Source: an uncultured Gammaproteobacteria bacterium (GTDB lineage: Bacteria > Pseudomonadota > Gammaproteobacteria > Xanthomonadales > Rhodanobacteraceae). Taken from it: DNA of 64,000 nucleotides. Positions 1 to 64,000 of this stretch are shown in pieces; position 1 is the stretch's first letter; the number at the start of each line of letters is the position of its first letter. Location: contig CAVYAZ010000002.1 in the NCBI GenBank assembly GCA_963766595.1, positions 112,924-176,923 of the forward strand, in the 5' to 3' direction. A model generated the notes under the pieces. That model made no database searches, had not been told where the DNA came from, and was given only the letters and a program-made list of their open reading frames with translations. The translations under genes and the position numbers were made by a program.

Positions 1-165
1 ACCTCCTGATCGGACTGACTCGGTATTGAAAAAGCGCAGGGTCAGATCGATCAGGAGGTGGGGCGCACCGGCTTCCCGTTTCACCTCAACTCATGGACGT
101 CGTGGCGTCGTCGAGTGCTTGCGACGGCGTCGGCGAATCCATGAAGTGCGGCACCTGCGACGCTG
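1..165 (-). ncRNA. Cobalamin (B12) riboswitch, 5' part, truncated by the window edge
   Basis: Minus strand reads ...CAGGTGCCGC-ACTTCATGGA...TCCATGAGT-TGAGGTGAAACGGGAAGCCGGTG..., i.e. the AGGT / GGGAA / CCGGTG hallmarks with an extended P2 stem. A long hairpin follows (1-19 pairs with 41-59). TAGACT (-10-like) lies just upstream at 168-173. The 3' core (GCCCCCGCAAC) would fall beyond position 1. Confidence 0.72.
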
Positions 166-208
166 CGCAGTCTAGGGACGCCCGCCGGGTCACGCAAGTG
201 CGTGACGA

Positions 209-397
209 TCAATCGCTGTCGGTGCCCGTCGACACATCGATCAGCTCGCCGTCGTCACCGACGCGCAGCGCGATCTCGATCGGCCGGCAGCACACCGCGC
301 AGTCCTCGATATAACGCTGTGATCCAGCGGACACGTCTGCGATGGTTTCGTAGCTTTCGCCGCAGTAGGGGCAATGAATCGTGATCGTTTCAGTCAT
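209..397 (-). CDS. CPXCG-motif small cysteine-rich (Zn-ribbon-like) protein, 62 aa
   Basis: MTETITIHCPYCGE...IEDCAVCCRPI; the ATG at 397 overlaps the end of hemW. Confidence 0.85.
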   Translation of the reverse strand: MTETITIHCPYCGESYETIADVSAGSQRYIEDCAVCCRPIEIALRVGDDGELIDVSTGTDSD

Positions 398-1674
398 GTG
401 GCGGGCCTCCGCGCGGTGTTGCCGGTTTCGTGTCCGGAAGAAATGCGCCAATCACGTCGTTGAGAAAACGCCGGCCGAATTCGGTAGCGCGCACCCGATC
501 GCCGTCCAGCGCCAGCCAGTCGTTTGCGATCGCCGCGTCGAGCGCGGGCCGGATTGCGCTGGCGTCCAGGCCCGTGCGTCGCGGAAAACTGCGTCAACGA
601 AAATCCGGCATTCAGGCGCAATGCGTTCAGCATGAATTCGAAGGGCAGTTGCTCGATCGGCACGATGTCGTCGCCGCCGATGCGGCGTTCGGTTGCGGCG
701 TGTTCAAGATAGCCGCGCGGCGCGCGCACCTTCCAGCGTCGTCGAATCTGGAATTCGGCAGCCGGTAGCCGGGAGCCGGTAGCAGGAAGAGTCGGGTTGC
801 CCGCTCGCTTTTCCGCTCTCCGTTCTCCCGGCTACCCTGCTCCCGTGCTCAGTTTCCCATGCGCCCCCGCGCCGATCCCGAGATAGTCGCCGAACTGCCA
901 GTAATTGAGGTTGTGCCGACACTCGCGGCCGGGGCGCGCGTACGCCGAAACCTCGTATTGCGCCAATCCCGCCGCGGCGATGCGCGCCTGACAGGCCTCC
1001 TGCATGTCCCACGCGCTGTCGTCGTCCGGCAGCGGCGGCGGGTTCGCCGCGAATGCGGTGTTAGGCTCCAGGGTCAGCTGGTAGTGCGACAGATGCGGCG
1101 TTTGCAGCAAAATAGCTTTTTCCACATCGTCGAGCGCGCCAGCCATGGTTTGTTGCGGCAGCGCGTACATGAGGTCGAGGTTGAGGTTGTCGATGCCGGC
1201 ATCCTGCGCCTGCTTGACCGCGCGCTCGGCCTGCGCGGCGTCGTGGATGCGTCCGATGCGCCGCAGCGCGTCGTCATTGAAACTCTGCACGCCAAAACTG
1301 ATGCGGTTGACGCCGGCGCGCGCATAGCCTGCGAAGGGTCCGTGCTCGACCGTGCCCGGATTCGTCTCGAGCGTGATCTCGATTCCCCGCGGCACTTCGA
1401 GACGGGCAGCCACGCCATCGAGAATCCGCGCGATGCTGTCGGGCGTGAACAGGCTCGGCGTGCCGCCGCCGAAAAAGATGCTCGCCAGCGCCCGTCCCTG
1501 CGCGAGCGGCAAATCCTGATCGAGGTCGCGCAGGAGCGCGTCGATGTATTCGGATTGCGGCAGCGCACTGGGCGCGTTGTGCGAATTGAAATCGCAGTAA
1601 GGACACTTGCGCACGCACCACGGGATGTGGATGTAAAGCGACAGCGGCGGGAGCGTTGCATGACTTGGAGACAT
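390..1674 (-). CDS. hemW: Radical SAM heme chaperone HemW, interrupted in this sequence by an in-frame TAG inside a palindromic insert (832-834) and a 1-nt frameshift near 575
   Basis: LYIHIPWCVRKCPYCDFNS (CxxxCxxC), FFGGGTPS, YLGIGAGAHG. The C-terminal part (RRWK..PRGY..PFEFMLNALRL) resumes in the same frame after the insert; removing one base near 575 restores SARTGLD...FGRRFLNDVI and a stop at 390. Confidence 0.85.
752..845. repeat. Heptamer-armed palindromic element inserted in hemW
   Basis: GGTAGCCGGGAG (764-775) pairs perfectly with CTCCCGGCTACC (825-836); built from GGTAGCC/GGGAGCC-type units. Confidence 0.8.
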
Positions 1675-1684
1675 CGACGTTCGG

Positions 1685-2278
1685 CTAGAATCCGGCCGCC
1701 AGGAGTTCGCGCATGCGTGCCAGCGCCTGGCCACGATGGCTGACGCGGTGCTTGACTGTCGCTTCGAGTTCCGCCGCACCCGCGCCGAGTACCGGATCGT
1801 AGAAAACCGGATCGTAGCCGAACCCGCCGCTGCCACGTGGCGAGTCGAGGATGCGTCCGTGCCAGCGGCCTTCGGCGATCAGCGGTGCCGGATCGTCGGC
1901 ACTGCGCAGCACCACGATCACGCAGTAGAAGTTCGCCGTGCGCCGCGCCTCGGGGAGGCCGCGCAAGGCATCGAGCAGCTTGGCGATATTGCCCAGCGCG
2001 TCGCCATGCGTGCCGGAGTAGCGTGCGGAATACAAACCCGGCGCACCGCCGAGTTCATCGACGCAAATTCCGGAATCGTCGCCCAGGGCGGGCAAGCCAC
2101 TCGCACGCGCCGCATGGCGTGCTTTCAGCAGCGCGTTCTCGACGAACGTGCTCGCGGTCTCATCGGCGTCGCTTACGCCGAGGTCCCCCTGCGCAATCAG
2201 TTGGACGTCGAGGCCGGCGAGGATCTCGCGCATTTCGACGAGCTTGCCGTGGTTGCTGCTGGCGAGTACGAGGCGCAT
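1685..2278 (-). CDS. rdgB: RdgB/HAM1 non-canonical purine NTP pyrophosphatase
   Basis: LASSNHGK, ETASTFVENALLKA, DDSG, GFGYDP, SHRG motifs. Confidence 0.96.
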   Translation of the reverse strand: MRLVLASSNHGKLVEMREILAGLDVQLIAQGDLGVSDADETASTFVENALLKARHAARASGLPALGDDSGICVDELGGAPGLYSARYSGTHGDALGNIAKLLDALRGLPEARRTANFYCVIVVLRSADDPAPLIAEGRWHGRILDSPRGSGGFGYDPVFYDPVLGAGAAELEATVKHRVSHRGQALARMRELLAAGF

Positions 2279-2280
2279 GT

Positions 2281-2374
2281 AGGGATTAGGGACTAGGGAC
2301 CAGGAGCCAGGGAGAGCGCGGCGTGCCTGGCGTTTCCCTCCCGACTCCTAACCACCTCACTCCTCACGCCCCTA
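2281..2374. repeat. Heptamer tandem-repeat element (AGGGACT/AGGGACC type with inverted C-rich arm)
   Basis: agggattagggactagggaccaggagccaggg ... actcctaaccacctcactcctcacgccccta, between rph and rdgB. Confidence 0.65.
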
Positions 2375-3092
2375 ATGCTTCGCGCTGCATCGCCAAAAGT
2401 TCATTTATCCCTTTTTGCGCAAGTTCCAGCAGCGCGTCGAGTTCGCCGCGGCGGAAGGCGTGGCCTTCGGCCGTGCCCTGCAGCTCAATGAAACCGCCGC
2501 CGTCGTTCATGACGACGTTCATGTCGGTGTCGCAATTGGCGTCTTCGGCGTAATCGAGATCGAGGACCGGTTGGCCGCGAAACACGCCGACCGACACGGC
2601 GGCGACAGCGCCGAGAATCGGATCCTTCTTGACCGCGCCGCGGCGGCGCAGGGTTCCGACGGCGTCGACCAGCGCGATGTACGCGCCGGTGATCGCCGTA
2701 GTGCGCGTGCCGCCGTCGGCCTGCAGAACGTCGCAATCGAGCGTGATCGTGCGCTCGCCGAGCGCCGAACGGTCGACGCAAGCGCGCAAGGATCGGCCGA
2801 TCAGACGCTGGATTTCCATCGTGCGCCCACCCTGGCCGCCACGCGCGGCTTCGCGCTGCGTACGGTCCTTGGTGGCGCGCGGAAGCATGCCGTATTCGGC
2901 TGTGACCCAGCCTTCGCCCTTGCCGCGCAGGAACGGCGGCACCTTCTCTTCGACGCTGGCCGTGCACAGCACGCGCGTGTCGCCGCAGGCTATGAGTACC
3001 GAACCTTCGGCATGGCGCGTGTAGTTGCGTTCGATGCCGATGATGCGCAGTTCATCGTGCGCGCGGCCGCTGGGGCGAGGGGAAATGGTCAT
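2364..3092 (-). CDS. rph: Ribonuclease PH
   Basis: [43 protein letters not shown]; start set at [10 protein letters not shown] because the ORF extension upstream runs through a repeat. Confidence 0.97.
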
Positions 3093-3128
3093 TGGGGAAT
3101 TCGTGGACCTGGGTGCGCAGTTTAACAG

Positions 3129-3260
3129 CAGGGCTGAAGGCTGAGGGCTGAGGGCTAAAGAGCGGTGCAACAGCCCGAGGACGGTGCCGCCCTCGTCGAC
3201 ACGATGTTCAACCGCGCGTACGGGCTACGACACGCCGCATCTCTCAGCCCTCAGCCCTCG
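3129..3260. repeat. Inverted heptamer arms (GGGCTGA)n / (TCAGCCC)n bracketing the rph-yicC divergent promoter region
   Basis: cagggctgaaggctgagggctgagggct at 3129-3156 and ctcagccctcagccct at 3243-3258. Confidence 0.75.
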
Positions 3261-3310
3261 CCCCCGCGCATGGCATACTGCGCACCCACAACGATGAGCG
3301 CTCGTCACCC

Positions 3311-4175
3311 ATGATCCGCAGCATGACCGCGTTCGCAAGCGCGGAAACGGAAACCCGCTGGGGCGCGCTCGCTTTCGAGTTGCGCTCGGTCAATCATCGT
3401 TACCTCGAACTCAATCCGCGCCTGCCCGAAGAATTGCGGGCGATCGAGCCGGCGCTGCGCGAGCGCGTAGCGGCGAAGCTCACGCGCGGCAAGGTCGATG
3501 TCAATCTGCGGTTCCGTCCCGCCGACGCCGGTGCGAGCGAAATCCGCATCAACGACGCGTTGCTCGACCAACTCGAGCGCTCGGCTGTCATCGTCGGCGA
3601 GCGATTCCCGAAGCTGTCGGTGGACTTTACCGGTCTGCTCTCCTGGCCCGGGCTGTTGCTGCGCGAGGAAGTCGATCAGGAAGGTTTGCGCCAGGCTGCG
3701 CTCGATCTGCTCGACCGAGCTCTCGACGACATGCTGGCCACGCGTCAGCGCGAAGGCGAGCGGCTCGGCGCGTTCCTGCGCGAGCGGCTCGACGCCGTCG
3801 AGCGCATCGTCGCCGACGTGCGCACGTGGCTGCCGGATATCCGCGGCGTCCTGCGCGCGCGTCTCGTCGCGCGCCTGGCCGAAGTTGCGCAGGCAGCCGA
3901 CCCGGGGCGGCTCGAACAGGAACTCGTGCTTGCAACTGTCGCGCATGGACGTAGACGAGGAACTCGATCGCCTGTCGGCGCACATCGCCGAGGCGCGGCG
4001 CGTGCTGGCGCTGCCTGACGCCGTCGGCCGGCGCATGGATTTCCTCATGCAGGAATTCAATCGCGAGGCGAACACGCTCGGTTCGAAGTCCGTCGACCAG
4101 CGCACGACCCAGGCAGCGGTCGAACTGAAAGTGCTGATCGAGCAGGTGCGCGAGCAGGTGCAGAACATCGAGTGA
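3311..4175 (+). CDS. yicC: YicC/YloC family endoribonuclease; 1-nt frameshift near 3930
   Basis: MIRSMTAFA...ELRSVNHRYLE N-terminus, and DVDEELDRL...GRRMDFLMQEFNREANTLGSKS C-terminus in another frame; removing one T gives 287 aa. Confidence 0.92.
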
Positions 4176-4333
4176 TGGCGCAACCGGGGGAGAGCAGGGC
4201 CGGCCAGCCGCACCGTGCGCGTAGTCCGACAGCGCAGATTTCTGTTTGCGCGGCGTTGCGCGGCGCTGGTACGGCCCCGGAACATAGCTGATCGTCAGCG
4301 CCGTCCCGGTCAGCTTTCGCCCGCCGCAGTCCG

Positions 4334-4339
4334 TATAAT
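4334..4339 (+). promoter_or_regulatory. sigma70 -10 box positioned for a leaderless gmk transcript
   Basis: Perfect TATAAT ends 6 nt before the gmk ATG (4346); no Shine-Dalgarno is visible. Confidence 0.55.
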
Positions 4340-4345
4340 TCGCCG

Positions 4346-4960
4346 ATGCCGGGAACCCTGTATATCGTCGCCGCACCTTCGGGTGCCGGAAAAACCAGTC
4401 TGACCAAGGCGCTGCTCGAGCAGGAGCCGGGCATCGCGCTGTCGGTGTCGTACACGTCGCGCCTGCCGCGGCCGAACGAGGTCGACGGGGTTCACTACCA
4501 TTTCGTCTCGCGCGGCGTTTTCGAGGAGATGATCCGGCGCGGCGAGTTTTTCGAGCATGCCGTCGTGCACGGCGATCTGAAGGGCACGTCGCGCGTGGCG
4601 GTCGAACGCACGCTGGCTCAGGGGCGCGACGTTCTGCTGGAGATCGACTGGCAAGGCGCGCGCCAGGTGCGCGCGCAGATGGCCGACACGGTCAGCATCT
4701 TCATCCTGCCGCCGTCGCGCGCCGAGCTCGAGCGCCGCCTGCGCGCGCGCGCCTCGGACAGCGAGGAGGTCATCCGCCGCCGCCTGACCGATTCGCGCGC
4801 CGACATCGCGCATGCAGGAGAATTCGACTACCTGCTCGTCAACGACGATTTCGCCACTGCGCTCAAGGAACTGCAGGCGATCGTGATAAGCCGCCAGTTG
4901 CTCAGCGCCTCGCAGCATGCGCGTTACGCGGCACTACTGGCCGACTTGCTCAGCGAATGA
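4346..4960 (+). CDS. gmk: Guanylate kinase
   Basis: APSGAGKTSL P-loop, SYTSRLPRPNEVDGVHYHFV, LEIDWQGA. Confidence 0.97.
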   Translation: MPGTLYIVAAPSGAGKTSLTKALLEQEPGIALSVSYTSRLPRPNEVDGVHYHFVSRGVFEEMIRRGEFFEHAVVHGDLKGTSRVAVERTLAQGRDVLLEIDWQGARQVRAQMADTVSIFILPPSRAELERRLRARASDSEEVIRRRLTDSRADIAHAGEFDYLLVNDDFATALKELQAIVISRQLLSASQHARYAALLADLLSE

Positions 4961-5116
4961 AACGCCGGTCCGGCCTCGGTCGTGATCCGCGCTCGTTGCA
5001 AATCCGATCTGACGCTTCCCTTAACGTCCAGCGCGCTACGCTTCCGCGTCGCCTTGCCCATAAGGTAAGGTAGCGCGGCTTTGGCGTCGTCGACGCCTCC
5101 CTACCGTAACGTGACC

Positions 5117-6058
5117 ATGAGCGTGACTGCAGCCCCGACCGACGCCGACAGTCTGGTCCGCATCCGCGGCCTGCGCACGGTGCTCAACGGCAAGACCATC
5201 TTCGACGGCGTCGATCTGGATATCCCGCGCGGCGGCATCACCGCGATCATGGGACCGAGCGGCACCGGCAAGACGACGCTGATGCGCCACATCACCGGAC
5301 AGCTTGCCCCGGACGCCGGCTCGATCAGCGTCGATGGGCTTGAGGTCGGGAGCATCGATCGCGACGCATTGTTCGGCCTGCGCGAGAAAATCGGCTACCT
5401 GTTCCAGAATTCGGCGCTGCTGACCGATTATTCGGTATTCGAAAACGTCGCGTTTCCGCTGCGCCAGCACCTGAGGCTGCCCGAAGAAATCGTGCGCAAC
5501 ATCGTGCTGACCAAGCTGCAGGCGGTCGGCCTGCGCGGCGCCGCCGAGTTGATGCCGAGCGAACTGTCGGGCGGCATGGTGCGACGCGTGGCGCTGGCGC
5601 GCGCGATCGTGCGTGATCCGATGATGATCATCTACGACGAACCATTCGTCGGCCTCGACCCGATCGCGCTGAACCAGATCCTGAAGCTGATCCGCACGTT
5701 GAACCAGACGCTCGGCATTACCAGCATCCTGGTCGCGCACGAACTGGCGGCCGTGCGCCTCGTGGCGGACCACATCTATCTGATCGCCGGCGGCAAGATC
5801 GTCGCGCACGGAGTGCCGGACGAACTGGCGCGCGGCGAAACACCTTGGACGCGGCAGTTCTTCAGCGGCGAGGCCGACGGACCGGTGCCGTTCCACTATC
5901 CGGCGCCGGATTACGCGACGCAGCTCGGCCTCGACGGAGGCGGCCGCGATGCGGCCACCCTCACCCCACCGCTCGATCCTCGGGCGGTCGCCCCCGCTCC
6001 CGCGTTGCGGGCGAGGGACGAAGGTGTCGCTGCGCGACATCCGGAGCCCAAGCCATGA
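5117..6058 (+). CDS. mlaF: MlaF/Ttg2A ABC transporter ATPase with a REP-derived C-terminal extension
   Basis: GPSGTGKT, LSGGM, YDEPFVGLDP, QFFSGEADGPVPFHYPA. Confidence 0.93.
   Translation: MSVTAAPTDADSLVRIRGLRTVLNGKTIFDGVDLDIPRGGITAIMGPSGTGKTTLMRHITGQLAPDAGSISVDGLEVGSIDRDALFGLREKIGYLFQNSALLTDYSVFENVAFPLRQHLRLPEEIVRNIVLTKLQAVGLRGAAELMPSELSGGMVRRVALARAIVRDPMMIIYDEPFVGLDPIALNQILKLIRTLNQTLGITSILVAHELAAVRLVADHIYLIAGGKIVAHGVPDELARGETPWTRQFFSGEADGPVPFHYPAPDYATQLGLDGGGRDAATLTPPLDPRAVAPAPALRARDEGVAARHPEPKP
5958..6017. repeat. REP-like palindrome (CCCTCACCCC...CTCCCGCGTTGCGGGCGAGGG) read in frame in the mlaF tail
   Basis: Resembles the intergenic CCCTCTCCC/GGGAGAGGG family at 6850 and 54009. Confidence 0.55.
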
Positions 6059-6825
6059 GTGCGATCCGCACGGCATGGTCGCCCGTGCGCAACGGCCTGG
6101 CGCAGATCGGGGCCTGCGGGATCTTCCTGTTCCGCATCCTGCGCGCAATTCCTCTGAGCTTGCGCTACCTGCGCGAAACCGTACGCCAGATATTTTTTGT
6201 CGGAGCGATGAGCCTGGTCATCATCATGACCTGCGGACTTTTCGTCGGCATGGTGCTCGGATTGCAGCTGTATCACACGCTCTCGATTTTCGGCGGCACT
6301 GCCGCGCTCGGCACGGTCGTTGCGCTGTCGCTGTATCGCGAGCTCGGTCCGGTCGTGACCGCGCTGCTGTTCGCCGGCCGGGCCGGAACGTCGATCACCG
6401 CCGAAATCGGCCTGATGCGCGCGACCGACCAGCTCGATGCGATGGAAATGATGGCGGTCGATCCGCTGGCCTTCGTCGTGGCGCCGCGCTTCCTTGCCGG
6501 CGTCGTCGCGATGCCGATCCTGGCGTGCGTGTTCAATGGCCTCGGCATCCTCGGCGCGCACCTCGTCGGCGTCAGCTGGCTCGGCCTGGACAACGGCACG
6601 TTCTGGTCGAACATGACGGCCAACGTCGATGTCTGGGACGATGTCGTCAACGGCGTCTGGAAGAGCACGGCTTTCGGTGCTGTAGTGACGCTGATCGCGA
6701 CGTTTCAGGGCTACACGACGGCGCCGACCAGCGAAGGCGTGGCCTACGCGACGACACGCACCGTGGTGTTTTCCTCGATCGCCACGCTGATGATCGACTT
6801 CGTCATGACGGCGTTTTTGATGTAG
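6055..6825 (+). CDS. mlaE: MlaE lipid-asymmetry ABC permease
   Basis: RELGPVVTALLFAGRAGTSITAEIGLMRATDQLDAMEMMAVDP; ATGA overlap with mlaF. Confidence 0.95.
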   Translation: MSAIRTAWSPVRNGLAQIGACGIFLFRILRAIPLSLRYLRETVRQIFFVGAMSLVIIMTCGLFVGMVLGLQLYHTLSIFGGTAALGTVVALSLYRELGPVVTALLFAGRAGTSITAEIGLMRATDQLDAMEMMAVDPLAFVVAPRFLAGVVAMPILACVFNGLGILGAHLVGVSWLGLDNGTFWSNMTANVDVWDDVVNGVWKSTAFGAVVTLIATFQGYTTAPTSEGVAYATTRTVVFSSIATLMIDFVMTAFLM

Positions 6826-6849
6826 CGCGTAGACGTAACGCGGGCTGCT

Positions 6850-6967
6850 TGAACCCCTCTCCCTCCGGGAGAGGGGTAGGGGTGAGGGTCGGGTCTGGTA
6901 TCGACGTCGATGAATGCCCTGACCCTCATCCGGCGCTTCGCGCCACCTTCTCCCGATGGGAGAAGGG
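6850..6967. repeat. REP doublet (CCCCTCTCCC-tcc-GGGAGAGGGG ... CCTTCTCCC-gat-GGGAGAAGG)
   Basis: Two oppositely oriented palindromes between mlaE and mlaD. Confidence 0.8.
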
Positions 6968-6992
6968 AAGATGCTTTTAAGGAGTAAGTCAG

Positions 6993-7505
6993 ATGGCACA
7001 ACGACAATCATTCCAGATCGGCACCGGCCTGTTCATCCTGCTCGGCTTCGCCGCGCTCGCGTACCTGGCGACGCAGACGACCTCGCTGGCGAACTATTCG
7101 CAGGGCGACAGCTATTCGATCAAGGCGCGTTTCACGAACATCGGGCAGCTCAAGCTTCGCGCTCCGGTCAAGGTCGCCGGGGTGCGCGTCGGCAGCGTGG
7201 CCGACATCAAGCTCGAGCCGGACAAGCTCGATGCGCTGGTCACGCTGTCGCTCGACAAGCGCTACGACAAGATTCCCGACGACTCGGCCGCCGCCGTGTT
7301 CACGAGCGGTTTATTGGGCGACCAGTACGTTGCCATCCAGCCGGGTGGTTCGCCTGACATGTTCAAGAACGGCGATGAGGTCGTGCTGACGCAAAGCTCG
7401 ATGCAGCTCGAGGAGCTCATCGGCAAGTATCTGGTCGGTGGCGATGCCGGCAAGGGCGGCGACAAGGCCGGCGAAAAGCCGGCCGCAAAGCCCGAAAACA
7501 AGTAG
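6993..7505 (+). CDS. mlaD: MlaD (MCE-domain) protein
   Basis: N-terminal TM, ARFTNIGQLKLRAPVKVAGVRVG, TSGLLGDQYV. Confidence 0.95.
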   Translation: MAQRQSFQIGTGLFILLGFAALAYLATQTTSLANYSQGDSYSIKARFTNIGQLKLRAPVKVAGVRVGSVADIKLEPDKLDALVTLSLDKRYDKIPDDSAAAVFTSGLLGDQYVAIQPGGSPDMFKNGDEVVLTQSSMQLEELIGKYLVGGDAGKGGDKAGEKPAAKPENK

Positions 7506-7539
7506 GTTCGCTGCCAAAACACCAACAAGGATCGAATCC

Positions 7540-8175
7540 ATGCGCTTCGTATTTTCAGTGCTTTGCCTTCTCCTGATCACCGCAGCGCCGTTGCGGGCGG
7601 AAAACCTGCAGCCGAACCAGGTCGTCCAGAATCTCGTCGACGACCTCGCCAAGACGATGGAAACGCGTCGCGACGAGTTGCAGAAAAACCGCGAAGCGTT
7701 GCTCAAGACGATCGACGGCATCGTGCTGCCGCATTTCGACATCGACTATGCGTCGATCCTCGTGCTCGGCCCGAACGCACGCACCGCGACCCCCGAGCAG
7801 CGCGCGCGTTTCGCCAAGGCGATGTACAACTCGATCACGCACCGTTACGCCGAAGGCCTGCTCAAATACACGGAAGGGCGGGTGCGGGTATTGCCCTTCC
7901 AGGGTGAACTGAACGAGAAGCGAACGCTCGTGCGCACGCAGGTCGTGCTCGACGACGGCAAGGTCGTGCCGGTCGATTATGCGTTCCGCAAGACCTCTAC
8001 CGGCGACTGGAAGGCTTACGACGTCATCATCGAGGGCATTTCCTACGTGACCAATTATCGCAATCAGGTTGCCGCGGAAATCGCCAAATCCAACCTCGAT
8101 GCGTTGACGACGCGCCTGGAAACCCAGGGCGCCAAGGCGCTGGAAACCCTCGAGCAGAACGACAAGAAGCAGTGA
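7540..8175 (+). CDS. mlaC: MlaC/Ttg2D periplasmic phospholipid-binding protein
   Basis: Signal peptide, WKAYDVIIEGISYVTNYRNQ motif. Confidence 0.93.
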   Translation: MRFVFSVLCLLLITAAPLRAENLQPNQVVQNLVDDLAKTMETRRDELQKNREALLKTIDGIVLPHFDIDYASILVLGPNARTATPEQRARFAKAMYNSITHRYAEGLLKYTEGRVRVLPFQGELNEKRTLVRTQVVLDDGKVVPVDYAFRKTSTGDWKAYDVIIEGISYVTNYRNQVAAEIAKSNLDALTTRLETQGAKALETLEQNDKKQ

Positions 8176-8480
8176 CCTCCGCGCCGTATTTCAGCGTCGA
8201 ATCGGACACGCTCGGGACGTTGCGCGTGTCGGGTGCGATCACGTTTGCCAACGCGGCGCGCGCATTGACGCAGGCACCGCAGATGCCGCGCGCCGAGGGG
8301 CTTGTCAACGTCGATCTGGCCGCGCTCGAAAACGCCGACAGCGCCACGCTTGCGGTGCTGATCGCCTGGAGCGCGAGGGCGCGAATGCGTGGCGGGCGGA
8401 TGCGCTACCTGCGCGCGCCGCAAGCTCTGCTCAATCTCGCGCGGCTGTGCGAGGTGGATTCACTGCTCGGGCTGGCCTGA
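8172..8480 (+). CDS. mlaB: MlaB STAS-domain protein
   Basis: VDLAALENADSATLAVLIAW STAS pattern; operon position; GTGA overlap. Confidence 0.85.
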   Translation: MTSAPYFSVESDTLGTLRVSGAITFANAARALTQAPQMPRAEGLVNVDLAALENADSATLAVLIAWSARARMRGGRMRYLRAPQALLNLARLCEVDSLLGLA

Positions 8481-8515
8481 GCCAGGTACGCTGGCCGACC
8501 CCGCGGCAGTGTTCC

Positions 8516-9364
8516 CTAATGTGACTCTGGCTGCTTCACCGGCGGCGGCTGCTTGTCTTCGGGCTTGTGCTGCTGCTCGTACTTCTCCTGCTCCTTGAGC
8601 AACGCGTCGACGTCGACGTCCTCGACGCCCTGCAGCGACTGGATCGCTTCCATCGGTGGATTGCCGCGATAGATCTTGTACAGGCGCCGCTGGCGATAGG
8701 CATCGCGGTAGAACACGTAAGGATCGTAAACGCCTTCAAGCAGGCCTTCGGCATCGATTGCGCTCGAACGCAGCGTGATGAGGTAAACGAACGTCGGCAG
8801 GTAGTGCACATCGAGCTGGAAGCTGTGACCCGCGGAGTACCAGGACAGCGGGTCGAAAAAGTAACGATCGACCGGGAACGCAATGGCTTCGCGGACCGTG
8901 GTCGAACCGAACAGCGGCAGCACCAGATACGGACCCTCGGGAACGCCCCACCTTGCCAGCGTCACGCCCAGATCGGTCGTGCTCGCATCGATGCTCATCT
9001 CGCTGGCCGGATCGAACAGTCCAAAAATGCCGATCGTCGTGTTGATGACCAGGCGGCTGGTTGCCTTGAACGCTTCCTTCGGATTGGCCTGCAGGAGGTC
9101 GTTGGCGATCGTGATCGGCGACTCGATATTCGCGAAGAAGTTGCTGACCAGCCGTCGGGTCGTCTCGTTCGTGATCTTGCGATAGCCCACGGCAACCGGC
9201 CGTATCGCGACGCGGTCGGCAAAATCATTGAATGCGTACATCTTCCGATTGAAGTCTTCGTACGGGTCGTCCTTGCGCGGCATCGGCGTGGCGCAACCGG
9301 AGAGCAGTACGGCAATCAGGAGCAGAATCGTGTGCCGGCTGGGACGCAGAGTCAGGATCAGCAT
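8516..9364 (-). CDS. mlaA: MlaA/VacJ lipoprotein
   Basis: Lipobox LSGC, DPYEDFNRKMYAFND, GPYLVLPLFG, DPYVFYRDAY; convergent with mlaFEDCB. Confidence 0.95.
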   Translation of the reverse strand: MLILTLRPSRHTILLLIAVLLSGCATPMPRKDDPYEDFNRKMYAFNDFADRVAIRPVAVGYRKITNETTRRLVSNFFANIESPITIANDLLQANPKEAFKATSRLVINTTIGIFGLFDPASEMSIDASTTDLGVTLARWGVPEGPYLVLPLFGSTTVREAIAFPVDRYFFDPLSWYSAGHSFQLDVHYLPTFVYLITLRSSAIDAEGLLEGVYDPYVFYRDAYRQRRLYKIYRGNPPMEAIQSLQGVEDVDVDALLKEQEKYEQQHKPEDKQPPPVKQPESH

Positions 9365-9608
9365 GATTTTTTTGTTGTAGGGTTTCCTGCGGCGCCGGTT
9401 TTCGCCCGGCGGCGTCGTGGCTTGCGCCGGGCAAATGCACCACGGCGAATCTGGGTTTGAGTTAGCCTAAATCAAGTCGGCCCGTTTTTGCCGGCCCCGC
9501 CGATCGCCGTCCATGACTTGTTCAGTTTCAACCGAAGCGATCGACCGGTCGTTCGAGCCTACGATTCCTGGTGTTAAGCGCGCCGATACGTCCGTTTGGG
9601 TTCCCAGT

Positions 9609-9638
9609 TTGCACTGCACCATACCCACCGGCTACAAT
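9609..9638 (+). promoter_or_regulatory. Putative sigma70 promoter of rpoZ-spoT
   Basis: TTGCAC (9609-9614), 18-nt spacer, TACAAT (9633-9638). Confidence 0.6.
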
Positions 9639-9683
9639 GATGTGAGTGTAAATTCGTGAATTCACATAGATTTTGAGGGTTTT

Positions 9684-9977
9684 ATGGCACGCATTACCGT
9701 GGAAGACTGCCTGGCAGTCGTCGACAACCGTTTCGAACTGGTGCTGATGGCGACCAAGCGCGCGCGCCAGCTGGCCAAGGGTGCCGATGCCCTGGTCGAG
9801 TCTACCAACGACAAGCCGACCGTGCTGGCCCTGCGCGAGATCGCCGGGCGCAAGGTCAATCCCGAGCTGATCGCCGAAATCGATCGCCAGGAACGCGAGA
9901 AGGCCGAGCGCGAGGCACTGGAATGGGCCGCGGCCGAAGTCGACGACGATCTGTCCAAGGGCGGCGACGACCTGTGA
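9684..9977 (+). CDS. rpoZ: RNA polymerase omega subunit
   Basis: [30 protein letters not shown]...[12 protein letters not shown]. Confidence 0.97.
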
Positions 9978-10082
9978 TCGAGGCCGCGAGCCACTGCTTG
10001 CGCCGCAACGGCGACGAGTCAGTGGCCGCGATGTGCCGCACCCGTCGAACACGGACGGGTTGATCAAGGACCGAGGTGACCC

Positions 10083-12218
10083 TTGAGCACGGCGATGCAG
10101 GAAGTCCTCCCTGCTAACGTGCAAGCGTTGGAAAAGCGCCTGGCGTACCTGCCGGCCGAGCAGATCGAGCGCGTGCGTCAGGCCTATCTGACCGGCGCGC
10201 ATGCCCACGCCGGGCAGACCCGCAAGAGCGGCGAACCATATATCACGCATCCAGTCGCCGTCGCCGGCATCCTCGCCGACCTCGGCATGGACGTCGAAAC
10301 GATCATCGCGGCGATCCTGCACGACACTCTCGAAGACACGCCGTTGTCGCGCCAGGAACTGGAGTCCAGTTTCGGGGCGACGGTCGCGGAGCTGGTCGAC
10401 GGTGTCACCAAGCTCGACAAGATCCGGTTTTCGACCCAGCAGGAAGCCGCGGCCGAAAGCTTCCGCAAGATGCTGCTGGCGATGGCGCGCGACCTGCGCG
10501 TGATCCTTATCAAGCTGGCCGACCGCCTGCACAACATGCGCACGCTCGGCGCGATGGCGCCCGAGTCGCGCTGGCGCATCGCCCGCGAAACGCTCGACAT
10601 CTATGCGCCGATCGCCCAGCGACTGGGCATGAACAAGTTCAAGTCCGAGCTGCAGGAACTCGGTTTCCGCGTCCTCTTCCCGTTCCGCCACCGGGTCATC
10701 GCCGCGCGCATCAAGAGCATGCTCGGCACGCGTCGCGAGTCAATGGGCAAGATCGAGGCGGCGCTGTCGGCGCGCCTGAATCAGGAACGCGTCAAGCACC
10801 GCATCATCAGCCGGGTCAAGTCGCCATACAGCATCTTCGCCAAGATGCGCAGCGAGCACAAAACCTTTGCCCAGGTCATCGACGTCTACGGTTTTCGCGT
10901 CGTCGTCGAATCGACGATGGAGTGCTACCACGCGCTCGGCGCGGTGCACGCATTGTACAAGCCGCTGGAGGCGCGTTTCCGCGACTTCATCGCCATCCCG
11001 AAGGCAAACGGCTACCAGTCGCTGCACACGGTGCTGTTCGGCCCGTTCGGCGCGCCGATCGAGATCCAGATCCGCACCGAGGACATGGACCAGGTTGCCG
11101 AGCGCGGTGTTGCCGCGCACTGGGTCTACAAGACCACCGGCCCGGCCAATTCGGCCCAGTCGCGCGCGCACGAATGGGTCGCCGGCCTGGTCGAGACCCA
11201 GACCCGCGACGTGTCGCCGCTCGATTTCATCGAAAATGTAAAAGTGGATTTGTTCCCGGACGACGTGTACCTGTTCACGCCGAAGGGACAGATCCTGGCG
11301 CTGCCGCGCAACGCCACGACGCTCGATTTCGCCTACTTCGTGCATACCGACATCGGCAACCACGCCGTCGCCGCGCGCGTCGACAAGAAGCTCGTGCCGC
11401 TGCGCACGCGGCTGAACTCGGGCGAGACGGTCGAAATCATCACCGCGCCGTCGGCGCATCCGCATCCGCAGTGGCTGGAATGGGTCGTGACCGGCCGCGC
11501 GCGCATCGCGATCCGCAATCACCTCAAGCACCTGCAGCACGAGGACGCGGTCGAATTCGGCCATCGCATGCTCGACCGCGCGCTCGAGAGCCGCGGCGTG
11601 CCGCTCGAGGCGATTGCGCCGAAAGTGCTCGACCGCTACCTGGCCAAAGGCAAGTACAAGCGGCTCGAGGAACTGCTCGCCGATATCGCGCTGGGCAACC
11701 GCATGCCGGACCAGGTCGCCTCGCAGCTGGTGCAAACGCGCCGCGCCGAAGGCGAGCCCGCGGCGCCCAGTACCGAGAAGATCCTGATCACCGGCAGCGA
11801 GCGCGGCGTGCTGACGTTCGGCAACTGCTGCCATCCGGTGCCGGGCGACGAAATCGTCGGCTATCTTTCGGCCGGAAAAGGCATCGTCGTGCACCGCCAG
11901 GACTGCCCGAACGTCGCCGAATACCGCAAGACGCCGGAGCGCATGATCGCGATCGACTGGGACCGCGCGGTCACCGGCGACTACCGCGTGCAGCTGCGCA
12001 TCGTCGTCGACAACAAGCCCGGCGTGCTGGCCACCGTCGCGGCGTCGATCGCCGAGGGCGACTCGAACATCGAGAACGTCGAGTACCAGGAACGCGACCA
12101 GCAGACCTCGACGTTGCTGTTCACGATCGAGGTTCGCAACCGCAAGCACCTGGCCGATGTCATGCGACGTGTGCGCAGGGCCAGCGTCGTGCACGGGGTG
12201 TATCGGCATCCGACATAG
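10083..12218 (+). CDS. spoT: Bifunctional (p)ppGpp synthetase/hydrolase SpoT
   Basis: HD domain (ILHDTLEDT), RVKSPYSI, NGYQSLHT, TGS and ACT domains; TTG start. Confidence 0.96.
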   Translation: MSTAMQEVLPANVQALEKRLAYLPAEQIERVRQAYLTGAHAHAGQTRKSGEPYITHPVAVAGILADLGMDVETIIAAILHDTLEDTPLSRQELESSFGATVAELVDGVTKLDKIRFSTQQEAAAESFRKMLLAMARDLRVILIKLADRLHNMRTLGAMAPESRWRIARETLDIYAPIAQRLGMNKFKSELQELGFRVLFPFRHRVIAARIKSMLGTRRESMGKIEAALSARLNQERVKHRIISRVKSPYSIFAKMRSEHKTFAQVIDVYGFRVVVESTMECYHALGAVHALYKPLEARFRDFIAIPKANGYQSLHTVLFGPFGAPIEIQIRTEDMDQVAERGVAAHWVYKTTGPANSAQSRAHEWVAGLVETQTRDVSPLDFIENVKVDLFPDDVYLFTPKGQILALPRNATTLDFAYFVHTDIGNHAVAARVDKKLVPLRTRLNSGETVEIITAPSAHPHPQWLEWVVTGRARIAIRNHLKHLQHEDAVEFGHRMLDRALESRGVPLEAIAPKVLDRYLAKGKYKRLEELLADIALGNRMPDQVASQLVQTRRAEGEPAAPSTEKILITGSERGVLTFGNCCHPVPGDEIVGYLSAGKGIVVHRQDCPNVAEYRKTPERMIAIDWDRAVTGDYRVQLRIVVDNKPGVLATVAASIAEGDSNIENVEYQERDQQTSTLLFTIEVRNRKHLADVMRRVRRASVVHGVYRHPT

Positions 12219-12420
12219 GGAAGGGGCTAGGGACCAGGGACCAGGGACCAGGGACCAGGGATGAGGAGCGGCTGCTTTGCGTCGTGCGCTCCGTCAAATG
12301 GACAGACGGAACGTGCTTGCGTACCTTCCGTGAATCGCTACGATCTGTCGCCACTCTCGCCACTCTCGCCACTCTCGCCACTCGCCCCTAGTGCCCAGTC
12401 CCTAGCCCCTAGCCCCTAGT
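12217..12420. repeat. Heptamer element: (CAGGGAC)x4 arm, inverted (CCCCTAG)n arm, plus internal 9-mer CGCCACTCT x3
   Basis: Read directly between spoT and ridA. Confidence 0.8.
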
Positions 12421-12432
12421 CACGGAGTTCCC

Positions 12433-12816
12433 ATGCCCCGCCAAACCATCCACAGCGACAGCGCACCGAAGGCCATCGGTCCGTATTCGCAAGCCGTGCG
12501 CAGCGGCAACACGCTGTACTTCTCCGGGCAGACGCCGATCGATCCGGCAACCGGGGCGCTCGCGACCGGCGACATCTCGGCGCAGGCGCGGCGTGTGTTC
12601 GACAACCTCAAGGCGGTGTGCGCGGCGGCCGGCGGCTCGTTCGACCAAGTCGTTCGGGTCGGCATTTATCTGACCGACCTCGGCAATTTCGCGGCCGTCA
12701 ATGCAGTCATGAAAGAGTACTTCGCCGAACCGTTTCCTGCGCGCTCGACGATCGGCGTCGCCGCCCTGCCGCGGGACGCGCAGGTGGAAGTGGACATGAT
12801 CCTGTCGTTCGACTGA
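12433..12816 (+). CDS. ridA: RidA/Rid family enamine deaminase
   Basis: APKAIGPYSQAV, SGQTPIDP, FPARSTIGVAALP. Confidence 0.93.
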   Translation: MPRQTIHSDSAPKAIGPYSQAVRSGNTLYFSGQTPIDPATGALATGDISAQARRVFDNLKAVCAAAGGSFDQVVRVGIYLTDLGNFAAVNAVMKEYFAEPFPARSTIGVAALPRDAQVEVDMILSFD

Positions 12817-12876
12817 GTCGCGTTGGCCGAATGCGCGCTGGATCGTGCAGGATTTGCTATCCGGGGAAATGAGGCG

Positions 12877-14973
<2,097 letters not shown>

Positions 14974-14977
14974 GTTC

Positions 14978-15066
14978 CAGGGCCGAGGGCTGAGGGCTGA
15001 GAGAAGATCAAGAGCGTCACCTATACGCGCTTGCTCTTACTTCCTCAGCCATCAGCCCTCAGCCCT
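14978..15066. repeat. Inverted heptamer arms (GGGCTGA)n / (TCAGCCC)n
   Basis: Between recG and the nucleoside hydrolase gene; same family as 3129-3260. Confidence 0.75.
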
Positions 15067-15099
15067 AAAATAACGAGCCACCTGAGCCCTTATCCAAAA

Positions 15100-16029
15100 A
15101 TGACAAAAATGAAACTCCTCATAGATACCGACCCGGGCGTCGATGATGCGCTGGCGATCCTGATGGCGCACGCCCACGCCGACGTGCTCGGCCTTAGCAT
15201 CGCGGCGGGCAACGTCGGGATCGGCCACACGGTCGCCAACGCGCTCAAGCTCGTCGAGATCATCGGCGCCGACACACCGGTATTTGCCGGTTGCGCGACG
15301 CCGCTGGTGTTGCCGGCCGAGGACGCGGCGTTCGTGCACGGCGCGGATGGCTTCGGCGATACCGGATATACGCCGAGTGCGCGCCGCGCCGAGGACGAAG
15401 CCGCGGCGCTGGCAATCCTGCGCCTGTCGCACGCGCATGCCGGCAAGTTCGTGCTCGTCGCTATCGCGCCGCTGACGAACCTGGCGCTCGCGCTGAAGCT
15501 CGACCCGACCCTGCCGCAACGCGTGGCCAGTCTCGTGATCATGGGTGGGGCCGTGACCGGCCGGGGCAACACGCATCGGGTGCCGGCCGAATTCAACATT
15601 GGCTTCGATCCGGAGGCTGCGCACGTCGTGTTCACGTCGTTCCCGCGGTTCACGCTGGTCGACTGGGAGGCGACGATGCGCCACGGCATCGCGTTTGAAC
15701 GCATGCAGGCCTGGCTCGGCGCCGACGATCCGCGCGCGCGCTTTTACGCGTCGATCTCACGCAAGACGCATGCATGGTCGCGCGAACGCGGCCGGCCGAA
15801 CGTGCTGGTTGCCGATGCGCTGGCCATGGCTGTCGCGCTGCATCCCGACATCGTCACGCGTGCCGAGGACCGGCACGTTGCGATCGAACTGACCGGCACG
15901 CACACACGCGGCGCTACGGTCGTCGACTGGGAATCCAGGCTGGCGCCGGCGCCAAACGCCCGCATCGTGCTCGATGTCGACCAGGCGCGCTTCGAGACGC
16001 TGGTCGCGGCAGCACTGGGTTCCGCCTAG
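15100..16029 (+). CDS. Inosine-uridine-preferring nucleoside hydrolase
   Basis: IDTDPGVDDA motif, APLTNLA, AEFNIGFDPEAA. Confidence 0.93.
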   Translation: MTKMKLLIDTDPGVDDALAILMAHAHADVLGLSIAAGNVGIGHTVANALKLVEIIGADTPVFAGCATPLVLPAEDAAFVHGADGFGDTGYTPSARRAEDEAAALAILRLSHAHAGKFVLVAIAPLTNLALALKLDPTLPQRVASLVIMGGAVTGRGNTHRVPAEFNIGFDPEAAHVVFTSFPRFTLVDWEATMRHGIAFERMQAWLGADDPRARFYASISRKTHAWSRERGRPNVLVADALAMAVALHPDIVTRAEDRHVAIELTGTHTRGATVVDWESRLAPAPNARIVLDVDQARFETLVAAALGSA

Positions 16030-19000
16030 ACCGGCTTGGGACTGGCGTCGCCGGATGGCCTGCGCGGCGCGGCTGCCTTGTCCGGTTCGTCCACCTGCAC
16101 CGGACTGCGCACCCACAAATCCATTTGTGGAAACGCGATTTCGATATCGTTCTCGCGGAACACCTCGGCGATGCGCATCTGCAGATCGTTCTTCACAATG
16201 GGGCGCTGATTGACTTCGGCAACGAAGACGTTCAGATCGAACAACTGGGCGTTGTCGCCGAAACCTGTCAGGAAGCAGACGGGGGCCGGATCGGACAGCA
16301 CCAGCGGATGCGTCGTGGCGGTCTGCATCAGCAGGCGTTGCGCCAGACGCGGATCGCTGCGATAAGAGACGGCGACGCGCGTCACGATGCGCGTTATCGA
16401 GTCAGTCAGCGTCCAGTTGGTCAGGCGATCGGTGATGAAGCTCTTGTTCGGCACGATGACTTCGCGGTGGTCCGCGTCGACGATCGTCGTCGCGCGCGTG
16501 CGAATGCGCGTTACCGTGCCCTCGACGTTGCCGATTGAGACGGTGTCGCCGACGCGAACCGGGCGTTCGAACAGCATCATCAGTCCTGAAATGAAATTGG
16601 CGAAGATCTCCTGCAGGCCGAAGCCCAGGCCCACGGAAAATCCCGCGGCGAGCCACTTGAAGCTGCTCCAGCGCAGTCCGAGCAGCGCCAGGCCGGCGCA
16701 GGTGCCGGTGAACAGAATGACGTAGCGCGTGATCGTCGTGACAGCGTAGCGCGTCGGCGCATCGACGTTGAGCCGGCGCAGCACGCTGACCTCGAGCAGT
16801 CCGGGCAGGTTGCCGGTCGCCAGCCAGGTCAGGCTCAGCACGATCAGCGCCTCGAGCACACCGAGCAGGGTGACGTTCTCGTCTTTCCAGACGGCGATGT
16901 CGTCGAGCATCGCCAGCGCCGGAGTGACGTCGGACCAGATCCAGAGCAGCGAGATGATCACGGCGAGCGTCGTCAACCAGCGCAGCAGCCGTCGCGTCTG
17001 CTCGCCGACGGCGGCTACCGTGATTTCCTCAGGTTCGGGTTCCGGGGCGGCGCCCGCGTCTTCACGCTCGCGCTGCTCTTCGGCGGATTCCTGTTTCTGT
17101 TCGAGGCGCATGAGCGCCAACCGGCGTTCGCCCAGCACGAGCCAGCGCACGGCCAATCCATTCACCGACGCGATCAGCAGCAACACGCCCAGCGACGCGA
17201 TGACGTGGCGGCTCAGCGTCATCACGGTGACGAAATAACCGTAGAGCACGAGGCCGGCCATGAGCAAGAATCCCACGCTCATGAGGACGTGCACTGCCTG
17301 GCGCATGCGCAGCGGCTCGGCGAGGACCATGCCGCGGACCGTCCAGAGTCGGCCCGGGGCAAACAGGCGCCAGGCCACCGCGGCAAATCCGATCGCCGAC
17401 AGCGCCAGCATCAGACGCCCGACCGTATCGATCGGCGCCGGTGGTCCACGCAGCAACAGCATGCGCAGCACGAACAGCGTCGGCATTACGCATGCCGCGA
17501 ACCACGGCGCGGCGGCGCTCAATGCCTCGCGACGCGGTCGCGGCCAGCGAAAATGAGACTGGGCGAGTCCGTTTTCGAGCGTCATTGTGCGCAGGCACGC
17601 CACGGCATACGCCGGCATGACGAGGGCCGCGAACGCGTAGGCGGTTTCCTCGGTGAGATTTCCGCTGCTCGGCAGCTGCCGGCACAGGTAACTCAGCATC
17701 CAGAATGCGAACGCCATCGGCGCCGCGGCCACCAGTGTCCAGAACAGGGCCTTGCCGGTAAGCGCGAGGCGATCCGTGCGGATGCGGCGCATCGGGGCCG
17801 TCAACTGCTCGAGCTTCGACGCCAGGCGCCAGCGAGCCATGCCGAGCAGGATGAGGACGATCGCGGCCGCGGCCGATGTCAGCGGCGCCGCGACGATCGC
17901 CTGTTCGACGTTGACGGCCACGCGCCCCCAGCGGCGTGCGCCAAAAAATGTGCCGAAGTCCTGCGACAGCTGCGTGAACCAGGCCGCATCGATCGGCTTG
18001 TGGCTTGGGGTCCAGAGCAGGCGCGCATCGAGTATGTTGTCGAGCTTCTCGGTCGAGACGACGAGTTCGTGCAGTGTCTGTTCGGCGTCGCTCTGGACCG
18101 TCGCCAGGCGCGTCTGCTGGAGCAGCAGCGCCTGCACGATCTCGGCGCGAGTGTTGAGCAGGCGAAACGCGCCGGTGCGGAGGTCGTTCAGACGCTCGGC
18201 AGGCGGCGCCGGCATTCGCGACAATGCCTGCTCTACGGCGTTGCCCAGATCGCTCAGGCTGCTCTGCTGTTCGCGCAAGCCGATCAGGTTGATGCGCGTC
18301 TGGGCAAGGTCGGTCTGAAGCTTGGCAAGCGAGCGCTTGAGCAAGGTCAATGATTTCAGCCTGCTCTTTTCGGCCAGCAGTATCAGTCCGACGGCTTCGC
18401 TGACGCCGCCGATCCGAATGCGCTCCTCGGTGTTCTTCAGCGCCTGCGCGGTGTCGCGCCGCCAGCTTTCCCAGTCTTGCTGCTGCGCGTGCAACTGGCT
18501 GAGTTGGTGAACCGAGTCGGCGAGCTTTTCGGCCAGCGAAACGTTCGCGTTCGCAGTTTCACCGAGCGCCCGGAACTCGGCCGCGAACCGGTCGCGTTCC
18601 TGCGCGACGCGGGTGGCCAGATCAGCGGCCGCGGCTCCGGTGCGGTCGAGCACGAGATTTTCCAGTGTCGCGACGTGCTGGTTCAGCTCGCTGACCCTGC
18701 GCTGGCGATCGCGCAGCTGCGCGGCAAGCAGGCGCATGCGGCTTTCGTAGGTGCGGTCTTCCAGATTGAGCAGCTCGATCTGGATCGTCGCGCGCCGCGC
18801 GGCGGCCTGTGCCCGCAGCGTCTGCGCCTGTGCGGCGGCGCCATCGCCGGCGGCCGGCGCAGTCTCGCCGCTCTTGTCCAGCGCTGCCCTGGCCGTCGCC
18901 AGTTCGGCGCGAAGCAGGCCTGGCCTGAGTGACTGTCGGTCGATCTCGGCCTGCAGTGTCGCGATGCCGGACTTGGCGGCGGAAAGATCGTCACGCTCGC

Positions 19001-20177
19001 GCGCAAGAAGTGCTTCGAGTTGTTCGACACTGGCGCGTTCCGGCAATGCGGTGCGCCACGCCAGCAGTGCGGTGGCATCGTTTTGAGCGAGCGCATCCTC
19101 GAGTTTCTGCGCTTCGGCATCGGCGCTGGCGGAAGTCTGGGTCAACGCCTGCCACTGGCCCGCGAGTTCATCGGCAGCGGATTCGTCGTCCTTCGCGGCG
19201 CGCAGCAATTCTTCGATCATGCCGCGCTGCTCGGGATCGCGCGTCTTTGCCGCCGCCTGCAGCGCGGTATCGATCGCAGCCGCATGCGATGCCGGCAACG
19301 CCGGTGCCGCGGCAGTCACCGCCGCGGGGGCAACAACCTTCTTCAGCCAGCGCTCGCGCAGCGATTTCTCGTCGTCGACGCTGATCGTCTTGAGCGCCGC
19401 GTTGATGATGTCGCGCAGCGTCGGCCAGTCGTCCCGGATGGCGAGGGTCACTGGCGTTTCGAGTGCAAGCTGGCCCGACAGCACGATGTCCTGATCGAAT
19501 TTCAGCCGCGCAAGCGCATCGGCGGTCCTGAACGGATCGCCGATGAATGCATCGACCGTCTTGTCGCGCAGTGCATTGAGCGCTGCGCCAATATCCGCGA
19601 AGCTGCGCGCCTTCGCCGAACTGTCCTGCGCGGCGAGCAGCGCCGCCCAGGGCGACGCTTCGACCAGCGCGATCGAATGTCCCCTGAGTTGGTCCAGGCT
19701 GCTGAATCCGGGCTCGCCGCTGCGCGCGAAGACGGCGGCGGACAGGCGCATGTACGGCGCGGTGTACAGGATGTTTTTCTTGCCGTCGGCCCCGGGAGCC
19801 GCGGCAGACATCAGGTCGGCGCGGCGTTCGGCGAGCGCGCGCAAGGCCTCGCCGCGGCTGGCTGTGCGAACGACGCGGAACTCCAGTCCGGTGCGCGCCG
19901 CGATCAGCTTGAGATAGTCTGCGCTGAGGCCGCGCTGGCGGCCTTCGGCGTCGATGCCATCGATCGGGGCGAGGTCCGGATCCGGGGCAACGCGGATGAT
20001 CTTATGGGCCTCCACCCACTGGCGCTGGGCCGAGGTCAGCTCGAGGGGCTGGGCGTTCAGTCCGGCCGCCATGGACAGCAGGACCAGGAAAAACGCCAGC
20101 GCACACGGGAGTTTGTAGCGTTCGAACGGTCGTCTGGCCGCGGCGGGTTCGCGGCCCGGACAGGGCAAATACGTCAT
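16026..20177 (-). CDS. MscK/KefA-like mechanosensitive channel with an N-terminal SBP family-3 (BvgS/EvgS-type) periplasmic domain, 1383 aa
   Basis: Signal peptide; LTSAQRQWVEAHKIIRVAPDPDLAP...GLSADYLKLIAARTGLEF; long coiled coil; multiple TMs; GLGFGLQEIFANFISG...ERPVRVGD MscS core. Confidence 0.88.
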   Translation of the reverse strand: MTYLPCPGREPAAARRPFERYKLPCALAFFLVLLSMAAGLNAQPLELTSAQRQWVEAHKIIRVAPDPDLAPIDGIDAEGRQRGLSADYLKLIAARTGLEFRVVRTASRGEALRALAERRADLMSAAAPGADGKKNILYTAPYMRLSAAVFARSGEPGFSSLDQLRGHSIALVEASPWAALLAAQDSSAKARSFADIGAALNALRDKTVDAFIGDPFRTADALARLKFDQDIVLSGQLALETPVTLAIRDDWPTLRDIINAALKTISVDDEKSLRERWLKKVVAPAAVTAAAPALPASHAAAIDTALQAAAKTRDPEQRGMIEELLRAAKDDESAADELAGQWQALTQTSASADAEAQKLEDALAQNDATALLAWRTALPERASVEQLEALLARERDDLSAAKSGIATLQAEIDRQSLRPGLLRAELATARAALDKSGETAPAAGDGAAAQAQTLRAQAAARRATIQIELLNLEDRTYESRMRLLAAQLRDRQRRVSELNQHVATLENLVLDRTGAAAADLATRVAQERDRFAAEFRALGETANANVSLAEKLADSVHQLSQLHAQQQDWESWRRDTAQALKNTEERIRIGGVSEAVGLILLAEKSRLKSLTLLKRSLAKLQTDLAQTRINLIGLREQQSSLSDLGNAVEQALSRMPAPPAERLNDLRTGAFRLLNTRAEIVQALLLQQTRLATVQSDAEQTLHELVVSTEKLDNILDARLLWTPSHKPIDAAWFTQLSQDFGTFFGARRWGRVAVNVEQAIVAAPLTSAAAAIVLILLGMARWRLASKLEQLTAPMRRIRTDRLALTGKALFWTLVAAAPMAFAFWMLSYLCRQLPSSGNLTEETAYAFAALVMPAYAVACLRTMTLENGLAQSHFRWPRPRREALSAAAPWFAACVMPTLFVLRMLLLRGPPAPIDTVGRLMLALSAIGFAAVAWRLFAPGRLWTVRGMVLAEPLRMRQAVHVLMSVGFLLMAGLVLYGYFVTVMTLSRHVIASLGVLLLIASVNGLAVRWLVLGERRLALMRLEQKQESAEEQREREDAGAAPEPEPEEITVAAVGEQTRRLLRWLTTLAVIISLLWIWSDVTPALAMLDDIAVWKDENVTLLGVLEALIVLSLTWLATGNLPGLLEVSVLRRLNVDAPTRYAVTTITRYVILFTGTCAGLALLGLRWSSFKWLAAGFSVGLGFGLQEIFANFISGLMMLFERPVRVGDTVSIGNVEGTVTRIRTRATTIVDADHREVIVPNKSFITDRLTNWTLTDSITRIVTRVAVSYRSDPRLAQRLLMQTATTHPLVLSDPAPVCFLTGFGDNAQLFDLNVFVAEVNQRPIVKNDLQMRIAEVFRENDIEIAFPQMDLWVRSPVQVDEPDKAAAPRRPSGDASPKPV

Positions 20178-20247
20178 CGGCTTGCGAGACCAGGCCGTAA
20201 AAGGGTAATATTAGCCTCTTTTCTCAATGATTTGCGGAGCTCACGCC

Positions 20248-20502
20248 ATGAAAGCCGACATCCATCCCAAGTACCAGAACGTGGTATTCCAGGATGTCTC
20301 CTCGAATTTCGCGATTCTCACGCGATCGACGATGACCAGCAAGGAAACGATCAAGTGGGAAGACGGCAAGGAATATCCTGTCGTCAAGGTGGAAATTTCC
20401 AGCCAGTCCCATCCGTTCTACACCGGCAAGCACAAGGTCATCGATGCGGGCGGCCGCGTCGACAAGTTCCGTCGCCGCTACGGCGCCAAGCCGACCGCGT
20501 AA
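20248..20502 (+). CDS. rpmE2: 50S ribosomal protein L31 type B (Zn-free)
   Basis: MKADIHPKY..., [24 protein letters not shown]; no CxxC. Confidence 0.95.
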
Positions 20503-20813
20503 GCGCCGCCACCGATCCTGGTTTGCGTGCCGGCGAGGGATTCCGCAGCCGGCGCGAAAACAGGGCGGGGCTCTGCTGCACCGGGTGAGCCGCTGGCTCC
20601 CACGCAATCGCATGCCGTGCGCGCCCCATTCGACACGGCATCGCGACAGCTGTCTTTGCGCCGCTCCGACACCGTGTGTGCGGTAACGTTCGGGCAAACG
20701 CTTGTGCGATAATTCGCCGTTATCGACAGTGCGCACGCACTGATGCGGGGGCTGATTGCACACCGATGCCCGGTGTTCTGCCGTGCCGCTGGACCATGAC
20801 AGGAGATCTCGCC

Positions 20814-22092
<1,279 letters not shown>

Positions 22093-22106
<14 letters not shown>

Positions 22107-22734
22107 TTCCCCCTACGCCGGCGGCGCTGGCGGCCAGCAGTTCTTCGAGCGTCGTCAGCGACGCGCGACGCATGGGTTTTTCGCCGCTGCGGTCGAGCGG
22201 CGCCTGGCGCAGCAATTCCTCCGGCAGTACGGTCGCGTCAACCGGTATGTTTCCGGCGCTGAACACGAATGCCGGAAATTCGCGTTGCACGTCGCGCGTA
22301 AGGCGCAGCGGCCGCGATTGCTGTTCGTAGGGTATTCCGCGCTCGTCGAGAAAGCCGGCGACGGTCTCGGCAGTCTCGCTGAAAAGGTGCAGGCAAACGC
22401 TGGAATGCCGGTCGGCACTGCCATCGAGCACGGCGCCGACCAGGCGCGGCTCGAAACGCTCAAAGAAGCGCAATGCCTCGCGCGCGCTTTCGCGCAGTTC
22501 GCGCAGGCGCCGCGGCTGATCCTCGGCATCGAAAAGGCGCTGGTATTCGCGCAGCGCGTCCTCGATTTCCGCATTCTTCGGCAGGGCCGTATCGGCATGG
22601 AGGCCGAGCCGCTCGGCGGCCTTGCGCTTGGCGGCATGGTAGTCGCGGATGCCGTCCTCGCTGATCAGGCGCGCGGCTTCAGCCGCGATGCGGCGCCGCG
22701 TCTCGTCGCCTCGTCCGGGACCATGCCTGTGCAT
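22093..22734 (-). CDS. Conserved hypothetical protein (HTH-like N-terminus, nucleotidyltransferase-like middle region)
   Basis: [32 protein letters not shown]...[10 protein letters not shown]; translationally coupled to mrcA (TGATG). Confidence 0.75.
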
Positions 22735-25266
22735 CAGAAAATGCCGTAGGCATCCTGCTGCACGCGCTTTTCCTGTTCGCTCGGATTGTTCGGTCCGGCG
22801 GCAAGGCGCGCGACGTCTTCGACCTTGAAGACCTCGAGCATGCTGTGCGCGTCTCCGCTCGAAGCCAGCTGGCCAGTCGCCGGGTCGATGCGCGCCGTGG
22901 TGATGCCGGGCGGCATCTCGAATGGCTTTTCCGGAACACCCTTGAGGGTCTCGCGCATGAAGCTGATCCACATCGGCAACGCGGCCTGCGCGCCGAATTC
23001 GCCGACGCCGTTGGAGCGGCCGAGCGAACTGAAATCGTCGAAGCCGACCCAGGCGCTGGCGACGACGGCATCGTTATAGCCGGTGAACCAGGCGTCGCGA
23101 TGATCGTTGGTCGACCCGGTTTTGCCGGCAAGGTCGGCACGCTTGAGCACCATTGCGTCGTGACCCGGTGCCGCGGCGCACGACGTCATGCAGCAGCGAC
23201 CCGATGAGATAGGCGATACGCGCGTCGAGGACGCGCGGCGCAAGATTCGGCTTGTTCGGATCGGCGGGCGCCGATGGAGCGGCTGTTGCCGCCTGCGCGT
23301 GCGCAATCGGCGAAAGCGCCGTCGTCCTGGCGCCATCGCCCTGCGCCTTTTCGGCTGTGGCCTGCGTGGCTGCAGTGCGCGCGTCCTCGATCAGGCGATC
23401 GGGACACTGCCGGCAGGCGACCGCCGGATGTGCTTTGTAGATCTCCTTGCCGTCGCGGTCGCTGATCGAATCGATGAAGTACGGATCGACCAGGAAGCCG
23501 CCATTGGCGAAGACGGCGAAGCCGCGCGCCATGATGATTGGCGACACCGAGGCGGTGCCTAGCGCCATCGACAGATTGTCCGGAATCTGGTCGAGCGGGA
23601 TGCCGAACCGGGTCACGTATTCGCGCGCGTAGCGCACGCCGATCGCGTCGAGCAGGCGCACCGACACCAGGTTCTTCGATTGCACCATCGCTTCGCGCAG
23701 TCGCATCGGCCCGTCGAACTTGCCGTCGTCGTTCTGCGGCGTCCACAAGCCGTTCGGCTTGGACGGATCGGCAAAGACGATCGGCGCATCATTGATGATC
23801 GATGCCGGCGTAAATCCGTGTTCGAACGCCGCCGCATAGAAATATGGCTTGAAGCTCGAGCCCGGCTGGCGGTTGGATTGGACCGCGCGGTTGAACTTGC
23901 TGCGCGCATAGCTGAATCCTCCGACTTCGGCCTGGATCGCGCCATCCTCGGGATTGAGCGCAATCAACCCGCCCTGCGCGGCCGGCACCTGCGAGAGCTT
24001 CCATTTGCCTTCCGGGTTGCGCGCCAGGCGCACGATGTCGCCGGGTTTGAGCAGCGCATCGACACGCTTTACGGGACCCCCGCGATGCGCTTCGTCTTTG
24101 TACGCCTGCGCCCAACTCACGGCACCGAGGTCCAGCGGCACCGACTGCCCGTCGTCCAGGTACACGAGCGCCGTCTTCTCGGTGCTCTCCGTGACAATGC
24201 CCGGGACCAGGCCGACCACCGGGCGGTAGGCGTCGAGCTGCTTGTCGAGTTCGGCCGGCGTCGGCTGCGCAGAAAGTTCGACATGCGCTTCCGGGCCGCG
24301 ATAACCGTGACGCTGGTCGTAGCTGATCAGATCGTCCCGCAGCGCCTGGTTTGCCGCGTCCTGGGCGCGCGAGTCCAGCGTCGTATGGATCGTATAGCCG
24401 TCCGTCAATGCTTCATTGCCGAGCCGCTCGAGCGCGTCGCGTCGCGCCATCTCGGCCAGATACGGCGCTTCGACTTCGATCGGTGGCTCGTGCGCGTACG
24501 ACAAGTCGGGCTCTGCGGCAGCAGCCTTGAACTGCGCCGCGGTGATGAAATTGTTTTCGAGCATGCGCTGCAACACATAGTTGTTGCGGCGCTCGACCGC
24601 GCGCGACCGATTGTTCAACGGATTGCCGGTCGACGGGAATTTCGGCAGCGACGCCAGCATCGCGCTCTCCGACAGCGACAGCTGGTCGAGCGTCTTGCCG
24701 TAATAGAACTCGGCTGCCGCCGCGACGCCATAGGCGCGATTGCCGAGGAAGATCTTGTTGAGGTACAGCTCGAGGATCTCGTCCTTGGTCAACGCCTGTT
24801 CGATGCGCCGGGCAAGGAACAGCTCCGACAGCTTGCGCGTGTAGCTCTTTTCCGAACTCAGGAAGAAGTTGCGCGCGACCTGCTGGGTTATCGTGCTCGC
24901 GCCCTGGGTCTTTTCGCCGCCGCTGAAGACCACATGGATTCCGGCGCGGAGCACGCCTTGCCAATCGAAGCCGGGATGTTCGTAGAAACGCGCATCCTCG
25001 GCGGCGATGAAGGCGCTTTTCAGCTGCGCCGGGATCTTGTCGATCTTGACCGGGATGCGCCGCGTTTCGCCAAACGTGGCAATCAGCCGGTTGTCCGCCG
25101 TGTAGACGCGCAAGGGTACCTGCAGGCGTACGTCGCGCAGGGTGTCCACCGACGGCAGGCGCGGCGAGATCAACCAGTAGGCAACCCCTATTGCGGCGCA
25201 GCCGAGCACTACCCCGACCAGCAGAAGGATCAACAGATATCGGGTCAGACGCAGAAGCAGGCGCAT
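22734..25266 (-). CDS. mrcA: Penicillin-binding protein 1A; 1-nt frameshift near 23165
   Basis: EDARFYEH, GASTITQQ, RKLSE glycosyltransferase motifs; QPGSSFKP, SKN, and KTG (in the shifted frame) transpeptidase motifs; divergent from pilM. Confidence 0.93.
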
Positions 25267-25484
25267 GCAAATTATCGGGGGGCGAAAGGCAAAAAGTGGA
25301 TCGATTAGGCAGTCCGTGAGTATAAGGTGTGCTACCGTCCGGCCGTTAGCGCGGGATGTGGCGCTTTCGTGGCTTTTCACCGCAAATTCACTTTCAGATC
25401 ACTAGCTTGCCGGGACTTGTCAACGGACTGTTGATAAATCGTTAAAGTTCGTATTTAATGTGGATGCGCATATATCGCTCGTAA

Positions 25485-26567
<1,083 letters not shown>

Positions 26568-26568
<1 letters not shown>

Positions 26569-27162
26569 TGGCTAAGATCAATCTACTGCCTTGGCGCGCG
26601 GAACGACGCAGACTGCGCGAACGCGAGTTCTACTCGATGCTTGGCCTCGCGGCGCTTGCCGCCGTCGTCGTGCTGTTCGGCTGGTGGTACTGGATGGGTA
26701 TGCGACTGGACAACCAGGATGCACGCAACGCCTACCTCAAGGACCAGATCAAGCAGCTCGACGGCCAGCTTGGCGGAGATCAAGGAACTCGACAAGACCA
26801 AGTCAAAATTGCTCGCGCGCAAACAGATCATCGAGCAGTTGCAGGCCAGCCGTTCGCAGATGGTCCACATGTTCGATGAACTGGTGAAGACGATTCCCGA
26901 CAGCGCGCGCCTGAGTTCGTTGAAGCAGGCCGGCGATACGTTGACGCTCCAGGGCGTCGCCCAGTCGAACGCCAGCGTTGCGAACTACATGCGCAATCTC
27001 GACAGCTCCAGGTGGCTGACGCATTCGGATCTGATCAAGACCGAAGTTCGCGGTGCCGACAGGCGCAATCGTTACGAATTCGGCTTGAACGTCAAGCTGC
27101 GTCCGCCCGAGAACGCTGAGAACCTCGACAGCCAGCCGAGTAACGATGGCAAGAGTTCCTGA
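26568..27162 (+). CDS. pilN: PilN; frameshift near 26770. The low-complexity tail probably extends to about 27291 through further indels
   Basis: MAKINLLPWR motif, QLQASRSQMVHMFDEL, QSNASVANYMRNL; the 27162-27287 gap reads like a Pro/Ala tail ending ...KAGGKQ* with an ATGA overlap on pilO. Confidence 0.88.
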
Positions 27163-27287
27163 TGCGGCAGCGCCTTCGACGCCGCTGCATGGTGCCCCGA
27201 CACCCGCCATTGCCATGCCAGCCGACACCGACGGCACGTCTCGCATCACCTGCCAAGCCTGCCGCGAGACAAGGCGGGAGGTAAGCA

Positions 27288-27959
27288 ATGAAACTGTCTG
27301 ATTTCCGCAATCTGGACTTTCAGAACGCCGGCGGTTGGCCGCAGAGCGTCAAATGGGCCTTCTGCATCCTGTTGTTCGGGCTGATCATGGTGGCGGGCTG
27401 GTACTTCGAGATCAGCGACCAGCAGGAAGATCTTGGCAGGCGTGTTGTTCAGGAAGACCAGCTCAAGAAGGACTTCCATGACAAGCAGCAGAGAGTGGCC
27501 AATCTCGCCGCGCTCAAAGCACAACTCGACGAGATGCGCGACATCCTGCGACAACTGCTGAGGCAGTTGCCGAGCAAGACCGAGATGCCATCCTTGCTCG
27601 TAGACATCTCGCAGACGGCGCTATCCGCTGGGCTCGAGACCCAGTTGTTCCAACCCGGCGCAGAATCGGTAAAGGAAGGCTTCTATGCCGAAAAGCCGAT
27701 TTCGCTCCGCATGCTCGGGACCTATCATCAGTTCGGTACGTTCATAAGCGGGGTCGCGGCCCTGCCTCGCGTCGTCATCCTTACCATGCACAACGTGGCC
27801 CTGACGCCCGTTGCCGGCGCCAACGGCCAGTTGTCCCTGGAAGGGACCGTGAAGACGTATCGTTACGTCGAGGACGACGAGACCGCCGCTGATGCCGACA
27901 AAAAGGCTCCCGCCCGGCCACCGGGTAACCCTGCACCCGCGCCGAAGGGAGGGGCGTGA
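27288..27959 (+). CDS. pilO: PilO
   Basis: LDFQNAGGWP, LRQLPSKTEMPSLL, YHQFGTFISGVAALPRVV. Confidence 0.94.
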   Translation: MKLSDFRNLDFQNAGGWPQSVKWAFCILLFGLIMVAGWYFEISDQQEDLGRRVVQEDQLKKDFHDKQQRVANLAALKAQLDEMRDILRQLLRQLPSKTEMPSLLVDISQTALSAGLETQLFQPGAESVKEGFYAEKPISLRMLGTYHQFGTFISGVAALPRVVILTMHNVALTPVAGANGQLSLEGTVKTYRYVEDDETAADADKKAPARPPGNPAPAPKGGA

Positions 27960-28489
27960 GCATGCATGCCATGCCTTTCTCGCGAGCAATCTGCGCAACA
28001 CTTGTCGGAAGCATGCTCCTGCTTGTTTCCGGCTGCACATCCGGGGACGCCGACCTGAAAGAATGGGTCGCGCACGAAAAAGCACAAAAGGGGGCACCGA
28101 TTGCGCCCCTGCCCGTACTGAAGACTTTCGAAACTTTCGAATATACGGACCAAGGCCTGCGGGATCCGTTCTCCCCAGGGCTTGAAGAACAGCAGACCGC
28201 GACAACCAGTGGGCCGCAGCCGGACAAGCACCCGCGCGAGCCGCTCGAACAGTACGCGCTCGACAGCATGAAGATGGTCGGAACGATCGGCACGGGTGCT
28301 TCCATCGAGGGTCTGATCAAGGACACCGAAGGAACGATCCACCGCGTACACAAAGGCAATTACCTCGGCCAGAACAACGGCAAGATAACCGGTGTTACAG
28401 AAATGCAAATCAATCTCGTGGAGCTGATCCCGAACGGGACCGGCGGTTGGATGGAACGCCAGGCCACCATTGCGCTGCCTGAGAAATAG
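27956..28489 (+). CDS. pilP: PilP lipoprotein
   Basis: Lipobox VSGC, RDPF, EPLEQYALDSMKMVGT, GNYLGQNNG. Confidence 0.94.
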   Translation: MSMHAMPFSRAICATLVGSMLLLVSGCTSGDADLKEWVAHEKAQKGAPIAPLPVLKTFETFEYTDQGLRDPFSPGLEEQQTATTSGPQPDKHPREPLEQYALDSMKMVGTIGTGASIEGLIKDTEGTIHRVHKGNYLGQNNGKITGVTEMQINLVELIPNGTGGWMERQATIALPEK

Positions 28490-28512
28490 ACGACCCATTT
28501 GGGGGTGCTTAA

Positions 28513-30753
28513 ATGATCAGTAACGCTGTTAACTTCCAGGGACGTTTGTCCGCATCAAGCAGGCGCGTTTGGCACGTGCGAGGCTGCGGATGGCTCGCTC
28601 TGCTCTTCGGCATGCTGTTTGCCACTCATGCACTTGCGGACAATGTGCTGCAGGACATCGCCTATGCGCCGTTGCCGGGAGGGCAGGTGCAGGTCACGCT
28701 GAAGTTCGCAGGCCCGGTTGCCGAGCCGCGGATTTTCGCTACCGAGAATCCGGCGCGCATCGCCGTCGATATCGCCGATACGCGCAATGCCGTTACTCAG
28801 CGCCGAATCGACGTCAATAGCGGCGCGACAGCTGCCATCAGCGCGGTCGAAGCCGCCGGACGCACGCGCGTCGTGATCGACCTGATGCGGCCGTCAAGCT
28901 ATGAAACCAAGGCGCAGGGCAATACCTTCCTGTTGACGATCAGCAACGGCATGGGCTCCGGTTCCGCGACGACGACAGCCGTTGCAGCCACTGATCAGAC
29001 CAAGGCGATCAGCGGCCACGGCACCGAAATCTCGAACATCGACTTTCGCCGCGGCAAGAACGGCGAAGGACGAGTCATCGTTTCCTTTACGGGTGAGGGC
29101 GTCGGGGCGGACCTGCAGCGACAGGGCGACAAACTCACGCTGGACTTTTCCGGCGTAAGGCTGCCACCGCAACTCGCCCAGCGTCTCGACGTTCTCGATT
29201 TCGCCACGCCGGTACAGTCGGTCGAAACACGCAGCAAGGGCAACGGCGCGCACATGGAAGTGGCAGTTACGGCTCCGTTCGAACAGCTGGCGTATCAAAC
29301 GGGCAATGAATACGTGTTGGAAGTTTCGGCCAAGCCCAAGGACGTCAGGCGCGACCCGAACGCGCCGCCGGAGTACACGGGCAATCGCGTCACGTTCAAC
29401 TTCCAGGATATTCCGGCGCGTTCCGTGTTGCAGCTGATCGCCGACATGTCGGACTTGAACATCGTCGTTGCCGACAGCGTCGGTGGCAGCGTCACGTTGC
29501 GCCTGATCAACGTGCCCTGGGACCAGGCGCTCGATATCGTGCTGCAGGCCAAGGGGCTCGACAAGCGCCGCAACGGCAATGTCATCTGGATAGCTCCGCA
29601 ACAGGAGATTTCCAATCGCGAGCAGGCGCTGGCCGACGCGCACATGAGGCTTCAAGCCATCGTCGAGACGGTGACGGAATACATACCGATCAATTATGGC
29701 AAAGCGCGCGATATCGCGGCCTTGATGAATCAGAGGGGCGGCGGCGCCGGTGGCGGCGGCGGGGGACAGGGAGGCGGCTTCCTTTCCGAGCGTGGTCGCG
29801 TCACTGCGGATGAACGAACGAATACTTTGCTCGTCCACGACACGCCGGACCGGATCAAGATGATCCGCGAACTCGTCGCCAAACTCGATCGGCCGGTGCA
29901 GCAGGTATTGATCGAGTCGCGCATCGTCGTGGCGAACGATAACTTCGCCCGCGATATCGGCGCGAAATTTGGCATCAGCGGCGGCTTCCAAACCAACAAT
30001 ACCGTGGTCTCGACTGCAGGTACCCTGGCCGGCACCGACACGATGTCCAACGTCGCGCTGAACAACCGGTTTGCAGGTACCGGAAGCGGGCTGCCGAACA
30101 CGGCTCCAGGCGGCGTTGGTGGCGGCATCCTGGTGCCGTCGCTGGCCAATCGTCTGAATGTCAGCCTGCCAGCATCGAAGCCAACGGCAGGAAGCTTTGG
30201 CCTGTCGATCCTCGGCGCCGACTATCTGCTCGATCTCGAACTTTCGGCCGGTCAGACCGAAGGCAAGAGCGAACTGATTTCGAGTCCGCGCGTCATCACC
30301 GCCAATCAGCAGGAAGCCGACGTCAAGCAGGGTCAGGAAATTGGCTATGTGACGTTCCAGGGCGGCGCTGGGGCCGCGACAGCGACCGTGCAGTTCAAGG
30401 AAGCGGTACTGGAACTGAAGGTCACGCCGACGATAACGGCGGATGGACGCATCTTCATGGTGCTGGCCGTGAAGAAGGACAACGTCGCTGCCCTGATACC
30501 CAATCCAGGCGGCGGCTTTGTTCCGCAGATCGACACGCGCTCGATCAATACGTCGGTTTTGGTCGACAATGGCCAGACCGTCGTGCTCGGCGGCGTCTAC
30601 GAGTTCGACAAGGCGGTCACGACCACGAAAGTGCCGTGGCTCGGCGACATTCCGGGTCTTGGCGTATTTTTCCGCGACCATCAGACGAGCAACCAGAAGG
30701 CTGAACTGCTGATCTTCGTGACACCCAGAATTCTCGACGAAAAATTCAAATGA
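28513..30753 (+). CDS. pilQ: Type IV pilus secretin PilQ
   Basis: AMIN-like domains, TFNFQDIP, VPWDQALD, QVLIESRIV, KVPWLGDIPGLG, ELLIFVTPRI. Confidence 0.96.
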   Translation: MISNAVNFQGRLSASSRRVWHVRGCGWLALLFGMLFATHALADNVLQDIAYAPLPGGQVQVTLKFAGPVAEPRIFATENPARIAVDIADTRNAVTQRRIDVNSGATAAISAVEAAGRTRVVIDLMRPSSYETKAQGNTFLLTISNGMGSGSATTTAVAATDQTKAISGHGTEISNIDFRRGKNGEGRVIVSFTGEGVGADLQRQGDKLTLDFSGVRLPPQLAQRLDVLDFATPVQSVETRSKGNGAHMEVAVTAPFEQLAYQTGNEYVLEVSAKPKDVRRDPNAPPEYTGNRVTFNFQDIPARSVLQLIADMSDLNIVVADSVGGSVTLRLINVPWDQALDIVLQAKGLDKRRNGNVIWIAPQQEISNREQALADAHMRLQAIVETVTEYIPINYGKARDIAALMNQRGGGAGGGGGGQGGGFLSERGRVTADERTNTLLVHDTPDRIKMIRELVAKLDRPVQQVLIESRIVVANDNFARDIGAKFGISGGFQTNNTVVSTAGTLAGTDTMSNVALNNRFAGTGSGLPNTAPGGVGGGILVPSLANRLNVSLPASKPTAGSFGLSILGADYLLDLELSAGQTEGKSELISSPRVITANQQEADVKQGQEIGYVTFQGGAGAATATVQFKEAVLELKVTPTITADGRIFMVLAVKKDNVAALIPNPGGGFVPQIDTRSINTSVLVDNGQTVVLGGVYEFDKAVTTTKVPWLGDIPGLGVFFRDHQTSNQKAELLIFVTPRILDEKFK

Positions 30754-30839
30754 CTTATTCAATGTTCAACATATCGGCAGCGACCGGCAGTTGCCGCGCA
30801 GACGAGTACCACGTGAAATCGCGAGCCTGGAGATTCGAC

Positions 30840-33465
30840 ATGAGAGCCCTGAGCAAAACATTCCTGTTGCTGCTTGCCACGTTCGGCCTGGCAAGTTGCG
30901 GCGGTGGCGGCGGCGGCAGTCAGAGCGCTTTCAACGCGACGCCGGTCGATTCCATAGCGATCAGCGCCGCATCCACGTCGATTCCAACGAACTCTTTTAC
31001 GACTCTGACGGTAACGGTCAAGAGGCAGGACGGCACCGTCGAGGCCGATGGGACTTCGATCAACGCTTCGGTTTCGCCGTCGACGATGGGCGTTATCAGC
31101 GGCGCAGGTATGGCCGGCACAACAGCGAGCAACACGCTTACCGGCGGCAAGACCACATTCAATTTCACCAGCGGCAATCAGACCGGCACGGCGACGATCA
31201 CGATATCGGTGCCTGCCGGCACGAATGGCGCCACGACGACAGCAACTTCATCGATTCCGATCACGATAACTGCCGGAAACGGGCAGGACTCGCGGATTCA
31301 GCTGTCTCCGAGTACGACCACGCTACCCGTAAGCCCTTACACTTTCGCCCAACAGGCGGTAACCCCATTCCCGGGGAATTTCCCGGGCTCGCCCTACGTC
31401 GCTGAAGTCGACATCACGCTGCGCCACAACAATGGTCAATTGGTTACTGGCGGGACCGCGAACGTCTCGATAGCGCCGACATCAATCGCCCAGCTTTCAA
31501 CGGGTAGCTGGCACCGAGTTTCAGACGCTCAGTTCAAACGTCGTCGTTAATGCCCCGGGTGGCGTCGCGACGGTTTTTGTGCACGCCGGCAATACTCCCG
31601 GAACGGCCGTCCTTACGGTCACCGCGACCGACCCGGACGGCAGTGGGCAAACAGTAAGCTCGCAGGTGACGATTACGGTAGCTGGTGGCGGTTCTTCCGG
31701 CTTGCCAGTCTCGATCACCGCGACCGCGTCCGGACCCGCCTATGTCTCCGATTCAGGCGGACAAAGCGCGACCGTAACCGCCCGCGTGACCGATGGAAGC
31801 AACGCGGTCGTTCCCAATCCGAGCGGATTCGACAATGTCGAGTTCCAGATCGTCAGCGCGAATACCGATGCGCAGTTGTCTGGGGTCAATGCCGCGGGTC
31901 AGGCGGTCAAAGGCACGACGATCGATGTCGCTACGCACAATGGCATCGCTGCAGTCACGCTGGTGCCGGGTGTGCAGCAGGGCACTGTGCAGGTCAAGGC
32001 TACCGCAGACCGCGGCGACAACAATGTCGACAACCGCATCCAGGATCCGGTCAGCGCGACGGCGACCGTCGTGATCTCCGATGGCAAGCTGTACTCGCTT
32101 GCGCTGGCTTCGCCGGTTCTCGATGCAATCGTCGCCAACAGCGTGTCCAATCAAGTCGCACTGACGCCGGGCACCTCACCGACTGATCCGAATGCAACCT
32201 ACAGTTTCACCGTCAGCGTATCGGGCGTCGATCGCCAAGGAAATGCGGTTCTTCCAGGAACCGTAATCAAGTTTGGCAGCGTCGACTCCCCGCAGACCAA
32301 TGGCTTCCTGTCGATCACCGGGGTTCAGGGCAACCCGACGGAAGGCGGCACCCTGTTCACGGCTCTGGACGGACATTTCCGCACCGCCGGCGGCGGTGCA
32401 GGACCCGGTGACACGCTGATCGTATTCGGCAAGGAAGCGCACGGTGCGCCACCAGGCAATGCCGACCTTGAAAGCGCCGCGACAGTCTCGCGCATCAATA
32501 GCGAGACGAGCCTGAATGTCGTCACGCCCTTCAATCGCAACGACACAACCGGCACCAGCGTCGACAACGGCAACGTGCTGCCCTATGTCATTGGACGTGC
32601 CTTGGTCGGCAACATCACCTCGCCGGCCACGACGAATGAGAACGGTGTCGCAACGACGAAGCTGAACTTCCCGGTATCGGCGATCGGCCGTCCGGTGGCA
32701 ATTTACGCGCAGGGCAATGGAACGGATAACATCACTGGTCAGAGCACGCTCGTGACCGATGCACGCGTGATCAGGTTCCCGGGCATCGCACCGGCGACGA
32801 TTACCGTCAGTCCGAATCCAATCCTGGGCAACGTCACGACGACCGTGTTGGCCTGCATCCAGGATGCGTTGCAGGAACCGATATCCGGTGTTCGGTTTGC
32901 TTTCAGCTTCAGTGGACTGGGAATTGGCACAGGCAAACTCGACGGAATCAGCACGGCGGGCACTGTTCCTGATCTCACTGGCGCAGACGGTTGTGTTGCC
33001 ACAACGGTCGTCACCAACGGCATCGATTCCAGTGCCGCGGACGCGAAGCTGACATTCAATCTTGGCGCCTTGAGTGGATTCTCGCCGATCAAGGCAAGCG
33101 GTAGCCTCGTCCTCCTGGCGGTTCCGTCGGCGCTCGGCGGCACGGGAGGAACAGTCACGTTGACACTATTGACCGGCAACGGCCTGCCGGTACCAGGCGT
33201 CCAGATTGTCGGTACCTGCACGGGCGACGGATCGATCAGTATTGCCCAATACAACGGTACACCTCCTGGCGTCACCGATGCGAACGGCAAGACCGCGGCT
33301 GTAATCGTTGCGGCGCTCAACCACTTTGGCTCGGCCGGTTCGGGTGTCTGCACCTTCACGACTTCGACCGGTTCACCGACCGCGAAGGTGGTCCTGCAGG
33401 GAATCGATTACTGCGCCGAGCAAACCTCGCCGCCGCCTGATGGATGTGCGGCGCCCGCCCCATAG
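30840..33465 (+). CDS. Large Gly/Thr/Ser-rich lipoprotein with tandem Ig-like (Big/invasin-type) domains, about 874 aa; frameshift near 31510
   Basis: GGAGA RBS; MRALSKTFLLLLATFGLASC lipobox; repeated VTARVTD/VQVKATAD/TTNENGVA strands; the two ORFs join after removing one base. Confidence 0.75.
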
Positions 33466-33496
33466 CGCACTGCTTGGGGCGAGTTCTGAAAAAGTC

Positions 33497-33525
33497 CGGG
33501 GCCGCAATTGCGGCCCCGTTTTTTT
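33497..33525 (+). terminator. Rho-independent terminator of the pil-lipoprotein operon
   Basis: CGGGGCCGC-AATT-GCGGCCCCG followed by T7. Confidence 0.85.
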
Positions 33526-33581
33526 GCGCCTAGCATTCGGGACCGATCTCCAGCACCCGGCAACCCGACGAACCCCCACCG

Positions 33582-34745
33582 ATGTCCTCTTCCTATCGGA
33601 TCGAACTGGCTCCCGGACAAGCGTTGTTTCGCGAAGGGGATGCTGCGACAACGGCATTTCTGATCGAACGCGGCACACTGCGCGTTACTGCGAAACGCGA
33701 CGGCGTGCCCATGCTGCTCGGTGACCTGCGCGCCGGAGCGCTGATCGGCGAGATGGCGGTCCTCGACGATTCACCGCGAACCGCGACCGCGATCGCGATC
33801 GAGCCATGCGTGCTTACGGCGATCGACCGCGGCCAGTTCGGCGAGCGCCTGGCGACAGCCGATCCGGTGCTGCGCGGACTTCTGCTCAGCCAGCTTGCGC
33901 GTTACCGCACGGTCCTGGCGACATTCGCAGGCAATCACGAGCCGCCCGCCGGTGCGCTTGCCGCGCAGCACTATTCCGGCGACGCGCGCGACAAGATCCG
34001 TCTCGAGAGCCACTTGCGCGAAGCGATCGACACGCACTCGCTCGAAATGCATTTGCAGCCCATCGCGCGGATTGCCGACGGCGCCGTCGCCGGCTACGAG
34101 GCGCTCGTGCGCTGGACGCATGCCGAGCACGGTGTCGTGTCACCGGCGGAATTTATCGCGCTCGCGGAGGAAACCTCGCTGATCGTGCCGATCGGGGAAT
34201 ACGTGTTGCGCGAAGTCTGCGCGGTGCTGCGCCGCCTTGTCGCACGCAGCAGCGACCAGGTTCCGTTCGTCGGCTTGAACGTCTCCGGGCGACAGATCGA
34301 CGACCCGCTGTTTGTCGAGCGCGTCGTCAGTCAGGCTCGCGCGCAGGCCGTCGAACCGTTGCTGATCAAGGTCGAGATCACCGAAAGCCTGATGCTCGAC
34401 TACGTCAAGGTCGAAGCCTTCATCGCGCGCTGCCGCCATGCGGGAATCCGCGTCGCGCTCGACGATTTCGGCACGGGCTACTCGAGCCTGACTCACCTGC
34501 ATCGGCTCAACTTCGACACCCTCAAGCTCGATCAGGCATTCGTGCGCCAGCTCGACGATCCGCGCTGCCTGGCCATCGTGCGCGCGATCGTCGCCATGAC
34601 CAGCGCCCTGGGCTGCGACATGGTCGCCGAGGGCGTCGAGACGCCGGCCCAGCTCGCGTGCCTGGGCGAGCTGGGGTGTCAGTACGCCCAGGGTTATTTG
34701 ATCGGCAAGCCGCTCCCAATCGACTCCGTACTGGGCCCCGACTAG
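33582..34745 (+). CDS. cNMP-binding + EAL-domain c-di-GMP phosphodiesterase
   Basis: LFREGD..GEMAVLDDSPRTATA cNMP cassette; YEAL, GLNVS, KVEITE, DDFGTG, KLDQAF, AEGVET, QG EAL motifs. Confidence 0.9.
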   Translation: MSSSYRIELAPGQALFREGDAATTAFLIERGTLRVTAKRDGVPMLLGDLRAGALIGEMAVLDDSPRTATAIAIEPCVLTAIDRGQFGERLATADPVLRGLLLSQLARYRTVLATFAGNHEPPAGALAAQHYSGDARDKIRLESHLREAIDTHSLEMHLQPIARIADGAVAGYEALVRWTHAEHGVVSPAEFIALAEETSLIVPIGEYVLREVCAVLRRLVARSSDQVPFVGLNVSGRQIDDPLFVERVVSQARAQAVEPLLIKVEITESLMLDYVKVEAFIARCRHAGIRVALDDFGTGYSSLTHLHRLNFDTLKLDQAFVRQLDDPRCLAIVRAIVAMTSALGCDMVAEGVETPAQLACLGELGCQYAQGYLIGKPLPIDSVLGPD

Positions 34746-34850
34746 TGCCGGATGCGATCGCAGCGGGAACCCGGACCCTGCAGGCGCTGTCCTAGCAGCG
34801 CGCCGGCGTTTCCCAGCCGTGCGATCATTCACCTTTCCGAACCCGTTACC

Positions 34851-35846
34851 ATGGACATGCCAGAACCCATCTCTGCCGCCGGTCTGTCCGCAGCATTTCA
34901 CGCGCTGCGCGACCAACTGGGCAACTGCATCATCGGTCAGACCGCCCTGGTCGATCGCCTGCTGATCGCGCTGCTCGCCGACGGCCATCTCCTCGTCGAG
35001 GGCGCACCCGGGTTGGCGAAAACCACTGCGGTCAAGGAACTGGCTGCGCGCATCGAAGGCGACTTCCACCGCATCCAGTTCACACCGGACCTGCTGCCGG
35101 CCGATTTGACCGGCACCGAAATCTATCGTCCGCAGCAGGCGGTGTTCGAGTTCCAGCGCGGACCGATCTTCCACAACCTGCTGCTGGCCGATGAAGTCAA
35201 TCGCGCGCCGGCCAAGGTCCAGTCGGCGCTGCTCGAGGCAATGGGCGAGCGCCAGGTCACGGTCGGGCGCACGACCTACCTGCTTCCGCAGCTGTTCCTG
35301 GTCATGGCAACGCAAAATCCGATCGAGCAGGAAGGCACCTATCCGCTGCCCGAGGCACAGCTCGACCGTTTCCTGATGCACGTGCGCGTGGACTATCCGG
35401 ACGCTTCGGCCGAAGCGGCGATCCTGAAATTCGCCCGCGATCGCGCGCGCGACGCGTTGAGGGAGACGCCGCAGCCGGAGCGCTGCCTGTCGCAGGCGCA
35501 GATATTCGCAGCGCGCGCCGAGGTGTTGAACCTGCATCTCGCGCCGGCGCTCGAGGAATACATCGTGCAGTTCACGCTGGCAACGCGCACGCCCAAGGCC
35601 TACGGCGACGATCTCGCGCGCTGGGTCGCCTATGGCGCGAGTCCGCGCGGCACGATCGCGCTCGACCGCTGCGCGCGTGCGCACGCCTGGCTCAACGGCC
35701 GCGATTTCGTCGCACCCGAAGACGTGCATGCGGTCGCTGCCGACGTGCTGCGTCACCGCGTGTTGCTGTCCTATGAAGCCGAGGCCGAAGGCGTGACCGC
35801 CGACAAGCTGATCGGCATCCTGCTCGAGCGCGTGCCGTTGCCGTGA
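34851..35846 (+). CDS. MoxR family AAA+ ATPase
   Basis: EGAPGLAKT, RIQFTPDLLPAD, LADEVNRA, ATQNPIEQEGTYPLPEAQLDRF. Confidence 0.95.
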   Translation: MDMPEPISAAGLSAAFHALRDQLGNCIIGQTALVDRLLIALLADGHLLVEGAPGLAKTTAVKELAARIEGDFHRIQFTPDLLPADLTGTEIYRPQQAVFEFQRGPIFHNLLLADEVNRAPAKVQSALLEAMGERQVTVGRTTYLLPQLFLVMATQNPIEQEGTYPLPEAQLDRFLMHVRVDYPDASAEAAILKFARDRARDALRETPQPERCLSQAQIFAARAEVLNLHLAPALEEYIVQFTLATRTPKAYGDDLARWVAYGASPRGTIALDRCARAHAWLNGRDFVAPEDVHAVAADVLRHRVLLSYEAEAEGVTADKLIGILLERVPLP

Positions 35847-35851
35847 GAAGG

Positions 35852-36054
35852 CAGGGCTGAGGGCTGAGGGCCGAAAAGCGGCACCTCACGAAGCCGACCT
35901 CTGTTCCAGGTAACCATTCACGTAGAAACAGCAAATTTCCGCAACACGCTTTGATGCATTCAGCCCCCAGCCCTCGAACCTCGCGCCGAACTGGAAATAG
36001 CCGCCCGTAGCTCCACGTCGCCAATGCCCCCAGCCCTCAGCCCTCAGCCCTCAG
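35852..36054. repeat. Inverted heptamer arms (GGGCTGA)n / (CAGCCCT)n; the second arm is in frame in the DUF58 N-terminus
   Basis: 35852-35874, 35961-35973 and 36029-36054. Confidence 0.75.
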
Positions 36055-36977
36055 ATCTAAGCTCCATCAGTGTCACGCTGGCCGATCTCATCGCCATGCG
36101 CCAGCACGCGCGGCGCGAAGAGCACGCTGCCAGCAAGCGCGTCTTCGGCAGCCGCGCTGCCGCGCATGCATCGAAGCTGCGTGGACGAGGTGTGGACTAC
36201 GCTGAGTCGCGCAACTACCAGCCCGGTGACGACATCCGCCAGATGGACTGGCGCGTCACCGCGCGCACCGGCCGTCCGCACACCAAACTGTTCCAGGAGG
36301 AACGCGAGCGCAATACGCTGCTCGTCATCTCGCACAATCCCAGCATGCGCTTCGGCACGCGCGTGCGCTTCAAGTCGGTGCAGGCGGCGCGCCTGGCCGC
36401 GCTGATCGCCTGGTCGACGACGATGAGTGGCGATCGCGTCGGAGCAGTCGGCTACGGCCCGGCGCTCAACGCCGAAATCAAACCGGGGGGCGGCTCGCGC
36501 GGCGCATTGCGCGTCCTGCGCGCCTTGCACGAATGGGATGCGATCGCAGCGCAGGGACGCCTGGTCGTGCCGTTGTCGCGCGCGCTGCAACGCGCGCAGC
36601 GCCTCGCGCGGCCGGGCAGCCGCGTGATCCTGCTCGGCGACGGATTCGATTGCGATGCCGCGACCGAACCGGCGCTGTCGTTGCTGGCTCGCCACTGCGA
36701 TGTCGGCGCCGTGCTGCTCAGCGACCCGCTTGAACACGAGGCGCCGCCGCCGGCGCGCTATGCGCTGCACAGCGATCAGGGCCAGGTCCTGCTGGACTTT
36801 TCCACGGCAACGACGCGCAAGCGTTGGACCGAATTGTTCGAAGCGCGTCGCGCCCACTGGATCGACATGCTGCGCCGGCGCTCGCTGCGCTGGACGATGC
36901 TCGACACGCACGCCGAGCCGGAACTCGCGCTGCGCACGCTGCTTGGACAGCCGGCGCGCGGACGGGGCGTCGCGTGA
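36024..36977 (+). CDS. DUF58 domain protein (MoxR partner)
   Basis: RGRGVDYAESRNYQPGDDIRQMDWRVTAR...KLFQEERER; start uncertain because of the repeat. Confidence 0.9.
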   Translation: MPPALSPQPSDLSSISVTLADLIAMRQHARREEHAASKRVFGSRAAAHASKLRGRGVDYAESRNYQPGDDIRQMDWRVTARTGRPHTKLFQEERERNTLLVISHNPSMRFGTRVRFKSVQAARLAALIAWSTTMSGDRVGAVGYGPALNAEIKPGGGSRGALRVLRALHEWDAIAAQGRLVVPLSRALQRAQRLARPGSRVILLGDGFDCDAATEPALSLLARHCDVGAVLLSDPLEHEAPPPARYALHSDQGQVLLDFSTATTRKRWTELFEARRAHWIDMLRRRSLRWTMLDTHAEPELALRTLLGQPARGRGVA

Positions 36978-37465
36978 ACCCGCCGAACGCCGCGCCGGGC
37001 GGACCCGTGTTGCGGGACATCCACCTGCCACCGGCGCCAGGATGGTGGCCGCCGGCTCCCGGCTGGTGGTTGCTGGCCGCGATTGCCGTCGCTATTTCCA
37101 TTTGTATATTTGTTTACGCGCGCCGGAAATACCGGCAGCGGCGCTATCGGCGCGCGCTGATGGCCGAACTGGACCGTTGCATCGGCGAGGCGCGTGGCGA
37201 TCCTTCCGCGCTCGCCGCCGCGCTGTCGCGCTACCTGCGCCGGCTCTCGCGCCAGACAACACCGGCTGCTGCCACGCTCGCCGGCGAACGCTGGCTCGAG
37301 CATCTGGATGCGTGCGCGGAAACGAAAGAGTTCACATCCGGCGTCGGCCGCATCTTGATCGAGGCGCCATATCGCCCGGCGCCTGCCTACGATACGGCTG
37401 CGCTGATCGCCTTGGTGCGGCGCTGGGTGCGCGGCATGCTCGACCGGCACGTCGTCCATGCTTGA
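36974..37465 (+). CDS. DUF4381 family membrane protein
   Basis: LRDIHLPPAPGWWPPAPGWW motif; GTG start overlapping the DUF58 stop. Confidence 0.88.
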   Translation: MNPPNAAPGGPVLRDIHLPPAPGWWPPAPGWWLLAAIAVAISICIFVYARRKYRQRRYRRALMAELDRCIGEARGDPSALAAALSRYLRRLSRQTTPAAATLAGERWLEHLDACAETKEFTSGVGRILIEAPYRPAPAYDTAALIALVRRWVRGMLDRHVVHA

Positions 37466-38480
37466 GTGGGCCTGGCCATGGCTGTTTGTCGCGCTGCCGC
37501 TGCCGTGGCTGGTCGCGCGCCTGTGGCAGCCGGCACACACGCAGGCGAGCGCCGCATTGCGTTTGCCGTACGCGCTCGAAGGCCTCGACGCGGCAACCGG
37601 CGCTAACCCGGTGTCGCGCTGGCGGCGCGTGCTGGCGATCCTCGCCTGGTGCGCGCTGGTGGTTGCCGCCGCTCGTCCACAATGGGTCGGCGAAGCCGAG
37701 GCATTGCCGCGCAGCGGTCGCGATCTGCTGCTGGCGGTCGACGCTTCGGGCAGCATGAGCATCCAGGACATGGCCATCGGCGGCCGCGCCACGACGCGAT
37801 ACAGCGCGGTCAAGGCGATCGCCGGCGATTTCATCAAGCGCCGCGTGGGTGATCGCGTCGGCCTGATCGTATTCGGCACTCAGGCCTATCTCCTGACGCC
37901 CCTGACGTTCGATCGCGACACGGTGTTCAAGCAGCTCGACGAATCCGCAATCGGATTGCCCGGCAAGGAAACCGCAATCGGCGATGCGGTCGGGCTGGCG
38001 ATCAAGCGGCTGCGCGACCGTCCGCTCGACCGGCGCGTGCTGATCCTGCTGACCGATGGCGTCAATGATGCCGGCGAACTCGATCCGCGCAAGGCGATCG
38101 ACCTGGCCGTCTCCGAGCAGGTGAAGATCTATACGATTGGCATCGGTGCCGACTCGATGCGCGTCGATGGTTTCTTCGGCAGCCAGGTCGTCAATCCGTC
38201 GGCCGACATCGACGAGAAGATGCTGACGACGATGGCCGACAAGACCGGCGGCCGCTTCTTCCGCGCGCGCAACACGGCCGAACTTGCGCAGATCTACGGC
38301 GAGATCGACCGGCTCGAACCCAGCGCCGACGCGCAGCAGCAGTTCCGTCCGGTCGACGAGATCTTCTACTGGCCGCTGTCCGCGGCGGCGTTGCTGGCGC
38401 TGTTCGCCACGTTGCTCGCGTTGCCAAGTCCGCGAGCGCTGGCGAAGGGGGCCGCGACTGCGCAGGTAACGACACGATGA
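37458..38480 (+). CDS. BatA-like vWA domain protein
   Basis: AWPWLFVALPLP N-terminal TM, DASGS MIDAS, GDRVGLIVFG, LTDG, YTIGIG. Confidence 0.9.
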   Translation: MLEWAWPWLFVALPLPWLVARLWQPAHTQASAALRLPYALEGLDAATGANPVSRWRRVLAILAWCALVVAAARPQWVGEAEALPRSGRDLLLAVDASGSMSIQDMAIGGRATTRYSAVKAIAGDFIKRRVGDRVGLIVFGTQAYLLTPLTFDRDTVFKQLDESAIGLPGKETAIGDAVGLAIKRLRDRPLDRRVLILLTDGVNDAGELDPRKAIDLAVSEQVKIYTIGIGADSMRVDGFFGSQVVNPSADIDEKMLTTMADKTGGRFFRARNTAELAQIYGEIDRLEPSADAQQQFRPVDEIFYWPLSAAALLALFATLLALPSPRALAKGAATAQVTTR

Positions 38481-40444
38481 GCTGGCTCGGCGACTTCCAT
38501 TTCCTGCGTCCGTGGTGGTTGCTCGCGCTGGTTGCGCTGCCGCTGCTGTGGCGTTTGTTGCGCCAGGGTGATGCCGGCGCTGAAGCGTGGCGCGGCGCAG
38601 TCGACGCGCATCTGCTCGAACACTTGCTCGTGCGCGGCAAGGCCGAGCGCGGCGTGTCGCCGCACTGGCTCGTCGCTGGCGCATGGCTGCTCGGCTGCAT
38701 TGCGCTGGCCGGTCCAGCCTGGGAACGCCTGCCGCAGCCGCTCTTCCAGAACCGCGCTGCGCGCGTGATTGCACTGGAACTCGCGCCGAGCATGCTCGCG
38801 CAGGACGTCAAGCCGAGCCGCGCCGAGCGCGCGCGCTACAAGATCGCCGACATCCTGCGCCGCAGCGGCGACGCGCAGACCGCGTTGATCGCCTACGCCG
38901 GCGATGCATTCGTCGTCGCTCCGCTGACCGACGACTCGAATACGGTGGCCAATCTCGTCGATGCGCTCGAGCCGAGCATCATGCCGGCGGCCGGCAACGA
39001 CACGGGCCGCGCGATCGATCTCGGCGTAAAACTCGTGCAACAGGCCGGCCTGCGCGAAGGCGAGATCGTTCTTGTCGCCGACGCGGCCGGCAAGGATGCG
39101 GTCACCGCCGCAACTCGCGCGCTTGCGGCCGGTGTGCGCGTGTCGGCGCTCGGTATCGGTACGACGCAGGGCGCGCCAATTTCGATGACCGGCGGAGGGT
39201 TCCTCAAGGACTCGGCCGGCAATATTTCTATGCCCCGGCTCGACGCCGGGGGGCTGGCCGCGGTGGCGACCGCCGGTGGCGGACGGTACGCCACGTACAG
39301 CAGCGACGCGCACGATCTGGACAGCGTGCTCGACGATCTGCGTCCGCACGCGGCCGAAGAAGCGACGGCGGTCGATGCGCAGACCTCGCGCTTCCTCGAC
39401 CGCGGTCCGTGGTTGCTGCTGTTGCTCGTCCCGCTCGCCGCGCTCGGATTCCGGCGCGGGTGGCTGATGCTGCTGCCGTTGCTCGCGCTCGCGCAGCCGC
39501 AGCGCGCCGACGCGATGAGCTGGGCCGACCTGTGGTCGCGGCCGGATCAGCAGGCGCAGGCGGCGCTCGATGCCGGCGACGCCAAGCAAGCGCAGGCGCT
39601 CGCGCGCGATCCGCAGCTGCGCGGCAGCGCCGCTTACCGCGCCGACGACTACGCCGCCGCGGCGCAGGACTTCGATCGGCCGGAAAATGCCAACGCGCAA
39701 TACAACCTCGGCAACGCGCTGGCCAAGCAGAACAGATTTCCCGAAGCGATCGCCGCCTACGACCGCGCGTTGAAACAGAGTCCGCAACTGCCCGATGCCG
39801 CCGAAAACCGCAAGGCGGTCGAAGACTGGATGAAAAAACAGCAACAGCAGCAGAAGCAGCAGGGCAACGACCATCACACCGGCAACAACAGCGACCAGAG
39901 CCAGCAGAGTTCCGGCGGCGCCGACGAGTCGCAGCAGCCGCAGGACGACAAGGACCAGCAATCCGGTTCCAACGACGAGAAATCCGGCCAGGAAAACGCC
40001 GACCAGTCCGGCGACCAGCAGAGTGGCGAACAGCAGGGCAAGTCGCAGGACGGCAAGGAGCAGAACGGCGAGCAGGGCAAGCCACAGGGCGGCGGCGACG
40101 ACAAGGACACCCAGAGATCCGGCAACGCGCAATCCTCGGCCGACGACAAGTCGGGCAAGGGTCAGGCGAAGATGCAGCCGGAGTCGCAGGCCGCCGAACA
40201 GAAGGCGCAGCAGGAGTTCCAGCAGTCGATGGACCAGGCGCTGAAGAACGGCGCCGAGTCGAAGGACCAGAAGCCCGTGCGTCTCGGTGCGCAGGACGCC
40301 GGCACGCACAACGAAAAACAGCAGGCGGTCGAGCAATGGCTGCAGCGCGTTCCAGACGATCCGGGCGGATTGCTGCGGCGCAAGTTCCAGCTCGAAGCCT
40401 TGCGCCGCCAGCAAGGCGGACAGATCCCCGGAGACAGCCCATGA
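38477..40444 (+). CDS. BatB/BatC-like vWA + TPR protein with a Q/D/S-rich low-complexity tail
   Basis: FHFLRPWWLL, AYAGDAFVVAPLTDD, YNLGNALA TPR, EQWLQRVPDDPGGLLRRKF. Confidence 0.9.
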   Translation: MSWLGDFHFLRPWWLLALVALPLLWRLLRQGDAGAEAWRGAVDAHLLEHLLVRGKAERGVSPHWLVAGAWLLGCIALAGPAWERLPQPLFQNRAARVIALELAPSMLAQDVKPSRAERARYKIADILRRSGDAQTALIAYAGDAFVVAPLTDDSNTVANLVDALEPSIMPAAGNDTGRAIDLGVKLVQQAGLREGEIVLVADAAGKDAVTAATRALAAGVRVSALGIGTTQGAPISMTGGGFLKDSAGNISMPRLDAGGLAAVATAGGGRYATYSSDAHDLDSVLDDLRPHAAEEATAVDAQTSRFLDRGPWLLLLLVPLAALGFRRGWLMLLPLLALAQPQRADAMSWADLWSRPDQQAQAALDAGDAKQAQALARDPQLRGSAAYRADDYAAAAQDFDRPENANAQYNLGNALAKQNRFPEAIAAYDRALKQSPQLPDAAENRKAVEDWMKKQQQQQKQQGNDHHTGNNSDQSQQSSGGADESQQPQDDKDQQSGSNDEKSGQENADQSGDQQSGEQQGKSQDGKEQNGEQGKPQGGGDDKDTQRSGNAQSSADDKSGKGQAKMQPESQAAEQKAQQEFQQSMDQALKNGAESKDQKPVRLGAQDAGTHNEKQQAVEQWLQRVPDDPGGLLRRKFQLEALRRQQGGQIPGDSP

Positions 40445-42177
40445 ACGCCCGGTTGCTGCGCATCGCCGGACTGCTCGGCTTTGCCGCATTGTGGATTTGT
40501 GAAAGCGCCGCCGCGGCGCCCGAGGCGCGCGCCTGGCTCGACCGCAACAACATGCACATCGGCGAAACCGTGACGCTGAACGTCGAAGTCAGCGGCGATA
40601 CCGGTGCGAAGCAGCCGGATTTTTCCGTGCTGCAGAACGATTTCGAGATGCTCGGCACGCAGAGCCAGACATCGATGAGCATCGTCAATGGCGAATCCAA
40701 CTCCAAATTGTTGTGGGCGGTCGGCTTGCAGCCCAAGCGCACCGGCACGCTGACAATCCCGGCGTTTGCGATCGACAACGCGAAGACGCAGGCCGTCTCG
40801 CTGACCGTGCTGCCTGCGCAGGCCGGCGCAGTCGGCAAGGCCGGCGACGATGTCTTCGTCGATGCCGAGGCGACACCGCGTTCGCCATACGTCCAGCAGG
40901 AAGTCCGCCTGACCGTGAAGTTGTTCTACGCGCTGAACCTGACCGACGGAAACCTCGACGATCCGAAAGTCGAAGGCCTGGTCGTGCGCAAGCTCGGCCA
41001 GGACAGCAACTACACGGCCGAAGTCGACCATCGCCGCTATCGCGTGGTCGAACGCCACTACGCGATCAGTGCCGAAAACAGCGGCGCGCTCGAGATTCCG
41101 GCGATCGCCTTCCGCGGCCACGCATTCGGCCCCGGCGACCTGAACAGTTTTTTCAGCCGCGGCCAAGGCATATCGGCGCAATCCGAAGCGATCACGCTCG
41201 ACGTTCGCGCGCGTCCGCCGGAATCCGGCGGCGACGTGTGGCTGCCGGCGCAATCGCTGACCTTGAGCGCCGAAGGCGTCGATGCCAACTCGTCGGTCCA
41301 CGTCGGCGAACCGGTGACACTGACCTTGCGCCTGAAGGCGCAGGGCCTGGGCTTCGAACAACTGCCGGAACTGAAGCTGCCGAAGATCGATGGCGCCGAC
41401 ATCTATCCGGACAAGGAAGCCACGCAGAATCGCGACGATGGCAGCTGGCAATACGGGACGCGCGAGCGCAAGTTCGCGATCGTGCCGTCGCGCGCCGGCA
41501 CGCTGCAAATTCCTCAAATCAGCATCGCCTGGTGGGACACCGCACACGATCGTGCGGCGATCAGTGAAGTCCCGGCGCTGAACATTCCGATCGAACCGGC
41601 CCAGGGCACCGCAACGCCTGAACCGGCACGGCCGGTCGCGCCGGCCCCGTCCAGTGAGGCGCCGGCCAATGCAGCCCCGGCATTGGCTCCAATTACGGCG
41701 ACGTCCGATCTGGAGTTGCGCCAATGGCGCATTGTCGCGTTTGCGGCAATCGCGTTGTGGATCGTCACCGGCGTCACCGCGATCATCTGGCTGCTCGCGC
41801 GTCGGCGCGCGCGCGCGCGCGTGAGCACTCCGCAAGATCAGCCCTCCTCGAATTCCGCCGGCGGCAACGAGTTCCGCGCCGCCTGCACGCGTGGTGACCT
41901 GCCGACTGCTGCGCGCGCGCTGCTGAACTGGGCGCGGCGCGAACGACCGGCGTTGCGCAACCTTGGCGAACTGGCGCGTGCCGTCACCGATGCGAAGCAG
42001 GCCGCCGTGCTCGCCGAACTCGAACGAGCGCTATATGCGAGCGAATCGGCGGCAACGGATGCAACGCTCGCTTCGCGTCTTTCGCAAGCGTTTCGTTCCG
42101 GTTTTGCCTTCGCCAACATCCGCGGCAAGCATGCCGACGAGCCGGTGTTGGCGGAACTTTATCCGTTCAAGATCTGA
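40441..42177 (+). CDS. BatD family protein
   Basis: Signal peptide, GETVTLNV, YVQQEVRLTVKL, VHVGEPVTL, IYPD; the annotated 1196-aa ORF is an upstream extension of this gene. Confidence 0.88.
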   Translation: MNARLLRIAGLLGFAALWICESAAAAPEARAWLDRNNMHIGETVTLNVEVSGDTGAKQPDFSVLQNDFEMLGTQSQTSMSIVNGESNSKLLWAVGLQPKRTGTLTIPAFAIDNAKTQAVSLTVLPAQAGAVGKAGDDVFVDAEATPRSPYVQQEVRLTVKLFYALNLTDGNLDDPKVEGLVVRKLGQDSNYTAEVDHRRYRVVERHYAISAENSGALEIPAIAFRGHAFGPGDLNSFFSRGQGISAQSEAITLDVRARPPESGGDVWLPAQSLTLSAEGVDANSSVHVGEPVTLTLRLKAQGLGFEQLPELKLPKIDGADIYPDKEATQNRDDGSWQYGTRERKFAIVPSRAGTLQIPQISIAWWDTAHDRAAISEVPALNIPIEPAQGTATPEPARPVAPAPSSEAPANAAPALAPITATSDLELRQWRIVAFAAIALWIVTGVTAIIWLLARRRARARVSTPQDQPSSNSAGGNEFRAACTRGDLPTAARALLNWARRERPALRNLGELARAVTDAKQAAVLAELERALYASESAATDATLASRLSQAFRSGFAFANIRGKHADEPVLAELYPFKI

Positions 42178-42476
42178 CAGGAACGATGGGGCAAGCCGGA
42201 TATTCGTTGCGATCTTGTGGCTGCGTCGACGCGCGAATTGTCGACCACGGCTTGTCGACCCGCTCGATAGAACCTACGGGAACAGCGCCACAGCGCCGTG
42301 GCGCACCCGGACCGACCGCCTCGTGTACCATCCTTCGGTACGGCTAGTGACGGTAATGTGAGGTTCGGAGCAGCTTGTGAGTCTCTAGCCGCGTTTGCCC
42401 CCATCCGCCCCACCTCCATGCGCTGCATGCGAGGCAGAAATTTGCAAGCGTGTTTGTGGCGCATGAAGGTGGGGCA

Positions 42477-42501
42477 CCTTCCCCCACTTAGCAGGGGAAG
42501 G
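42477..42501. repeat. Single REP-like palindrome CCTTCCCC...GGGGAAGG
   Basis: 8-bp inverted repeat preceded by GCA, similar to the 6946-6966 unit. Confidence 0.5.
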
Positions 42502-42561
42502 AAAAGCGACGTACTACTGCTTCGAAAAACGTTACACGCTACCAGTCCACGAGGATCGCGC

Positions 42562-43848
42562 ATGAAACTTTCCCTGCCCGCAAAAGTGCTGATCGGCTTC
42601 GTCGGCGGATCGGTGGCGGGCGCCGCGGCATTCTGGTGGACGCAGCATGGCGGCGAGGCCGGCGTGATCACGGTCATCGTCGAGTCGATCACGCAGCCCG
42701 CCGGCCAGCTGTTCCTGAAATTCCTCAAGATGCTCGTGCTGCCGCTGATGTTCTCGGCGCTCGTCGTCGGCGTGACCGAGATCGGCGACATCGCCAGCCT
42801 CGGCCGCATCGGCTGGCGCATGCTGTTCTACACCGCGCTGCTGACCAGCATCGCTATCGCCGTCGGCCTGCTTGTCATCAACCTCATCCAGCCCGGCGTC
42901 GGCTTCGATCCGGCGATCCGTGACAGCCTGCTTGCCGCGAACACGCAGGCCGCGCACGAGATCACGGCGACCAAGCCGACTCTGTCCGGCGTGCAGATCA
43001 TCATGGGCATCGTGCCGGACAATCCGATCAAGGCGGCGGCGAACGGCGACTTCCTCGCCGTGATGTTCTTCGCCGTGATGCTCGGCATCGCGCTGGTGCT
43101 CAAGCAGACGCCGGCGACCGTGACGTTCAAGGACACGGTTCAGGGCCTGCTCGACCTCGTCATGAAGCTGATGGAGCTGATCATCCGCCTGACGCCGTAT
43201 GCGGTCGCTGCGTTGATGTTCTCGCTTACCGCGCGCTTCGGCACCGACATCCTCGGGCGCCTTGGCGTCTACGCGTTCTGCGTCGTGCTGGCGATCGCCA
43301 TCCACATGTTCGTCGTGCTGCCGCTGTGGGTGCGTTATGTCGGCGGAATGAACGTGCTGTACTTCTTCCGCGGCAGCGAGGCGGCGATCATCACCGCGTT
43401 CTCGACCGCGTCGTCGACCGGCACGCTGCCGACGACGCTGAAAGTTGCCGAGGAAAACCTCAAGCTGCCGCCGCAGATCGCGCGCTTCGTGCTGACGATC
43501 GGCGCCAGCGCGAATCATCACGGCACCGCGCTGTTCGAGGGCTTGACGACACTGTTTCTCGCGCAATGCTTCGGCGTCGATCTCGGCATCGGCCAGCAGA
43601 TCATCGTGCTCGGGCTTTGCATCGTCGGTTCGATTGGCACGGCCGGCGTGCCAGCCGGATCGCTGCCGGTCATCGCCGTGATCCTCGGCTACCTGCACCT
43701 GCCGCCGGAAGGCATCGGCATTATTCTCGGCGTCGACCGCTTCCTCGACATGTGCCGCACGGCGCTGAACGTGACCGGCGACCTTGCGACGGCCGTCGTC
43801 GTTTCGCGCCCCGAAATGGCGGCGCGGCAGATCGAAGCGGGTGCGTGA
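42562..43848 (+). CDS. Dicarboxylate/amino acid:cation symporter (DAACS/GltP family)
   Basis: FLKFLKMLVLPL, IVPDNP, AFSTASSTGTLP, GVDRFLDMCRTALNVTGD. Confidence 0.93.
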   Translation: MKLSLPAKVLIGFVGGSVAGAAAFWWTQHGGEAGVITVIVESITQPAGQLFLKFLKMLVLPLMFSALVVGVTEIGDIASLGRIGWRMLFYTALLTSIAIAVGLLVINLIQPGVGFDPAIRDSLLAANTQAAHEITATKPTLSGVQIIMGIVPDNPIKAAANGDFLAVMFFAVMLGIALVLKQTPATVTFKDTVQGLLDLVMKLMELIIRLTPYAVAALMFSLTARFGTDILGRLGVYAFCVVLAIAIHMFVVLPLWVRYVGGMNVLYFFRGSEAAIITAFSTASSTGTLPTTLKVAEENLKLPPQIARFVLTIGASANHHGTALFEGLTTLFLAQCFGVDLGIGQQIIVLGLCIVGSIGTAGVPAGSLPVIAVILGYLHLPPEGIGIILGVDRFLDMCRTALNVTGDLATAVVVSRPEMAARQIEAGA

Positions 43849-44011
43849 CGCGTGGCAGTCTGCCGCGCGCGCCGTCGTTCAGAGCAGGCGCTCGGCCGAG
43901 CACATCACGCTCCAGTAGAACCACGCGCTCCCGGCGATGATGCCGGCGGCGAAAAGCAAACAGGCGCCGAGGTCGAGGCGATCCGGATCGTTGTCCATGA
44001 TGTAGCCGTGA

Positions 44012-44680
44012 CTACCTGCTGGCCAGTTGGTCGCCGTGCTTCTGCTTCAGCGAATCGAGCAGCGCGAGCGCCTGCGCGCGGCGGCCGGCGTCGGCGTCCT
44101 CGCGTCCGGGACGCGGCGGCGCGGCGAGTGCGTGGTTGAGGTATTCGGCCGAACGCGCGTACTGACCCTGGTCGGCAAGGAAATCGGCATAGAAATAGTT
44201 CGCGTCGATGTCGTTCGGCGCGATGGCGATCGCTTTCTCGAAGCATTTCATCGCTTCCTTCTTGTCGCCAAAGCCGATCGGCCATCCGGGCACCTTCGCG
44301 TACAGGCTGCCGAGCGAGCTGTAGATCGAGCCGTTCATCGCATTCGGATCGATCGCTTCGGCGGCGAGCAGAAGATCGCGCGATTGCTTGGCCTTGTGCA
44401 GCGCGCCCAGGCCGCTCTCGGTGCTGGCCGCGCTGGCCAGCACGATCGCTTCCCAGATCAGCGGCTCGGCCTTGCCCGGAAACGATTCGACGACCTGTTG
44501 CGACTTTGCAATGACGGCGCTGAATGCAGCGTCCCTGTCGGCGGCGGGGGTCTGATAGGAAACGCGCGCCCAGTCGTGCGCGACGTCCGCGATCGCCTGG
44601 TCGAATGGTGGCGTTGCCGCCGATGCGGCGATGCTGGTTGACATGAACAATACGGATGCAGCGAGTGATTTGCGAAACAT
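44012..44680 (-). CDS. Exported TPR-like protein
   Basis: Signal peptide; helical repeats; LGSLYAKVPGWPIGFGDKKEA; last gene of the operon. Confidence 0.8.
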   Translation of the reverse strand: MFRKSLAASVLFMSTSIAASAATPPFDQAIADVAHDWARVSYQTPAADRDAAFSAVIAKSQQVVESFPGKAEPLIWEAIVLASAASTESGLGALHKAKQSRDLLLAAEAIDPNAMNGSIYSSLGSLYAKVPGWPIGFGDKKEAMKCFEKAIAIAPNDIDANYFYADFLADQGQYARSAEYLNHALAAPPRPGREDADAGRRAQALALLDSLKQKHGDQLASR

Positions 44681-44708
44681 GACGGATTCCTCGGTTGGGG
44701 ATGGAAGC

Positions 44709-45515
44709 TCAGCGGCCGCGCTCTGTGGCGAACGGCCGCATCTGATCGACCTGTTTCATCAGCGGCAGGTCGACGAGCCGGGGCAAAATGGAATTGACGC
44801 GGACGAAGAGTTTCTCGGGCCAGCCCAGATAACGGTTGCGGCCGTCGCTTTCGATCGCGCGCAGCACGCTTGCGGCAACGCTGGCCGGCTCGTCCTGGTT
44901 CATCCTGAGCGCGCTCGCCATGCGGTTGACCGCGCTGCGGTTGAATGCAGTCCGGGTGAAGCGCGGTGCCACGTAGGTGACGCCGACGCCGGTTCCGGTC
45001 AACTCGCGCCTGAGCGCTTCGGAAAAGCCGCGCAGTGCGAATTTGCTCGCCGAGTACGAGGCGAAGCACGGAAATCCGATCGAACCAAAGATCGATCCGA
45101 CATTGACGATCTGGCCACTCTGGCGGGCGAGCATATGCGGCAGCACTGCGTTCACCAAGGCGATCGGCGCGATCGTGTTGACCCGGAACAGCGCCGCGGT
45201 GTCGGATGCCGCCTCGTCGGCGAAGAAACCGAAGTTCTGTACGCCGGCGCAGTTGATCAGGATGTCGATGCCGTCGACCTGTTCCAGCGCGCGCGCGACG
45301 AGCGCGGCCGGCTGTCCGGGTTCGGTGATGTCGGCGGCAACCTGACGGATTCTCGCCCGCGTGTACTGCAGGTCGCTGGCGAGCGATTGCAGCTTTACCG
45401 CGTCCCTGCCGGCCAGGATTACGCCAGCGCCGCGCTCGGCCAGTTGCCTGGCGATCGCGCTGCCGATGCCGCCGGTGGCGCCGGTGATGAGTACCGTACT
45501 GGTGGGAATTTTCAT
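44709..45515 (-). CDS. Short-chain dehydrogenase/reductase
   Basis: TGATGGIG, NCAG, YSASK. Confidence 0.93.
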   Translation of the reverse strand: MKIPTSTVLITGATGGIGSAIARQLAERGAGVILAGRDAVKLQSLASDLQYTRARIRQVAADITEPGQPAALVARALEQVDGIDILINCAGVQNFGFFADEAASDTAALFRVNTIAPIALVNAVLPHMLARQSGQIVNVGSIFGSIGFPCFASYSASKFALRGFSEALRRELTGTGVGVTYVAPRFTRTAFNRSAVNRMASALRMNQDEPASVAASVLRAIESDGRNRYLGWPEKLFVRVNSILPRLVDLPLMKQVDQMRPFATERGR

Positions 45516-46171
45516 GCATGCTCCTCGCTGCCGATGCCGCGCAGGACGTTGCCGTAGAGGCGGAAGAAGGTCTTTGTGCTGTCCTGCACGGAGCGGCGGT
45601 CCGCCTCGGTTTCCAGGCGATTGACGACGTTCTCGAAATGGCCGATGTGCTCGACATCGAGATCACCATGGCTGCGCAGATACGTGAACGCGCTGGCCGG
45701 CAATTCGAGCGATTCCTGCAGCAGCGCGGCGAGTTTCGACGCCAGGCTGACGCTAGTGCCTTCGAGCACATAGACCATGCCGAACAGCCCGACCGGATTG
45801 CGCCGCAGCACCGTGTCGTAGGCGTACGCGACCATCACGTCGGTGTCGAAGTCGGGCTGGCTGTCGCGCACGGCGTCGGCATCCCCGCCGGCCGCGGCGA
45901 TGTCTTCGAGGATCCATTCGTGATGACCGGTTTCTTCTTCGATGTAATGCGCAAGCGCCGCGCGGAGCCACGCCTGCTGTCCGGACATGCGTGCGTCGCA
46001 CGCGCGCAGCAGTTCCGGCGTGTGCCGGACGTGATGAAACGCGCGTTGCAGAAAGCGCAGGTACTGCGGGCGGTCGACGCGTCCCTGGAGCGCCGACGTG
46101 ATGATCGGAGTAGCGAGCAGGGCGGCTCGTTCGCTTGCCGTGTTGTGCTGGAGCAACGGGTAGAAATCCAT
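45512..46171 (-). CDS. Heme-oxygenase-like diiron enzyme (iron-containing redox enzyme, TenA/PqqC/CADD-like)
   Basis: EEETGHHEW, YVLEGTS, HGDLDVEH candidate metal ligands; 219 aa from MDFYPLL. Confidence 0.82.
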   Translation of the reverse strand: MDFYPLLQHNTASERAALLATPIITSALQGRVDRPQYLRFLQRAFHHVRHTPELLRACDARMSGQQAWLRAALAHYIEEETGHHEWILEDIAAAGGDADAVRDSQPDFDTDVMVAYAYDTVLRRNPVGLFGMVYVLEGTSVSLASKLAALLQESLELPASAFTYLRSHGDLDVEHIGHFENVVNRLETEADRRSVQDSTKTFFRLYGNVLRGIGSEEHA

Positions 46172-46187
46172 GTCGTGCGGGTTTGTC

Positions 46188-47675
46188 TCAGGGTTGATAG
46201 AAAGCATTGATGTGCTCGGCGTAGGCGCCGAAGATCGCGCTGCGGCGCAGCCGGCCGTTCGGCGTCGACAGGCCGTTGCGCGGCGTGAAAGCTTCCCGTG
46301 CGGGAATCCAGCTCGCCACGCGCGCGTAGTCGGGCAGCGCCTGGTTGGCGTCGTCGAGCGCGTTCGCGACTGCGTCGGGCGTCGCGCCCGGATGGGTGAC
46401 GATGACGGCGGTGTTGAATGGCCTGGCTTCGCCGAATACGGCGGCCTGCAGGATCGGCGTACGCGAAACGAGTTCGCGCTCGATCCACTCCGGCGCGATG
46501 TTGCGTCCGAACGAGGTGATGAAGATGTTCTTCTTGCGCCCGGTGACGTGCAGGAAACCATCGGCGTCGAGAAACCCGAGGTCGCCTGTTGCGATCGTCT
46601 CGAGCGCTTCCGCGCCGGGCGTTTCGCCGAGGTAACCGCGCCAGCGCACGCCGGATACGAGAATCTCGCCGTCACTGGCGAAGCTCACGCGCACGTGCGG
46701 CAGCGGCCGGCCGACACTGCCGACACGGGTATCCTGTGGCCGATTGACGGCGACGACCGATGCGCACTCCGACAGCCCGTAGCCCTCGTGGACCGGCAGA
46801 CCCAGCGCCAGTGCGTCGAGCAACAATCGCGGCGCGACCGGCGCCCCGCCGACAGCGACGTAGCGCAGTGTCCGCGGCAACGGCAAGCCCGCCCGACCCG
46901 CAACGACGACCGCCTGCAGCATCTGCGGCACCATGATCGCGCTGCTCGCCTGCCAGTGCTCGAGCGCGGCAATCATCAGGGACGTGTCCAGGCTGGAACT
47001 GCCGGACCATCCGATCGTCGCGAGTCGCGGCACGCATAGCGTCGCACCGGCCAGCAGCGGCGTGTAGACGCCGGCAATGTTTTCCAGCAGCGTGGCCAGC
47101 GGCAACAGGCACAAGTGGCGATCGCGCGCCTCAGCCGAACTGGCTGCGCGCAACGACTCAGCCGTCGCTTCGAGTTCCTCGGCCCCGAGGCAAACGCCCT
47201 TGGGTTCGCCGGTAGTGCCGGACGTGAACGTCACCTTCTGCGTGCCGGCGGGAAGCCGCGCACCGCGCACGGCATCAGCCGGCAGGCATACGGCTTCCAG
47301 ATCACCGTGGGAGGGCCGAGTCGCCAGTGCAACGCCGTCGAGCGCGGACGCGATCGCGACGGCATCGTCGGTCAGGATGCAGTCGATGCCTGCGGTACGG
47401 ACCACGTGAGCGATTTGCGCCCGCGTGAAGAATGCCGGCAGTGGCACGACCGGCACCCCGGCAACATGCGCCGCCAGATCGGCCAGAACCCAACCGCGTC
47501 CGTTGTCGGCGAGGATGCCGACGACATTGACGCGCGCGTTGCGCAACCGCTGCGCCAGCTGTCCGACCAGGTCCAGCAACTCGGCATAGGTTAAAACGCC
47601 GTGGGCATCCTCGATGGCCGGCTGTGCCGGTGTGCAGGCCGCGTGGCGGCGCAGTGCTTCGAGCAGACGGCTCAT
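46188..47675 (-). CDS. AMP-binding (ANL adenylation) enzyme
   Basis: TFTSGTTGEPKG, YGLSE, TGDLG, GRKK; the A10 position reads TPNGRLRR. Confidence 0.9.
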   Translation of the reverse strand: MSRLLEALRRHAACTPAQPAIEDAHGVLTYAELLDLVGQLAQRLRNARVNVVGILADNGRGWVLADLAAHVAGVPVVPLPAFFTRAQIAHVVRTAGIDCILTDDAVAIASALDGVALATRPSHGDLEAVCLPADAVRGARLPAGTQKVTFTSGTTGEPKGVCLGAEELEATAESLRAASSAEARDRHLCLLPLATLLENIAGVYTPLLAGATLCVPRLATIGWSGSSSLDTSLMIAALEHWQASSAIMVPQMLQAVVVAGRAGLPLPRTLRYVAVGGAPVAPRLLLDALALGLPVHEGYGLSECASVVAVNRPQDTRVGSVGRPLPHVRVSFASDGEILVSGVRWRGYLGETPGAEALETIATGDLGFLDADGFLHVTGRKKNIFITSFGRNIAPEWIERELVSRTPILQAAVFGEARPFNTAVIVTHPGATPDAVANALDDANQALPDYARVASWIPAREAFTPRNGLSTPNGRLRRSAIFGAYAEHINAFYQP

Positions 47676-48427
47676 GGCGACTTCCCGCAATGCGCCATCG
47701 CGCGCGCTGTTGTCCGCAACATTTGCCGCACGCCTTCCTGGATTCTGCCGACGAACACGTGTGGCGAATGCTCGTAGTAGGTTCCCCATGCCGCGCGCGC
47801 CTCGGGCGGCAACCTCCCGGCGGTGGCCGGCTGCATGTCGATCGGAAACAGACCGTTGCGGCGGAACGCGTTGCGCAACCCGGTCGTGCCGGTGAAAGCG
47901 ACCCACTCGAAACCTTCGCGCTGCAGATAATCGGCAAGCAACCAGATCAGCGTGCGCATCGCACCGGGAAACGTTCCCGACAAGTGGCCGACCTCGATGA
48001 TCGAGGCGCGGTCGACCGCGCCCATCGTGCGCCGCGCGATCGCGCGTTCGATCGGCTGATCCAGGTAATGCTCGACGAACAGTCGATGACGCGCGGAGCG
48101 CAGCCCGAGCGCACCGCGCAATTTGCCATCGCGGTCGTACATGCCGAACAGGCGGGGCATGAATGCCTCCACGCGGGCGCCAAAGCTTTCGCAGAACCGC
48201 CGGCTGATGAACTGTTCGGCCACGGCACGGTCGGCGCCGACATGCTCGAACAATTCGAAGCCGTCCGCGGGTGAGCGGATCATCGCAGCGGGCGTCCCGC
48301 GCGCCAGTACTCCTGCCCGCGGCAGGTCGGCGTGAAGCCGGGGCGACAGCGAGGATTGCTCCGCTGAACGGAATTCGGCGAGTGCATGCCTGGCGATCGT
48401 TGGGTCGGTTGTCGAGTCTGTTCGCAT
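47672..48427 (-). CDS. 'Thermostable hemolysin' (T_hemolysin, delta-VPH-like) family protein, probably an acyltransferase fold
   Basis: LFVEHYLDQPIE, IIEVGHL, WVAFTGT, AWGTYYEHSP; first gene after the sigma54 promoter. Confidence 0.82.
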   Translation of the reverse strand: MRTDSTTDPTIARHALAEFRSAEQSSLSPRLHADLPRAGVLARGTPAAMIRSPADGFELFEHVGADRAVAEQFISRRFCESFGARVEAFMPRLFGMYDRDGKLRGALGLRSARHRLFVEHYLDQPIERAIARRTMGAVDRASIIEVGHLSGTFPGAMRTLIWLLADYLQREGFEWVAFTGTTGLRNAFRRNGLFPIDMQPATAGRLPPEARAAWGTYYEHSPHVFVGRIQEGVRQMLRTTARAMAHCGKSP

Positions 48428-48464
48428 GGTGGTAGCGGCCGGGCCAGAAAGTCCGTGACCACTA

Positions 48465-48481
48465 CGCAACAGCCGTGCCAG
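48465..48481 (-). promoter_or_regulatory. sigma54 (-24/-12) promoter of the T_hemolysin operon
   Basis: Minus strand CTGGCACGGCTGTTGCG matches TGGCACG-N4-TTGC, about 38 nt upstream of the ATG; an AT-rich tract (48526-48558) and inverted repeats lie further upstream. Confidence 0.85.
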
Positions 48482-48604
48482 CGCCGCCGCGGCGCCGGCG
48501 ACGCAACGCAATTGCCTGATCGGCATTGCAAAATGTATAAAAGTTAATTTTGTATTATGGGCGGCGAGGCGCGCCGCAAGGGCTCGCGCTGCAATTGTTG
48601 TTTG

Positions 48605-49090
48605 CTAATCTTGCAGTGGCGCGCAGGTTGCGTTGCGGCGCGGGCAGTTCGGCACGTCGCCGACGGTCAGCAGGACGTTGACGCGCGCATCGGCGGGACA
48701 CGACGAAACGTAGCCGATCGCGCCGGGGGTAGAGAGCACGAACAGCACGACGGCTTCTTCGGACGCCAGCACATGCGGCGGCAGCACGCCGTGGAAGTAC
48801 ATCTCGCGCCAGTAATCCTCCATCGACTCCGGTTTACGGCCGAAGATGCATTGGGAAAATGCCTGGCGCAGCGCGTGGCTCGCCGGCAGGTTGACCGGCT
48901 GGATACGCGTGCCGTCCTCCCAGTAGTTCTGCCTGCGCCGGAACATCAGCGACACCGATTCGCGCGACAGGCGTTGCTCGGGCGATTTCGCCGCGGTAAT
49001 GACCGCGAACGGCAGATCGGGCGAAGCGTCCTGCCGGGCAAATGCGAAAGAGAACAGGGTTGACGCCAGCAGGGTCGGGAGCAGGCGCAT
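48605..49090 (-). CDS. Small exported binding protein (PBP2/phosphate-SBP-like)
   Basis: Signal peptide; LSRESVSLMFRRRQNYW, SEEAVVLFVLSTPGAIGYV. Confidence 0.72.
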   Translation of the reverse strand: MRLLPTLLASTLFSFAFARQDASPDLPFAVITAAKSPEQRLSRESVSLMFRRRQNYWEDGTRIQPVNLPASHALRQAFSQCIFGRKPESMEDYWREMYFHGVLPPHVLASEEAVVLFVLSTPGAIGYVSSCPADARVNVLLTVGDVPNCPRRNATCAPLQD

Positions 49091-49098
49091 GCCGGCCC

Positions 49099-50184
49099 TC
49101 ACAGCAGGATGGCGATCGAGCACAACAGCCCGTCCGGGGTATGGATATCGTTGTTCCTGCTCGATATCCACTCGGCCTTGAGCACGAGCGACGGCGTGAT
49201 GCGGTAGTTCAGGCCGGTCACGAGCAGCTGGGTGGCCGAGCGCTCGGCCGCTACGCGGAATGTCTCGTAGCGGCCGACCGCGTAGAGCTTTTCAGTCAGC
49301 GGCGCGACCAGCTGCACGAAGGCGCCTTTTTCGTCGCGAGTAGCGCCTTGATCGGAGAAGCGGTAGACCGCTTCGGCGCTGATCTCGTAGCGGTTGCGCG
49401 ACCACGCGTAGTCCAGGCCAACCAGCTGCTTGCGCTCGAAGCGCGTCTTGTCCTGCTCGAAGTTGGCCACGGAAAAGCCGATCTGGCCGGCGCCAAGCAA
49501 GGGGATATCAACGTGCGCGCCGATCGCGCTCGAGAACGTGTCGAGTTCGGGGTTCGGATGCAGCTCGTCGCCAGCCGAGCCGTAGATCGAGTAGTCGATG
49601 CCGTTGCCGAGGTTCGGCAGCGTCTGCGTGAGCATGACGCCGGTCATGTTGGTCGGGAAGACGAGCGTCGTGATCAGTGGCCGCGACGTCGTCCACACCA
49701 GCGGTGTCGCATGGATCAGATTCCAGCGCCCGATCGGCGTGAGGAACTTGCCCACGCGCACCTCGGTTGCATCGGTGAGTGCATAGTCCACGTACAGGCG
49801 TTCGAGCGACAGGTAACCGTCCCGCTGGCGGATATCGCCGCGATCGGACGAGCGCGTGTACAGGGGATTTTCCAGCTCGAGTTCCGAGAAGAATTTCCAG
49901 CGGCTGTCGCCCTCCCACCAGATGAACAGGCTGGCATTGTCGATTGCCGCGCGTGACGGTGCATGCTGCGGATCCGCGTAGCTGCCGGTCGCGTATCCGC
50001 CGAGGGTGAAGCCCGTGCCGGGCACATGGAAGCCGTCGCCGAGCCGATAGCCGGTCTGGGCCTGCGGCTGGTCGTCGTTCAGCGGCGGTTCGTCGGCGTG
50101 GGCCGGCGACGCGGTCGCGGCGAGGCACAGCGTCGTGAAGCACAACGCGTATGGGCCAAGGGCAGACCGCAGCGCTAACATCAA
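49099..50184 (-). CDS. Outer-membrane beta-barrel / porin-like protein
   Basis: Signal peptide; alternating aromatic beta strands; LERLYVDY, VRVGKFLTPIGRWN; ends in IAILL. Confidence 0.75.
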   Translation of the reverse strand: MMLALRSALGPYALCFTTLCLAATASPAHADEPPLNDDQPQAQTGYRLGDGFHVPGTGFTLGGYATGSYADPQHAPSRAAIDNASLFIWWEGDSRWKFFSELELENPLYTRSSDRGDIRQRDGYLSLERLYVDYALTDATEVRVGKFLTPIGRWNLIHATPLVWTTSRPLITTLVFPTNMTGVMLTQTLPNLGNGIDYSIYGSAGDELHPNPELDTFSSAIGAHVDIPLLGAGQIGFSVANFEQDKTRFERKQLVGLDYAWSRNRYEISAEAVYRFSDQGATRDEKGAFVQLVAPLTEKLYAVGRYETFRVAAERSATQLLVTGLNYRITPSLVLKAEWISSRNNDIHTPDGLLCSIAILL

Positions 50185-50282
50185 ATGGCCGGGTCGCGCA
50201 TGCCGACGCAGGCCGGCCGTGCCCGTGTATACTTGTTCGCGCCGATGCCGCCCAGCATATTCATTTCCACTACTATACGCTC

Positions 50283-52039
50283 GTGACCATACGCAAGACG
50301 CTACTCGTCGCGTTTCTGAGCGTCGGCCTGATTTCCGCCATAGTTCTGACCAGCTTGGCGTTTGTCAAGGCGCGCGCTGCGCTGCGGGCGGAAATCGAAC
50401 GCAACGTTGCGCTCGAGGCCGCCGGAATTGCCGCCGACATCGACAAGATGATGTTCGAGCGTTTGCAGAACGCGGCGATCTGGAGCCGGCTCGACATCAT
50501 GCAGGACCTGCAGGTGCGCGACGTCGACAAGCGGCTGTCGCGATTTCTTGCCGACCTGCATGACGGCTATCGCGACGTTTACGACAATCTGTCGTGCAGC
50601 GATACCCAGGGACGCATCGTCAGCAGCAGCGATGCGGCGCTGATCGGCCAGGAGGTGACCGCGGCGCCGGCGTGGCTGCGTGCTTCATTGTCCGGTGCCG
50701 ACGTTGAGTTGGAACTGCGCGAGGGCAAGGGCGAAGTCGGCGTGCTCATGCAGGTTGCGTTGACATCCGCATTCAATGGCCAGCCGCTCGGGTCGCTGCG
50801 CCTGCAGCTCGATTGGGCCGAGATCCATGACGTGCTCGATCGCGCCAGTGCCGACGGCGCCCGCATCGTGGCGGTGCTCGACCATGATGGCCGGCTGATC
50901 GCCGCGTCGCAGAATCTTCGTCGCCGCAGCTTTCTGCTCGGCGACAGGCTGGCCGATTGGCGCCTGCTTGCCGGGTCCGTCAGCGAACGCCCCGGTGCGC
51001 CGCTGGTCGACTCCAGCGTGATCGTCGGCGCGGCCGGCTCGCGCGGCTACGCGCAGTTCGCCGGCTTCGGCTGGACCACGCTGATCGTCCAGCCGGTGGA
51101 CGTCGCATTGGGACCGGTCCACAGCATGGCCTCGATTTTTCTGGCGCTGCTTGGGCTGATCGCGTTGTTCACGCTACTTACGGCAATCTGGGTGAGCCGC
51201 GAGATTGCCCGGCCGATCGTCGCGCTTACCGGGTTCGCACGCGGCTACATGCGCGACAAGGTGCTGCAGGTGCCGGCAAGCGAGGGCGCCGGCGAGGTGC
51301 GCGAACTGACCGATGCCTTCGTGCAGATGGTCCGCGACATCGACCTGTCGCAGCAAAACCTCGTGCGCGCGTCGAAGCTGGCGGTCGTCGGCGAGATGTC
51401 CTCGGCGATCGCGCATGAAGTGCGCACGCCGCTCGGCATTATCCGCTCATCGGCGCAGATGCTGCAGCGCGAGTCGGGGATCAGCGACGAAGCGCGCGAG
51501 CTGGTCGGATTCATCGAGAGCGAAACCGAACGGCTCAACCGCCTGGTTTCGGCGATGCTCGACACGGCGCGCCCACGAACACCGTCGTTCGCAACGGTGG
51601 ACCTGCATGAACTGATCCGCAGCAGCGTGGCGATGCTCGCGGCCCTCGCCGACAAGAATCAGGTACGGGTAACGACGCGTCTGCTAGCCTCCACGGCGGT
51701 CATCGAATGCGACGAGGAACAAATGACGCAGGTGCTGCTCAATCTGCTGATGAATGGCCTGCAGATCCTGCGCAACGGCGGGCGCATCGAACTGGCCACG
51801 CAGGACGAGGGCGACCAATTGCGCATCGAGATCGCCGATGACGGACCCGGCATCGACGCGGCCGAGCGCGCGCGCGTTTTCGAGGCATTTTTCTTCAAGC
51901 GCGAGGGCGGCATTGGCCTGGGTTTGGCGATCGTGCAGCAGATCATCCGCGCCCATGGCGGCGACATCGAAGCGGCCGACAGCCCGCTCGGCGGCGCGAT
52001 GTTCCGCATCCATTTGCCGCGCAACCGGCCGGAGGCCGC

Positions 52040-52043
<4 letters not shown>
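50283..52043 (+). CDS. Sensor histidine kinase (TM - Cache-like periplasmic domain - TM - HAMP - HisKA - HATPase)
   Basis: AHEVRTPL H-box, QVLLNLLMNG, DDGPGI, GIGLGLAIV. Confidence 0.92.
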
Positions 52044-53416
<1,373 letters not shown>

Positions 53417-53431
53417 CCGCCGCTTCGGCGA

Positions 53432-53911
53432 TTATTTGGCCGCGGTCTTCTGCGCCGGCATCATCGGCCCGTCGATCCAGCGGCTGATCTTCCAGCTCTT
53501 GTCGGGCTGGCGGCGCCAGACCTCGTAGCTGCGAAATGTGTCGACTTTGTCGGCGCCGGCAGCCTGCTTCGTGGTCTGCGTCCATGTATCGCGCACGACG
53601 GCGAGCGATCCATCGACGATGACTTCGTTGATCGTCAACGCATAGGTCGTGTCGGGCGTCTTGATCGGCAGCTTCGCGTAGGCGGCTTCGCGTTCGTAGG
53701 TGTCGTCCGGGCCGTCCGGCGCCCAACCGATCAGGTCCGGCGCCCAGACCGCGGACGCGGCCTTGTAGTCGCCGTGGTTGGCCGCTTCGACCCAACTGGC
53801 GAGCGCCGCCCGAATCTGCTTTTCCGCTGCTGCGTTGTCGGCGGCAGGGTGGGCAACGACAAGACCCGAGGTGACGAGCAGCGCGAAGGCGCACAACGTG
53901 GAAGTCTTCAT
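53432..53911 (-). CDS. Exported NTF2/SnoaL-like (DUF4440-type) protein
   Basis: Signal peptide; IRAALASWVEAANHGD...EVWRRQPDKSWKISR. Confidence 0.8.
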   Translation of the reverse strand: MKTSTLCAFALLVTSGLVVAHPAADNAAAEKQIRAALASWVEAANHGDYKAASAVWAPDLIGWAPDGPDDTYEREAAYAKLPIKTPDTTYALTINEVIVDGSLAVVRDTWTQTTKQAAGADKVDTFRSYEVWRRQPDKSWKISRWIDGPMMPAQKTAAK

Positions 53912-54008
53912 GGACTCTCCCGCTGAATGATCGTGCTCAAGGATAACGTGCTACCCGTATTCCGATATATGCCGGAAGTACGCATCGAACGCGCGTGGCA
54001 GACCGGGT

Positions 54009-54047
54009 TGAACCCTCTCCCGCCGGGAGAGGGGCAGGGGTGGGGGC
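54009..54047. repeat. REP palindrome CCCTCTCCC-gcc-GGGAGAGGG
   Basis: Same family as 6854-6876. Confidence 0.75.
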
Positions 54048-54196
54048 CGGGTGTGGTGCAACGTCGACGCATTGGCAAAGCTTTCAGCCAGTGCCTCGAA
54101 AGTCATGCTGGCCGCGCGAGACGAACTGAAACCCGACTCAACGAAGTGCGGCATACTTCGCGCTGCATCGGTCGTGTTCCAAGGCGGGGTGAACGC

Positions 54197-55099
54197 ATGG
54201 TCGTCGTCGTGTTGCTCGTGTCGCTCGCCGTACTTGCGACGGCGTTCATCGCTCTGCTGGCCAATGTCGCCCAACGGCGCGGGCAACTGCGGCCACGCAC
54301 CGAGGCAATCGCCCTTGGCGCAGTCACGAATTTCTTCGATACGCTCGGCATCGGCTCGTTCGCGCCGACGACGGCATGGCTGAAATTGCGCAGGCTGATT
54401 CCGGACAGTTTCCTGCCGGCGACATTGAACAGCGGCCACGCGCTGCCGACGATCGCGCAGGCGCTGATCTTCATCAATCTCGTGCGCGTCGACCCGATCC
54501 TGCTCGCCGCGTGCATCACTGCCGCGGTACTTGGCGCGACGCTCGGCGCACCGCTGGTCGTGCGCCTGCCGGTGCGCGCGGTACAGGGCATCGTTGGCGT
54601 CGCGCTGCTGATCGCGGCCGTACTCTATGCGTTGGCGAACCTCGGACTGCTACCGGCCGGCGGTGATGCGCTGGAATTGTCGCAGCCGCTGTTCGCGATC
54701 GCGGTCGCGGTCCATTTCCTGCTCGGCGCGCTTATGACGTTCGGCATCGGTCTGTACGCGCCGTCGCTGATACTGCTGAGCCTGCTTGGCCTGAATCCGA
54801 CCGCCGCGTTTCCGATCATGATGGGTGCGTGCGCGTTCCTGATGCCGGTCAGCGGCTTCCGTTTCGTGCGCAGCGAACGCGTCGACCTGCGCGTCGTGAT
54901 TGGCCTGGCGATCGGCGGCATTCCGGCGGTGCTGCTCGCGGCCTACGTCGTCAAATCGCTGCCGCTGGCCGGGCTGCGCTGGGGCGTCGTCGTCGTCGTT
55001 CTCTATGCTGCGGCATTGCTGATGCGCGCCGCACTCCAGCCTCTGCAGGCGCCCTCGACAATAGAAACTACCGTGGCCGTGGCGCAAAAAATGCAATAG
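54197..55099 (+). CDS. TauE/SafE family membrane transporter
   Basis: TNFFDTLGIGSFA, GIGLYAP, FPIMMGACAFL; about 8 TMs. Confidence 0.85.
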   Translation: MVVVVLLVSLAVLATAFIALLANVAQRRGQLRPRTEAIALGAVTNFFDTLGIGSFAPTTAWLKLRRLIPDSFLPATLNSGHALPTIAQALIFINLVRVDPILLAACITAAVLGATLGAPLVVRLPVRAVQGIVGVALLIAAVLYALANLGLLPAGGDALELSQPLFAIAVAVHFLLGALMTFGIGLYAPSLILLSLLGLNPTAAFPIMMGACAFLMPVSGFRFVRSERVDLRVVIGLAIGGIPAVLLAAYVVKSLPLAGLRWGVVVVVLYAAALLMRAALQPLQAPSTIETTVAVAQKMQ

Positions 55100-55248
55100 C
55101 GCCATACGGCATCGGTAGGATTGCGCATTGGCGAAAGGAGAACGTAACTTAGTCGGGATTGACGCTGGAAACTCGCTGCAAGCGCAGATCGACGCCAGCG
55201 GTCGACATGCGGCGAAGCGAACAGCCCACCAACCGGGAGGCTGCGGCA

Positions 55249-55815
55249 ATGAACGCAAAGTCCACGATCCTGCTGGGGGCACTGTGCCTGATTCCCGTCG
55301 AATATGCCGTATCGGCGGTGTGCAAGCCGGCAGTTCTCGACGGCGACCGCGTGCTCGACACCTCTTACAACTATTGCGCCGACGGTAGTTGTGGCACGTA
55401 CCAGGTGGGATACGACGGCACCACAGACCTCGGCTTCGGCGGGGCGGAGCCGGATCAAATCTCCTTCGAATTCTATTCCTATATCGCCGCCACGCCACCG
55501 GCCACGGGCACGTTTGACTTGGGCAGCGGCAACAACACCAACTACGCAACCTGCAACCAATGCATTCTGATCTTTCAGGACTTGATCGCTCCGCACGACC
55601 CGCAGAAGACTTTTTTTCAGACCGGGGGATCGATCACGATCGACATGAACACAGTGCCGGGAACCGCCGCGAATGTGGGTCTTTCGTGGAGCAACGTGAC
55701 ACTGGCCGAGGTGACGATCGATCCAGACACGTTCGTGTCGACGCTGGTGCCGGGCGGAGACTGCTACACGGTCGTTGCCGACCTGGTGTTTCGCAACGGA
55801 TTTGACGCGCCATGA
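55249..55815 (+). CDS. Exported Cys-containing hypothetical protein with C-terminal DLVFRNGFD motif
   Basis: GGGAGG RBS; signal peptide; NYATCNQC; ends VADLVFRNGFDAP. Confidence 0.78.
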   Translation: MNAKSTILLGALCLIPVEYAVSAVCKPAVLDGDRVLDTSYNYCADGSCGTYQVGYDGTTDLGFGGAEPDQISFEFYSYIAATPPATGTFDLGSGNNTNYATCNQCILIFQDLIAPHDPQKTFFQTGGSITIDMNTVPGTAANVGLSWSNVTLAEVTIDPDTFVSTLVPGGDCYTVVADLVFRNGFDAP

Positions 55816-56072
55816 TTCGTCAGCCGGCCGGTTCGCGCAAAAGGGGCGAGCAGTCCGCGGGGCAACGATGATGCGGGTCTTGGCGCAGTGACGCGTCCGT
55901 TGGCCACCGCGTGTGGTTGGTGGAAGTTTTTGACTGCTTCGTGCTCATAGGCATCCCAGGCCTTCTCATGCGCCGATAGTGTACGAGTCGTCTTCGACTT
56001 CTTGATCTCTCCTTGTCTGACGGCAGGTATATATTGCAGCCGCTTGGGCACAGAAGGAGGAACATAACGGCC

Positions 56073-56741
56073 ATGCGCGTCAACGACGATTTCTCCGAGC
56101 GCGTCGTCATCCAGACAAACGAGCTGCCATGGATTGCCTCGCCCCAGCCCGGCGTCGAGCGGCGAATGCTCGACCGCATCGGCGACGAAGTCGCACGCGC
56201 CACGTCGCTGGTGCGCTACGCGCCGGCCAGCGTCTTCGAGCCTCACGTTCACGGGCTCGGCGAAGAGTTCCTCGTGCTCCAAGGCATTTTCTCCGACGAG
56301 CACGGCGACTACCCGGCCGGCACTTACGTGCGCAATCCGCCAGGTAGCTACCATTCGCCGCGCACGGAGCCCGGCTGCATCATCCTGGTCAAGCTGCGCC
56401 AGATGGCGCCGACGGAACGCGAACGCATCGTCGTTGACACTGCGAAAGCGCAGTGGCGACGAGGCGACGCCGAAGGGCACACGCGCCTGGATTTGTATAC
56501 GAACGGCGAAAACGGCGAGCACGTAACGATCGAACGCCTCGGTGCCGGCACGAGTCTTCCAGCGATGGAGCGTCCAGACGGCGAGGAGATCTTCGTTCTG
56601 TCTGGCTGCCTGGACGACGGGCAGGGCGAACATCTTTCGGGCACCTGGATTCGCAATCCACCTGGGTATCGATGTAGCCTGAATTCAGAGCGCGGCGCGG
56701 TATTCTGGGCCAAGCGCGGCCATCTGAACGCGGCACGGTGA
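56073..56741 (+). CDS. ChrR-like cupin (cupin_7) protein
   Basis: GVERRMLDRIGDEVARATSLVRY, HVHGLGEEFLVL, YVRNPPGSYHSP. Confidence 0.88.
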   Translation: MRVNDDFSERVVIQTNELPWIASPQPGVERRMLDRIGDEVARATSLVRYAPASVFEPHVHGLGEEFLVLQGIFSDEHGDYPAGTYVRNPPGSYHSPRTEPGCIILVKLRQMAPTERERIVVDTAKAQWRRGDAEGHTRLDLYTNGENGEHVTIERLGAGTSLPAMERPDGEEIFVLSGCLDDGQGEHLSGTWIRNPPGYRCSLNSERGAVFWAKRGHLNAAR

Positions 56742-56807
56742 GAAAGGTCAGTTCCGCGGCGCTGAGTCGTAACCGATCGGCGCAGCTCGGAGAAGATCGA
56801 GGCGACG

Positions 56808-57518
56808 TCAGTCTTTGTGCGTGTCGCGGTGCTCGCCGCAGCCTTGTGCGCTGCGGCCGGGATGCTCCGCGCACGGAACCTTGCCGCTGTCGCCGTCCGC
56901 TGCGTAGGCCGGATCGAGCGCAGCGACGACCGCGCGGACACCGGCCTTGATATACGGCACGGAGTCCGCCTTGAACGGGGGATCCGCCTTGTGGTGATAG
57001 TCCGACTGCGCGATGAGCTTCCCGTCTGCGGCCGCATAGACATACATGTCGGCCTGGTAGCCAACCTTTGGGGGAACGAAGCCGCCCATGCCGGTGTTTT
57101 CGCTCGCGTAGCTCGGCGTGGCGAACGGTGCGAAGCGCACGACGATGCGTTAGTCGACGCCGCCATCGGTCTTGGCGCGCTGCGTGGCCGGCACGCCGGC
57201 ATTGGCGTCGAACGCAGCAGGGTTTGCCAGTTCCGTGATTGCCGCCTGTGCACGTCCGGCGCTCGCGACGATTGCCAGCACGACGACGAGTGCGACATAA
57301 ACCAGCGCGAAGCGGATCGAGGACCACGGCGGCGTTTTTCGGCGCGCCAGCAACCAGCAGACCAGCGCGGCGATGCCGGTGTTGGCAAAGACACGCCCTA
57401 TGGCTTCACCCGCACCATCGGGCGAACCCGGCGCTCCGACAAATGCGAACAGCGCCGCGACGATAACTCCGAGCGCTGCAACCCAGCAGACAAGGGCTTG
57501 TTTGGCGGCGAGTGACAT
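56808..57518 (-). pseudogene. Membrane protein of unknown function apparently split by one in-frame TAA (57150-57152), or two adjacent small genes
   Basis: ORFs 57150-57518 (3 TMs) and 56808-57140 share a frame: ...DGGVD*RIVVRFAPF... Confidence 0.4.
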
Positions 57519-57599
57519 AGTCGAACCCACTGGAGAGTCGCGCGGACGTTACAGGAGGAAACGCAGAACAGCGGCAAAAGCGAAGAGTTTGCTGCTTTC

Positions 57600-57697
57600 G
57601 TCGGTTGGGTCGAACCAGGTGAAGCCCAACGTCGATGTCAGGTTTGCTGATCGTTATCGCTGCGCTCAACCCAGCCTGCGCCTCGACCCAACCTATG
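57600..57697. repeat. Degenerate GTAG-type REP doublet (GGTTGGGTCGA ... TCGACCCAACC)
   Basis: Arms at 57603-57613 and 57683-57693, with internal gttggg/cccaac hairpin; supplies the stop codon of the next gene. Confidence 0.65.
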
Positions 57698-58427
57698 GTC
57701 CGGTTTGCTGCGCACCAGGGTGATCCAGCAATTCGACCAGAATGACGTGGTACTCATCGCCTCCGCTGTTCTTCACGCGATGCACATAGGGCAGCGGTCC
57801 CTTCTCGATCGTCACGGCGCCGCTCGGTAAAACCTCCGGCGACGTCCACTCGCCCCCGGACTTTTGCGCGGAGATGCGGCTACCTGGGATTCTCACGCCA
57901 ACATTGGGGAACTCGTGTCGATGCCACTGGGTCGTCTCGCCGGGCGGAATGCGCGCTTCGACGATGCGGAAGTAGGGCGTCTGCATTACCCAGTGATGAT
58001 GCGGCTCGTGCAGAATCCCTTCCGGTTCGACGGTGCTGCCGTCATCCGGCGCGGCTTGCGACGTGCCAAGTTGCGCTTGCCGCTTGAATTCGATTTCGAT
58101 ATTCTCGACCGGCGTGTTGCCGATATTGGCGACAGCATGCGTCTCCGGCCCGAATGCCAGTGGCCGCTTCTGCGGATCGACGGCAACGACCACGCTGCTG
58201 CCAACGGGCTTGCTCAGGCGCAGCGTTCCGGACTGTACCGCGATCACGACGCGTGGCGGATGGCTGTGCATCGCCGCGCTTGCGCCAGGCTCGTAGTGCG
58301 AGCGGATCACGCGAATGTTTGCGTCTTCGTACTCGACTTTCGCAATCGCAGGCGAGACCTGCATCAGGTCCTGCGCGACCGCGTTGCCCAGCAGCAGTGC
58401 GAACGGCAGGCAGCGCAGCAGGGTCAT
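57693..58427 (-). CDS. Exported tandem-cupin protein
   Basis: Signal peptide; two modules EDANIRVIRSHYEPGASAAMHSHP and TPYFRIVEARIPPGETTQWHRH. Confidence 0.8.
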   Translation of the reverse strand: MTLLRCLPFALLLGNAVAQDLMQVSPAIAKVEYEDANIRVIRSHYEPGASAAMHSHPPRVVIAVQSGTLRLSKPVGSSVVVAVDPQKRPLAFGPETHAVANIGNTPVENIEIEFKRQAQLGTSQAAPDDGSTVEPEGILHEPHHHWVMQTPYFRIVEARIPPGETTQWHRHEFPNVGVRIPGSRISAQKSGGEWTSPEVLPSGAVTIEKGPLPYVHRVKNSGGDEYHVILVELLDHPGAQQTGP

Positions 58428-58539
58428 CGGTCTTTCCTCAAGCGGGTGGAACAAGGTAGCACGCCGCATGGCTGCGGCGACTTGCGGCGCAGTACGCTGC
58501 GCCTAATACGCTGCGTCTAAAGAGAAACCTCAGACAAGC

Positions 58540-58613
58540 CGTCATCCCAGCGAAGGCTGGGATCCAGTTCCCCAGCAATCTGCAAAAAAGGCTGGATTTC
58601 AGCCGGGATGACG
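58540..58613. repeat. Palindromic element GTCATCCCAGCGAAGGCTGGGATCCAG ... CTGGAT..GGGATGAC
   Basis: Nested hairpin with terminal GTCATCCC/GGGATGAC inverted repeat; widespread proteobacterial repeat type. Confidence 0.75.
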
Positions 58614-58618
58614 AACGT

Positions 58619-58640
58619 AGGTGAACCTGTCACCCTTTTT
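58619..58640. repeat. REP unit GTGAACCTGTCACCCTTTTT
   Basis: Same core as 59535-59553, 59613-59634 and 63671-63691. Confidence 0.7.
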
Positions 58641-58654
58641 ACTGTTTTTAATGG

Positions 58655-59431
58655 CTACGGCCCGAACGAGTCGGCGAAGATGCGGTCATCCTGGCCGTTC
58701 AGCGTGAACGCGAGATTGAACGAGCTGCCGCTGCCGATCATGTCGGTGCCGATACGCAACCAGTTCGGTGCAAGGTTCGCGTTGCGGATCCAGGCCTGCT
58801 GGTCCGACGCGAACGGTGTGCCGGGCGATACGATGGGACGCGATCCAGAGAGCCAGTAGAAACCGCCACTGAAGAGCGCTACCTGCGCGACGAAGAAGTA
58901 GTGGCCATTGGGCAGCGTGATCGCGGGAATGAAGGTCGCTGTGACCACACCCTCTGCGCCGGACACTGGACCTTCGCCGCCGGTCAGGTTGTTCGGCGCG
59001 GGATTGATTCCATTGAGCACCGAATTCAACGCCGAGAAACTCGGGTTCAGCAGCGTGAACGAGACGGTGAGGCTGTCGGTCGCCGTGTCGCGCGCTTCGT
59101 ACGCGACGTCGGAAGGTGAATTGACGCGAGTCGGCGAGCCTGGCGGGGGCGGGTTCGTCGAATCGAGCGGAAACACGCGGTAGATTTTGACGACGACCTC
59201 GCTGATTGAAGCCCCGGACGCGCCACTCGGCAGCAATCCGGTGAAGGTCGCACTCGTCAGTGTCGTCTGCAGCGGCAGCACGAAGTCGTCCGCAGCCTCC
59301 TTGAACGCCGAGCCGGGCTGCGATGCCGCAGCGAGCAGATTGCTCGGCGTTCCGGTGCTGAAGGCGTAGGGATTGGCCAGCGCAGAGGATGTCGTCGCCA
59401 GCAGGGCCGAAACAAGCCATGAGAGTTTCAT
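58655..59431 (-). CDS. Exported protein with C-terminal DDRIFADSF motif
   Basis: Signal peptide MKLSWLVSALLATTSSALA; VPTR/VNSPSDVA-type conserved core; ends NGQDDRIFADSFGP. Confidence 0.8.
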   Translation of the reverse strand: MKLSWLVSALLATTSSALANPYAFSTGTPSNLLAAASQPGSAFKEAADDFVLPLQTTLTSATFTGLLPSGASGASISEVVVKIYRVFPLDSTNPPPPGSPTRVNSPSDVAYEARDTATDSLTVSFTLLNPSFSALNSVLNGINPAPNNLTGGEGPVSGAEGVVTATFIPAITLPNGHYFFVAQVALFSGGFYWLSGSRPIVSPGTPFASDQQAWIRNANLAPNWLRIGTDMIGSGSSFNLAFTLNGQDDRIFADSFGP

Positions 59432-59491
59432 TGCGATCACCCGAGGGGCATCGGCTGGAAGCATAGCCGCTCAGCCGGCGCCGGCGCCAAC

Positions 59492-59720
59492 GAAACGGTG
59501 TCAGCGTCGTTTCCTCTGCTTGAAACGAGTGTATGTGAACCTGTCACCGTTTCGTAAGTGAATCGCGCCCGACAAAGTGGATCAGGTACACGTCTTGGTC
59601 GAGCAGGGAGGGAAAATGAACCTGACCCCGTTTTCGCCCCTGAGCCCAACGGCGCAGACACAGACGAATCGAGACAAGCGCATCAGAGTGCCTTATTCGA
59701 CGCAAATGGCACTCTGACCC
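59492..59720. repeat. Cluster of REP units: GAAACGGTGTCAG/CTGTCACCGTTTC doublet, AAAATGAACCTGACCCCGTTTT, and TCAGAGTGCC/GGCACTCTGA doublet
   Basis: 59492-59553, 59613-59634 and 59683-59720. Confidence 0.7.
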
Positions 59721-59739
59721 GCTAGCCATTTGCCACCAT

Positions 59740-60099
59740 TCAACCGCCGGGAATCGACAACACGGGCATGACCTCGATCGAATCGCCTGGGAAGATCGTG
59801 AAATGCGGGTGCCGTTCGAACATACGGGCGGCGGCTTCGTGCGAATCCGCGCGCACGACCGTGAAGGCGCCGAGTTCATTGGCGACGTCGCCGATTCCGC
59901 TTGCGGAAACCTTCTTTGTGCTGCCCAGTGGTCCGCCCATCGCGACTATGGCGGACTGATACTTCTCGGCCCAAGCCTTCCATGCCGCCATGCCCTCCTG
60001 CTCCTTCGCCTGGCGCTCGGCCGGCGACAACGCATTCCAGTTCTTAAATCCATCCTTGCTGCCGAGAAAGATCGCGAGATAGGTTCCGGTCGGATTCAT
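59740..60099 (-). CDS. YCII-related domain protein
   Basis: AWKAWAEK..IVAMGGPLG..FTVVRADSHEAAARMF..HPHF..IEVMP. Confidence 0.78.
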   Translation of the reverse strand: MNPTGTYLAIFLGSKDGFKNWNALSPAERQAKEQEGMAAWKAWAEKYQSAIVAMGGPLGSTKKVSASGIGDVANELGAFTVVRADSHEAAARMFERHPHFTIFPGDSIEVMPVLSIPGG

Positions 60100-60232
60100 C
60101 GTGGGCTCTCCGTTGTCAGGGCGAGACATTCGCCTTCTCATCATACGACGATCGAAAGGCGCGACGATGCATTCGCGCAACGCCACGATCCAGGTCGCCG
60201 CAACAACGGTGAAGATCACGGGCAAATTAAAG

Positions 60233-61550
60233 GGTTCGTTCACCCAATTCCGGGAAAGGCAGCTCGGATCTTGAGAAAGAAGTAAACATCGTCCCGAAAG
60301 CCGTAAGCCATGCGCTTGATGACTTTGATGCGGTTATTGATGCCCTCAATGAGGTTGGTGCCCAGCGGATAGCGGCAGTGAGCCAGAATGCCGGGCAAGT
60401 AAGGTCGCAGGGCGCGAGCGAAGCGTCGCAGCGGTTCGATGCCACTGCGCAAGGCTTTTCGGTACCAGCTTCGCCAGGCACGAAAGGCGTAACCGCGGTG
60501 ACGGTAGTGCCATAGCTCTTTGAGCGCGTCGCGCAATACGTAGACGACGAATAGGTCGTGGTTTGCGGAGCAGTTCGTCCAGTGTCACATCCTCGCCTGG
60601 CCGCAACGAAGCCCGGTTCTTGAGCAGCAACCAGCGGGCACTCTTGACGATACGACGCGCCGGTCGGTTCGCGCGCAGTTCGTTGGCGCGATCCACGCGG
60701 ACCCGGTCGATCACCTCACGTCCGTACTTGGCGACCACGTGGAAAAGATCGAAGACGATGGCCGCGTGTTTGCAGTGCTCACGCACCTCGAGTTCGTAGC
60801 CAGCATTCATGTCCATCACGGCGGCTTTGAGCTGGCCACAACGTTCGGGGCCAAGCAGGGTGAAGAACGGGCGGACGTCCTGGCGTCCGCGGCCACGTCC
60901 GACCCACAACACGCGCTTGCGTGTCGGCTCGACGATGACGGTCGCGTAACGGTGGCCTTTTTGAATCGCGAATTCATCCATCCCGATCACCTCCACGCCG
61001 TCCAGATCGATCGGACCCAGTTCGCGCTCCAGGTAGGCCCGGTCCAGGTCCTTCACCGTTTTCCAGTCCAGCACGTAGAACCGCGCCACGTGCAGGATCG
61101 CGGCGACCTTGCATAAGCGCGACACCGAGTCGGCCAGGCGCCGGGTAACCCGCGCGTACGCATCCAGCCATGGCAGCCGCTCGACCTTGGGACCGCACCG
61201 AGGGCACTCGACCCGTATGCGCGGCACGATCAGCTCGACCGAGTGCTCGAACACCGGTAAGTCGCGGACCCGGCGTTCCTCCACATCGTGGATCCCTGTC
61301 GTCCGGAACCCGCAACCGCTACAGCAGCGCAGATGACTCGCCAGCGCCACGAGCTCAATCACGCACCAGGATCGACCCTGACGCACCTCGATGTGGTCTT
61401 CCTTGACCTCATACCCTTCCCAGCTTCCAAGCTGAGACATAGGATGGCATTGGGCCACGGTCGCCTCCTGCAGACTTGATGCTTCGCAACACCAAGTTAG
61501 CAGCGCGACCGTGCGCCCGCTTCAGTTACCCCGGAGATTGGAGAAGAACC
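60233..61550 (-). mobile_element. ISL3-family insertion sequence, 1318 bp, with 9-bp target duplication AAATTAAAG
   Basis: Ends GGTTCGTTCACCCAATTCCGGG / CCCGGAGATTGGAGAAGAACC (imperfect inverted repeats); AAATTAAAG at 60224-60232 and 61551-61559. Confidence 0.9.
60240..61458 (-). CDS. ISL3 transposase; frameshift near 60568
   Basis: CCSGC/CPRC zinc ribbon, IGMDEFAIQKGHRYAT, VMDM, FDLFHVV, EGINNRIKVIKRMAYGFRD. Confidence 0.92.
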
Positions 61551-61570
61551 AAATTAAAGAGGCGTTACAA

Positions 61571-62443
61571 AAAAAGGCCGGGGCAAATCAACGAGGGCGT
61601 TAGGCAATTACGTGTTGTCGGCGGGACTGTCGACACCGCTGCGCGAAGCCGGACGTCCCCGCGGCCGAACCGAAGCAGGGCGATTCAGCGTCCGCTCGAC
61701 CATTGCCCGAAAGCGGGCGTCGCCGTACGCACGCTGTTGCACCGCGTGCGCGCGGATCGTCTTGAGCTGTTCTTCGCTTTCGCCGGCGTGCAACCATTCG
61801 CGATAGGCGACACGCCGTGACTTCGCATCGGCACCGAGCGCGAGCAGACAAGGATGTGGCGCGATCAACGAATCGCACTTCAGACCGAGGTTCGCGTGAA
61901 CGCTCGACCAGGCGTAATCCTCCGGCGCCGCAACCATTCCAGCACGCACCGGGTTGCGCTCGATATAGCGGTAGACGCTCAGCACGTAGTGATCGGTCGC
62001 AACGAGGCAGGATTTGAAGCGGCCTTCCCACAGCGTACCGCTACGGTGGTGGCGATGGTTGAACGCCTGTACATAGCATTGCGTGGACCGGTGCAACGTC
62101 GCCGTCGCGGCGCCGGGAGTCGGTGCGCTGGTGAGCAGATGAACGTGATTGCCCATCAGCACGTAGGCGTGGATGGCGAGCGCGTTCTGCCTGGCAAAAA
62201 GTCCAAGCAGGCGCAGATAGTCATGTCGATCGTCGTCGTCGAGGAACGTGGCGCAGCGGTTCACGCCTCGCTGCGTGATGTGCAAGGGTACGCCAGGGAG
62301 CTCGAGACGCGGCGGACGAGGCATGCGGGCGATGGGCGGGGAAGGTGATGAATTTTCGTGCCCGCCTTCATGGTCCGCCATCGGAACGATGCGTCACCGC
62401 GTGTAGGAGTTTTCCTATACCTAATTTGCCCCGGCCCCTTTTC
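61571..62443 (-). mobile_element. RAYT/Y1-transposase locus bounded by inverted REP-like units
   Basis: AAAAAAGGCCGGGGCAAAT (~61571-61589) and ATTTGCCCCGGCCCCTTTT (~62425-62443) are reverse complements with 2 mismatches. Confidence 0.7.
61608..62324 (-). CDS. REP-associated tyrosine transposase (RAYT, Y1/HUH family)
   Basis: MPRPPRL..PGVPLHITQRG, HAYVLMGNHVHLL (HUH), LWEGRFKS, YIERNPVRAG, YAWSS. Confidence 0.92.
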   Translation of the reverse strand: MPRPPRLELPGVPLHITQRGVNRCATFLDDDDRHDYLRLLGLFARQNALAIHAYVLMGNHVHLLTSAPTPGAATATLHRSTQCYVQAFNHRHHRSGTLWEGRFKSCLVATDHYVLSVYRYIERNPVRAGMVAAPEDYAWSSVHANLGLKCDSLIAPHPCLLALGADAKSRRVAYREWLHAGESEEQLKTIRAHAVQQRAYGDARFRAMVERTLNRPASVRPRGRPASRSGVDSPADNT

Positions 62444-62471
62444 CGCGAGAACTGCGCCGTCCCTTAAACAG

Positions 62472-62519
62472 AAAGGGGACGTAGCTAATTAGCCCCGCTC
62501 AATTAGCTACGTCCCCTTT
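62472..62519. repeat. Perfect 19-bp inverted-repeat doublet (REPIN-like)
   Basis: AAAGGGGACGTAGCTAATT - 10 nt - AATTAGCTACGTCCCCTTT. Confidence 0.85.
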
Positions 62520-62529
62520 ACCTGTTCTT

Positions 62530-63558
62530 TCACTGAGCATCGGTCAAGCACTGGATCGTCGTTTGCAACGAGAAGTTCGAACCGATGGTGTGGCGCTGCG
62601 CCCGAAACAGGTCGAGCCGGTACGTGTTACCCGGCGTAAGCCCATAAAAAGCTGCATGCGCGGGGTCGAGGGTCACCGACCCGGTCGTTGCAGCGTGGAC
62701 GCCGCCCAGATCGATGACGAGCTTGCCGTCGATGTAGATCCATACGTCGTCATCCCCGGTGAAGGAGACCGTCTCGCCGCCGTGGAACGCGAATTGCGCG
62801 TGCAGCATGGTGGTGAAGTCGTAGTTGTGCCCGGTGCTACCGAGGTTGCCGAAGCCGAGGCCGTCGATCGGAAAGTAGGCAGTGTTCGAAAACTTGAACG
62901 TGCCGGGTGGATTCTCGGTGAGCAGCAGCGACTGCTGGATCGGCAAGTTGATGGTGTCGTCCGTGAACCATTGCGCGAACGAATCGGCGCTGGCGATTTG
63001 TACTTTTGTCGGGCCCAGGCTCCCATATGTCGATTGAAGCGTCGGCACACCGCCGGGCACGATGCTCGAGGCGGCAAGGCCGGTAGCAAGCCCTGCGTCG
63101 AATTGCTCGAAGTCCGGATGGCCGCCGGCTTCGAAGTAGGCCTTGAAGTCGTGGAGATATGCTGTCAGCGTGCCGCAGGGCACGACTGTCACCGGCTTCG
63201 ACGCCACGCTGGCCTCTTCGTTCGTGCCGTCACGGACCGTCTCGGTGACGGTGTACATTCCGCCGGCCGGGAAGGCGTGGACCGGATTCTGCAAGGTCGA
63301 TGTGCCGCCATCACCGAAGTCCCAGGCCCACGAACCGATCGTCCCGCCGACATCAGCTGATTGGTCGGTGAACGTTACCGCCAATCCCTCGGCGGCAAAG
63401 GTGAAGTCGGCCACCGGCGGAGGATCGAACGCGTCGGCGAATATCTCGTCGGATGCCGCTTCGTCGGGAAGCGCGAAGGCAACGCCGTTGGCAGCAAACG
63501 CGAGCGCGATGATCAACGCACGGGTGCAGTGCGGGTGTAAAGCGATGGCGTTTTTGAT
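62530..63558 (-). CDS. Exported PKD + fibro-slime (PA14-like) domain protein with N-terminal DEIFADAF motif
   Basis: SWAWDFGDG PKD; GHPDFE, YFPIDGLGFGN, HNYDFT, FTGDDDVWIYIDGKLVIDLGGVH; start uncertain (ATC after AGGGG at 63558; the ORF is open to 63657). Confidence 0.85.
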   Translation of the reverse strand: MKNAIALHPHCTRALIIALAFAANGVAFALPDEAASDEIFADAFDPPPVADFTFAAEGLAVTFTDQSADVGGTIGSWAWDFGDGGTSTLQNPVHAFPAGGMYTVTETVRDGTNEEASVASKPVTVVPCGTLTAYLHDFKAYFEAGGHPDFEQFDAGLATGLAASSIVPGGVPTLQSTYGSLGPTKVQIASADSFAQWFTDDTINLPIQQSLLLTENPPGTFKFSNTAYFPIDGLGFGNLGSTGHNYDFTTMLHAQFAFHGGETVSFTGDDDVWIYIDGKLVIDLGGVHAATTGSVTLDPAHAAFYGLTPGNTYRLDLFRAQRHTIGSNFSLQTTIQCLTDAQ

Positions 63559-63640
63559 GGGTTCGCCCCTGGGCCGAAAGACGGGCCAGAGGATAACCGG
63601 AAGCGCCAACAGGGAGATAGGGTGAGAGTGCCCAACCGAT

Positions 63641-63691
63641 AACGGTGTCAGGTTCACTTACACTCATTCGGTAAGTGAACCTGACACCGTT
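63641..63691. repeat. Perfect 21-bp inverted-repeat doublet (REPIN-like)
   Basis: AACGGTGTCAGGTTCACTTAC - 9 nt - GTAAGTGAACCTGACACCGTT. Confidence 0.85.
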
Positions 63692-63707
63692 TTTTGTTGC
63701 TCATCCC

Positions 63708-63998
63708 TCATCGAGCCTGTGCATCAAGGAGCATCCTGAGGAAGGAAGCTCCTGCGCTGATCATCTGAATAGCGAGCGGCTCCGGAATGTCGATCGGTTC
63801 GTCGTCCCTTTGCCCATGGCGGTAGAAGTGCGCGCCATCGACCCAAGATGCAAAGCTGATCATTGCCTTTCGACAAGCGTGCTGCGCAGTAGTATCCGTC
63901 CCTAACTTTGCGACTACGATCGTGGCCAACTCACCTTTGACGGTCGCACCGTCCAGCCTGGCCGATGAAGTCATGCGTTTGGCGAGAATCTCAATTGC
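63708..63998 (-). CDS. C-terminal end of a hypothetical protein entering from beyond the window (lower GC)
   Basis: Frame open to the edge: AIEILAKRMTSSARL...FASWVDGAHFYRHGQ...ISAGASFLRMLL. Confidence 0.6.
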   Translation of the reverse strand, partial: AIEILAKRMTSSARLDGATVKGELATIVVAKLGTDTTAQHACRKAMISFASWVDGAHFYRHGQRDDEPIDIPEPLAIQMISAGASFLRMLLDAQAR

Positions 63999-64000
63999 CT

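What the first reader, a model, noticed from the sequence alone, without database searches (positions are those of the whole stretch)
16026..20177. Solute-binding domain fused to an MscK-like channel: candidate ligand-gated mechanosensitive channel
Seen: one uninterrupted 1383-aa ORF in which about 240 residues after the signal peptide resemble the SBP_bac_3 Venus-flytrap sensors of BvgS/EvgS kinases, followed by the MscK coiled coil, TM region and MscS pore. Established: E. coli MscK has a large periplasmic region but no SBP domain; flytrap-plus-pore is the architecture of glutamate receptors and GluR0. Inference: periplasmic ligand binding could gate or tune an MscS-family pore. I do not know of a characterised example.
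Basis: partly seen in the sequence, partly recalled or inferred. Interest (0 to 1): 0.75.

Follow-up and report, generated by a model that had tools for sequence, protein, structure and literature searches.

The report
Flytrap sensor domain fused to MscK channel
A soil bacterium of the Rudaea/Tahibacter group makes a pressure-release (MscK-type) membrane channel that carries a conserved periplasmic flytrap-type binding domain, so it is a real and apparently undescribed candidate for a channel tuned by both membrane stretch and a chemical, though nothing yet shows the domain controls gating.

Summary
ORF 16026..20177 (-) is one uninterrupted 1383-aa gene. It encodes a signal peptide, an SBP_bac_3/Venus-flytrap domain (aa 43-281), a 12-22-aa Ala/Pro-rich tether, then a complete MscK/MscM-type channel.

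The fusion is not an assembly artefact:
- It recurs in at least 50 protein clusters and 14 GTDB species, all named ones Lysobacterales (Rudaea, Tahibacter), in conserved synteny.
- Independent soil metagenome contigs span the junction.
- The flytrap evolves under the same purifying selection as the pore (dN/dS 0.12-0.17).

Its fold is closest to the sensor flytraps RmcA, BvgS and EvgS. Most family members keep the canonical amino-acid-binding Arg, Asp and aromatic residues. The window's subclade lost that Arg and has Arg108 at the aromatic position.

- The flytrap is an intact N-terminal domain on a flexible tether about 480 residues before TM1, not a split glutamate-receptor-style clamshell.
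- SBP-less orthologs occupy the same locus.
- In E. coli MscM, deleting the distal bundle it would attach to did not change gating.

Ligand tuning is plausible; obligatory ligand gating is unlikely. I found no paper describing this architecture. Verdict: new variant of a known kind, moderate interest.

The parts
20052..20177 (-). N-terminal Sec-type signal peptide, aa 1-42: n-region RRPFERYK, hydrophobic core LPCALAFFLVLLSMAAGL, cleavage motif LNA|Q. The A-x-A|Q motif is conserved in orthologs.
   Evidence: Sequence; hydropathy peak at aa 23-41; ortholog alignment. Most orthologs start about 23 residues later, so the exact start codon is uncertain. The only in-frame alternatives before the hydrophobic core are ATG at codon 1 and TTG at codon 4.
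19335..20051 (-). Periplasmic Venus-flytrap / SBP_bac_3 (PBP type II) domain, aa 43-281. Putative cleft residues by homology: D66, D68, L69, R108, W177, D214, Q236, R248, D250, W251. The position of the canonical carboxylate-binding Arg is Gly132.
   Evidence: Pfam PF00497 at 54.9 bits; PDB sequence hits BvgS, RmcA, EvgS; AF2 pLDDT 87.4; Foldseek target-normalised TM 0.84-0.89 to 7ejg and 3mpk; motif tables; dN/dS 0.12-0.17.
19284..19334 (-). Ala/Pro-rich flexible tether, aa 282-298 (KVVAPAAVTAAAP...), ending at the conserved ALPxSxAA motif that opens the MscK-like periplasmic domain.
   Evidence: The linker is 12-22 aa (mostly 14-15) and not conserved in sequence across orthologs. It has pLDDT below 50 and no secondary structure in both AF2 models. 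pTM falls from 0.81 for the flytrap alone to 0.47 for flytrap plus helical domain.
17913..19283 (-). Helical periplasmic domain, aa 299-755, equivalent to bundles PB1 and PB2 of MscK/MscM; includes the Pfam MscS_porin region.
   Evidence: PF12795 at 39 bits, aa 308-510; NCBIfam MscK alignment from aa 288; long helices in the AF2 model; MscK 7uw5 alignment.
16887..17912 (-). MscK-specific membrane domain, roughly TM1-TM8, aa 756-1097.
   Evidence: PF12794 MscS_TM at 230.7 bits, aa 768-1097; hydropathy peaks at 760-786, 810-832, 849-867, 886-909, 916-940, 961-979, 985-1010 and 1064-1091.
16098..16886 (-). MscS-like core, aa 1098-1360: TM9-TM11 including the pore helix (LAAGFSVGLGFGLQEIFANFISGLMMLFERP), plus the cytoplasmic beta and alpha-beta domains.
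   Evidence: PF21088, PF00924 and PF21082; NCBIfam MscS models aligned to aa 1135-1357; PDB MscS, YnaI and MscK hits. Many invariant columns, e.g. G1183-L1184-G1185-F1186-G1187 and E1204-R1205-P1206.
16026..16097 (-). Short non-conserved C-terminal tail (aa 1361-1383) and the stop codon, which overlaps the end of the convergent nucleoside hydrolase gene by 4 nt.

Best explanation
The gene encodes an inner-membrane MscK/MscM-type mechanosensitive channel, presumably heptameric. Each subunit carries one BvgS/RmcA-like Venus-flytrap domain at the membrane-distal tip of its periplasmic helical domain, on a short flexible tether.

Shown here: the fusion is real, vertically inherited in soil Lysobacterales, and under the same purifying selection as the pore. 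The flytrap folds as a type II binding protein.

Inferred: the flytrap binds a small periplasmic solute. For the family as a whole this is most likely an amino acid or related carboxylate. In the window's subclade the pocket has been re-tooled, with Arg108 in place of the canonical Arg. The liganded (closed) flytraps then dock on, or release, the periplasmic rings or each other, and so shift the tension threshold or the K+ co-requirement of an otherwise tension-gated pore. On this reading the flytrap is an accessory modulator, not the gate.
For: - Architecture and fold.
- Recurrence: 27 full-length fused clusters at 42-91% identity plus a second subclade of 25. The fusion is present in 14 GTDB species representatives, all Lysobacterales.
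- Conserved synteny: PBP1, an unassigned ORF, citrate synthase and rpmE on one side of the channel; IU-nucleoside hydrolase and RecG on the other.
- Short contigs from four independent soil or rhizosphere runs span the junction at 19118-19376.
- Selection: flytrap identity tracks the rest of the protein. dN/dS against L001-L003 is 0.12-0.17, against 0.12-0.16 for the MscS core.
- Pocket: the Asp equivalent to LAO D161 (D214) is kept throughout. 22 of 25 subclade-2 proteins and the deep-branching Tahibacter-type proteins keep the [ST]xxR arginine and an aromatic residue, as in arginine-sensing RmcA. Every sequence of the window's subclade that lacks that Arg has Arg at the aromatic position.
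- SBP_bac_3 is treated as an amino-acid-specific family (PMC9602780), and RmcA's flytrap senses L-arginine (PMC9028604).
- Precedent for periplasmic control: MscK needs external K+, sensed by the periplasmic domain, and its periplasmic ring dilates on opening (PMC9653487, PMC13591265, PMC13503660).
Against: - There are no functional data of any kind.
- The tether is flexible and variable in sequence. AF2 gives no confident inter-domain placement (pTM 0.47), so rigid mechanical coupling is unlikely.
- In E. coli MscM, removing PB1 had no significant effect on conductance, activation pressure or hysteresis, and the K+ sensor is PB2.
- SBP-less orthologs sit at the same locus and nest inside the fused clade, so the channel does not need the domain.
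- The window protein itself lacks the canonical carboxylate-binding Arg and Thr/Ser. Its closest structural relative, BvgS VFT2, is described (my recollection of the literature, not checked here) as working closed and unliganded.
- The Arg relocation is a single evolutionary event, so it is weak as covariation evidence.
Confidence: 0.45

Rival explanations
1. The flytrap is a ligand-independent module or an ion/pH sensor. It stays closed without an organic ligand, as reported for BvgS VFT2, or it responds to pH or alkali metals, as reported for EvgS. It would act as a structural cap or steric regulator of the periplasmic rings, for example by stabilising the closed ring or changing hysteresis.
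For: The closest sequence and fold relatives are BvgS and EvgS flytraps. The window subclade lost the canonical [ST]xxR motif, and the loop that carried it is variable. The AF2 model resembles closed (holo) ArgBP forms (query-normalised TM 0.61-0.67) more than apo forms (0.45-0.46), although AF2 often predicts closed forms. MscK/MscM gating is already ion-dependent through the periplasmic domain.
Against: Most of the wider family keeps a canonical amino-acid-type pocket. In the window subclade an Arg reappears at another cleft position instead of the pocket decaying. A flexible tether suits a rigid structural cap poorly.
Confidence: 0.25
2. The flytrap is an anchor or tether. It binds a cell-envelope component (for example a peptidoglycan stem peptide) or a partner protein. 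This would localise the channel, or couple its periplasmic crown mechanically to the wall, adding force-from-tether input to force-from-lipid gating.
For: This rests only on inference. The domain sits at the most membrane-distal point of a long helical periplasmic domain, on a tether of fairly constant length (mostly 14-15 aa). SBP_bac_3-like modules act as non-transport regulatory domains in other periplasmic proteins such as MltF (my own knowledge, not tested here).
Against: There is no partner gene in the conserved neighbourhood, where all neighbours are housekeeping genes. The pocket residues look like those for a small-molecule amino-acid site. There is no direct evidence.
Confidence: 0.1
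3. The flytrap captures a solute for transport through the channel, acting as a receptor that feeds or gates solute-specific uptake or efflux, by analogy with binding domains tethered to ABC importers.
For: Tethered SBP_bac_3 domains occur in ABC importers: the GlnP SBD1-SBD2 structures appear among the fold matches.
Against: MscS-family pores are non-specific tension-gated valves with no known docking site for binding proteins. There is no ABC permease or ATPase nearby. The domain is closest to sensor-type flytraps, not transporter-type ones.
Confidence: 0.04
4. The ORF is an artefact: two genes joined by misassembly or by a sequencing frameshift.
For: None found.
Against: The same single ORF occurs in at least 50 independent clusters and 14 species genomes. 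Independent metagenome contigs cross the junction. SBP-less orthologs have no separate SBP gene next to them.
Confidence: 0.01

Closest known systems
E. coli MscK (KefA) and MscM (YjeP), the 11-TM MscS-like channels with large periplasmic helical domains (PDB 7uw5/7ux1, 11sm/11so/11sq)
   Same: Signal peptide, a periplasmic helical domain of about 460 aa, the MscS_TM block, and the MscS-like pore and cytoplasmic cage. The sequence matches are E 3e-101 and 4e-96, and the NCBIfam MscK model aligns almost end to end.
   Different: About 255 extra residues (flytrap plus tether) are inserted between the signal peptide and the first helical bundle. The score is below the NCBIfam equivalog cutoff (590 vs 991 bits), so it is a relative of E. 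coli MscK and not shown to be its functional equivalent. K+ dependence is unknown.
Sensor-type Venus-flytrap domains: P. aeruginosa RmcA PBP domain (7ejg), B. pertussis BvgS VFT1/VFT2 (4q0c, 3mpk), E. coli EvgS (9ilw)
   Same: These are the best sequence and fold matches. They share the N-terminal LTxxQxxW...H..IRV lead-in and the C-terminal R-x-R-W helix. The nearest non-channel relatives are multi-flytrap PAS/histidine-kinase proteins.
   Different: In those proteins the flytrap's last helix runs into a transmembrane helix and a cytoplasmic kinase or c-di-GMP enzyme. Here it is followed by a flexible linker and a channel's periplasmic domain. There is one flytrap per chain, and presumably seven per channel.
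[quoted passage not shown]
   Same: This is the only ligand-binding-domain fusion to an MscS-family channel named in the 2026 review (PMC13591265). It sets a precedent for MscS-like channels that have taken on roles beyond an osmotic safety valve.
   Different: The ligand domain in bCNG is cytoplasmic, C-terminal and of a different fold. Here it is periplasmic, N-terminal and a flytrap.
Ionotropic glutamate receptors and bacterial GluR0
   Same: A type II binding-protein fold is combined with an ion channel in one polypeptide. The GluR0 ligand-binding core is a weak sequence match (E 1e-5) and a fold match at rank 29.
   Different: The pore is unrelated: a tetrameric K+-channel-like pore against a heptameric MscS pore. 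In GluRs the clamshell is split (S1/S2) around the pore helices, so closure pulls directly on the gate. Here the clamshell is intact and remote from the pore. There is no Lig_chan domain.
Binding domains tethered to ABC importers (GlnPQ SBD1/SBD2, OpuA) and the N-terminal SBP-like module of MltF
   Same: An SBP_bac_3-type domain is covalently tethered to a membrane or periplasmic effector by a short linker and acts by docking (GlnP structures among the fold hits; the rest is my own knowledge).
   Different: The effector here is a mechanosensitive channel with no known docking surface for a binding protein.

Membership tests
MscS superfamily (MscS-like channels) | MscS core: pore-lining TM3-type helix, beta domain and alpha-beta domain (Pfam MS_channel_1st/2nd/3rd) | tested here: met
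   PF00924 at 79.3 bits (cutoff 20.2) and PF21082 at 42.8 bits (cutoff 21). PF21088 at 21.8 bits is just under its 23.1 cutoff. PDB MscS and YnaI hits at E 1e-16 or better.
MscK/MscM subfamily | Eight extra N-terminal TM helices (MscS_TM) preceded by a large helical periplasmic domain (MscS_porin) and a signal peptide | tested here: met
   PF12794 at 230.7 bits and PF12795 at 39 bits (cutoff 34.4); about 9 strong hydropathy peaks plus the two less hydrophobic core helices; MscK 7uw5 at E 3e-101.
MscK/MscM subfamily | Scores as an equivalog of E. coli MscK (NCBIfam NF008438 cutoff) | tested here: not met
   589.6 bits against a cutoff of 991. It is a family relative, not demonstrably the same function.
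MscK/MscM subfamily | Tension gating that depends on periplasmic K+; heptameric assembly | not testable with these tools
   Needs electrophysiology and structure determination. This property is known for E. coli MscK (PMC9653487).
SBP_bac_3 / type II periplasmic binding protein (Venus flytrap) fold | Two alpha/beta lobes joined by a two-strand hinge; matches the family profile | tested here: met
   PF00497 at 54.9 bits (cutoff 26.4). AF2 pLDDT 87.4 with the expected strand and helix order. Foldseek E 8e-24 to 2e-20 with target-normalised TM 0.84-0.89.
Amino-acid-binding SBP_bac_3 proteins (LAO, GlnBP, ArgBP, RmcA type pocket) | [ST]-x-x-R carboxylate clamp after beta-4, an aromatic residue at the N-terminus of helix 2, and an Asp in lobe 2 for the alpha-amino group | tested here: inconclusive
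   Window protein: the Arg position is Gly132, the Thr/Ser position is Gly129, the aromatic position is Arg108, and the Asp is kept (D214). Subclade 2 and the Tahibacter-type members keep Arg, an aromatic residue and Asp. Residue equivalences to LAO come from my own alignment reasoning. Those to RmcA and BvgS come from the HMMER and MAFFT alignments.
BvgS-family flytrap sensor kinases | Periplasmic flytrap(s) followed by a TM helix and cytoplasmic PAS/HisKA/HATPase domains | tested here: not met
   No kinase, PAS or receiver domains. Only the flytrap is shared.
Ionotropic glutamate receptor / GluR0 | Lig_chan pore domain inserted between the S1 and S2 halves of the binding domain; tetrameric P-loop pore | tested here: not met
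   No Lig_chan hit. The flytrap is contiguous (aa 43-281) and lies about 480 residues upstream of TM1.

The most novel reading that the evidence does not exclude
This would be the first natural MscS-family channel regulated from the periplasm by an organic ligand. Seven tethered flytraps would read an amino acid or related solute and set the tension threshold, or the K+ requirement, of an MscK-type pore, so the channel would respond to chemical and mechanical signals together. It would also give the enigmatic distal periplasmic bundle (PB1) a role as a platform for regulatory input.
Probability: 0.35. Interest if true: 0.8.

Novelty: new variant of a known kind. Interest (0 to 1): 0.55.

Why it matters
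What the large periplasmic domains of MscK and MscM are for, and how they feed into gating, is an open question. The distal bundle PB1 is invisible in every cryo-EM map and had no measurable role in MscM (PMC13503660).

A conserved, selected sensor domain grafted onto exactly that end suggests the periplasmic crown can receive regulatory input. Two natural comparisons make this directly testable:
- fused versus SBP-less orthologs at the same locus;
- canonical versus re-tooled binding pocket.

If ligand tuning is shown, it would extend ligand regulation of MscS-family channels from the cytoplasmic bCNG case to the periplasm. It would also offer a modular design for engineered chemo-mechanical valves. 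If no tuning is found, the gene is just another accessory-domain variant in one clade of soil bacteria.

Tried and rejected
- The word-indexed homolog search with the flytrap alone returned only 7 fragments.
- The exhaustive representative search with the flytrap profile was swamped by proteins with 3-8 tandem flytraps, which proved to be PAS/HisKA sensors. It gave no view of how widespread flytrap-MscS fusions are outside this clade, so that question stays open.
None found a paper on an SBP/flytrap-MscS or flytrap-MscK fusion. 'Flytrap' mostly retrieved papers on the plant. The Pivetti et al. 2003 review of the MscS family was not in the library.
- The promoter and terminator scan of 15800-20750 found no sigma-70-like promoter, and no more terminator-like sites than chance.
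- I rejected assembly artefact and gene-call fusion.
- I rejected an ABC-transporter operon context: there is no permease or ATPase nearby.
- I rejected membership of the GluR0/iGluR family: there is no Lig_chan domain and the binding domain is not split.
- I could not analyse pocket geometry because model coordinates are not exposed. Cleft assignments are by homology only.
Full report
**1. The observation**

The minus strand of 16026..20177 carries a single uninterrupted ORF of 1383 codons. Pfam places six domains along it:

| Domain | Residues | Score |
|---|---|---|
| SBP_bac_3 | 61-279 | 54.9 bits (cutoff 26.4) |
| MscS_porin | 308-510 | 39 bits (cutoff 34.4) |
| MscS_TM | 768-1097 | 230.7 bits |
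| MS_channel_1st | 1148-1189 | 21.8 bits (cutoff 23.1, just below) |
| MS_channel_2nd | 1191-1256 | 79.3 bits |
| MS_channel_3rd | 1264-1347 | 42.8 bits |

The NCBIfam MscK model aligns aa 288-1359 to profile positions 27-1091. The extra domain is therefore inserted exactly between the signal peptide and the point where mature MscK normally begins. The EvgS, LAO and ArtJ models hit aa 42-280 weakly.

The N-terminus has a Sec-type signal peptide: RRPFERYK, a hydrophobic core at aa 23-41, and LNA|Q. The A-x-A|Q cleavage motif is conserved in orthologs. With a periplasmic N-terminus and about 11 TM segments, the topology is that of MscK.

**2. The two halves**

*The flytrap.* The closest solved sequences are the BvgS periplasmic domain (4q0c, E 3.7e-29), the RmcA PBP domain (7ejg, 3.9e-22) and EvgS (9ilw, 1.7e-20). 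ABC-transporter binding proteins score 1e-10 or weaker, and the GluR0 ligand-binding core scores 1e-5. An AlphaFold2 model of aa 40-300, built on 23 family sequences, has pLDDT 87.4 and pTM 0.81. Foldseek against the PDB ranks the RmcA PBP domain, BvgS VFT2 and EvgS first (E 8e-24 to 3e-18; TM-score normalised to the target 0.84-0.89 for the single-domain entries). ArgBP, LAO and GlnBP follow, and the GluR0 core is at rank 29. This is a sensor-type Venus flytrap. A profile of the domain finds 22,809 representative proteins. The top scorers have 3-8 tandem flytraps and carry PAS or HisKA domains.

*The channel.* The closest solved sequences are E. coli MscK (7uw5, E 3e-101) and MscM (E 4e-96). 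The pore helix and cytoplasmic domains contain many invariant columns across the family.

**3. The fusion is real and inherited**

- The whole-protein search found 27 full-length clusters with the same architecture at 42-91% identity. Where a source names them, they are Rudaea sp. or Tahibacter caeni.
- A scan of one genome per GTDB species found the fusion as one ORF in 14 species. All are Lysobacterales or Rhodanobacteraceae where named (Rudaea, Tahibacter soli, uncultured).
- Searching with the most divergent of these (L013) revealed a second subclade of 25 further clusters with the same architecture. Its one member with a source name is a Lysobacterales MAG.
- The neighbourhood is conserved: PBP1, an unassigned ORF, citrate synthase and rpmE on one side of the channel; IU-nucleoside hydrolase, RecG and SpoT on the other. 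All are housekeeping genes, with no ABC-transporter components.
- The sequence occurs in soil and rhizosphere metagenomes. Short contigs from four independent runs cross the flytrap-linker-helix junction at 19118-19376 with 0-1 mismatches.

The assembly-error refuter therefore fails.

**4. The flytrap is under selection**

Across the 27 orthologs its identity to the window protein tracks that of the helical and TM parts. Against the three closest genomes (dS 0.4-0.5, not saturated), dN/dS is 0.12-0.17 for the flytrap and 0.12-0.16 for the MscS core. The linker is 0.16-0.27.

**5. The pocket**

Aligning the family with RmcA and BvgS VFT2 gives the following:

- The lobe-2 Asp equivalent to LAO D161 (D214 here) is kept throughout.
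- 22 of 25 subclade-2 proteins, and the deep-branching members of the window's subclade (Tahibacter soli, T. caeni, P0039, L011), keep the canonical [ST]-x-x-R arginine.
- At the N-terminus of helix 2, most subclade-2 proteins and three of the deep-branching members have an aromatic residue (Phe or Trp, as in RmcA); L011 and a few subclade-2 proteins have Ala or Leu.
- The Rudaea-type crown group, including the window protein, has lost that arginine (Gly132 here) in a loop that is now variable.
- Every sequence of that group has Arg at the aromatic position (Arg108).

The family as a whole thus looks like an amino-acid-type binder. RmcA senses L-arginine (PMC9028604), and SBP_bac_3 is regarded as amino-acid-specific (PMC9602780). 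The window's subclade seems to have re-tooled its pocket rather than let it decay. Two caveats apply: the switch is one evolutionary event, and cleft positions are assigned by homology, not from coordinates.

**6. How the flytrap is attached**

The conserved C-terminal R-x-R-W helix of the flytrap is followed by 12-22 residues (mostly 14-15) rich in Ala, Pro, Thr and Ser. Their sequence is not conserved. They end at the conserved ALPxSxAA motif that begins the helical domain. Both AF2 models give this stretch pLDDT below 50 and no secondary structure. The two-domain model (aa 40-620) keeps each domain at pLDDT around 85 but drops to pTM 0.47, so there is no confident relative placement. I read this as a flexible tether.

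**7. Natural versions without the flytrap**

Four clusters of about 1130 aa (P0032, P0033, P0035, P0038) are 53-54% identical to the channel part and lack the flytrap. A neighbour-joining tree of the channel part places them inside the fused clade. A fifth such cluster, P0034 (not in the tree), has a member that NCBI names Rudaea sp.. The P0035 locus has the same synteny, with only 155 nt between rpmE and the gene and an in-frame stop 25 codons upstream of the called start. There is therefore no room for a flytrap and no separate SBP gene. In these proteins the signal peptide is followed directly by the same A/P-rich linker and the PPSQA motif. The flytrap behaves as a cassette that was probably lost secondarily, and the channel evidently works without it.

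**8. Mechanism**

*Established background.* MscK needs periplasmic K+ as well as tension. The requirement is attributed to the periplasmic domain, whose proximal bundles form a ring that dilates on opening (PMC9653487, PMC13591265). In MscM the K+-sensitive element is the proximal bundle PB2. The distal bundle PB1 is unresolved in all maps, and its deletion had no significant effect on conductance, activation pressure or hysteresis (PMC13503660).

*In this protein* the order is flytrap, tether, PB1, PB2, amphipathic helix, TM1.

*Best-supported reading (inference).* The protein is a tension-gated MscK-type channel. Its seven tethered flytraps bind a small periplasmic solute and, depending on ligand state, dock on the periplasmic rings or on each other. 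This would bias ring stability and so shift threshold, hysteresis or ion dependence. I give it a confidence of 0.45.

*Rivals.*
- A ligand-independent or ion/pH-sensing cap in the manner of BvgS VFT2 or EvgS: 0.25.
- An envelope anchor or tether: 0.10.
- Solute capture for transport: 0.04.
- Artefact: 0.01.

A glutamate-receptor-like mechanism, where clamshell closure pulls directly on the gate, is not supported. The binding domain is not split around the pore, it is remote from the pore, and it is flexibly linked.

**9. Comparison with what is known, and novelty**

The protein is a member of the MscS superfamily and of the MscK/MscM architectural subfamily. It scores below the NCBIfam equivalog cutoff for E. 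coli MscK. Its extra domain is a member of SBP_bac_3 and is closest to the sensor flytraps. It is not a member of the BvgS kinase family or of the iGluR/GluR0 family.

The only ligand-domain fusion to an MscS-like channel named in a September 2026 review is bCNG, which has a cytoplasmic C-terminal cNMP domain (PMC13591265). None of my ten literature searches found this architecture described. Databases carry it only under automatic names such as 'transporter substrate-binding domain-containing protein' and 'potassium efflux system protein'. My searches could not show whether other MscS subfamilies elsewhere carry flytraps.

**10. Verdict**

The finding is real, conserved and apparently undescribed, and it is a clear, testable candidate for periplasmic chemical tuning of a mechanosensitive channel. 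Three things keep it from a high score: the evidence is purely architectural, the family is confined to one order of soil bacteria, and several observations point to an accessory role rather than a gate. These are the flexible tether, the dispensable PB1 in MscM, and the natural flytrap-less orthologs. I score interest at 0.55 and class it as a new variant of a known kind.

Noticed in passing
window 16026-16029: The channel gene and the convergent IU-nucleoside hydrolase gene (15031..16029 +) overlap by 4 nt at their stop codons. There is no terminator-like site between them. In the SBP-less ortholog locus L032 the overlap is 49 nt.
   Followed up: partly
window 20178-20250: Only about 50-70 nt separate the channel's ATG (20177, minus strand) from the divergent rpmE (L31) gene (20227 or 20248..20502, plus strand). 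No sigma-70-like consensus and no obvious Shine-Dalgarno sequence precede the ATG. Most orthologs' predicted proteins start about 23 residues later, so the true start is uncertain.
   Followed up: partly
L009:5779-10023: The fused ortholog in Rudaea MAG_CA158 has an in-frame stop near 8535, yet similarity to the window protein continues in the same frame to 10023. This is either a nonsense mutation (pseudogene) or a MAG sequencing error.
   Followed up: partly
L032:6001-9402, and P0032, P0033, P0035, P0038: SBP-less MscK orthologs occupy the same syntenic locus and nest within the fused clade in a neighbour-joining tree, which suggests secondary loss of the flytrap cassette. The called start of P0035 probably lies a few codons too far downstream, because an in-frame signal-peptide-like stretch precedes it.
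   Followed up: yes
window 19854-19856 (Arg108) and 19782-19784 (Gly132); family alignments: Family members have Arg either at the canonical [ST]xxR site or, in the window's subclade, at the cleft position that is usually aromatic. None of the sequences tabulated has Arg at both. Three subclade-2 proteins (P0222, P0223, P0225) have it at neither of those two positions. This looks like a relocation of the ligand-binding arginine, but it is a single event on the tree.
   Followed up: partly
window 8516-14973 and 20676-25380: The neighbourhood consists of housekeeping genes: MlaA (8516-9364 -), SpoT/RelA-family (10083-12218 +), RecG (12823-14973 +), citrate synthase (20676-22106 +) and a class A PBP (23074-25380 -). 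ORF 22093-22971 (-) has no Pfam hit, yet is conserved next to citrate synthase in eight of the orthologous loci.
   Followed up: partly
L014-L031: The nearest non-channel relatives of the flytrap (23-30% identity) lie in very large ORFs of 1000-2250 aa in Sedimenticolaceae, Thiodiazotropha, Burkholderiales and Pseudomonas genomes. None has an MscK part. They are probably multi-flytrap signalling proteins.
   Followed up: partly

Follow-up and report, generated by a model that had tools for sequence, protein, structure and literature searches.

A short C-terminal tail on unrelated exported proteins of Lysobacterales: a candidate sorting or docking tag

Introduction

Why should three otherwise unrelated exported proteins, encoded within 9 kb of each other in an uncultured soil bacterium of the Rhodanobacteraceae, carry the same short peptide, in two cases at their very C-terminus? 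This question is raised by a 64-kb stretch of DNA, hereafter the window, in which a first-pass annotation made from the sequence alone had noticed a D-x-[IV]-F-x-x-x-F motif on three proteins that seemed to share nothing else, which we call P1, P2 and P3 (Table 1). It was proposed that this motif replaces a known sorting tag and marks the substrates of an uncharacterised secretion or surface-attachment route, possibly involving the pilus secretin and Bat systems encoded nearby. Here, we examine whether the motif is real, how far it extends beyond the window and what it might do. The observation itself is confirmed, while the interpretation put on it is only partly supported.

Three copies of a short motif in one window

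All three copies are present in the window. P1 ends in VVADLVFRNGFDAP and P2 in GQDDRIFADSFGP, both directly followed by the stop codon, while in P3 a signal-peptide-like stretch ending in GVAFA is followed by LPDEAASDEIFADAFDPPPVADF. In the six-frame translation of the 64 kb, the pattern D.[IVL]F..[GSA]F hits nowhere else. Residue shuffling of 44 putative window proteins (16,727 aa) gave a mean of 0.06 hits, and none of 5,000 shuffles reached the three observed. The three proteins share no domain, since P1 and P2 have no Pfam or NCBIfam hit, whereas P3 consists of PKD (PKD_4, 60 bits) plus fibro-slime TIGR02148 (101 bits against a cut-off of 45). Nor is this a DNA repeat, because the three DNA stretches are only 13-20 of 27 bases identical and differ at synonymous sites. 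One correction to the first-pass annotation concerns the start of P3, which had been placed at an ATC, not a canonical start codon; an in-frame GTG or a TTG further downstream is more likely, and the hydrophobic stretch plus AFA cleavage motif remains either way. P2 (S for G, G for D/E) and P3 (A for G) are slightly off the family consensus D-x-[IV]-F-x-[DN]-G-F-[DE].

Table 1. Coordinates of the three motif-bearing proteins and their elements within the window.
Position	Strand	Feature	Basis
55249..55815	+	P1, 188-aa exported protein of unknown fold family carrying the C-terminal tail	ORF; identical 188-aa product called in public data (P0121); AF2 core pLDDT above 90, no PDB fold match
55249..55317	+	P1 signal peptide MNAKSTILLGALCLIPVEYAVSA	Read from the sequence: short basic n-region, hydrophobic core, VSA cleavage motif
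55780..55812	+	P1 tail DLVFRNGFD + AP, followed by the stop codon	Last 8 residues with pLDDT about 50 and no secondary structure
58655..59431	-	P2, 258-aa exported beta-sandwich protein (predicted)	ORF; core family of more than 6,400 homologues, mostly PEP-CTERM-tailed in other phyla; only weak jelly-roll resemblance
59375..59431	-	P2 signal peptide MKLSWLVSALLATTSSALA	Read from the sequence
58658..58687	-	P2 tail DRIFADSFG + P, followed by the stop codon	D, F and F invariant in 23 tail-bearing homologues; pLDDT below 50 for residues 251-258
62530..63657	-	P3, PKD + fibro-slime (PA14-like) exported protein; start codon uncertain (63657 GTG or an internal TTG; 63558 is ATC)	Ortholog in Rudaea MAG locus L002, 3881-4876
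63424..63450	-	P3 N-terminal copy DEIFADAFD, 7 residues after the predicted AFA cleavage site, followed by a PPP linker and the PKD domain	Conserved in the L002 ortholog; further N-terminal examples in L189, L190 and L145

A modular tail in Lysobacterales

The motif extends well beyond the window (loci used for comparison are designated by L numbers). Among 63 homologues of P1, 35-100% identical, 56 end in the tail, and the D, F, G and F positions are 82-100% conserved against a core mean of 64-74%, while the x positions vary freely. Of the 120 best homologues of P2, 49 end in the tail, most of the others having a PEP-CTERM tail at the same junction. Tail-bearing P2 homologues end in FNxAFSLxG-[DE]DDxIFxxGF[DE], whereas most of the other top hits end in FNxAFSLxG-xVPEP-hydrophobic-RRR (PF07589), so that the tail sits exactly where homologues from other phyla carry PEP-CTERM. 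The first-pass annotation was therefore right that the P2 core occurs elsewhere with PEP-CTERM tails, while its parallel suggestion for fibro-slime cores remains a suggestion. In tandem two-domain P2 proteins (locus L044), only the last domain carries the tail. Across 160 kb of Lysobacterales sequence (the loci plus the window), we found no PEP-CTERM tail, and 17 of 18 motif hits in the eight Lysobacterales loci were C-terminal tails, while 1.11 Mb from other taxa held 43 PEP-CTERM tails and no consensus motif tail, a contrast that is inflated by the anchoring of the genome loci on P2 homologues. No exosortase was seen in these loci, which cover only about 20 kb each.

The motif is a portable element on unrelated signal-peptide proteins and is strongly enriched at termini. 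In a metagenome scan, 98 of 121 in-frame hits lie within 14 residues of a stop, 31 of them with the stop directly after E (binomial p about 1e-96 against a 6% null), although this sample was selected by a codon-specific pattern and is of unknown taxonomy. Tail lengths peak sharply at 9-12 and 21 residues, and the last residue is mostly D, E or P. A total of 92 carriers fall into 46 unrelated clusters. A signal-peptide-like start is found in 59 of 71 tailed ORFs against 214 of 476 other ORFs (Fisher p 7e-10), but this is a crude heuristic with a 45% background. Carriers include a CSLREA/rhombotarget-A-like protein and, in L002 and L044, choice-of-anchor Q proteins (NF041518, 56 and 74 bits against a cut-off of 25), in which the tail follows DIGA[YF]E within about 3-10 residues. 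These families carry other anchors elsewhere, as illustrated by a Diaphorobacter choice-of-anchor Q protein that has IPTL-CTERM instead. Every named carrier is from Lysobacterales (Rudaea, Dokdonella, Pseudolysobacter and other Rhodanobacteraceae).

Not every copy is a tail. The N-terminal form seen in P3 is rare (about 3 of 128 metagenome hits), and the motif also occurs at internal domain junctions. In some proteins (L084, L108, L121 and L188), it is the first stretch of an unnamed domain of about 210 aa. No remnant of this long domain lies downstream of about 100 short tails, which are therefore not fresh truncations. As for the machinery, nothing links the motif to the PilQ secretin or to the MoxR/DUF58 Bat-like genes of the window, which sit among housekeeping genes, and no gene family recurs next to motif genes in about 130 loci. 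No Pfam or NCBIfam model and no paper that we found covers the motif.

What might the tail do

What the analysis establishes is that bacteria of the order Lysobacterales (Rhodanobacteraceae: Rudaea, Dokdonella, Pseudolysobacter and uncultured relatives) append a modular tail of about nine residues, usually followed by 0-3 residues and the stop codon, to the extreme C-terminus of many unrelated Sec-exported proteins, and more rarely place it directly behind the signal peptide or in a Pro-rich linker. This element is under selection as a peptide, and in three 'choice-of-anchor'-type families it occupies the slot used elsewhere by PEP-CTERM, GlyGly-CTERM or IPTL-CTERM signals. Its function and its partner, on the other hand, are inferred from position and carriers alone. 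The tail would not be part of the fold of the protein to which it is attached (the P1 model has an overall pLDDT of 87, with the tails of P1 and P2 left unstructured, although low pLDDT is weak evidence for disorder), but an exposed linear peptide with an acidic-aromatic face (I/V, F, F flanked by D, D/N, D/E) that a partner recognises in trans after export to the periplasm. Most likely, it is a sorting or retention tag that routes its carriers across or onto the outer membrane, or holds them at the cell surface or in the matrix. Because it has no transmembrane helix and no basic cluster, it cannot be handled by an intramembrane sortase (exosortase, rhombosortase, myxosortase), and in this view the partner must be periplasmic, in the outer membrane or extracellular. 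We hold this explanation to be only somewhat more likely than not, since it rests on no experimental evidence on localisation and on no identified partner gene, and since N-terminal and internal copies are unusual for a strictly C-terminal sorting signal and fit a generic docking or structural strand as well.

A bolder possibility, which the evidence does not rule out but which we consider rather unlikely, is that the tail is the address label of an undescribed post-Sec route in Lysobacterales, that is, a nine-residue linear code without a transmembrane segment, readable at either terminus or in a linker, which an outer-membrane or periplasmic machine (a type II secretion system using a linear signal, or an unknown receptor) would read to export dozens of folded proteins or fix them to the surface. 

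Short C-terminal sorting signals such as LPXTG, PEP-CTERM and GlyGly-CTERM have each led to the discovery of a dedicated sorting machine, and the known ones use a membrane-spanning segment. The present tail shows the same pattern of many carriers and one motif, and sits in the same slot, but has no membrane segment, and thus points to a different recognition mechanism. If it is a linear export or retention code, (i) many 'hypothetical' proteins of Rhodanobacteraceae and related uncultured soil bacteria could be annotated as exported or surface proteins, (ii) it would give a simple handle for finding the machine and (iii) it would offer a very small tag for protein display. It also marks the large unnamed P2 core family as a 'choice-of-anchor' type surface protein.

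Among the alternatives, the one that we take most seriously, although it is unlikely, is that the tail is a docking strand rather than a sorting signal, that is, an orphan copy of the first beta-strand of a jelly-roll-type domain, which would pair with another tail or with an acceptor domain and thereby tie secreted proteins to each other or to a scaffold in the matrix or on the surface (a cohesin-dockerin-like role without any role in transport). The long domain of about 210 aa speaks in its favour, since its last stretch (F[FW]D.FES) resembles the motif with which it starts (L084, L108, L121, L188 and L189), and since a 21-residue tail, D.IF.DGFESG[DN]TS.WS.TVP before the stop, equals its first ~18 residues. 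So do the tolerance for N-terminal, C-terminal and linker positions and the adhesin-like nature of the carriers (beta-helix, fibro-slime, PKD). However, no acceptor domain lacking its first strand was identified, the long domain has no Pfam, NCBIfam or PDB match to establish its fold, the strand-pairing geometry is itself an inference, and only the short tail and the P3 form were seen in the Lysobacterales loci.

Slightly more doubtful is a role in processing or stability, in which the motif would be recognised by a periplasmic or secreted protease that trims C-terminal extensions, so that long and short forms mature to the same end, or would be a cap protecting the C-terminus from tail-specific proteases. 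The motif does lie at junctions before removable-looking C-terminal domains, including an S8 peptidase (L204) and a subtilase (L194), one repeat family carries either the bare tail (L106, L164 and L179) or the tail plus the domain of about 210 aa (L084) at the same junction, and tails mostly end in D, E or P. Yet a cleavage site with nothing after it, as in the hits that end exactly at E, has no obvious use, nothing here identifies a protease, and a protective cap explains neither the invariant D/F/G/F pattern nor the N-terminal copies. That the tails are neutral vestiges of lost C-terminal domains or of lost PEP-CTERM anchors could be argued from the proteins in which the motif starts a domain and from the lack of PEP-CTERM tails in Lysobacterales loci, but this is already disfavoured, and very unlikely, in view of the conservation of motif positions above that of the protein cores, the sharp peaks in tail length, the absence of downstream domain remnants, the lack of resemblance to PEP-CTERM sequence and the occurrence on 46 unrelated families. 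Chance similarity of three short peptides, which a short and degenerate motif might have suggested, is refuted by the shuffling test and by the large recurrence at termini elsewhere.

Comparison with known systems

A close parallel is PEP-CTERM, the exosortase-dependent sorting signal (PF07589, TIGR02595). Like it, the tail is located at the extreme C-terminus of many unrelated signal-peptide proteins per genome and occupies exactly the same junction in the P2 core family, with carriers that are adhesin-like or of unknown function, as described for PEP-CTERM proteins (10.1101/2023.06.07.544157). However, there is no hydrophobic transmembrane segment and no Arg/Lys cluster, so that it cannot work like PEP-CTERM. 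There is also no Pro-Glu-Pro motif, the tail is about 9-12 residues long instead of about 25, it can also sit N-terminally or in linkers, and profile searches gave no hit at E<=0.1 on whole proteins or E<=10 on tails. With GlyGly-CTERM/rhombosortase, IPTL-CTERM, MYXO-CTERM, PGF-CTERM and other tripartite signals, it shares the status of an alternative anchor on the same carrier families (choice-of-anchor Q, CSLREA/rhombotarget-like), but while these combine a signature motif, a transmembrane segment and a basic cluster, and are cut by intramembrane proteases (10.1101/2023.06.07.544157), the tail has only a signature motif.

Another parallel is the first strand of jelly-roll carbohydrate-binding or LamG-type domains (NG.FE.G...W in CBM4_9-like starts), since the long form D.IF.DGFESGDLS.WS starts a beta-rich C-terminal domain, but that domain matches no Pfam, NCBIfam or PDB entry, so that the resemblance is one of pattern alone, and most occurrences of the motif have no domain after it. 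The T9SS C-terminal domain (Por_Secre_tail, TIGR04183) is likewise a C-terminal signal without a transmembrane segment on Sec-exported cargo, including choice-of-anchor families, but it is a folded Ig-like domain of 70-100 residues found in Bacteroidota, whereas the present element is 9-12 residues long, unstructured in AF2 models, found in Lysobacterales and without an NCBIfam hit. Finally, the outer-membrane-protein beta-signal, read by the BAM complex (PMC1634882), is also a short, aromatic-rich, C-terminal peptide recognised in the periplasm, as is proposed for the tail, but it ends in an aromatic residue and belongs to the last strand of a membrane barrel, whereas here the last residues are mostly D, E or P, the carriers are soluble beta-helix or beta-sandwich proteins (the P1 core is predicted to be a soluble beta-sandwich) and the tail lies outside the predicted fold.

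A motif shared by three exported proteins

The three genes (P1, P2 and P3) and their motif copies are where the first-pass annotation had placed them, and its observation therefore holds. P1 ends in ...VVADLVFRNGFDAP and P2 in ...GQDDRIFADSFGP, each followed by the stop codon, while P3 reads ...GVAFA|LPDEAASDEIFADAFDPPPVADF..., with the motif directly after a signal-peptide-like stretch. One coordinate detail differs, since position 63558, where P3 was thought to start, is an ATC codon, and the true start is probably the GTG at 63657 or an internal TTG. The pattern D.[IVL]F..[GSA]F occurs nowhere else in the six-frame translation of the 64 kb, and shuffling the residues of 44 putative proteins of the window (16,727 aa) gave 0.06 hits on average, with none of 5,000 shuffles reaching three. 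P1 and P2 match no Pfam or NCBIfam family, whereas P3 is a PKD plus fibro-slime (TIGR02148) protein. A search with full-length P3, PKD domain included, against 1.84 billion representatives returned only giant multi-PKD proteins and was uninformative about the N-terminal motif. The three coding stretches differ at synonymous positions (13-20 of 27 bases identical), so the similarity is at the peptide level and a DNA repeat can be rejected.

Coordinates of the motif genes and of other features in the window and in the Rudaea sp. MAG locus L002 (DATNFS010000130.1)
Sequence	Coordinates	Strand	Feature
Window	25711-30753		PilM, PilO and a PilQ secretin with AMIN domains (ORFs in the PilN and PilP positions, by position only)
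Window	34746-40444		MoxR AAA ATPase plus DUF58 at the head of a Bat-like cluster
Window	55249-55815	+	P1
Window	56808-57149	-	ORF without Pfam hit
Window	57150-57530	-	ORF without Pfam hit
Window	57693-58502	-	ORF without Pfam hit; signal-peptide-like start (MTLLRCLPFALLLGNAVAQDL), no tail
Window	58655-59431	-	P2
Window	59740-60243	-	ORF without Pfam hit
Window	60240-61458 and 61608-62393	-	ISL3-family transposase split over two frames and, next to it, an IS200-like Y1 transposase
Window	60346-61458		ISL3 ORF with the Zn-ribbon, HTH and DDE positions 1-148
Window	60240-60536		ISL3 ORF with DDE positions 152-240
Window	62530-63657	-	P3
L002	1918-14118		Six motif-bearing genes within about 12 kb
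L002	5062-6420		Choice-of-anchor Q gene with the tail
L002	16041-19307		Large Ser/Thr protein kinase

The motif in the P1 and P2 families

P1 has 63 homologues, all metagenomic and 35-100% identical, 56 of which end in D-x-[IV]-F-x-[DNS]-G-F-[ED], mostly followed by x-P and the stop. P2 belongs to a very large family (more than 6,400 hits), and among the 120 best hits 49 end in [DE]-D-D-x-I-F-x-[DN]-G-F-[DEG] one or two residues before the stop. Most of the others end in V-P-E-P, a hydrophobic stretch and an Arg cluster, which is a PEP-CTERM domain (PF07589) attached at the same junction, right after the conserved ...FNxAFSLxG strand. In both families the defining positions (D, F, G and F) are 82-100% conserved, above the mean of the protein cores (64-74%), while the x positions vary freely. 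Tandem two-domain P2 proteins also exist (in the Dokdonella locus L044, and in P0009 and P0012, two of the 120 best hits), and in such proteins only the last domain carries the tail (L044).

The P2 core, which is spread over many phyla and usually comes with PEP-CTERM, has no Pfam or NCBIfam model and is in effect an unnamed choice-of-anchor type domain. A scan of one genome per species found 407 P2 relatives, the best 80 loci of which span Acidobacteriota, Verrucomicrobiota, Planctomycetota, Gemmatimonadota, Chloroflexota-like lineages and Alpha-, Beta- and Gammaproteobacteria. Tail-bearing copies come only from Lysobacterales MAGs or from MAGs labelled no more precisely, that is, Rudaea (loci L002 and L008), Rhodanobacteraceae (L003), Pseudolysobacter (L005), Dokdonella (L044), 'uncultured Gammaproteobacteria bacterium' (L004) and 'Proteobacteria bacterium' (L006 and L007, one MAG). 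P2 of the window is 87-89% identical to the L002, L003 and L004 copies, so the window most likely comes from a Rudaea-like member of Rhodanobacteraceae.

In these eight Lysobacterales loci, 17 of 18 motif hits begin 9-17 residues before the stop of ORFs of 139-668 codons, the 18th being the P3 ortholog, whereas the roughly 70 loci from other taxa show only scattered internal matches. The reverse holds for PEP-CTERM-type tails, with 43 in 1.11 Mb of other taxa and none in 160 kb of Lysobacterales sequence (the loci plus the window), although this contrast is partly built in because every locus is anchored on a P2 homologue. The six motif-bearing genes clustered in L002 encode a CSLREA protein with the tail, the P3 ortholog with the N-terminal motif, a choice-of-anchor Q protein with the tail, the P2 ortholog and two more beta-helix-type ORFs ending ..GAFEAAEIIFRDGFDGS and ..AVERQSPEVIIFRNGFESG. 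The three genes of the window are the remnant of this cluster. In L002, which is syntenic with the window, the interval that in the window holds the ISL3-family transposase (probably a frameshifted IS copy) and the IS200-like transposase is occupied instead by the choice-of-anchor Q gene with the tail.

Generality of the tail

A metagenome scan with a DNA pattern encoding D-x-I-F-x-[DN]-G-F-E retrieved at least 120 loci with 128 in-frame hits, and for 121 of these a stop codon lies within the locus. Of these, 81% lie within 14 residues of the C-terminus, where about 6% would be expected for a random position (p about 1e-96).

Number of residues between the final E of the motif and the stop codon in 121 in-frame metagenome hits
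Residues after E	Hits
0	31
1-3	33
4-8	22
9-14	12
15-30	4
more than 30	19

With a looser motif, 92 tail-bearing ORFs from these loci fall into 46 clusters with no detectable similarity to each other. A crude signal-peptide heuristic scores 59 of 71 tailed ORFs positive against 214 of 476 other ORFs from the same loci (Fisher p 7e-10), which, owing to the high background, is only indicative. Identified carriers include choice-of-anchor Q proteins (NF041518) and a CSLREA/rhombotarget-A-like protein. A profile made of the choice-of-anchor Q end plus the tail was used to retrieve the 120 top hits, 102 of them with the tail, and the named tail-bearing ones are a Lysobacterales bacterium, Dokdonella sp. 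and a Rhodanobacteraceae bacterium. In contrast, a choice-of-anchor Q protein on a Diaphorobacter plasmid carries IPTL-CTERM in the same place, and the idea that the motif precedes IPTL-CTERM was not borne out in this one IPTL-CTERM protein examined. In the metagenome locus L156, three paralogous ORFs on the same strand each end in the tail (..CDEIFFDGFES, ..CDAIFKDGFE and ..VDEIFKNGFESA, each followed by the stop), which is kept through gene duplication. The viral collection gave only 6 pattern hits, mostly chance.

Minority forms were also found. About 3 of 128 metagenome hits sit right after a signal peptide (loci L189, L190 and L145), like P3, and about 15% sit at internal junctions, often next to Pro/Ala-rich linkers, including in an S8 peptidase and a subtilase. 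A recurrent 21-residue tail reads D.IF.DGFESG[DN]TS.WS.TVP followed by the stop, and equals the first ~18 residues of an unnamed C-terminal domain of about 210 aa, which in some proteins begins with the motif (D.IF.DGFESGDLS.WS...), ends ..F[FW]D.FES.R...IGP and can be repeated in tandem, sometimes three times, behind Pro-rich linkers (metagenome loci L084, L108, L121, L188 and L189). This domain has no match in Pfam, NCBIfam or PDB sequences. No remnant of it lies downstream of any short tail, so the short tails are not fresh truncations.

Structure predictions

The P1 model (from a 44-sequence alignment) has a pLDDT of 87 overall and above 90 for residues 25-177, but the last eight residues fall to about 50 with no secondary structure, while in the P2 model (pLDDT 69) residues 251-258 are below 50. 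Neither core has a significant PDB fold match (none for P1, only a weak jelly-roll resemblance for P2), and PDB sequence searches were empty. A peptide that is strongly conserved but not predicted to pack on its carrier is what one expects of a short linear motif read in trans, although low confidence is not proof of disorder.

Genomic neighbourhood and proposed partners

The first-pass annotation had proposed the pilus secretin and Bat systems of the window as possible partners, but these were rejected for lack of any specific link. PilM, PilO, the PilQ secretin and the MoxR/DUF58 cluster, like the Mla genes, SpoT, RecG, PBP1A and citrate synthase that the window also carries, are ordinary housekeeping genes 15-30 kb away from the three motif genes, and nothing ties them to the motif. 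The genes between the three motif genes are unrelated, i.e. a SnoaL-like protein, TauE, a ChrR cupin and the ISL3 and IS200-like transposases. Four ORFs between the motif genes have no Pfam hit. All-against-all clustering of 690 ORFs from about 130 motif loci found no recurrent neighbour apart from a large Ser/Thr protein kinase with a repeat-rich C-terminal region (TPR-like by eye; 35-42% identical between loci), which lies near motif genes in five independent loci (L002 and the metagenome loci L093, L099, L123 and L131) and could be a coincidence or a regulatory module for these secreted proteins. The lack of a recurrent neighbour is as would be expected for a many-to-one sorting system whose putative machine is encoded elsewhere.

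How the tail might work

The interpretation of the first-pass annotation is thus supported in part, since the tag-like nature of the motif and the replacement of PEP-CTERM hold, whereas a sorting function is only inferred and the named partners are unsupported. What our analysis establishes is that the tail is a selected, modular, terminal peptide on many unrelated exported proteins, that it sits in the slot of known sorting signals and that among named organisms it is confined to Lysobacterales. The rest is inference, namely that after Sec export the exposed tail, with a hydrophobic face of I/V, F and F flanked by acidic residues, would be bound by a periplasmic, outer-membrane or extracellular partner, which would either pass the folded carrier across the outer membrane or keep it at the surface or in the matrix. 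In this view, tolerance of N-terminal and linker positions fits recognition of an accessible peptide rather than of a free C-terminus.

We consider this sorting or retention reading somewhat more likely than not. A docking strand that pairs with a jelly-roll-type acceptor or with another tail is possible but doubtful, and a processing or stability element is less likely still, while a functionless vestige is very unlikely and chance is all but ruled out.

Comparison with known sorting signals

No Pfam or NCBIfam model touches the tail, even at E<=10 on isolated tails, and searches of the literature on the motif itself, on sorting signals and choice-of-anchor proteins and on Xanthomonadales secretion signals, as well as within the myxosortase paper, found no description of it, although coverage was incomplete and a prior description elsewhere cannot be excluded. 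The tail behaves like a short terminal sorting tag with many unrelated carriers. The known C-terminal signals have a motif, a transmembrane helix and a basic cluster, and are cut by intramembrane proteases (10.1101/2023.06.07.544157), whereas the tail has only the motif, so that mechanism is, by inference, excluded for a tag that lacks the membrane segment by which the described signals are defined.

Follow-up and report, generated by a model that had tools for sequence, protein, structure and literature searches.

A decaying TIRYT transposase locus with dispersed non-GTAG repeat families in an uncultured Rhodanobacteraceae bacterium

In the 64-kb stretch of DNA analysed here (the window), non-GTAG repeat units of four families (A, B, C and D) occupy the intergenic gaps between 58.6 and 63.7 kb around a Y1 transposase gene and are absent from the remainder. 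This raises the question of whether the units belong to the transposase, and whether it uses them to move the neighbouring genes. The locus is very probably (at about 85%) a TIRtron, i.e., a TIRYT gene with its terminal inverted repeats, in which the nearby units would be repeats of sister lineages, mobilised as small pairs and probably acting as terminators.

The transposase, its repeats and an inserted element are annotated as follows.

60220..60232 (+): second family B unit, truncated to GGGCAAATTAAAG next to the ISL3 element
60233..61550 (-): insertion sequence of the ISL3 family, its terminal repeats imperfect and its transposase frameshifted
61569..61591 (+): downstream terminal inverted repeat, degenerate family B, TTGATTTGCCCCGGCC-TTTTTTT on the gene strand, 2 mismatches
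61608..62324 (-): TIRYT gene for an HUH/Y1 transposase of 238 aa, TnpA-Y1 subclass 2.1, i.e., RAYT Group 1
62420..62442 (-): family B repeat AAAAGGGGCCGGGGCAAATTAGG (gene strand) forming the upstream terminal inverted repeat, about 100 nt ahead of the start codon

The transposase ORF spans 61608-62381 on the minus strand, with 62324 as the probable start (238 aa); an in-frame ATG upstream of it, at 62381, would yield 257 aa. A Y1 transposase had already been recognised in a sequence-only reading of this DNA, and it was verified by matches to Pfam Y1_Tnp (33.5 bits) and NCBIfam REP_Tyr_transpos (63.7 bits, under the model cutoff of 80). The 238-aa protein contains the motifs NHVH, WE (LWEGRF) and YIERNP, with Y120 located in RYIERNP, and retains every residue that is invariant among 28 homologues. 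A profile search matches ISDra2 TnpA and TnpArep, the latter also being the top PDB match of the AF2 model (4er8, E=4.3e-9), and the Stenotrophomonas maltophilia TIRYT Smlt4509 is 50% identical over the full length. The traits of the protein equal those tabulated for subclass 2.1; for the tail HTH similarity reported for this subclass, no Pfam match was found in the window transposase. The transposase is a TIRYT of TnpA-Y1 subclass 2.1 (RAYT Group 1). Genes of this type look domesticated, and the class is already described and little studied.

Inverted AAAAGGGGCCGGGGCAAAT units enclose the transposase gene, as had been noticed from the sequence. AAAGGGGCCGGGGCAAAT occurs at 62424-62441(-) and, with 2 mismatches, at 61571-61588(+), and nowhere else in the 64 kb (0.01 matches expected by chance). 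The upstream unit is found at the equal position in the compared loci L120, L208 and L210. The degenerate downstream unit lies 22 nt past the stop codon; in L208, which contains a 90%-identical homologue, it is intact (TTAATTTGCCCCGGCCCCTTTTT) at the same spacing. The second B unit is reduced to its inner 13 nt, whereas metagenome contigs without the insertion sequence read ...AAAAAAGGGGCCGGGG joined to CAAATTAAAGAGGCG, which is an intact B unit. The ISL3 element, which has inserted into the AT-rich inner part of this outer 3' repeat, is bordered by the direct repeat AAATTAAAG (60224-60232 and 61551-61559). Its Pfam and NCBIfam ISL3 matches are divided between two ORFs, and copies from four metagenomes have 2 additional bases (GC) after 60567. 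Apart from the transposase element itself, no family B copies are present in the 64-kb window, and no target-site duplication was found at the element ends. With a mutated 3' repeat, a truncated outer 3' repeat and an inserted ISL3 element, the local TIRtron is decaying.

The other repeat units and the neighbouring genes are arranged as follows.

58617..58639 (+): single family A unit, GTAGGTGAACCTGTCACCCTTTT, 17 nt past the stop of the gene 58655-59431
58655..59431 (-): gene for an exported protein of 258 aa, function unassigned, a neighbour outside the element (first proposed cargo)
59494..59551 (unstranded): imperfect family A doublet, AACGGTGTCAG... / ...GTGAACCTGTCACCGTT
59575..59634 (unstranded): family A unit with GGGG (AAAACGGGGTCAGGTTCAT, minus strand, 59612-59634) and a weak, indel-containing partner (59575-59592)
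59677..59723 (unstranded): family D doublet, GCGGGTCAGAGTGCC..., 17 nt past the YCII stop codon
59740..60102 (-): YCII-like gene with a weak Pfam YCII match
62472..62519 (unstranded): family C doublet, its two perfect arms of 19 nt (AAAGGGGACGTAGCTAATT) separated by 10 nt
62530..63558 (-): gene for an exported PKD and PA14/fibro-slime protein, a neighbour outside the element (second proposed cargo)
63633..63699 (unstranded): family A doublet of 29-nt arms (21 perfect) with a 9-nt spacer

The family A motif GTGAACCTG[AT]CACC[GC]TTT was detected at 5 sites (58621, 59535, 59616, 63640 and 63675; 0.04 expected), with a degenerate partner at 59494. The more general pattern AA[ACG]GG[GT]G[ACT]C[AGT]G matches 7 sites, all within 58.6-63.7 kb, and none in 1-58.5 kb. 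Together with the hairpin at 59677-59723, these sites confirm the further variants of common layout that the sequence-only reading had described, and its perfect doublets of 19 and 21 bp were likewise recovered. The family C arms (62472-62490 and 62501-62519) are 100% complementary, lie 10 nt past the stop of the PKD/PA14 gene and recur as a sequence in L120 at 16026. The arms of the 21-bp pair (63641-63661 and 63671-63691) extend to 29 nt at 90%. The statement that no unit starts with GTAG or CTAG is essentially right, except that the 58617 copy begins with GTAGGTGAACC on the opposite strand; other copies start with GTAT or GTAA, and GTAG is not conserved in the family, with copies elsewhere reading ...CACTTAC or CACTTCC. 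At sites orthologous to 58617..58639, an A-like unit is present in L206 and units resembling family B2 (see below) are present in L205 and L207. The family A pairs of 59494-59634 are missing from the orthologous intergenic spacer of L207, in which a degenerate D doublet lies at the position matching 59677..59723.

Single units fold no better than shuffles (z about 0), whereas inverted pairs reach RNA folding energies of -33 to -44 kcal/mol (z -5 to -9 against shuffles) and form very stable hairpins directly 3' of stop codons. The values are -44.1 kcal/mol (z -9.2) for the family A doublet at 63633..63699, -39.6 kcal/mol (z -8.7) for the family C doublet, -32.8 kcal/mol (z -5.1) for the family D doublet and -27.2 kcal/mol (z -3.8) for the imperfect A doublet at 59494..59551. 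The A unit and its partner at 59575..59634 are not superior to shuffles (z +0.3).

Inverted flanking repeats with a score of at least 14 were found in 38 of the 54 homologous loci; the maximum was 12 when the downstream flank was shuffled, and 24 of 162 non-cognate pairings scored at least 14. In 16 of the 54 loci, no convincing flanking repeat was found. The upstream repeat is located at -80 to -160 in most of the 54 loci, and in most loci the downstream repeat overlaps or follows the stop codon through TTAA. The repeat sequence shifts with the protein lineage: family B is found in the window, L120 and L208, the related family B2 (GGGGACGGAGG...) in L123 and L125, and GGGGTCAGAG-type repeats in homologues at 42-48% identity. 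In L129, a 234-aa gene (315-1019, 47% identical) is bounded by A units at 210(+) and 1016(-), as is a truncated gene copy in L127. A paralogous TIRYT lineage has family A as its terminal repeat, and in the window this family is more abundant than that of the local transposase.

Dispersal varies between loci. In 20 kb of L120 there are about 18 units, drawn from families A, B, B2, C and D and chiefly in intergenic pairs, and L137 and L176 have 11-12 cognate copies in 10-13 kb, whereas most loci contain only the two flanking copies. Tandem direct copies occur in L011, L013 and L119. TIRYT genes at 80-90% identity were found in four unrelated contexts, and the repeat copy number at the element ends differs between metagenome strains; a clean pair of empty and filled sites with exact boundaries was recovered for none of the doublets. 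The repeats are cognate to the TIRYT gene, dispersed and of non-GTAG type; their anatomy, co-variation with the gene, dispersal and folding are shown here.

The units could instead be ordinary intrinsic terminators, alike by A-tract, G + C stem and T-tract and without any role for the transposase. They directly follow stop codons, their strong hairpins are bordered by A/T runs, and an unrelated ordinary terminator of like appearance lies at 33490-33525; the doublets themselves were not called by a simple terminator scan because their loops exceed its 8-nt limit. This explanation is nevertheless unlikely, as copies at different sites are identical over 17-21 nt, members of the families turn up at non-orthologous positions in further genomes and genera, the same sequences form the ends of TIRYT genes, where they are conserved and co-vary with the gene, and solitary non-folding units also exist.

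Slightly less likely still is the cassette platform proposed in the sequence-only reading, in which the Y1 enzyme would use unit pairs as ends to pick up and relocate individual genes for exported proteins. Units do lie on both sides of 58655-59431 and 62530-63558, as that reading had stated, because hardly any intergenic gap in this region is free of them. The 258-aa protein has no Pfam match and >6000 homologues, the closest being 86-90% identical on Rhodanobacteraceae-type contigs, with L205-L207 as orthologous loci. The PKD/PA14 protein matches PKD_4, PKD and PA14 (Pfam) and Fibro_Slime (NCBIfam); its start is uncertain, with a TTG near 63516 being probable, and its orthologue in L206 (3887-4882) has different flanking doublets. 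The stretch is gene-plastic, relatives differing by whole genes between conserved anchors: L206 has four other genes between the PKD/PA14 and 258-aa genes, L207 has MAPEG and glyoxalase, and the YCII gene belongs to a variable 670-bp module (59488-60157) that is present in L207 and absent in L205, L206 and one contig of run X2. Furthermore, nucleotide homology blocks stop at or inside units, and a B unit contains one rearrangement junction. However, the outer (A-run/GGGG) ends face the gene 58655-59431, whereas they face away in a TIRtron; the PKD/PA14 gene stands between two complete, self-contained doublets of families C and A; and neither gene is flanked by family B, the local enzyme's own. 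The L205-L207 orthologues bear other unit families at equal sites, and therefore the units do not travel with the genes. The one precise gene indel among the relatives, YCII, is not bracketed by units: only one of its breakpoints has a unit close by, at 11 nt, and both show GCGCC microhomology. In L120, units occupy most intergenic gaps irrespective of the gene, and the neighbour genes of the window adjoin 0 of >80 other TIRYT loci compared. Movement of neighbour genes as cargo by the transposase is not supported.

A chromosomal integron whose distal end would be this array, with AAC...GTT-bounded imperfect palindromes of ~58 bp as attC sites, can practically be dismissed: all five ORFs between 58.6 and 64 kb read from the minus strand and the A doublets (about 51-58 bp) start with AAC and finish with GTT, but the units are Y1 transposase gene ends, the same families lie between genes of mixed orientation in L120, several doublets are fully palindromic and lack the extrahelical bases that typify attC sites, direct tandem copies exist (L011, L013, L119), and no integrase was found in the ORFs of 57.7-64 kb or called beside the related L120 units.

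The TIRtron has terminal inverted repeats of ~23-30 bp, with an A-run and GGGG at the outer end and AATTAA at the inner end, and each TIRYT lineage would recognise the family-specific inner part of its own repeats. Families A, C and D would be the same kind of repeat from sister lineages, present singly or as head-to-head pairs. Such a pair may be the remnant once everything between two terminal repeats is removed, which would make it a miniature, non-autonomous derivative comparable to a REPIN or MITE. The TIRYT would cut and rejoin single-stranded DNA, so that small pairs could spread into intergenic DNA; we infer its repeat recognition, binding, cleavage and strand specificity by analogy with IS608/ISDra2 TnpA and E. 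coli TnpA-REP. Once transcribed, the pair would form a very stable hairpin framed by A/U tracts just past the stop codon. Its probable role is that of a (bidirectional) terminator or a stabiliser of 3' ends, which would favour its persistence.

Among known systems, the locus shares the HUH/Y1 catalytic core and the lack of a visible target-site duplication with IS200/IS605 elements (IS608, ISDra2), whose ends, in contrast, are different subterminal hairpins on one strand instead of inverted repeats, and which are high-copy and often accompanied by tnpB. As in REP/REPIN-RAYT systems (E. coli TnpA-REP/YafM, PDB 4ER8; Pseudomonas Group 3), a single-copy Y1 gene lies within inverted, dispersed extragenic repeats, the repeats form families that change along with the gene, the mobile unit is probably an inverted pair (REPIN) and the repeats are found mainly behind genes; 4ER8 is also the best structural match. 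Unlike these, the window units have no 5' GT[AG]G tag, a single unit is not a palindrome, and the protein exceeds theirs by about 80 aa, has a C-terminal tail, is only 25% identical over 104 aa and scores under the NCBIfam REP_Tyr_transpos cutoff.

The agreement with subclass 2.1/RAYT Group 1 includes the median length of 238 aa, the NHVH, W[EQ] and YIELNP-like Y motifs, the C-terminal helical tail, the low copy number and the moderately repeated flanking 16-mers (about 12 per replicon in RAYT Group 1; Bertels et al. 2017, PMC5581495). Quentin et al. 2018 found no REP-like sequences for subclass 2.1, which they equated with Di Nocera's TIRYTs (PMC6006769), whereas flanking repeats were found here in 38 of 54 loci, with proliferation in some genomes.

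TIRtrons were described with terminal inverted repeats of the GGGGWSAS type, e.g., Smlt4509 and Smlt1152 of Stenotrophomonas maltophilia K279a, and with 'moderately abundant TIR families ... dimers or clusters' (Di Nocera, De Gregorio, Rocco 2013, BMC Genomics 14:522, PMC3733652), with which the dispersal in L120, L137 and L176 agrees. The window locus differs in its core GGGGCCGG, which deviates from GGGGWSAS at two positions, in having at least 4 related repeat families in 5 kb with one TIRYT gene, and in being degenerate and hit by an insertion sequence. It shares the RAYT-like Y1 gene of about 230-240 aa, the long flanking terminal inverted repeats with a GGGG core at fixed distances, unrelated to GTAG REPs, the 3' repeat overlapping or abutting the gene end, the moderate abundance of repeats as singles, dimers and groups, and the host order Xanthomonadales/Lysobacterales. 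The sequence-only reading was thus right in seeing a RAYT-type gene with non-GTAG families; the class it took to be distinct is the known TIRYT/TIRtron class (TnpA-Y1 subclass 2.1, RAYT Group 1), of which this locus is one more member.

The final 5.4 kb of the window contain five ORFs, all on the minus strand, and every unit of the terminal inverted repeat (TIR) type is confined to this part. The G + C content is about 60-62% at 55000-64000 vs. about 65% at 40000-55000. Relatives show whole-gene differences between the conserved anchors TauE (~54-55 kb) and cupin (57693-58427), and the gene-plastic zone probably extends past the end of the window. The features and repeat units, in which a doublet consists of two inverted units, are listed below.

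Features and repeat units of the final 5.4 kb
58655-59431, minus strand: ORF, exported 258-aa protein, no Pfam match
59677-59723: family D doublet
59740-60102, minus strand: ORF, YCII-like protein
60233-61550, minus strand: ISL3 insertion sequence (DDE_Tnp_ISL3 etc.), transposase frameshifted
61571-61588 (unit 61569-61591), plus strand: AAAGGGGCCGGGGCAAAT copy with 2 mismatches, downstream side of the Y1 gene
61608-62324, or to 62381, minus strand: ORF, Y1 (IS200-like) transposase
62424-62441 (unit 62420-62442), minus strand: AAAGGGGCCGGGGCAAAT copy by pattern match, upstream side of the Y1 gene
62472-62519: family C doublet, perfect 19-nt arms
62530 to about 63558, minus strand: ORF, exported PKD + PA14/fibro-slime protein
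63708-63974: 88-aa ORF, after the PKD/PA14 gene

The pattern AAAGGGGCCGGGGCAAAT occurs only twice in 64 kb (0.01 copies expected by chance), and both copies enclose the Y1 gene in inverted orientation, as had been noticed in the sequence-only reading. No extra copy of this family (B) was found in the 64 kb beyond the element itself; in the following, its Y1 transposase gene is termed TIRYT, and the gene and both TIRs together TIRtron. Families A, C and D are dispersed within the window. For family A, five copies of the pattern GTGAACCTG[AT]CACC[GC]TTT were detected vs. 0.04 expected, with a degenerate partner at 59494. In common orientation, all families share an A-run followed by GG(G/T)G-N-C-(A/G)-G; a regular expression for this layout identified seven sites, all at 58.6-63.7 kb, the first 58.5 kb being free of it, so that the earlier description of the sequence is accurate. 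On the opposite strand, one A copy starts with GTAG and the others with GTAT or GTAA, and since the GTAG end is not conserved in family A copies elsewhere, the label "non-GTAG" stands. The motif GGGGWSAS, common to some TIRs (Di Nocera et al., 2013, PMC3733652), is found exactly in the family A variant at 59632 (GGGGTCAG); the other A copies read GGTGTCAG, and family B (GGGGCCGG) shows two departures.

For comparison, 80 metagenome loci with TIRYT relatives (42-82% identity) and contigs of closer relatives were fetched. In 38 of the 54 loci with enough flanking sequence, the highest-scoring inverted repeat shared by the two flanks reached at least 14, with a maximum of 12 after shuffling of the downstream flank and 24 of 162 mismatched pairings reaching 14. 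In most loci, the upstream repeat is located at -80 to -160 and the downstream repeat overlaps the stop codon or lies shortly behind it, often via a stop-containing TTAA. The repeat sequence varies with the protein lineage: GGGGCCGGGGCAAATTAA is present in the window and the loci L120, L208 and L210, family B2 (GGGGACGGAGG(N)4TTAA) in L123, L125 and many others, and GGGGTCAGAG... repeats in the set of 42-48% identical homologues. L208 encodes a 90% identical protein; its repeats match perfectly along 30 bp and, as in the window, lie 22 nt from the stop codon. These results correspond to the published account, in which TIRs were described as having the GGGGWSAS motif, a near-constant distance from the coding sequence and a 3′ overlap, and as occurring in some species, above all S. 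maltophilia, as moderately abundant singles, dimers and groups (Di Nocera et al., 2013, PMC3733652).

Family A constitutes the TIRs of a paralogous TIRYT lineage. In locus L129, a second TIRYT of 234 aa (315-1019), 47% identical to the window protein, adjoins the first and has A units on either side, at 210 (+) and 1016 (-); in L127, A units are likewise located around a truncated TIRYT copy. The window thus contains one TIRYT with family B ends together with units of at least three other families, the cognate genes of which are absent from the window. A search of genome contigs with TGAACCTGWCACCSTT yielded, among the matches listed, mostly chance singletons and six informative Lysobacterales loci; these matches also place A units in Luteimonas, Dyella, Novilysobacter and a Lysobacterales MAG.

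Several further observations concern these sequences. At L129 210-2030 and L127 2647-6790, two TIRtron lineages, one with A ends and one with B2-type ends, are adjacent, one of them being truncated in L127. Family A units read in frame as VNLTPF or MNLTP and therefore seed false ORF starts at GTG codons (in the window, ORF starts at 63657 and 63675, and a further site at 59561), for example a 375-aa version of the PKD/PA14 ORF and a 76-aa ORF at 63675-63905. The leader at 62325-62419, which separates the TIRYT start codon from the upstream repeat and is also present in L120, L208, L210 and many of the loci L125-L200, contains TCCTAC (GTAGGA on the other strand), about 25 nt and CCGATGGCG in a spacing kept even in distant homologues, and this pattern may be a promoter or regulatory site. 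Another palindromic repeat type was detected at 58530-58612 (GTCATCCCAGCGAAGGCTGGGATCC with its partner GTCATCCCGGCTGAAATCCAGCC), with one further copy in locus L158; in metagenome contigs, its core (58540-58570) has ~10-fold raised depth and numerous loose ends, which marks it as a multicopy element of another family.

The TIRYT product probably comprises 238 aa; its nearest relatives (90-80% identity) have 236-238 aa with an equivalent Met start. All residues invariant in 28 homologues are kept (NHVH within GNHVHLL, LWEGRF and the RYIERNP tyrosine, Y120). Smlt4509 of S. maltophilia, taken from Additional file 5 of Di Nocera et al. (2013), where the founding TIRYTs are printed, is 50% identical over 229 aa, i.e., the full length (E=6e-79); the E. 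coli RAYT is 25% identical over 104 residues only. A search of the PDB with the single window protein sequence returned nothing, and the family profile matched ISDra2 TnpA (E=0.0017) and E. coli TnpA-REP (E=0.003). For the AlphaFold model (pLDDT 83), the best match was 4ER8 (E=4.3e-9, TM 0.71 on target), the structure of the REP-associated transposase in complex with a REP hairpin, with the IS608 and ISDra2 transposases as runners-up. The AF2 model contains three C-terminal helices at 167-213 (pLDDT 57-71), and no Pfam HTH was detected in the protein even at E<=10.

TnpA-Y1 subclass 2.1 is characterized by ~238 aa, the motifs NH[VYF]H, W[EQ] and YIELNP or Y[IV]HLNP (Table 1 of Quentin et al., 2018) and a C-terminal domain with helix-turn-helix similarity (Bac_DnaA_C, HTH_23, HTH_28); it is Bertels' RAYT Group 1 and was equated with the TIRYTs of Di Nocera et al. 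(Quentin et al., 2018, PMC6006769). The window protein fits this table in length and motifs and has a helical C-terminal tail in the AF2 model. The RAYT-like gene and its non-GTAG repeats proposed before are real, and the supposedly distinct class is the published TIRYT/TIRtron: the window element belongs to this known kind, and nothing in it departs from the published description. Many unrelated metagenome contigs give short matches to window 62135-62169 (encoding HAYVLMGNHVHLL), where depth peaks and loose ends lie to either side, which is explained by numerous TIRYT paralogues in soil communities.

The TIRYT ORF is intact and the 3′ end of the element is damaged. In the repeat at 61569-61591, TTAA is changed to TTGA and the G/C core is shortened. 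Metagenome contigs from soil and rhizosphere that are identical to 61550-61724 run on leftward into ...AAAAAAGGGGCCGGGG followed by CAAATTAAAG, an intact second B unit, and at this site the window contains only GGGCAAATTAAAG, followed by the ISL3 element. The latter lies between two copies of the direct repeat AAATTAAAG, in the AT-rich inner portion of the truncated B unit, and shows the features of the ISL3 family, i.e., a DDE_Tnp_ISL3 transposase containing a zinc ribbon and an HTH, inverted repeats at both termini and a short, AT-rich duplication of the target. IS copies in four soil/rhizosphere metagenomes contain an extra GC after 60567, so that the transposase of the window is split by a 2-bp deletion. 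In one metagenome strain, the upstream B repeat is tandemly duplicated. TIRYT genes of 80-90% identity occupy four unrelated neighbourhoods; therefore, the element or its surroundings move on short time scales, in agreement with the more IS-like behaviour of RAYT Group 1 (Bertels et al., 2017, PMC5581495). In the L207 spacer (too diverged) and the short metagenome contigs, neither a doublet nor the whole element could be matched to a clean empty site.

The sequence-only reading had further proposed a gene-capture or cassette platform for exported proteins, since the genes at 58655-59431 and 62530-63558 each have units on both sides. This was checked in the orthologous contigs L205, L206 and L207 (Rhodanobacteraceae MAG), in which the 258-aa gene has 86-90% protein identity, and found no support. 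The A-run/GGGG ends point outward in the TIRtron and toward the gene around 58655-59431, which by this polarity lies between two elements and not inside one. The PKD/PA14 gene is bounded by complete doublets of unlike families (C and A), and family B flanks neither gene. Behind the 258-aa gene, the units are A-type in the window and L206 and B2-like in L205 and L207; the PKD/PA14 gene has an A doublet upstream and C downstream in the window, and D at both places (a doublet upstream) in L206. As judged from these contigs, the units are not carried along when the genes move. Exact breakpoints were obtained for one gene-sized indel only, the YCII module (59488-60157). L207 contains this module, and it is missing from L205, L206 and one contig of the metagenome run X2. 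Both junctions show GCGCC; a unit is located 11 nt from one of them, and the other has none. The homology between L207 and the window also starts at the left breakpoint of this module. A tblastn search with the neighbouring genes of the window against all TIRYT loci fetched by then gave no match.

Homology blocks in the gene-plastic stretch end at units, as is expected where nearly every gap holds a unit, and several rearrangement junctions are located at or inside units. On an improbable reading, the slots behind genes would stay occupied across related genomes while the occupant family changes, with TIRYT-type repeats homing into repeats or terminators already in place, replacing one another and serving as seams for the gain and loss of single genes; if true, it would mean repeat-guided modular gene flux, not strict transposase "cargo".

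Most loci contain the two flanking repeats only. Cognate copies number 11-12 within 10-13 kb in L137 and L176 and seven in L120, and additional B copies were found in L120 (five) and L207 (one). The TIRYT of L120, 82% identical to that of the window, shares its B ends; this locus contains about 18 units in 20 kb, belonging to families A, B, B2, C and D and arranged mostly as inverted intergenic pairs, mostly at gene 3′ ends and between genes of mixed orientation. The pairs of L137 are two repeats fused at their inner TTAA ends, the expected remnant of a precise loss of everything between the ends. Single units fold no better than shuffled sequences (z about 0), and the folds of the pairs reach -39.6 kcal/mol for C (z -8.7), -44.1 for A (z -9.2) and -32.8 for D (z -5.1). 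The pairs sit 10-17 nt past stop codons with A/U tracts on both sides, and the units are probable marks of transcript ends. The pairs would thus be miniature TIRtron derivatives doubling as terminator-like hairpins; the catalytic steps we infer by analogy with IS608, ISDra2 and TnpA-REP. Plain terminators as the sole explanation (rejected ALTERNATIVES) were ruled out by the long identical stretches between sites, the occurrence of the families across genomes and the linkage to TIRYTs. A consensus terminator scan missed the doublets, due to its loop limit, and Rfam gave only sub-threshold, chance miRNA-like matches for the A doublet.

An integron-like array (likewise rejected ALTERNATIVES) had been suggested by the co-oriented ORFs and the 58-bp palindromes bounded by AAC...GTT; it was ruled out because the units are the ends of Y1 genes, L120 has genes in both orientations and some pairs form perfect palindromes, and no integrase was found in the ORFs examined at 57.7-64 kb. 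End repeats like those of Tn7/Tn5053, considered because A units form direct tandems in L011, L013 and L119, were dropped once A units were found to flank the TIRYT paralogue.

In Luteimonas cellulosilyticus (NZ_WUSX01000002.1; L013 434-1030), nine A units, nearly all direct, are located in 600 bp inside a larger repeated block (..GCGTCATCCTAGATAAGTGAACCTGACCCCGTTAT), adjoining a 756-aa gene the G + C content of which is below that of its surroundings. Direct A clusters are also present in L011 and L119. The pair model leaves these direct arrays unexplained.

TIRYTs (subclass 2.1, RAYT Group 1) are the largest RAYT-like group, under-studied and named in only two papers. The window locus and the 80 related loci show that the flanking repeats are regular and lineage-specific, that several lineages with their repeat families can coexist, unusually richly so in the lineage of the window, and that hairpin pairs proliferate in some Rhodanobacteraceae-type soil bacteria, which makes the group a reasonable system for studying how Y1 enzymes recognize non-palindromic ends. 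Knowledge of gene mobility is unchanged by the finding; for annotation, the units flag spurious ORF starts and probable transcript ends.

Compared with known systems, an integron cassette array has IntI and attC sites behind co-oriented promoterless cassettes, an arrangement that was not found at 57.7-64 kb, where the ORFs were examined. Classical REP-RAYT systems (subclasses 2.2/2.5; Groups 2/3) have a palindromic unit with a 5′ GT[AG]G tag and a protein above the REP_Tyr_transpos threshold, whereas the single units of the window do not fold and carry GTAG in one A copy only, and its protein scores 63.7 bits with this NCBIfam model, under the curated cutoff of 80. The window element resembles the TIRYT/TIRtron in its long non-GTAG TIRs, their characteristic distance and the 3′ repeat at the gene end.
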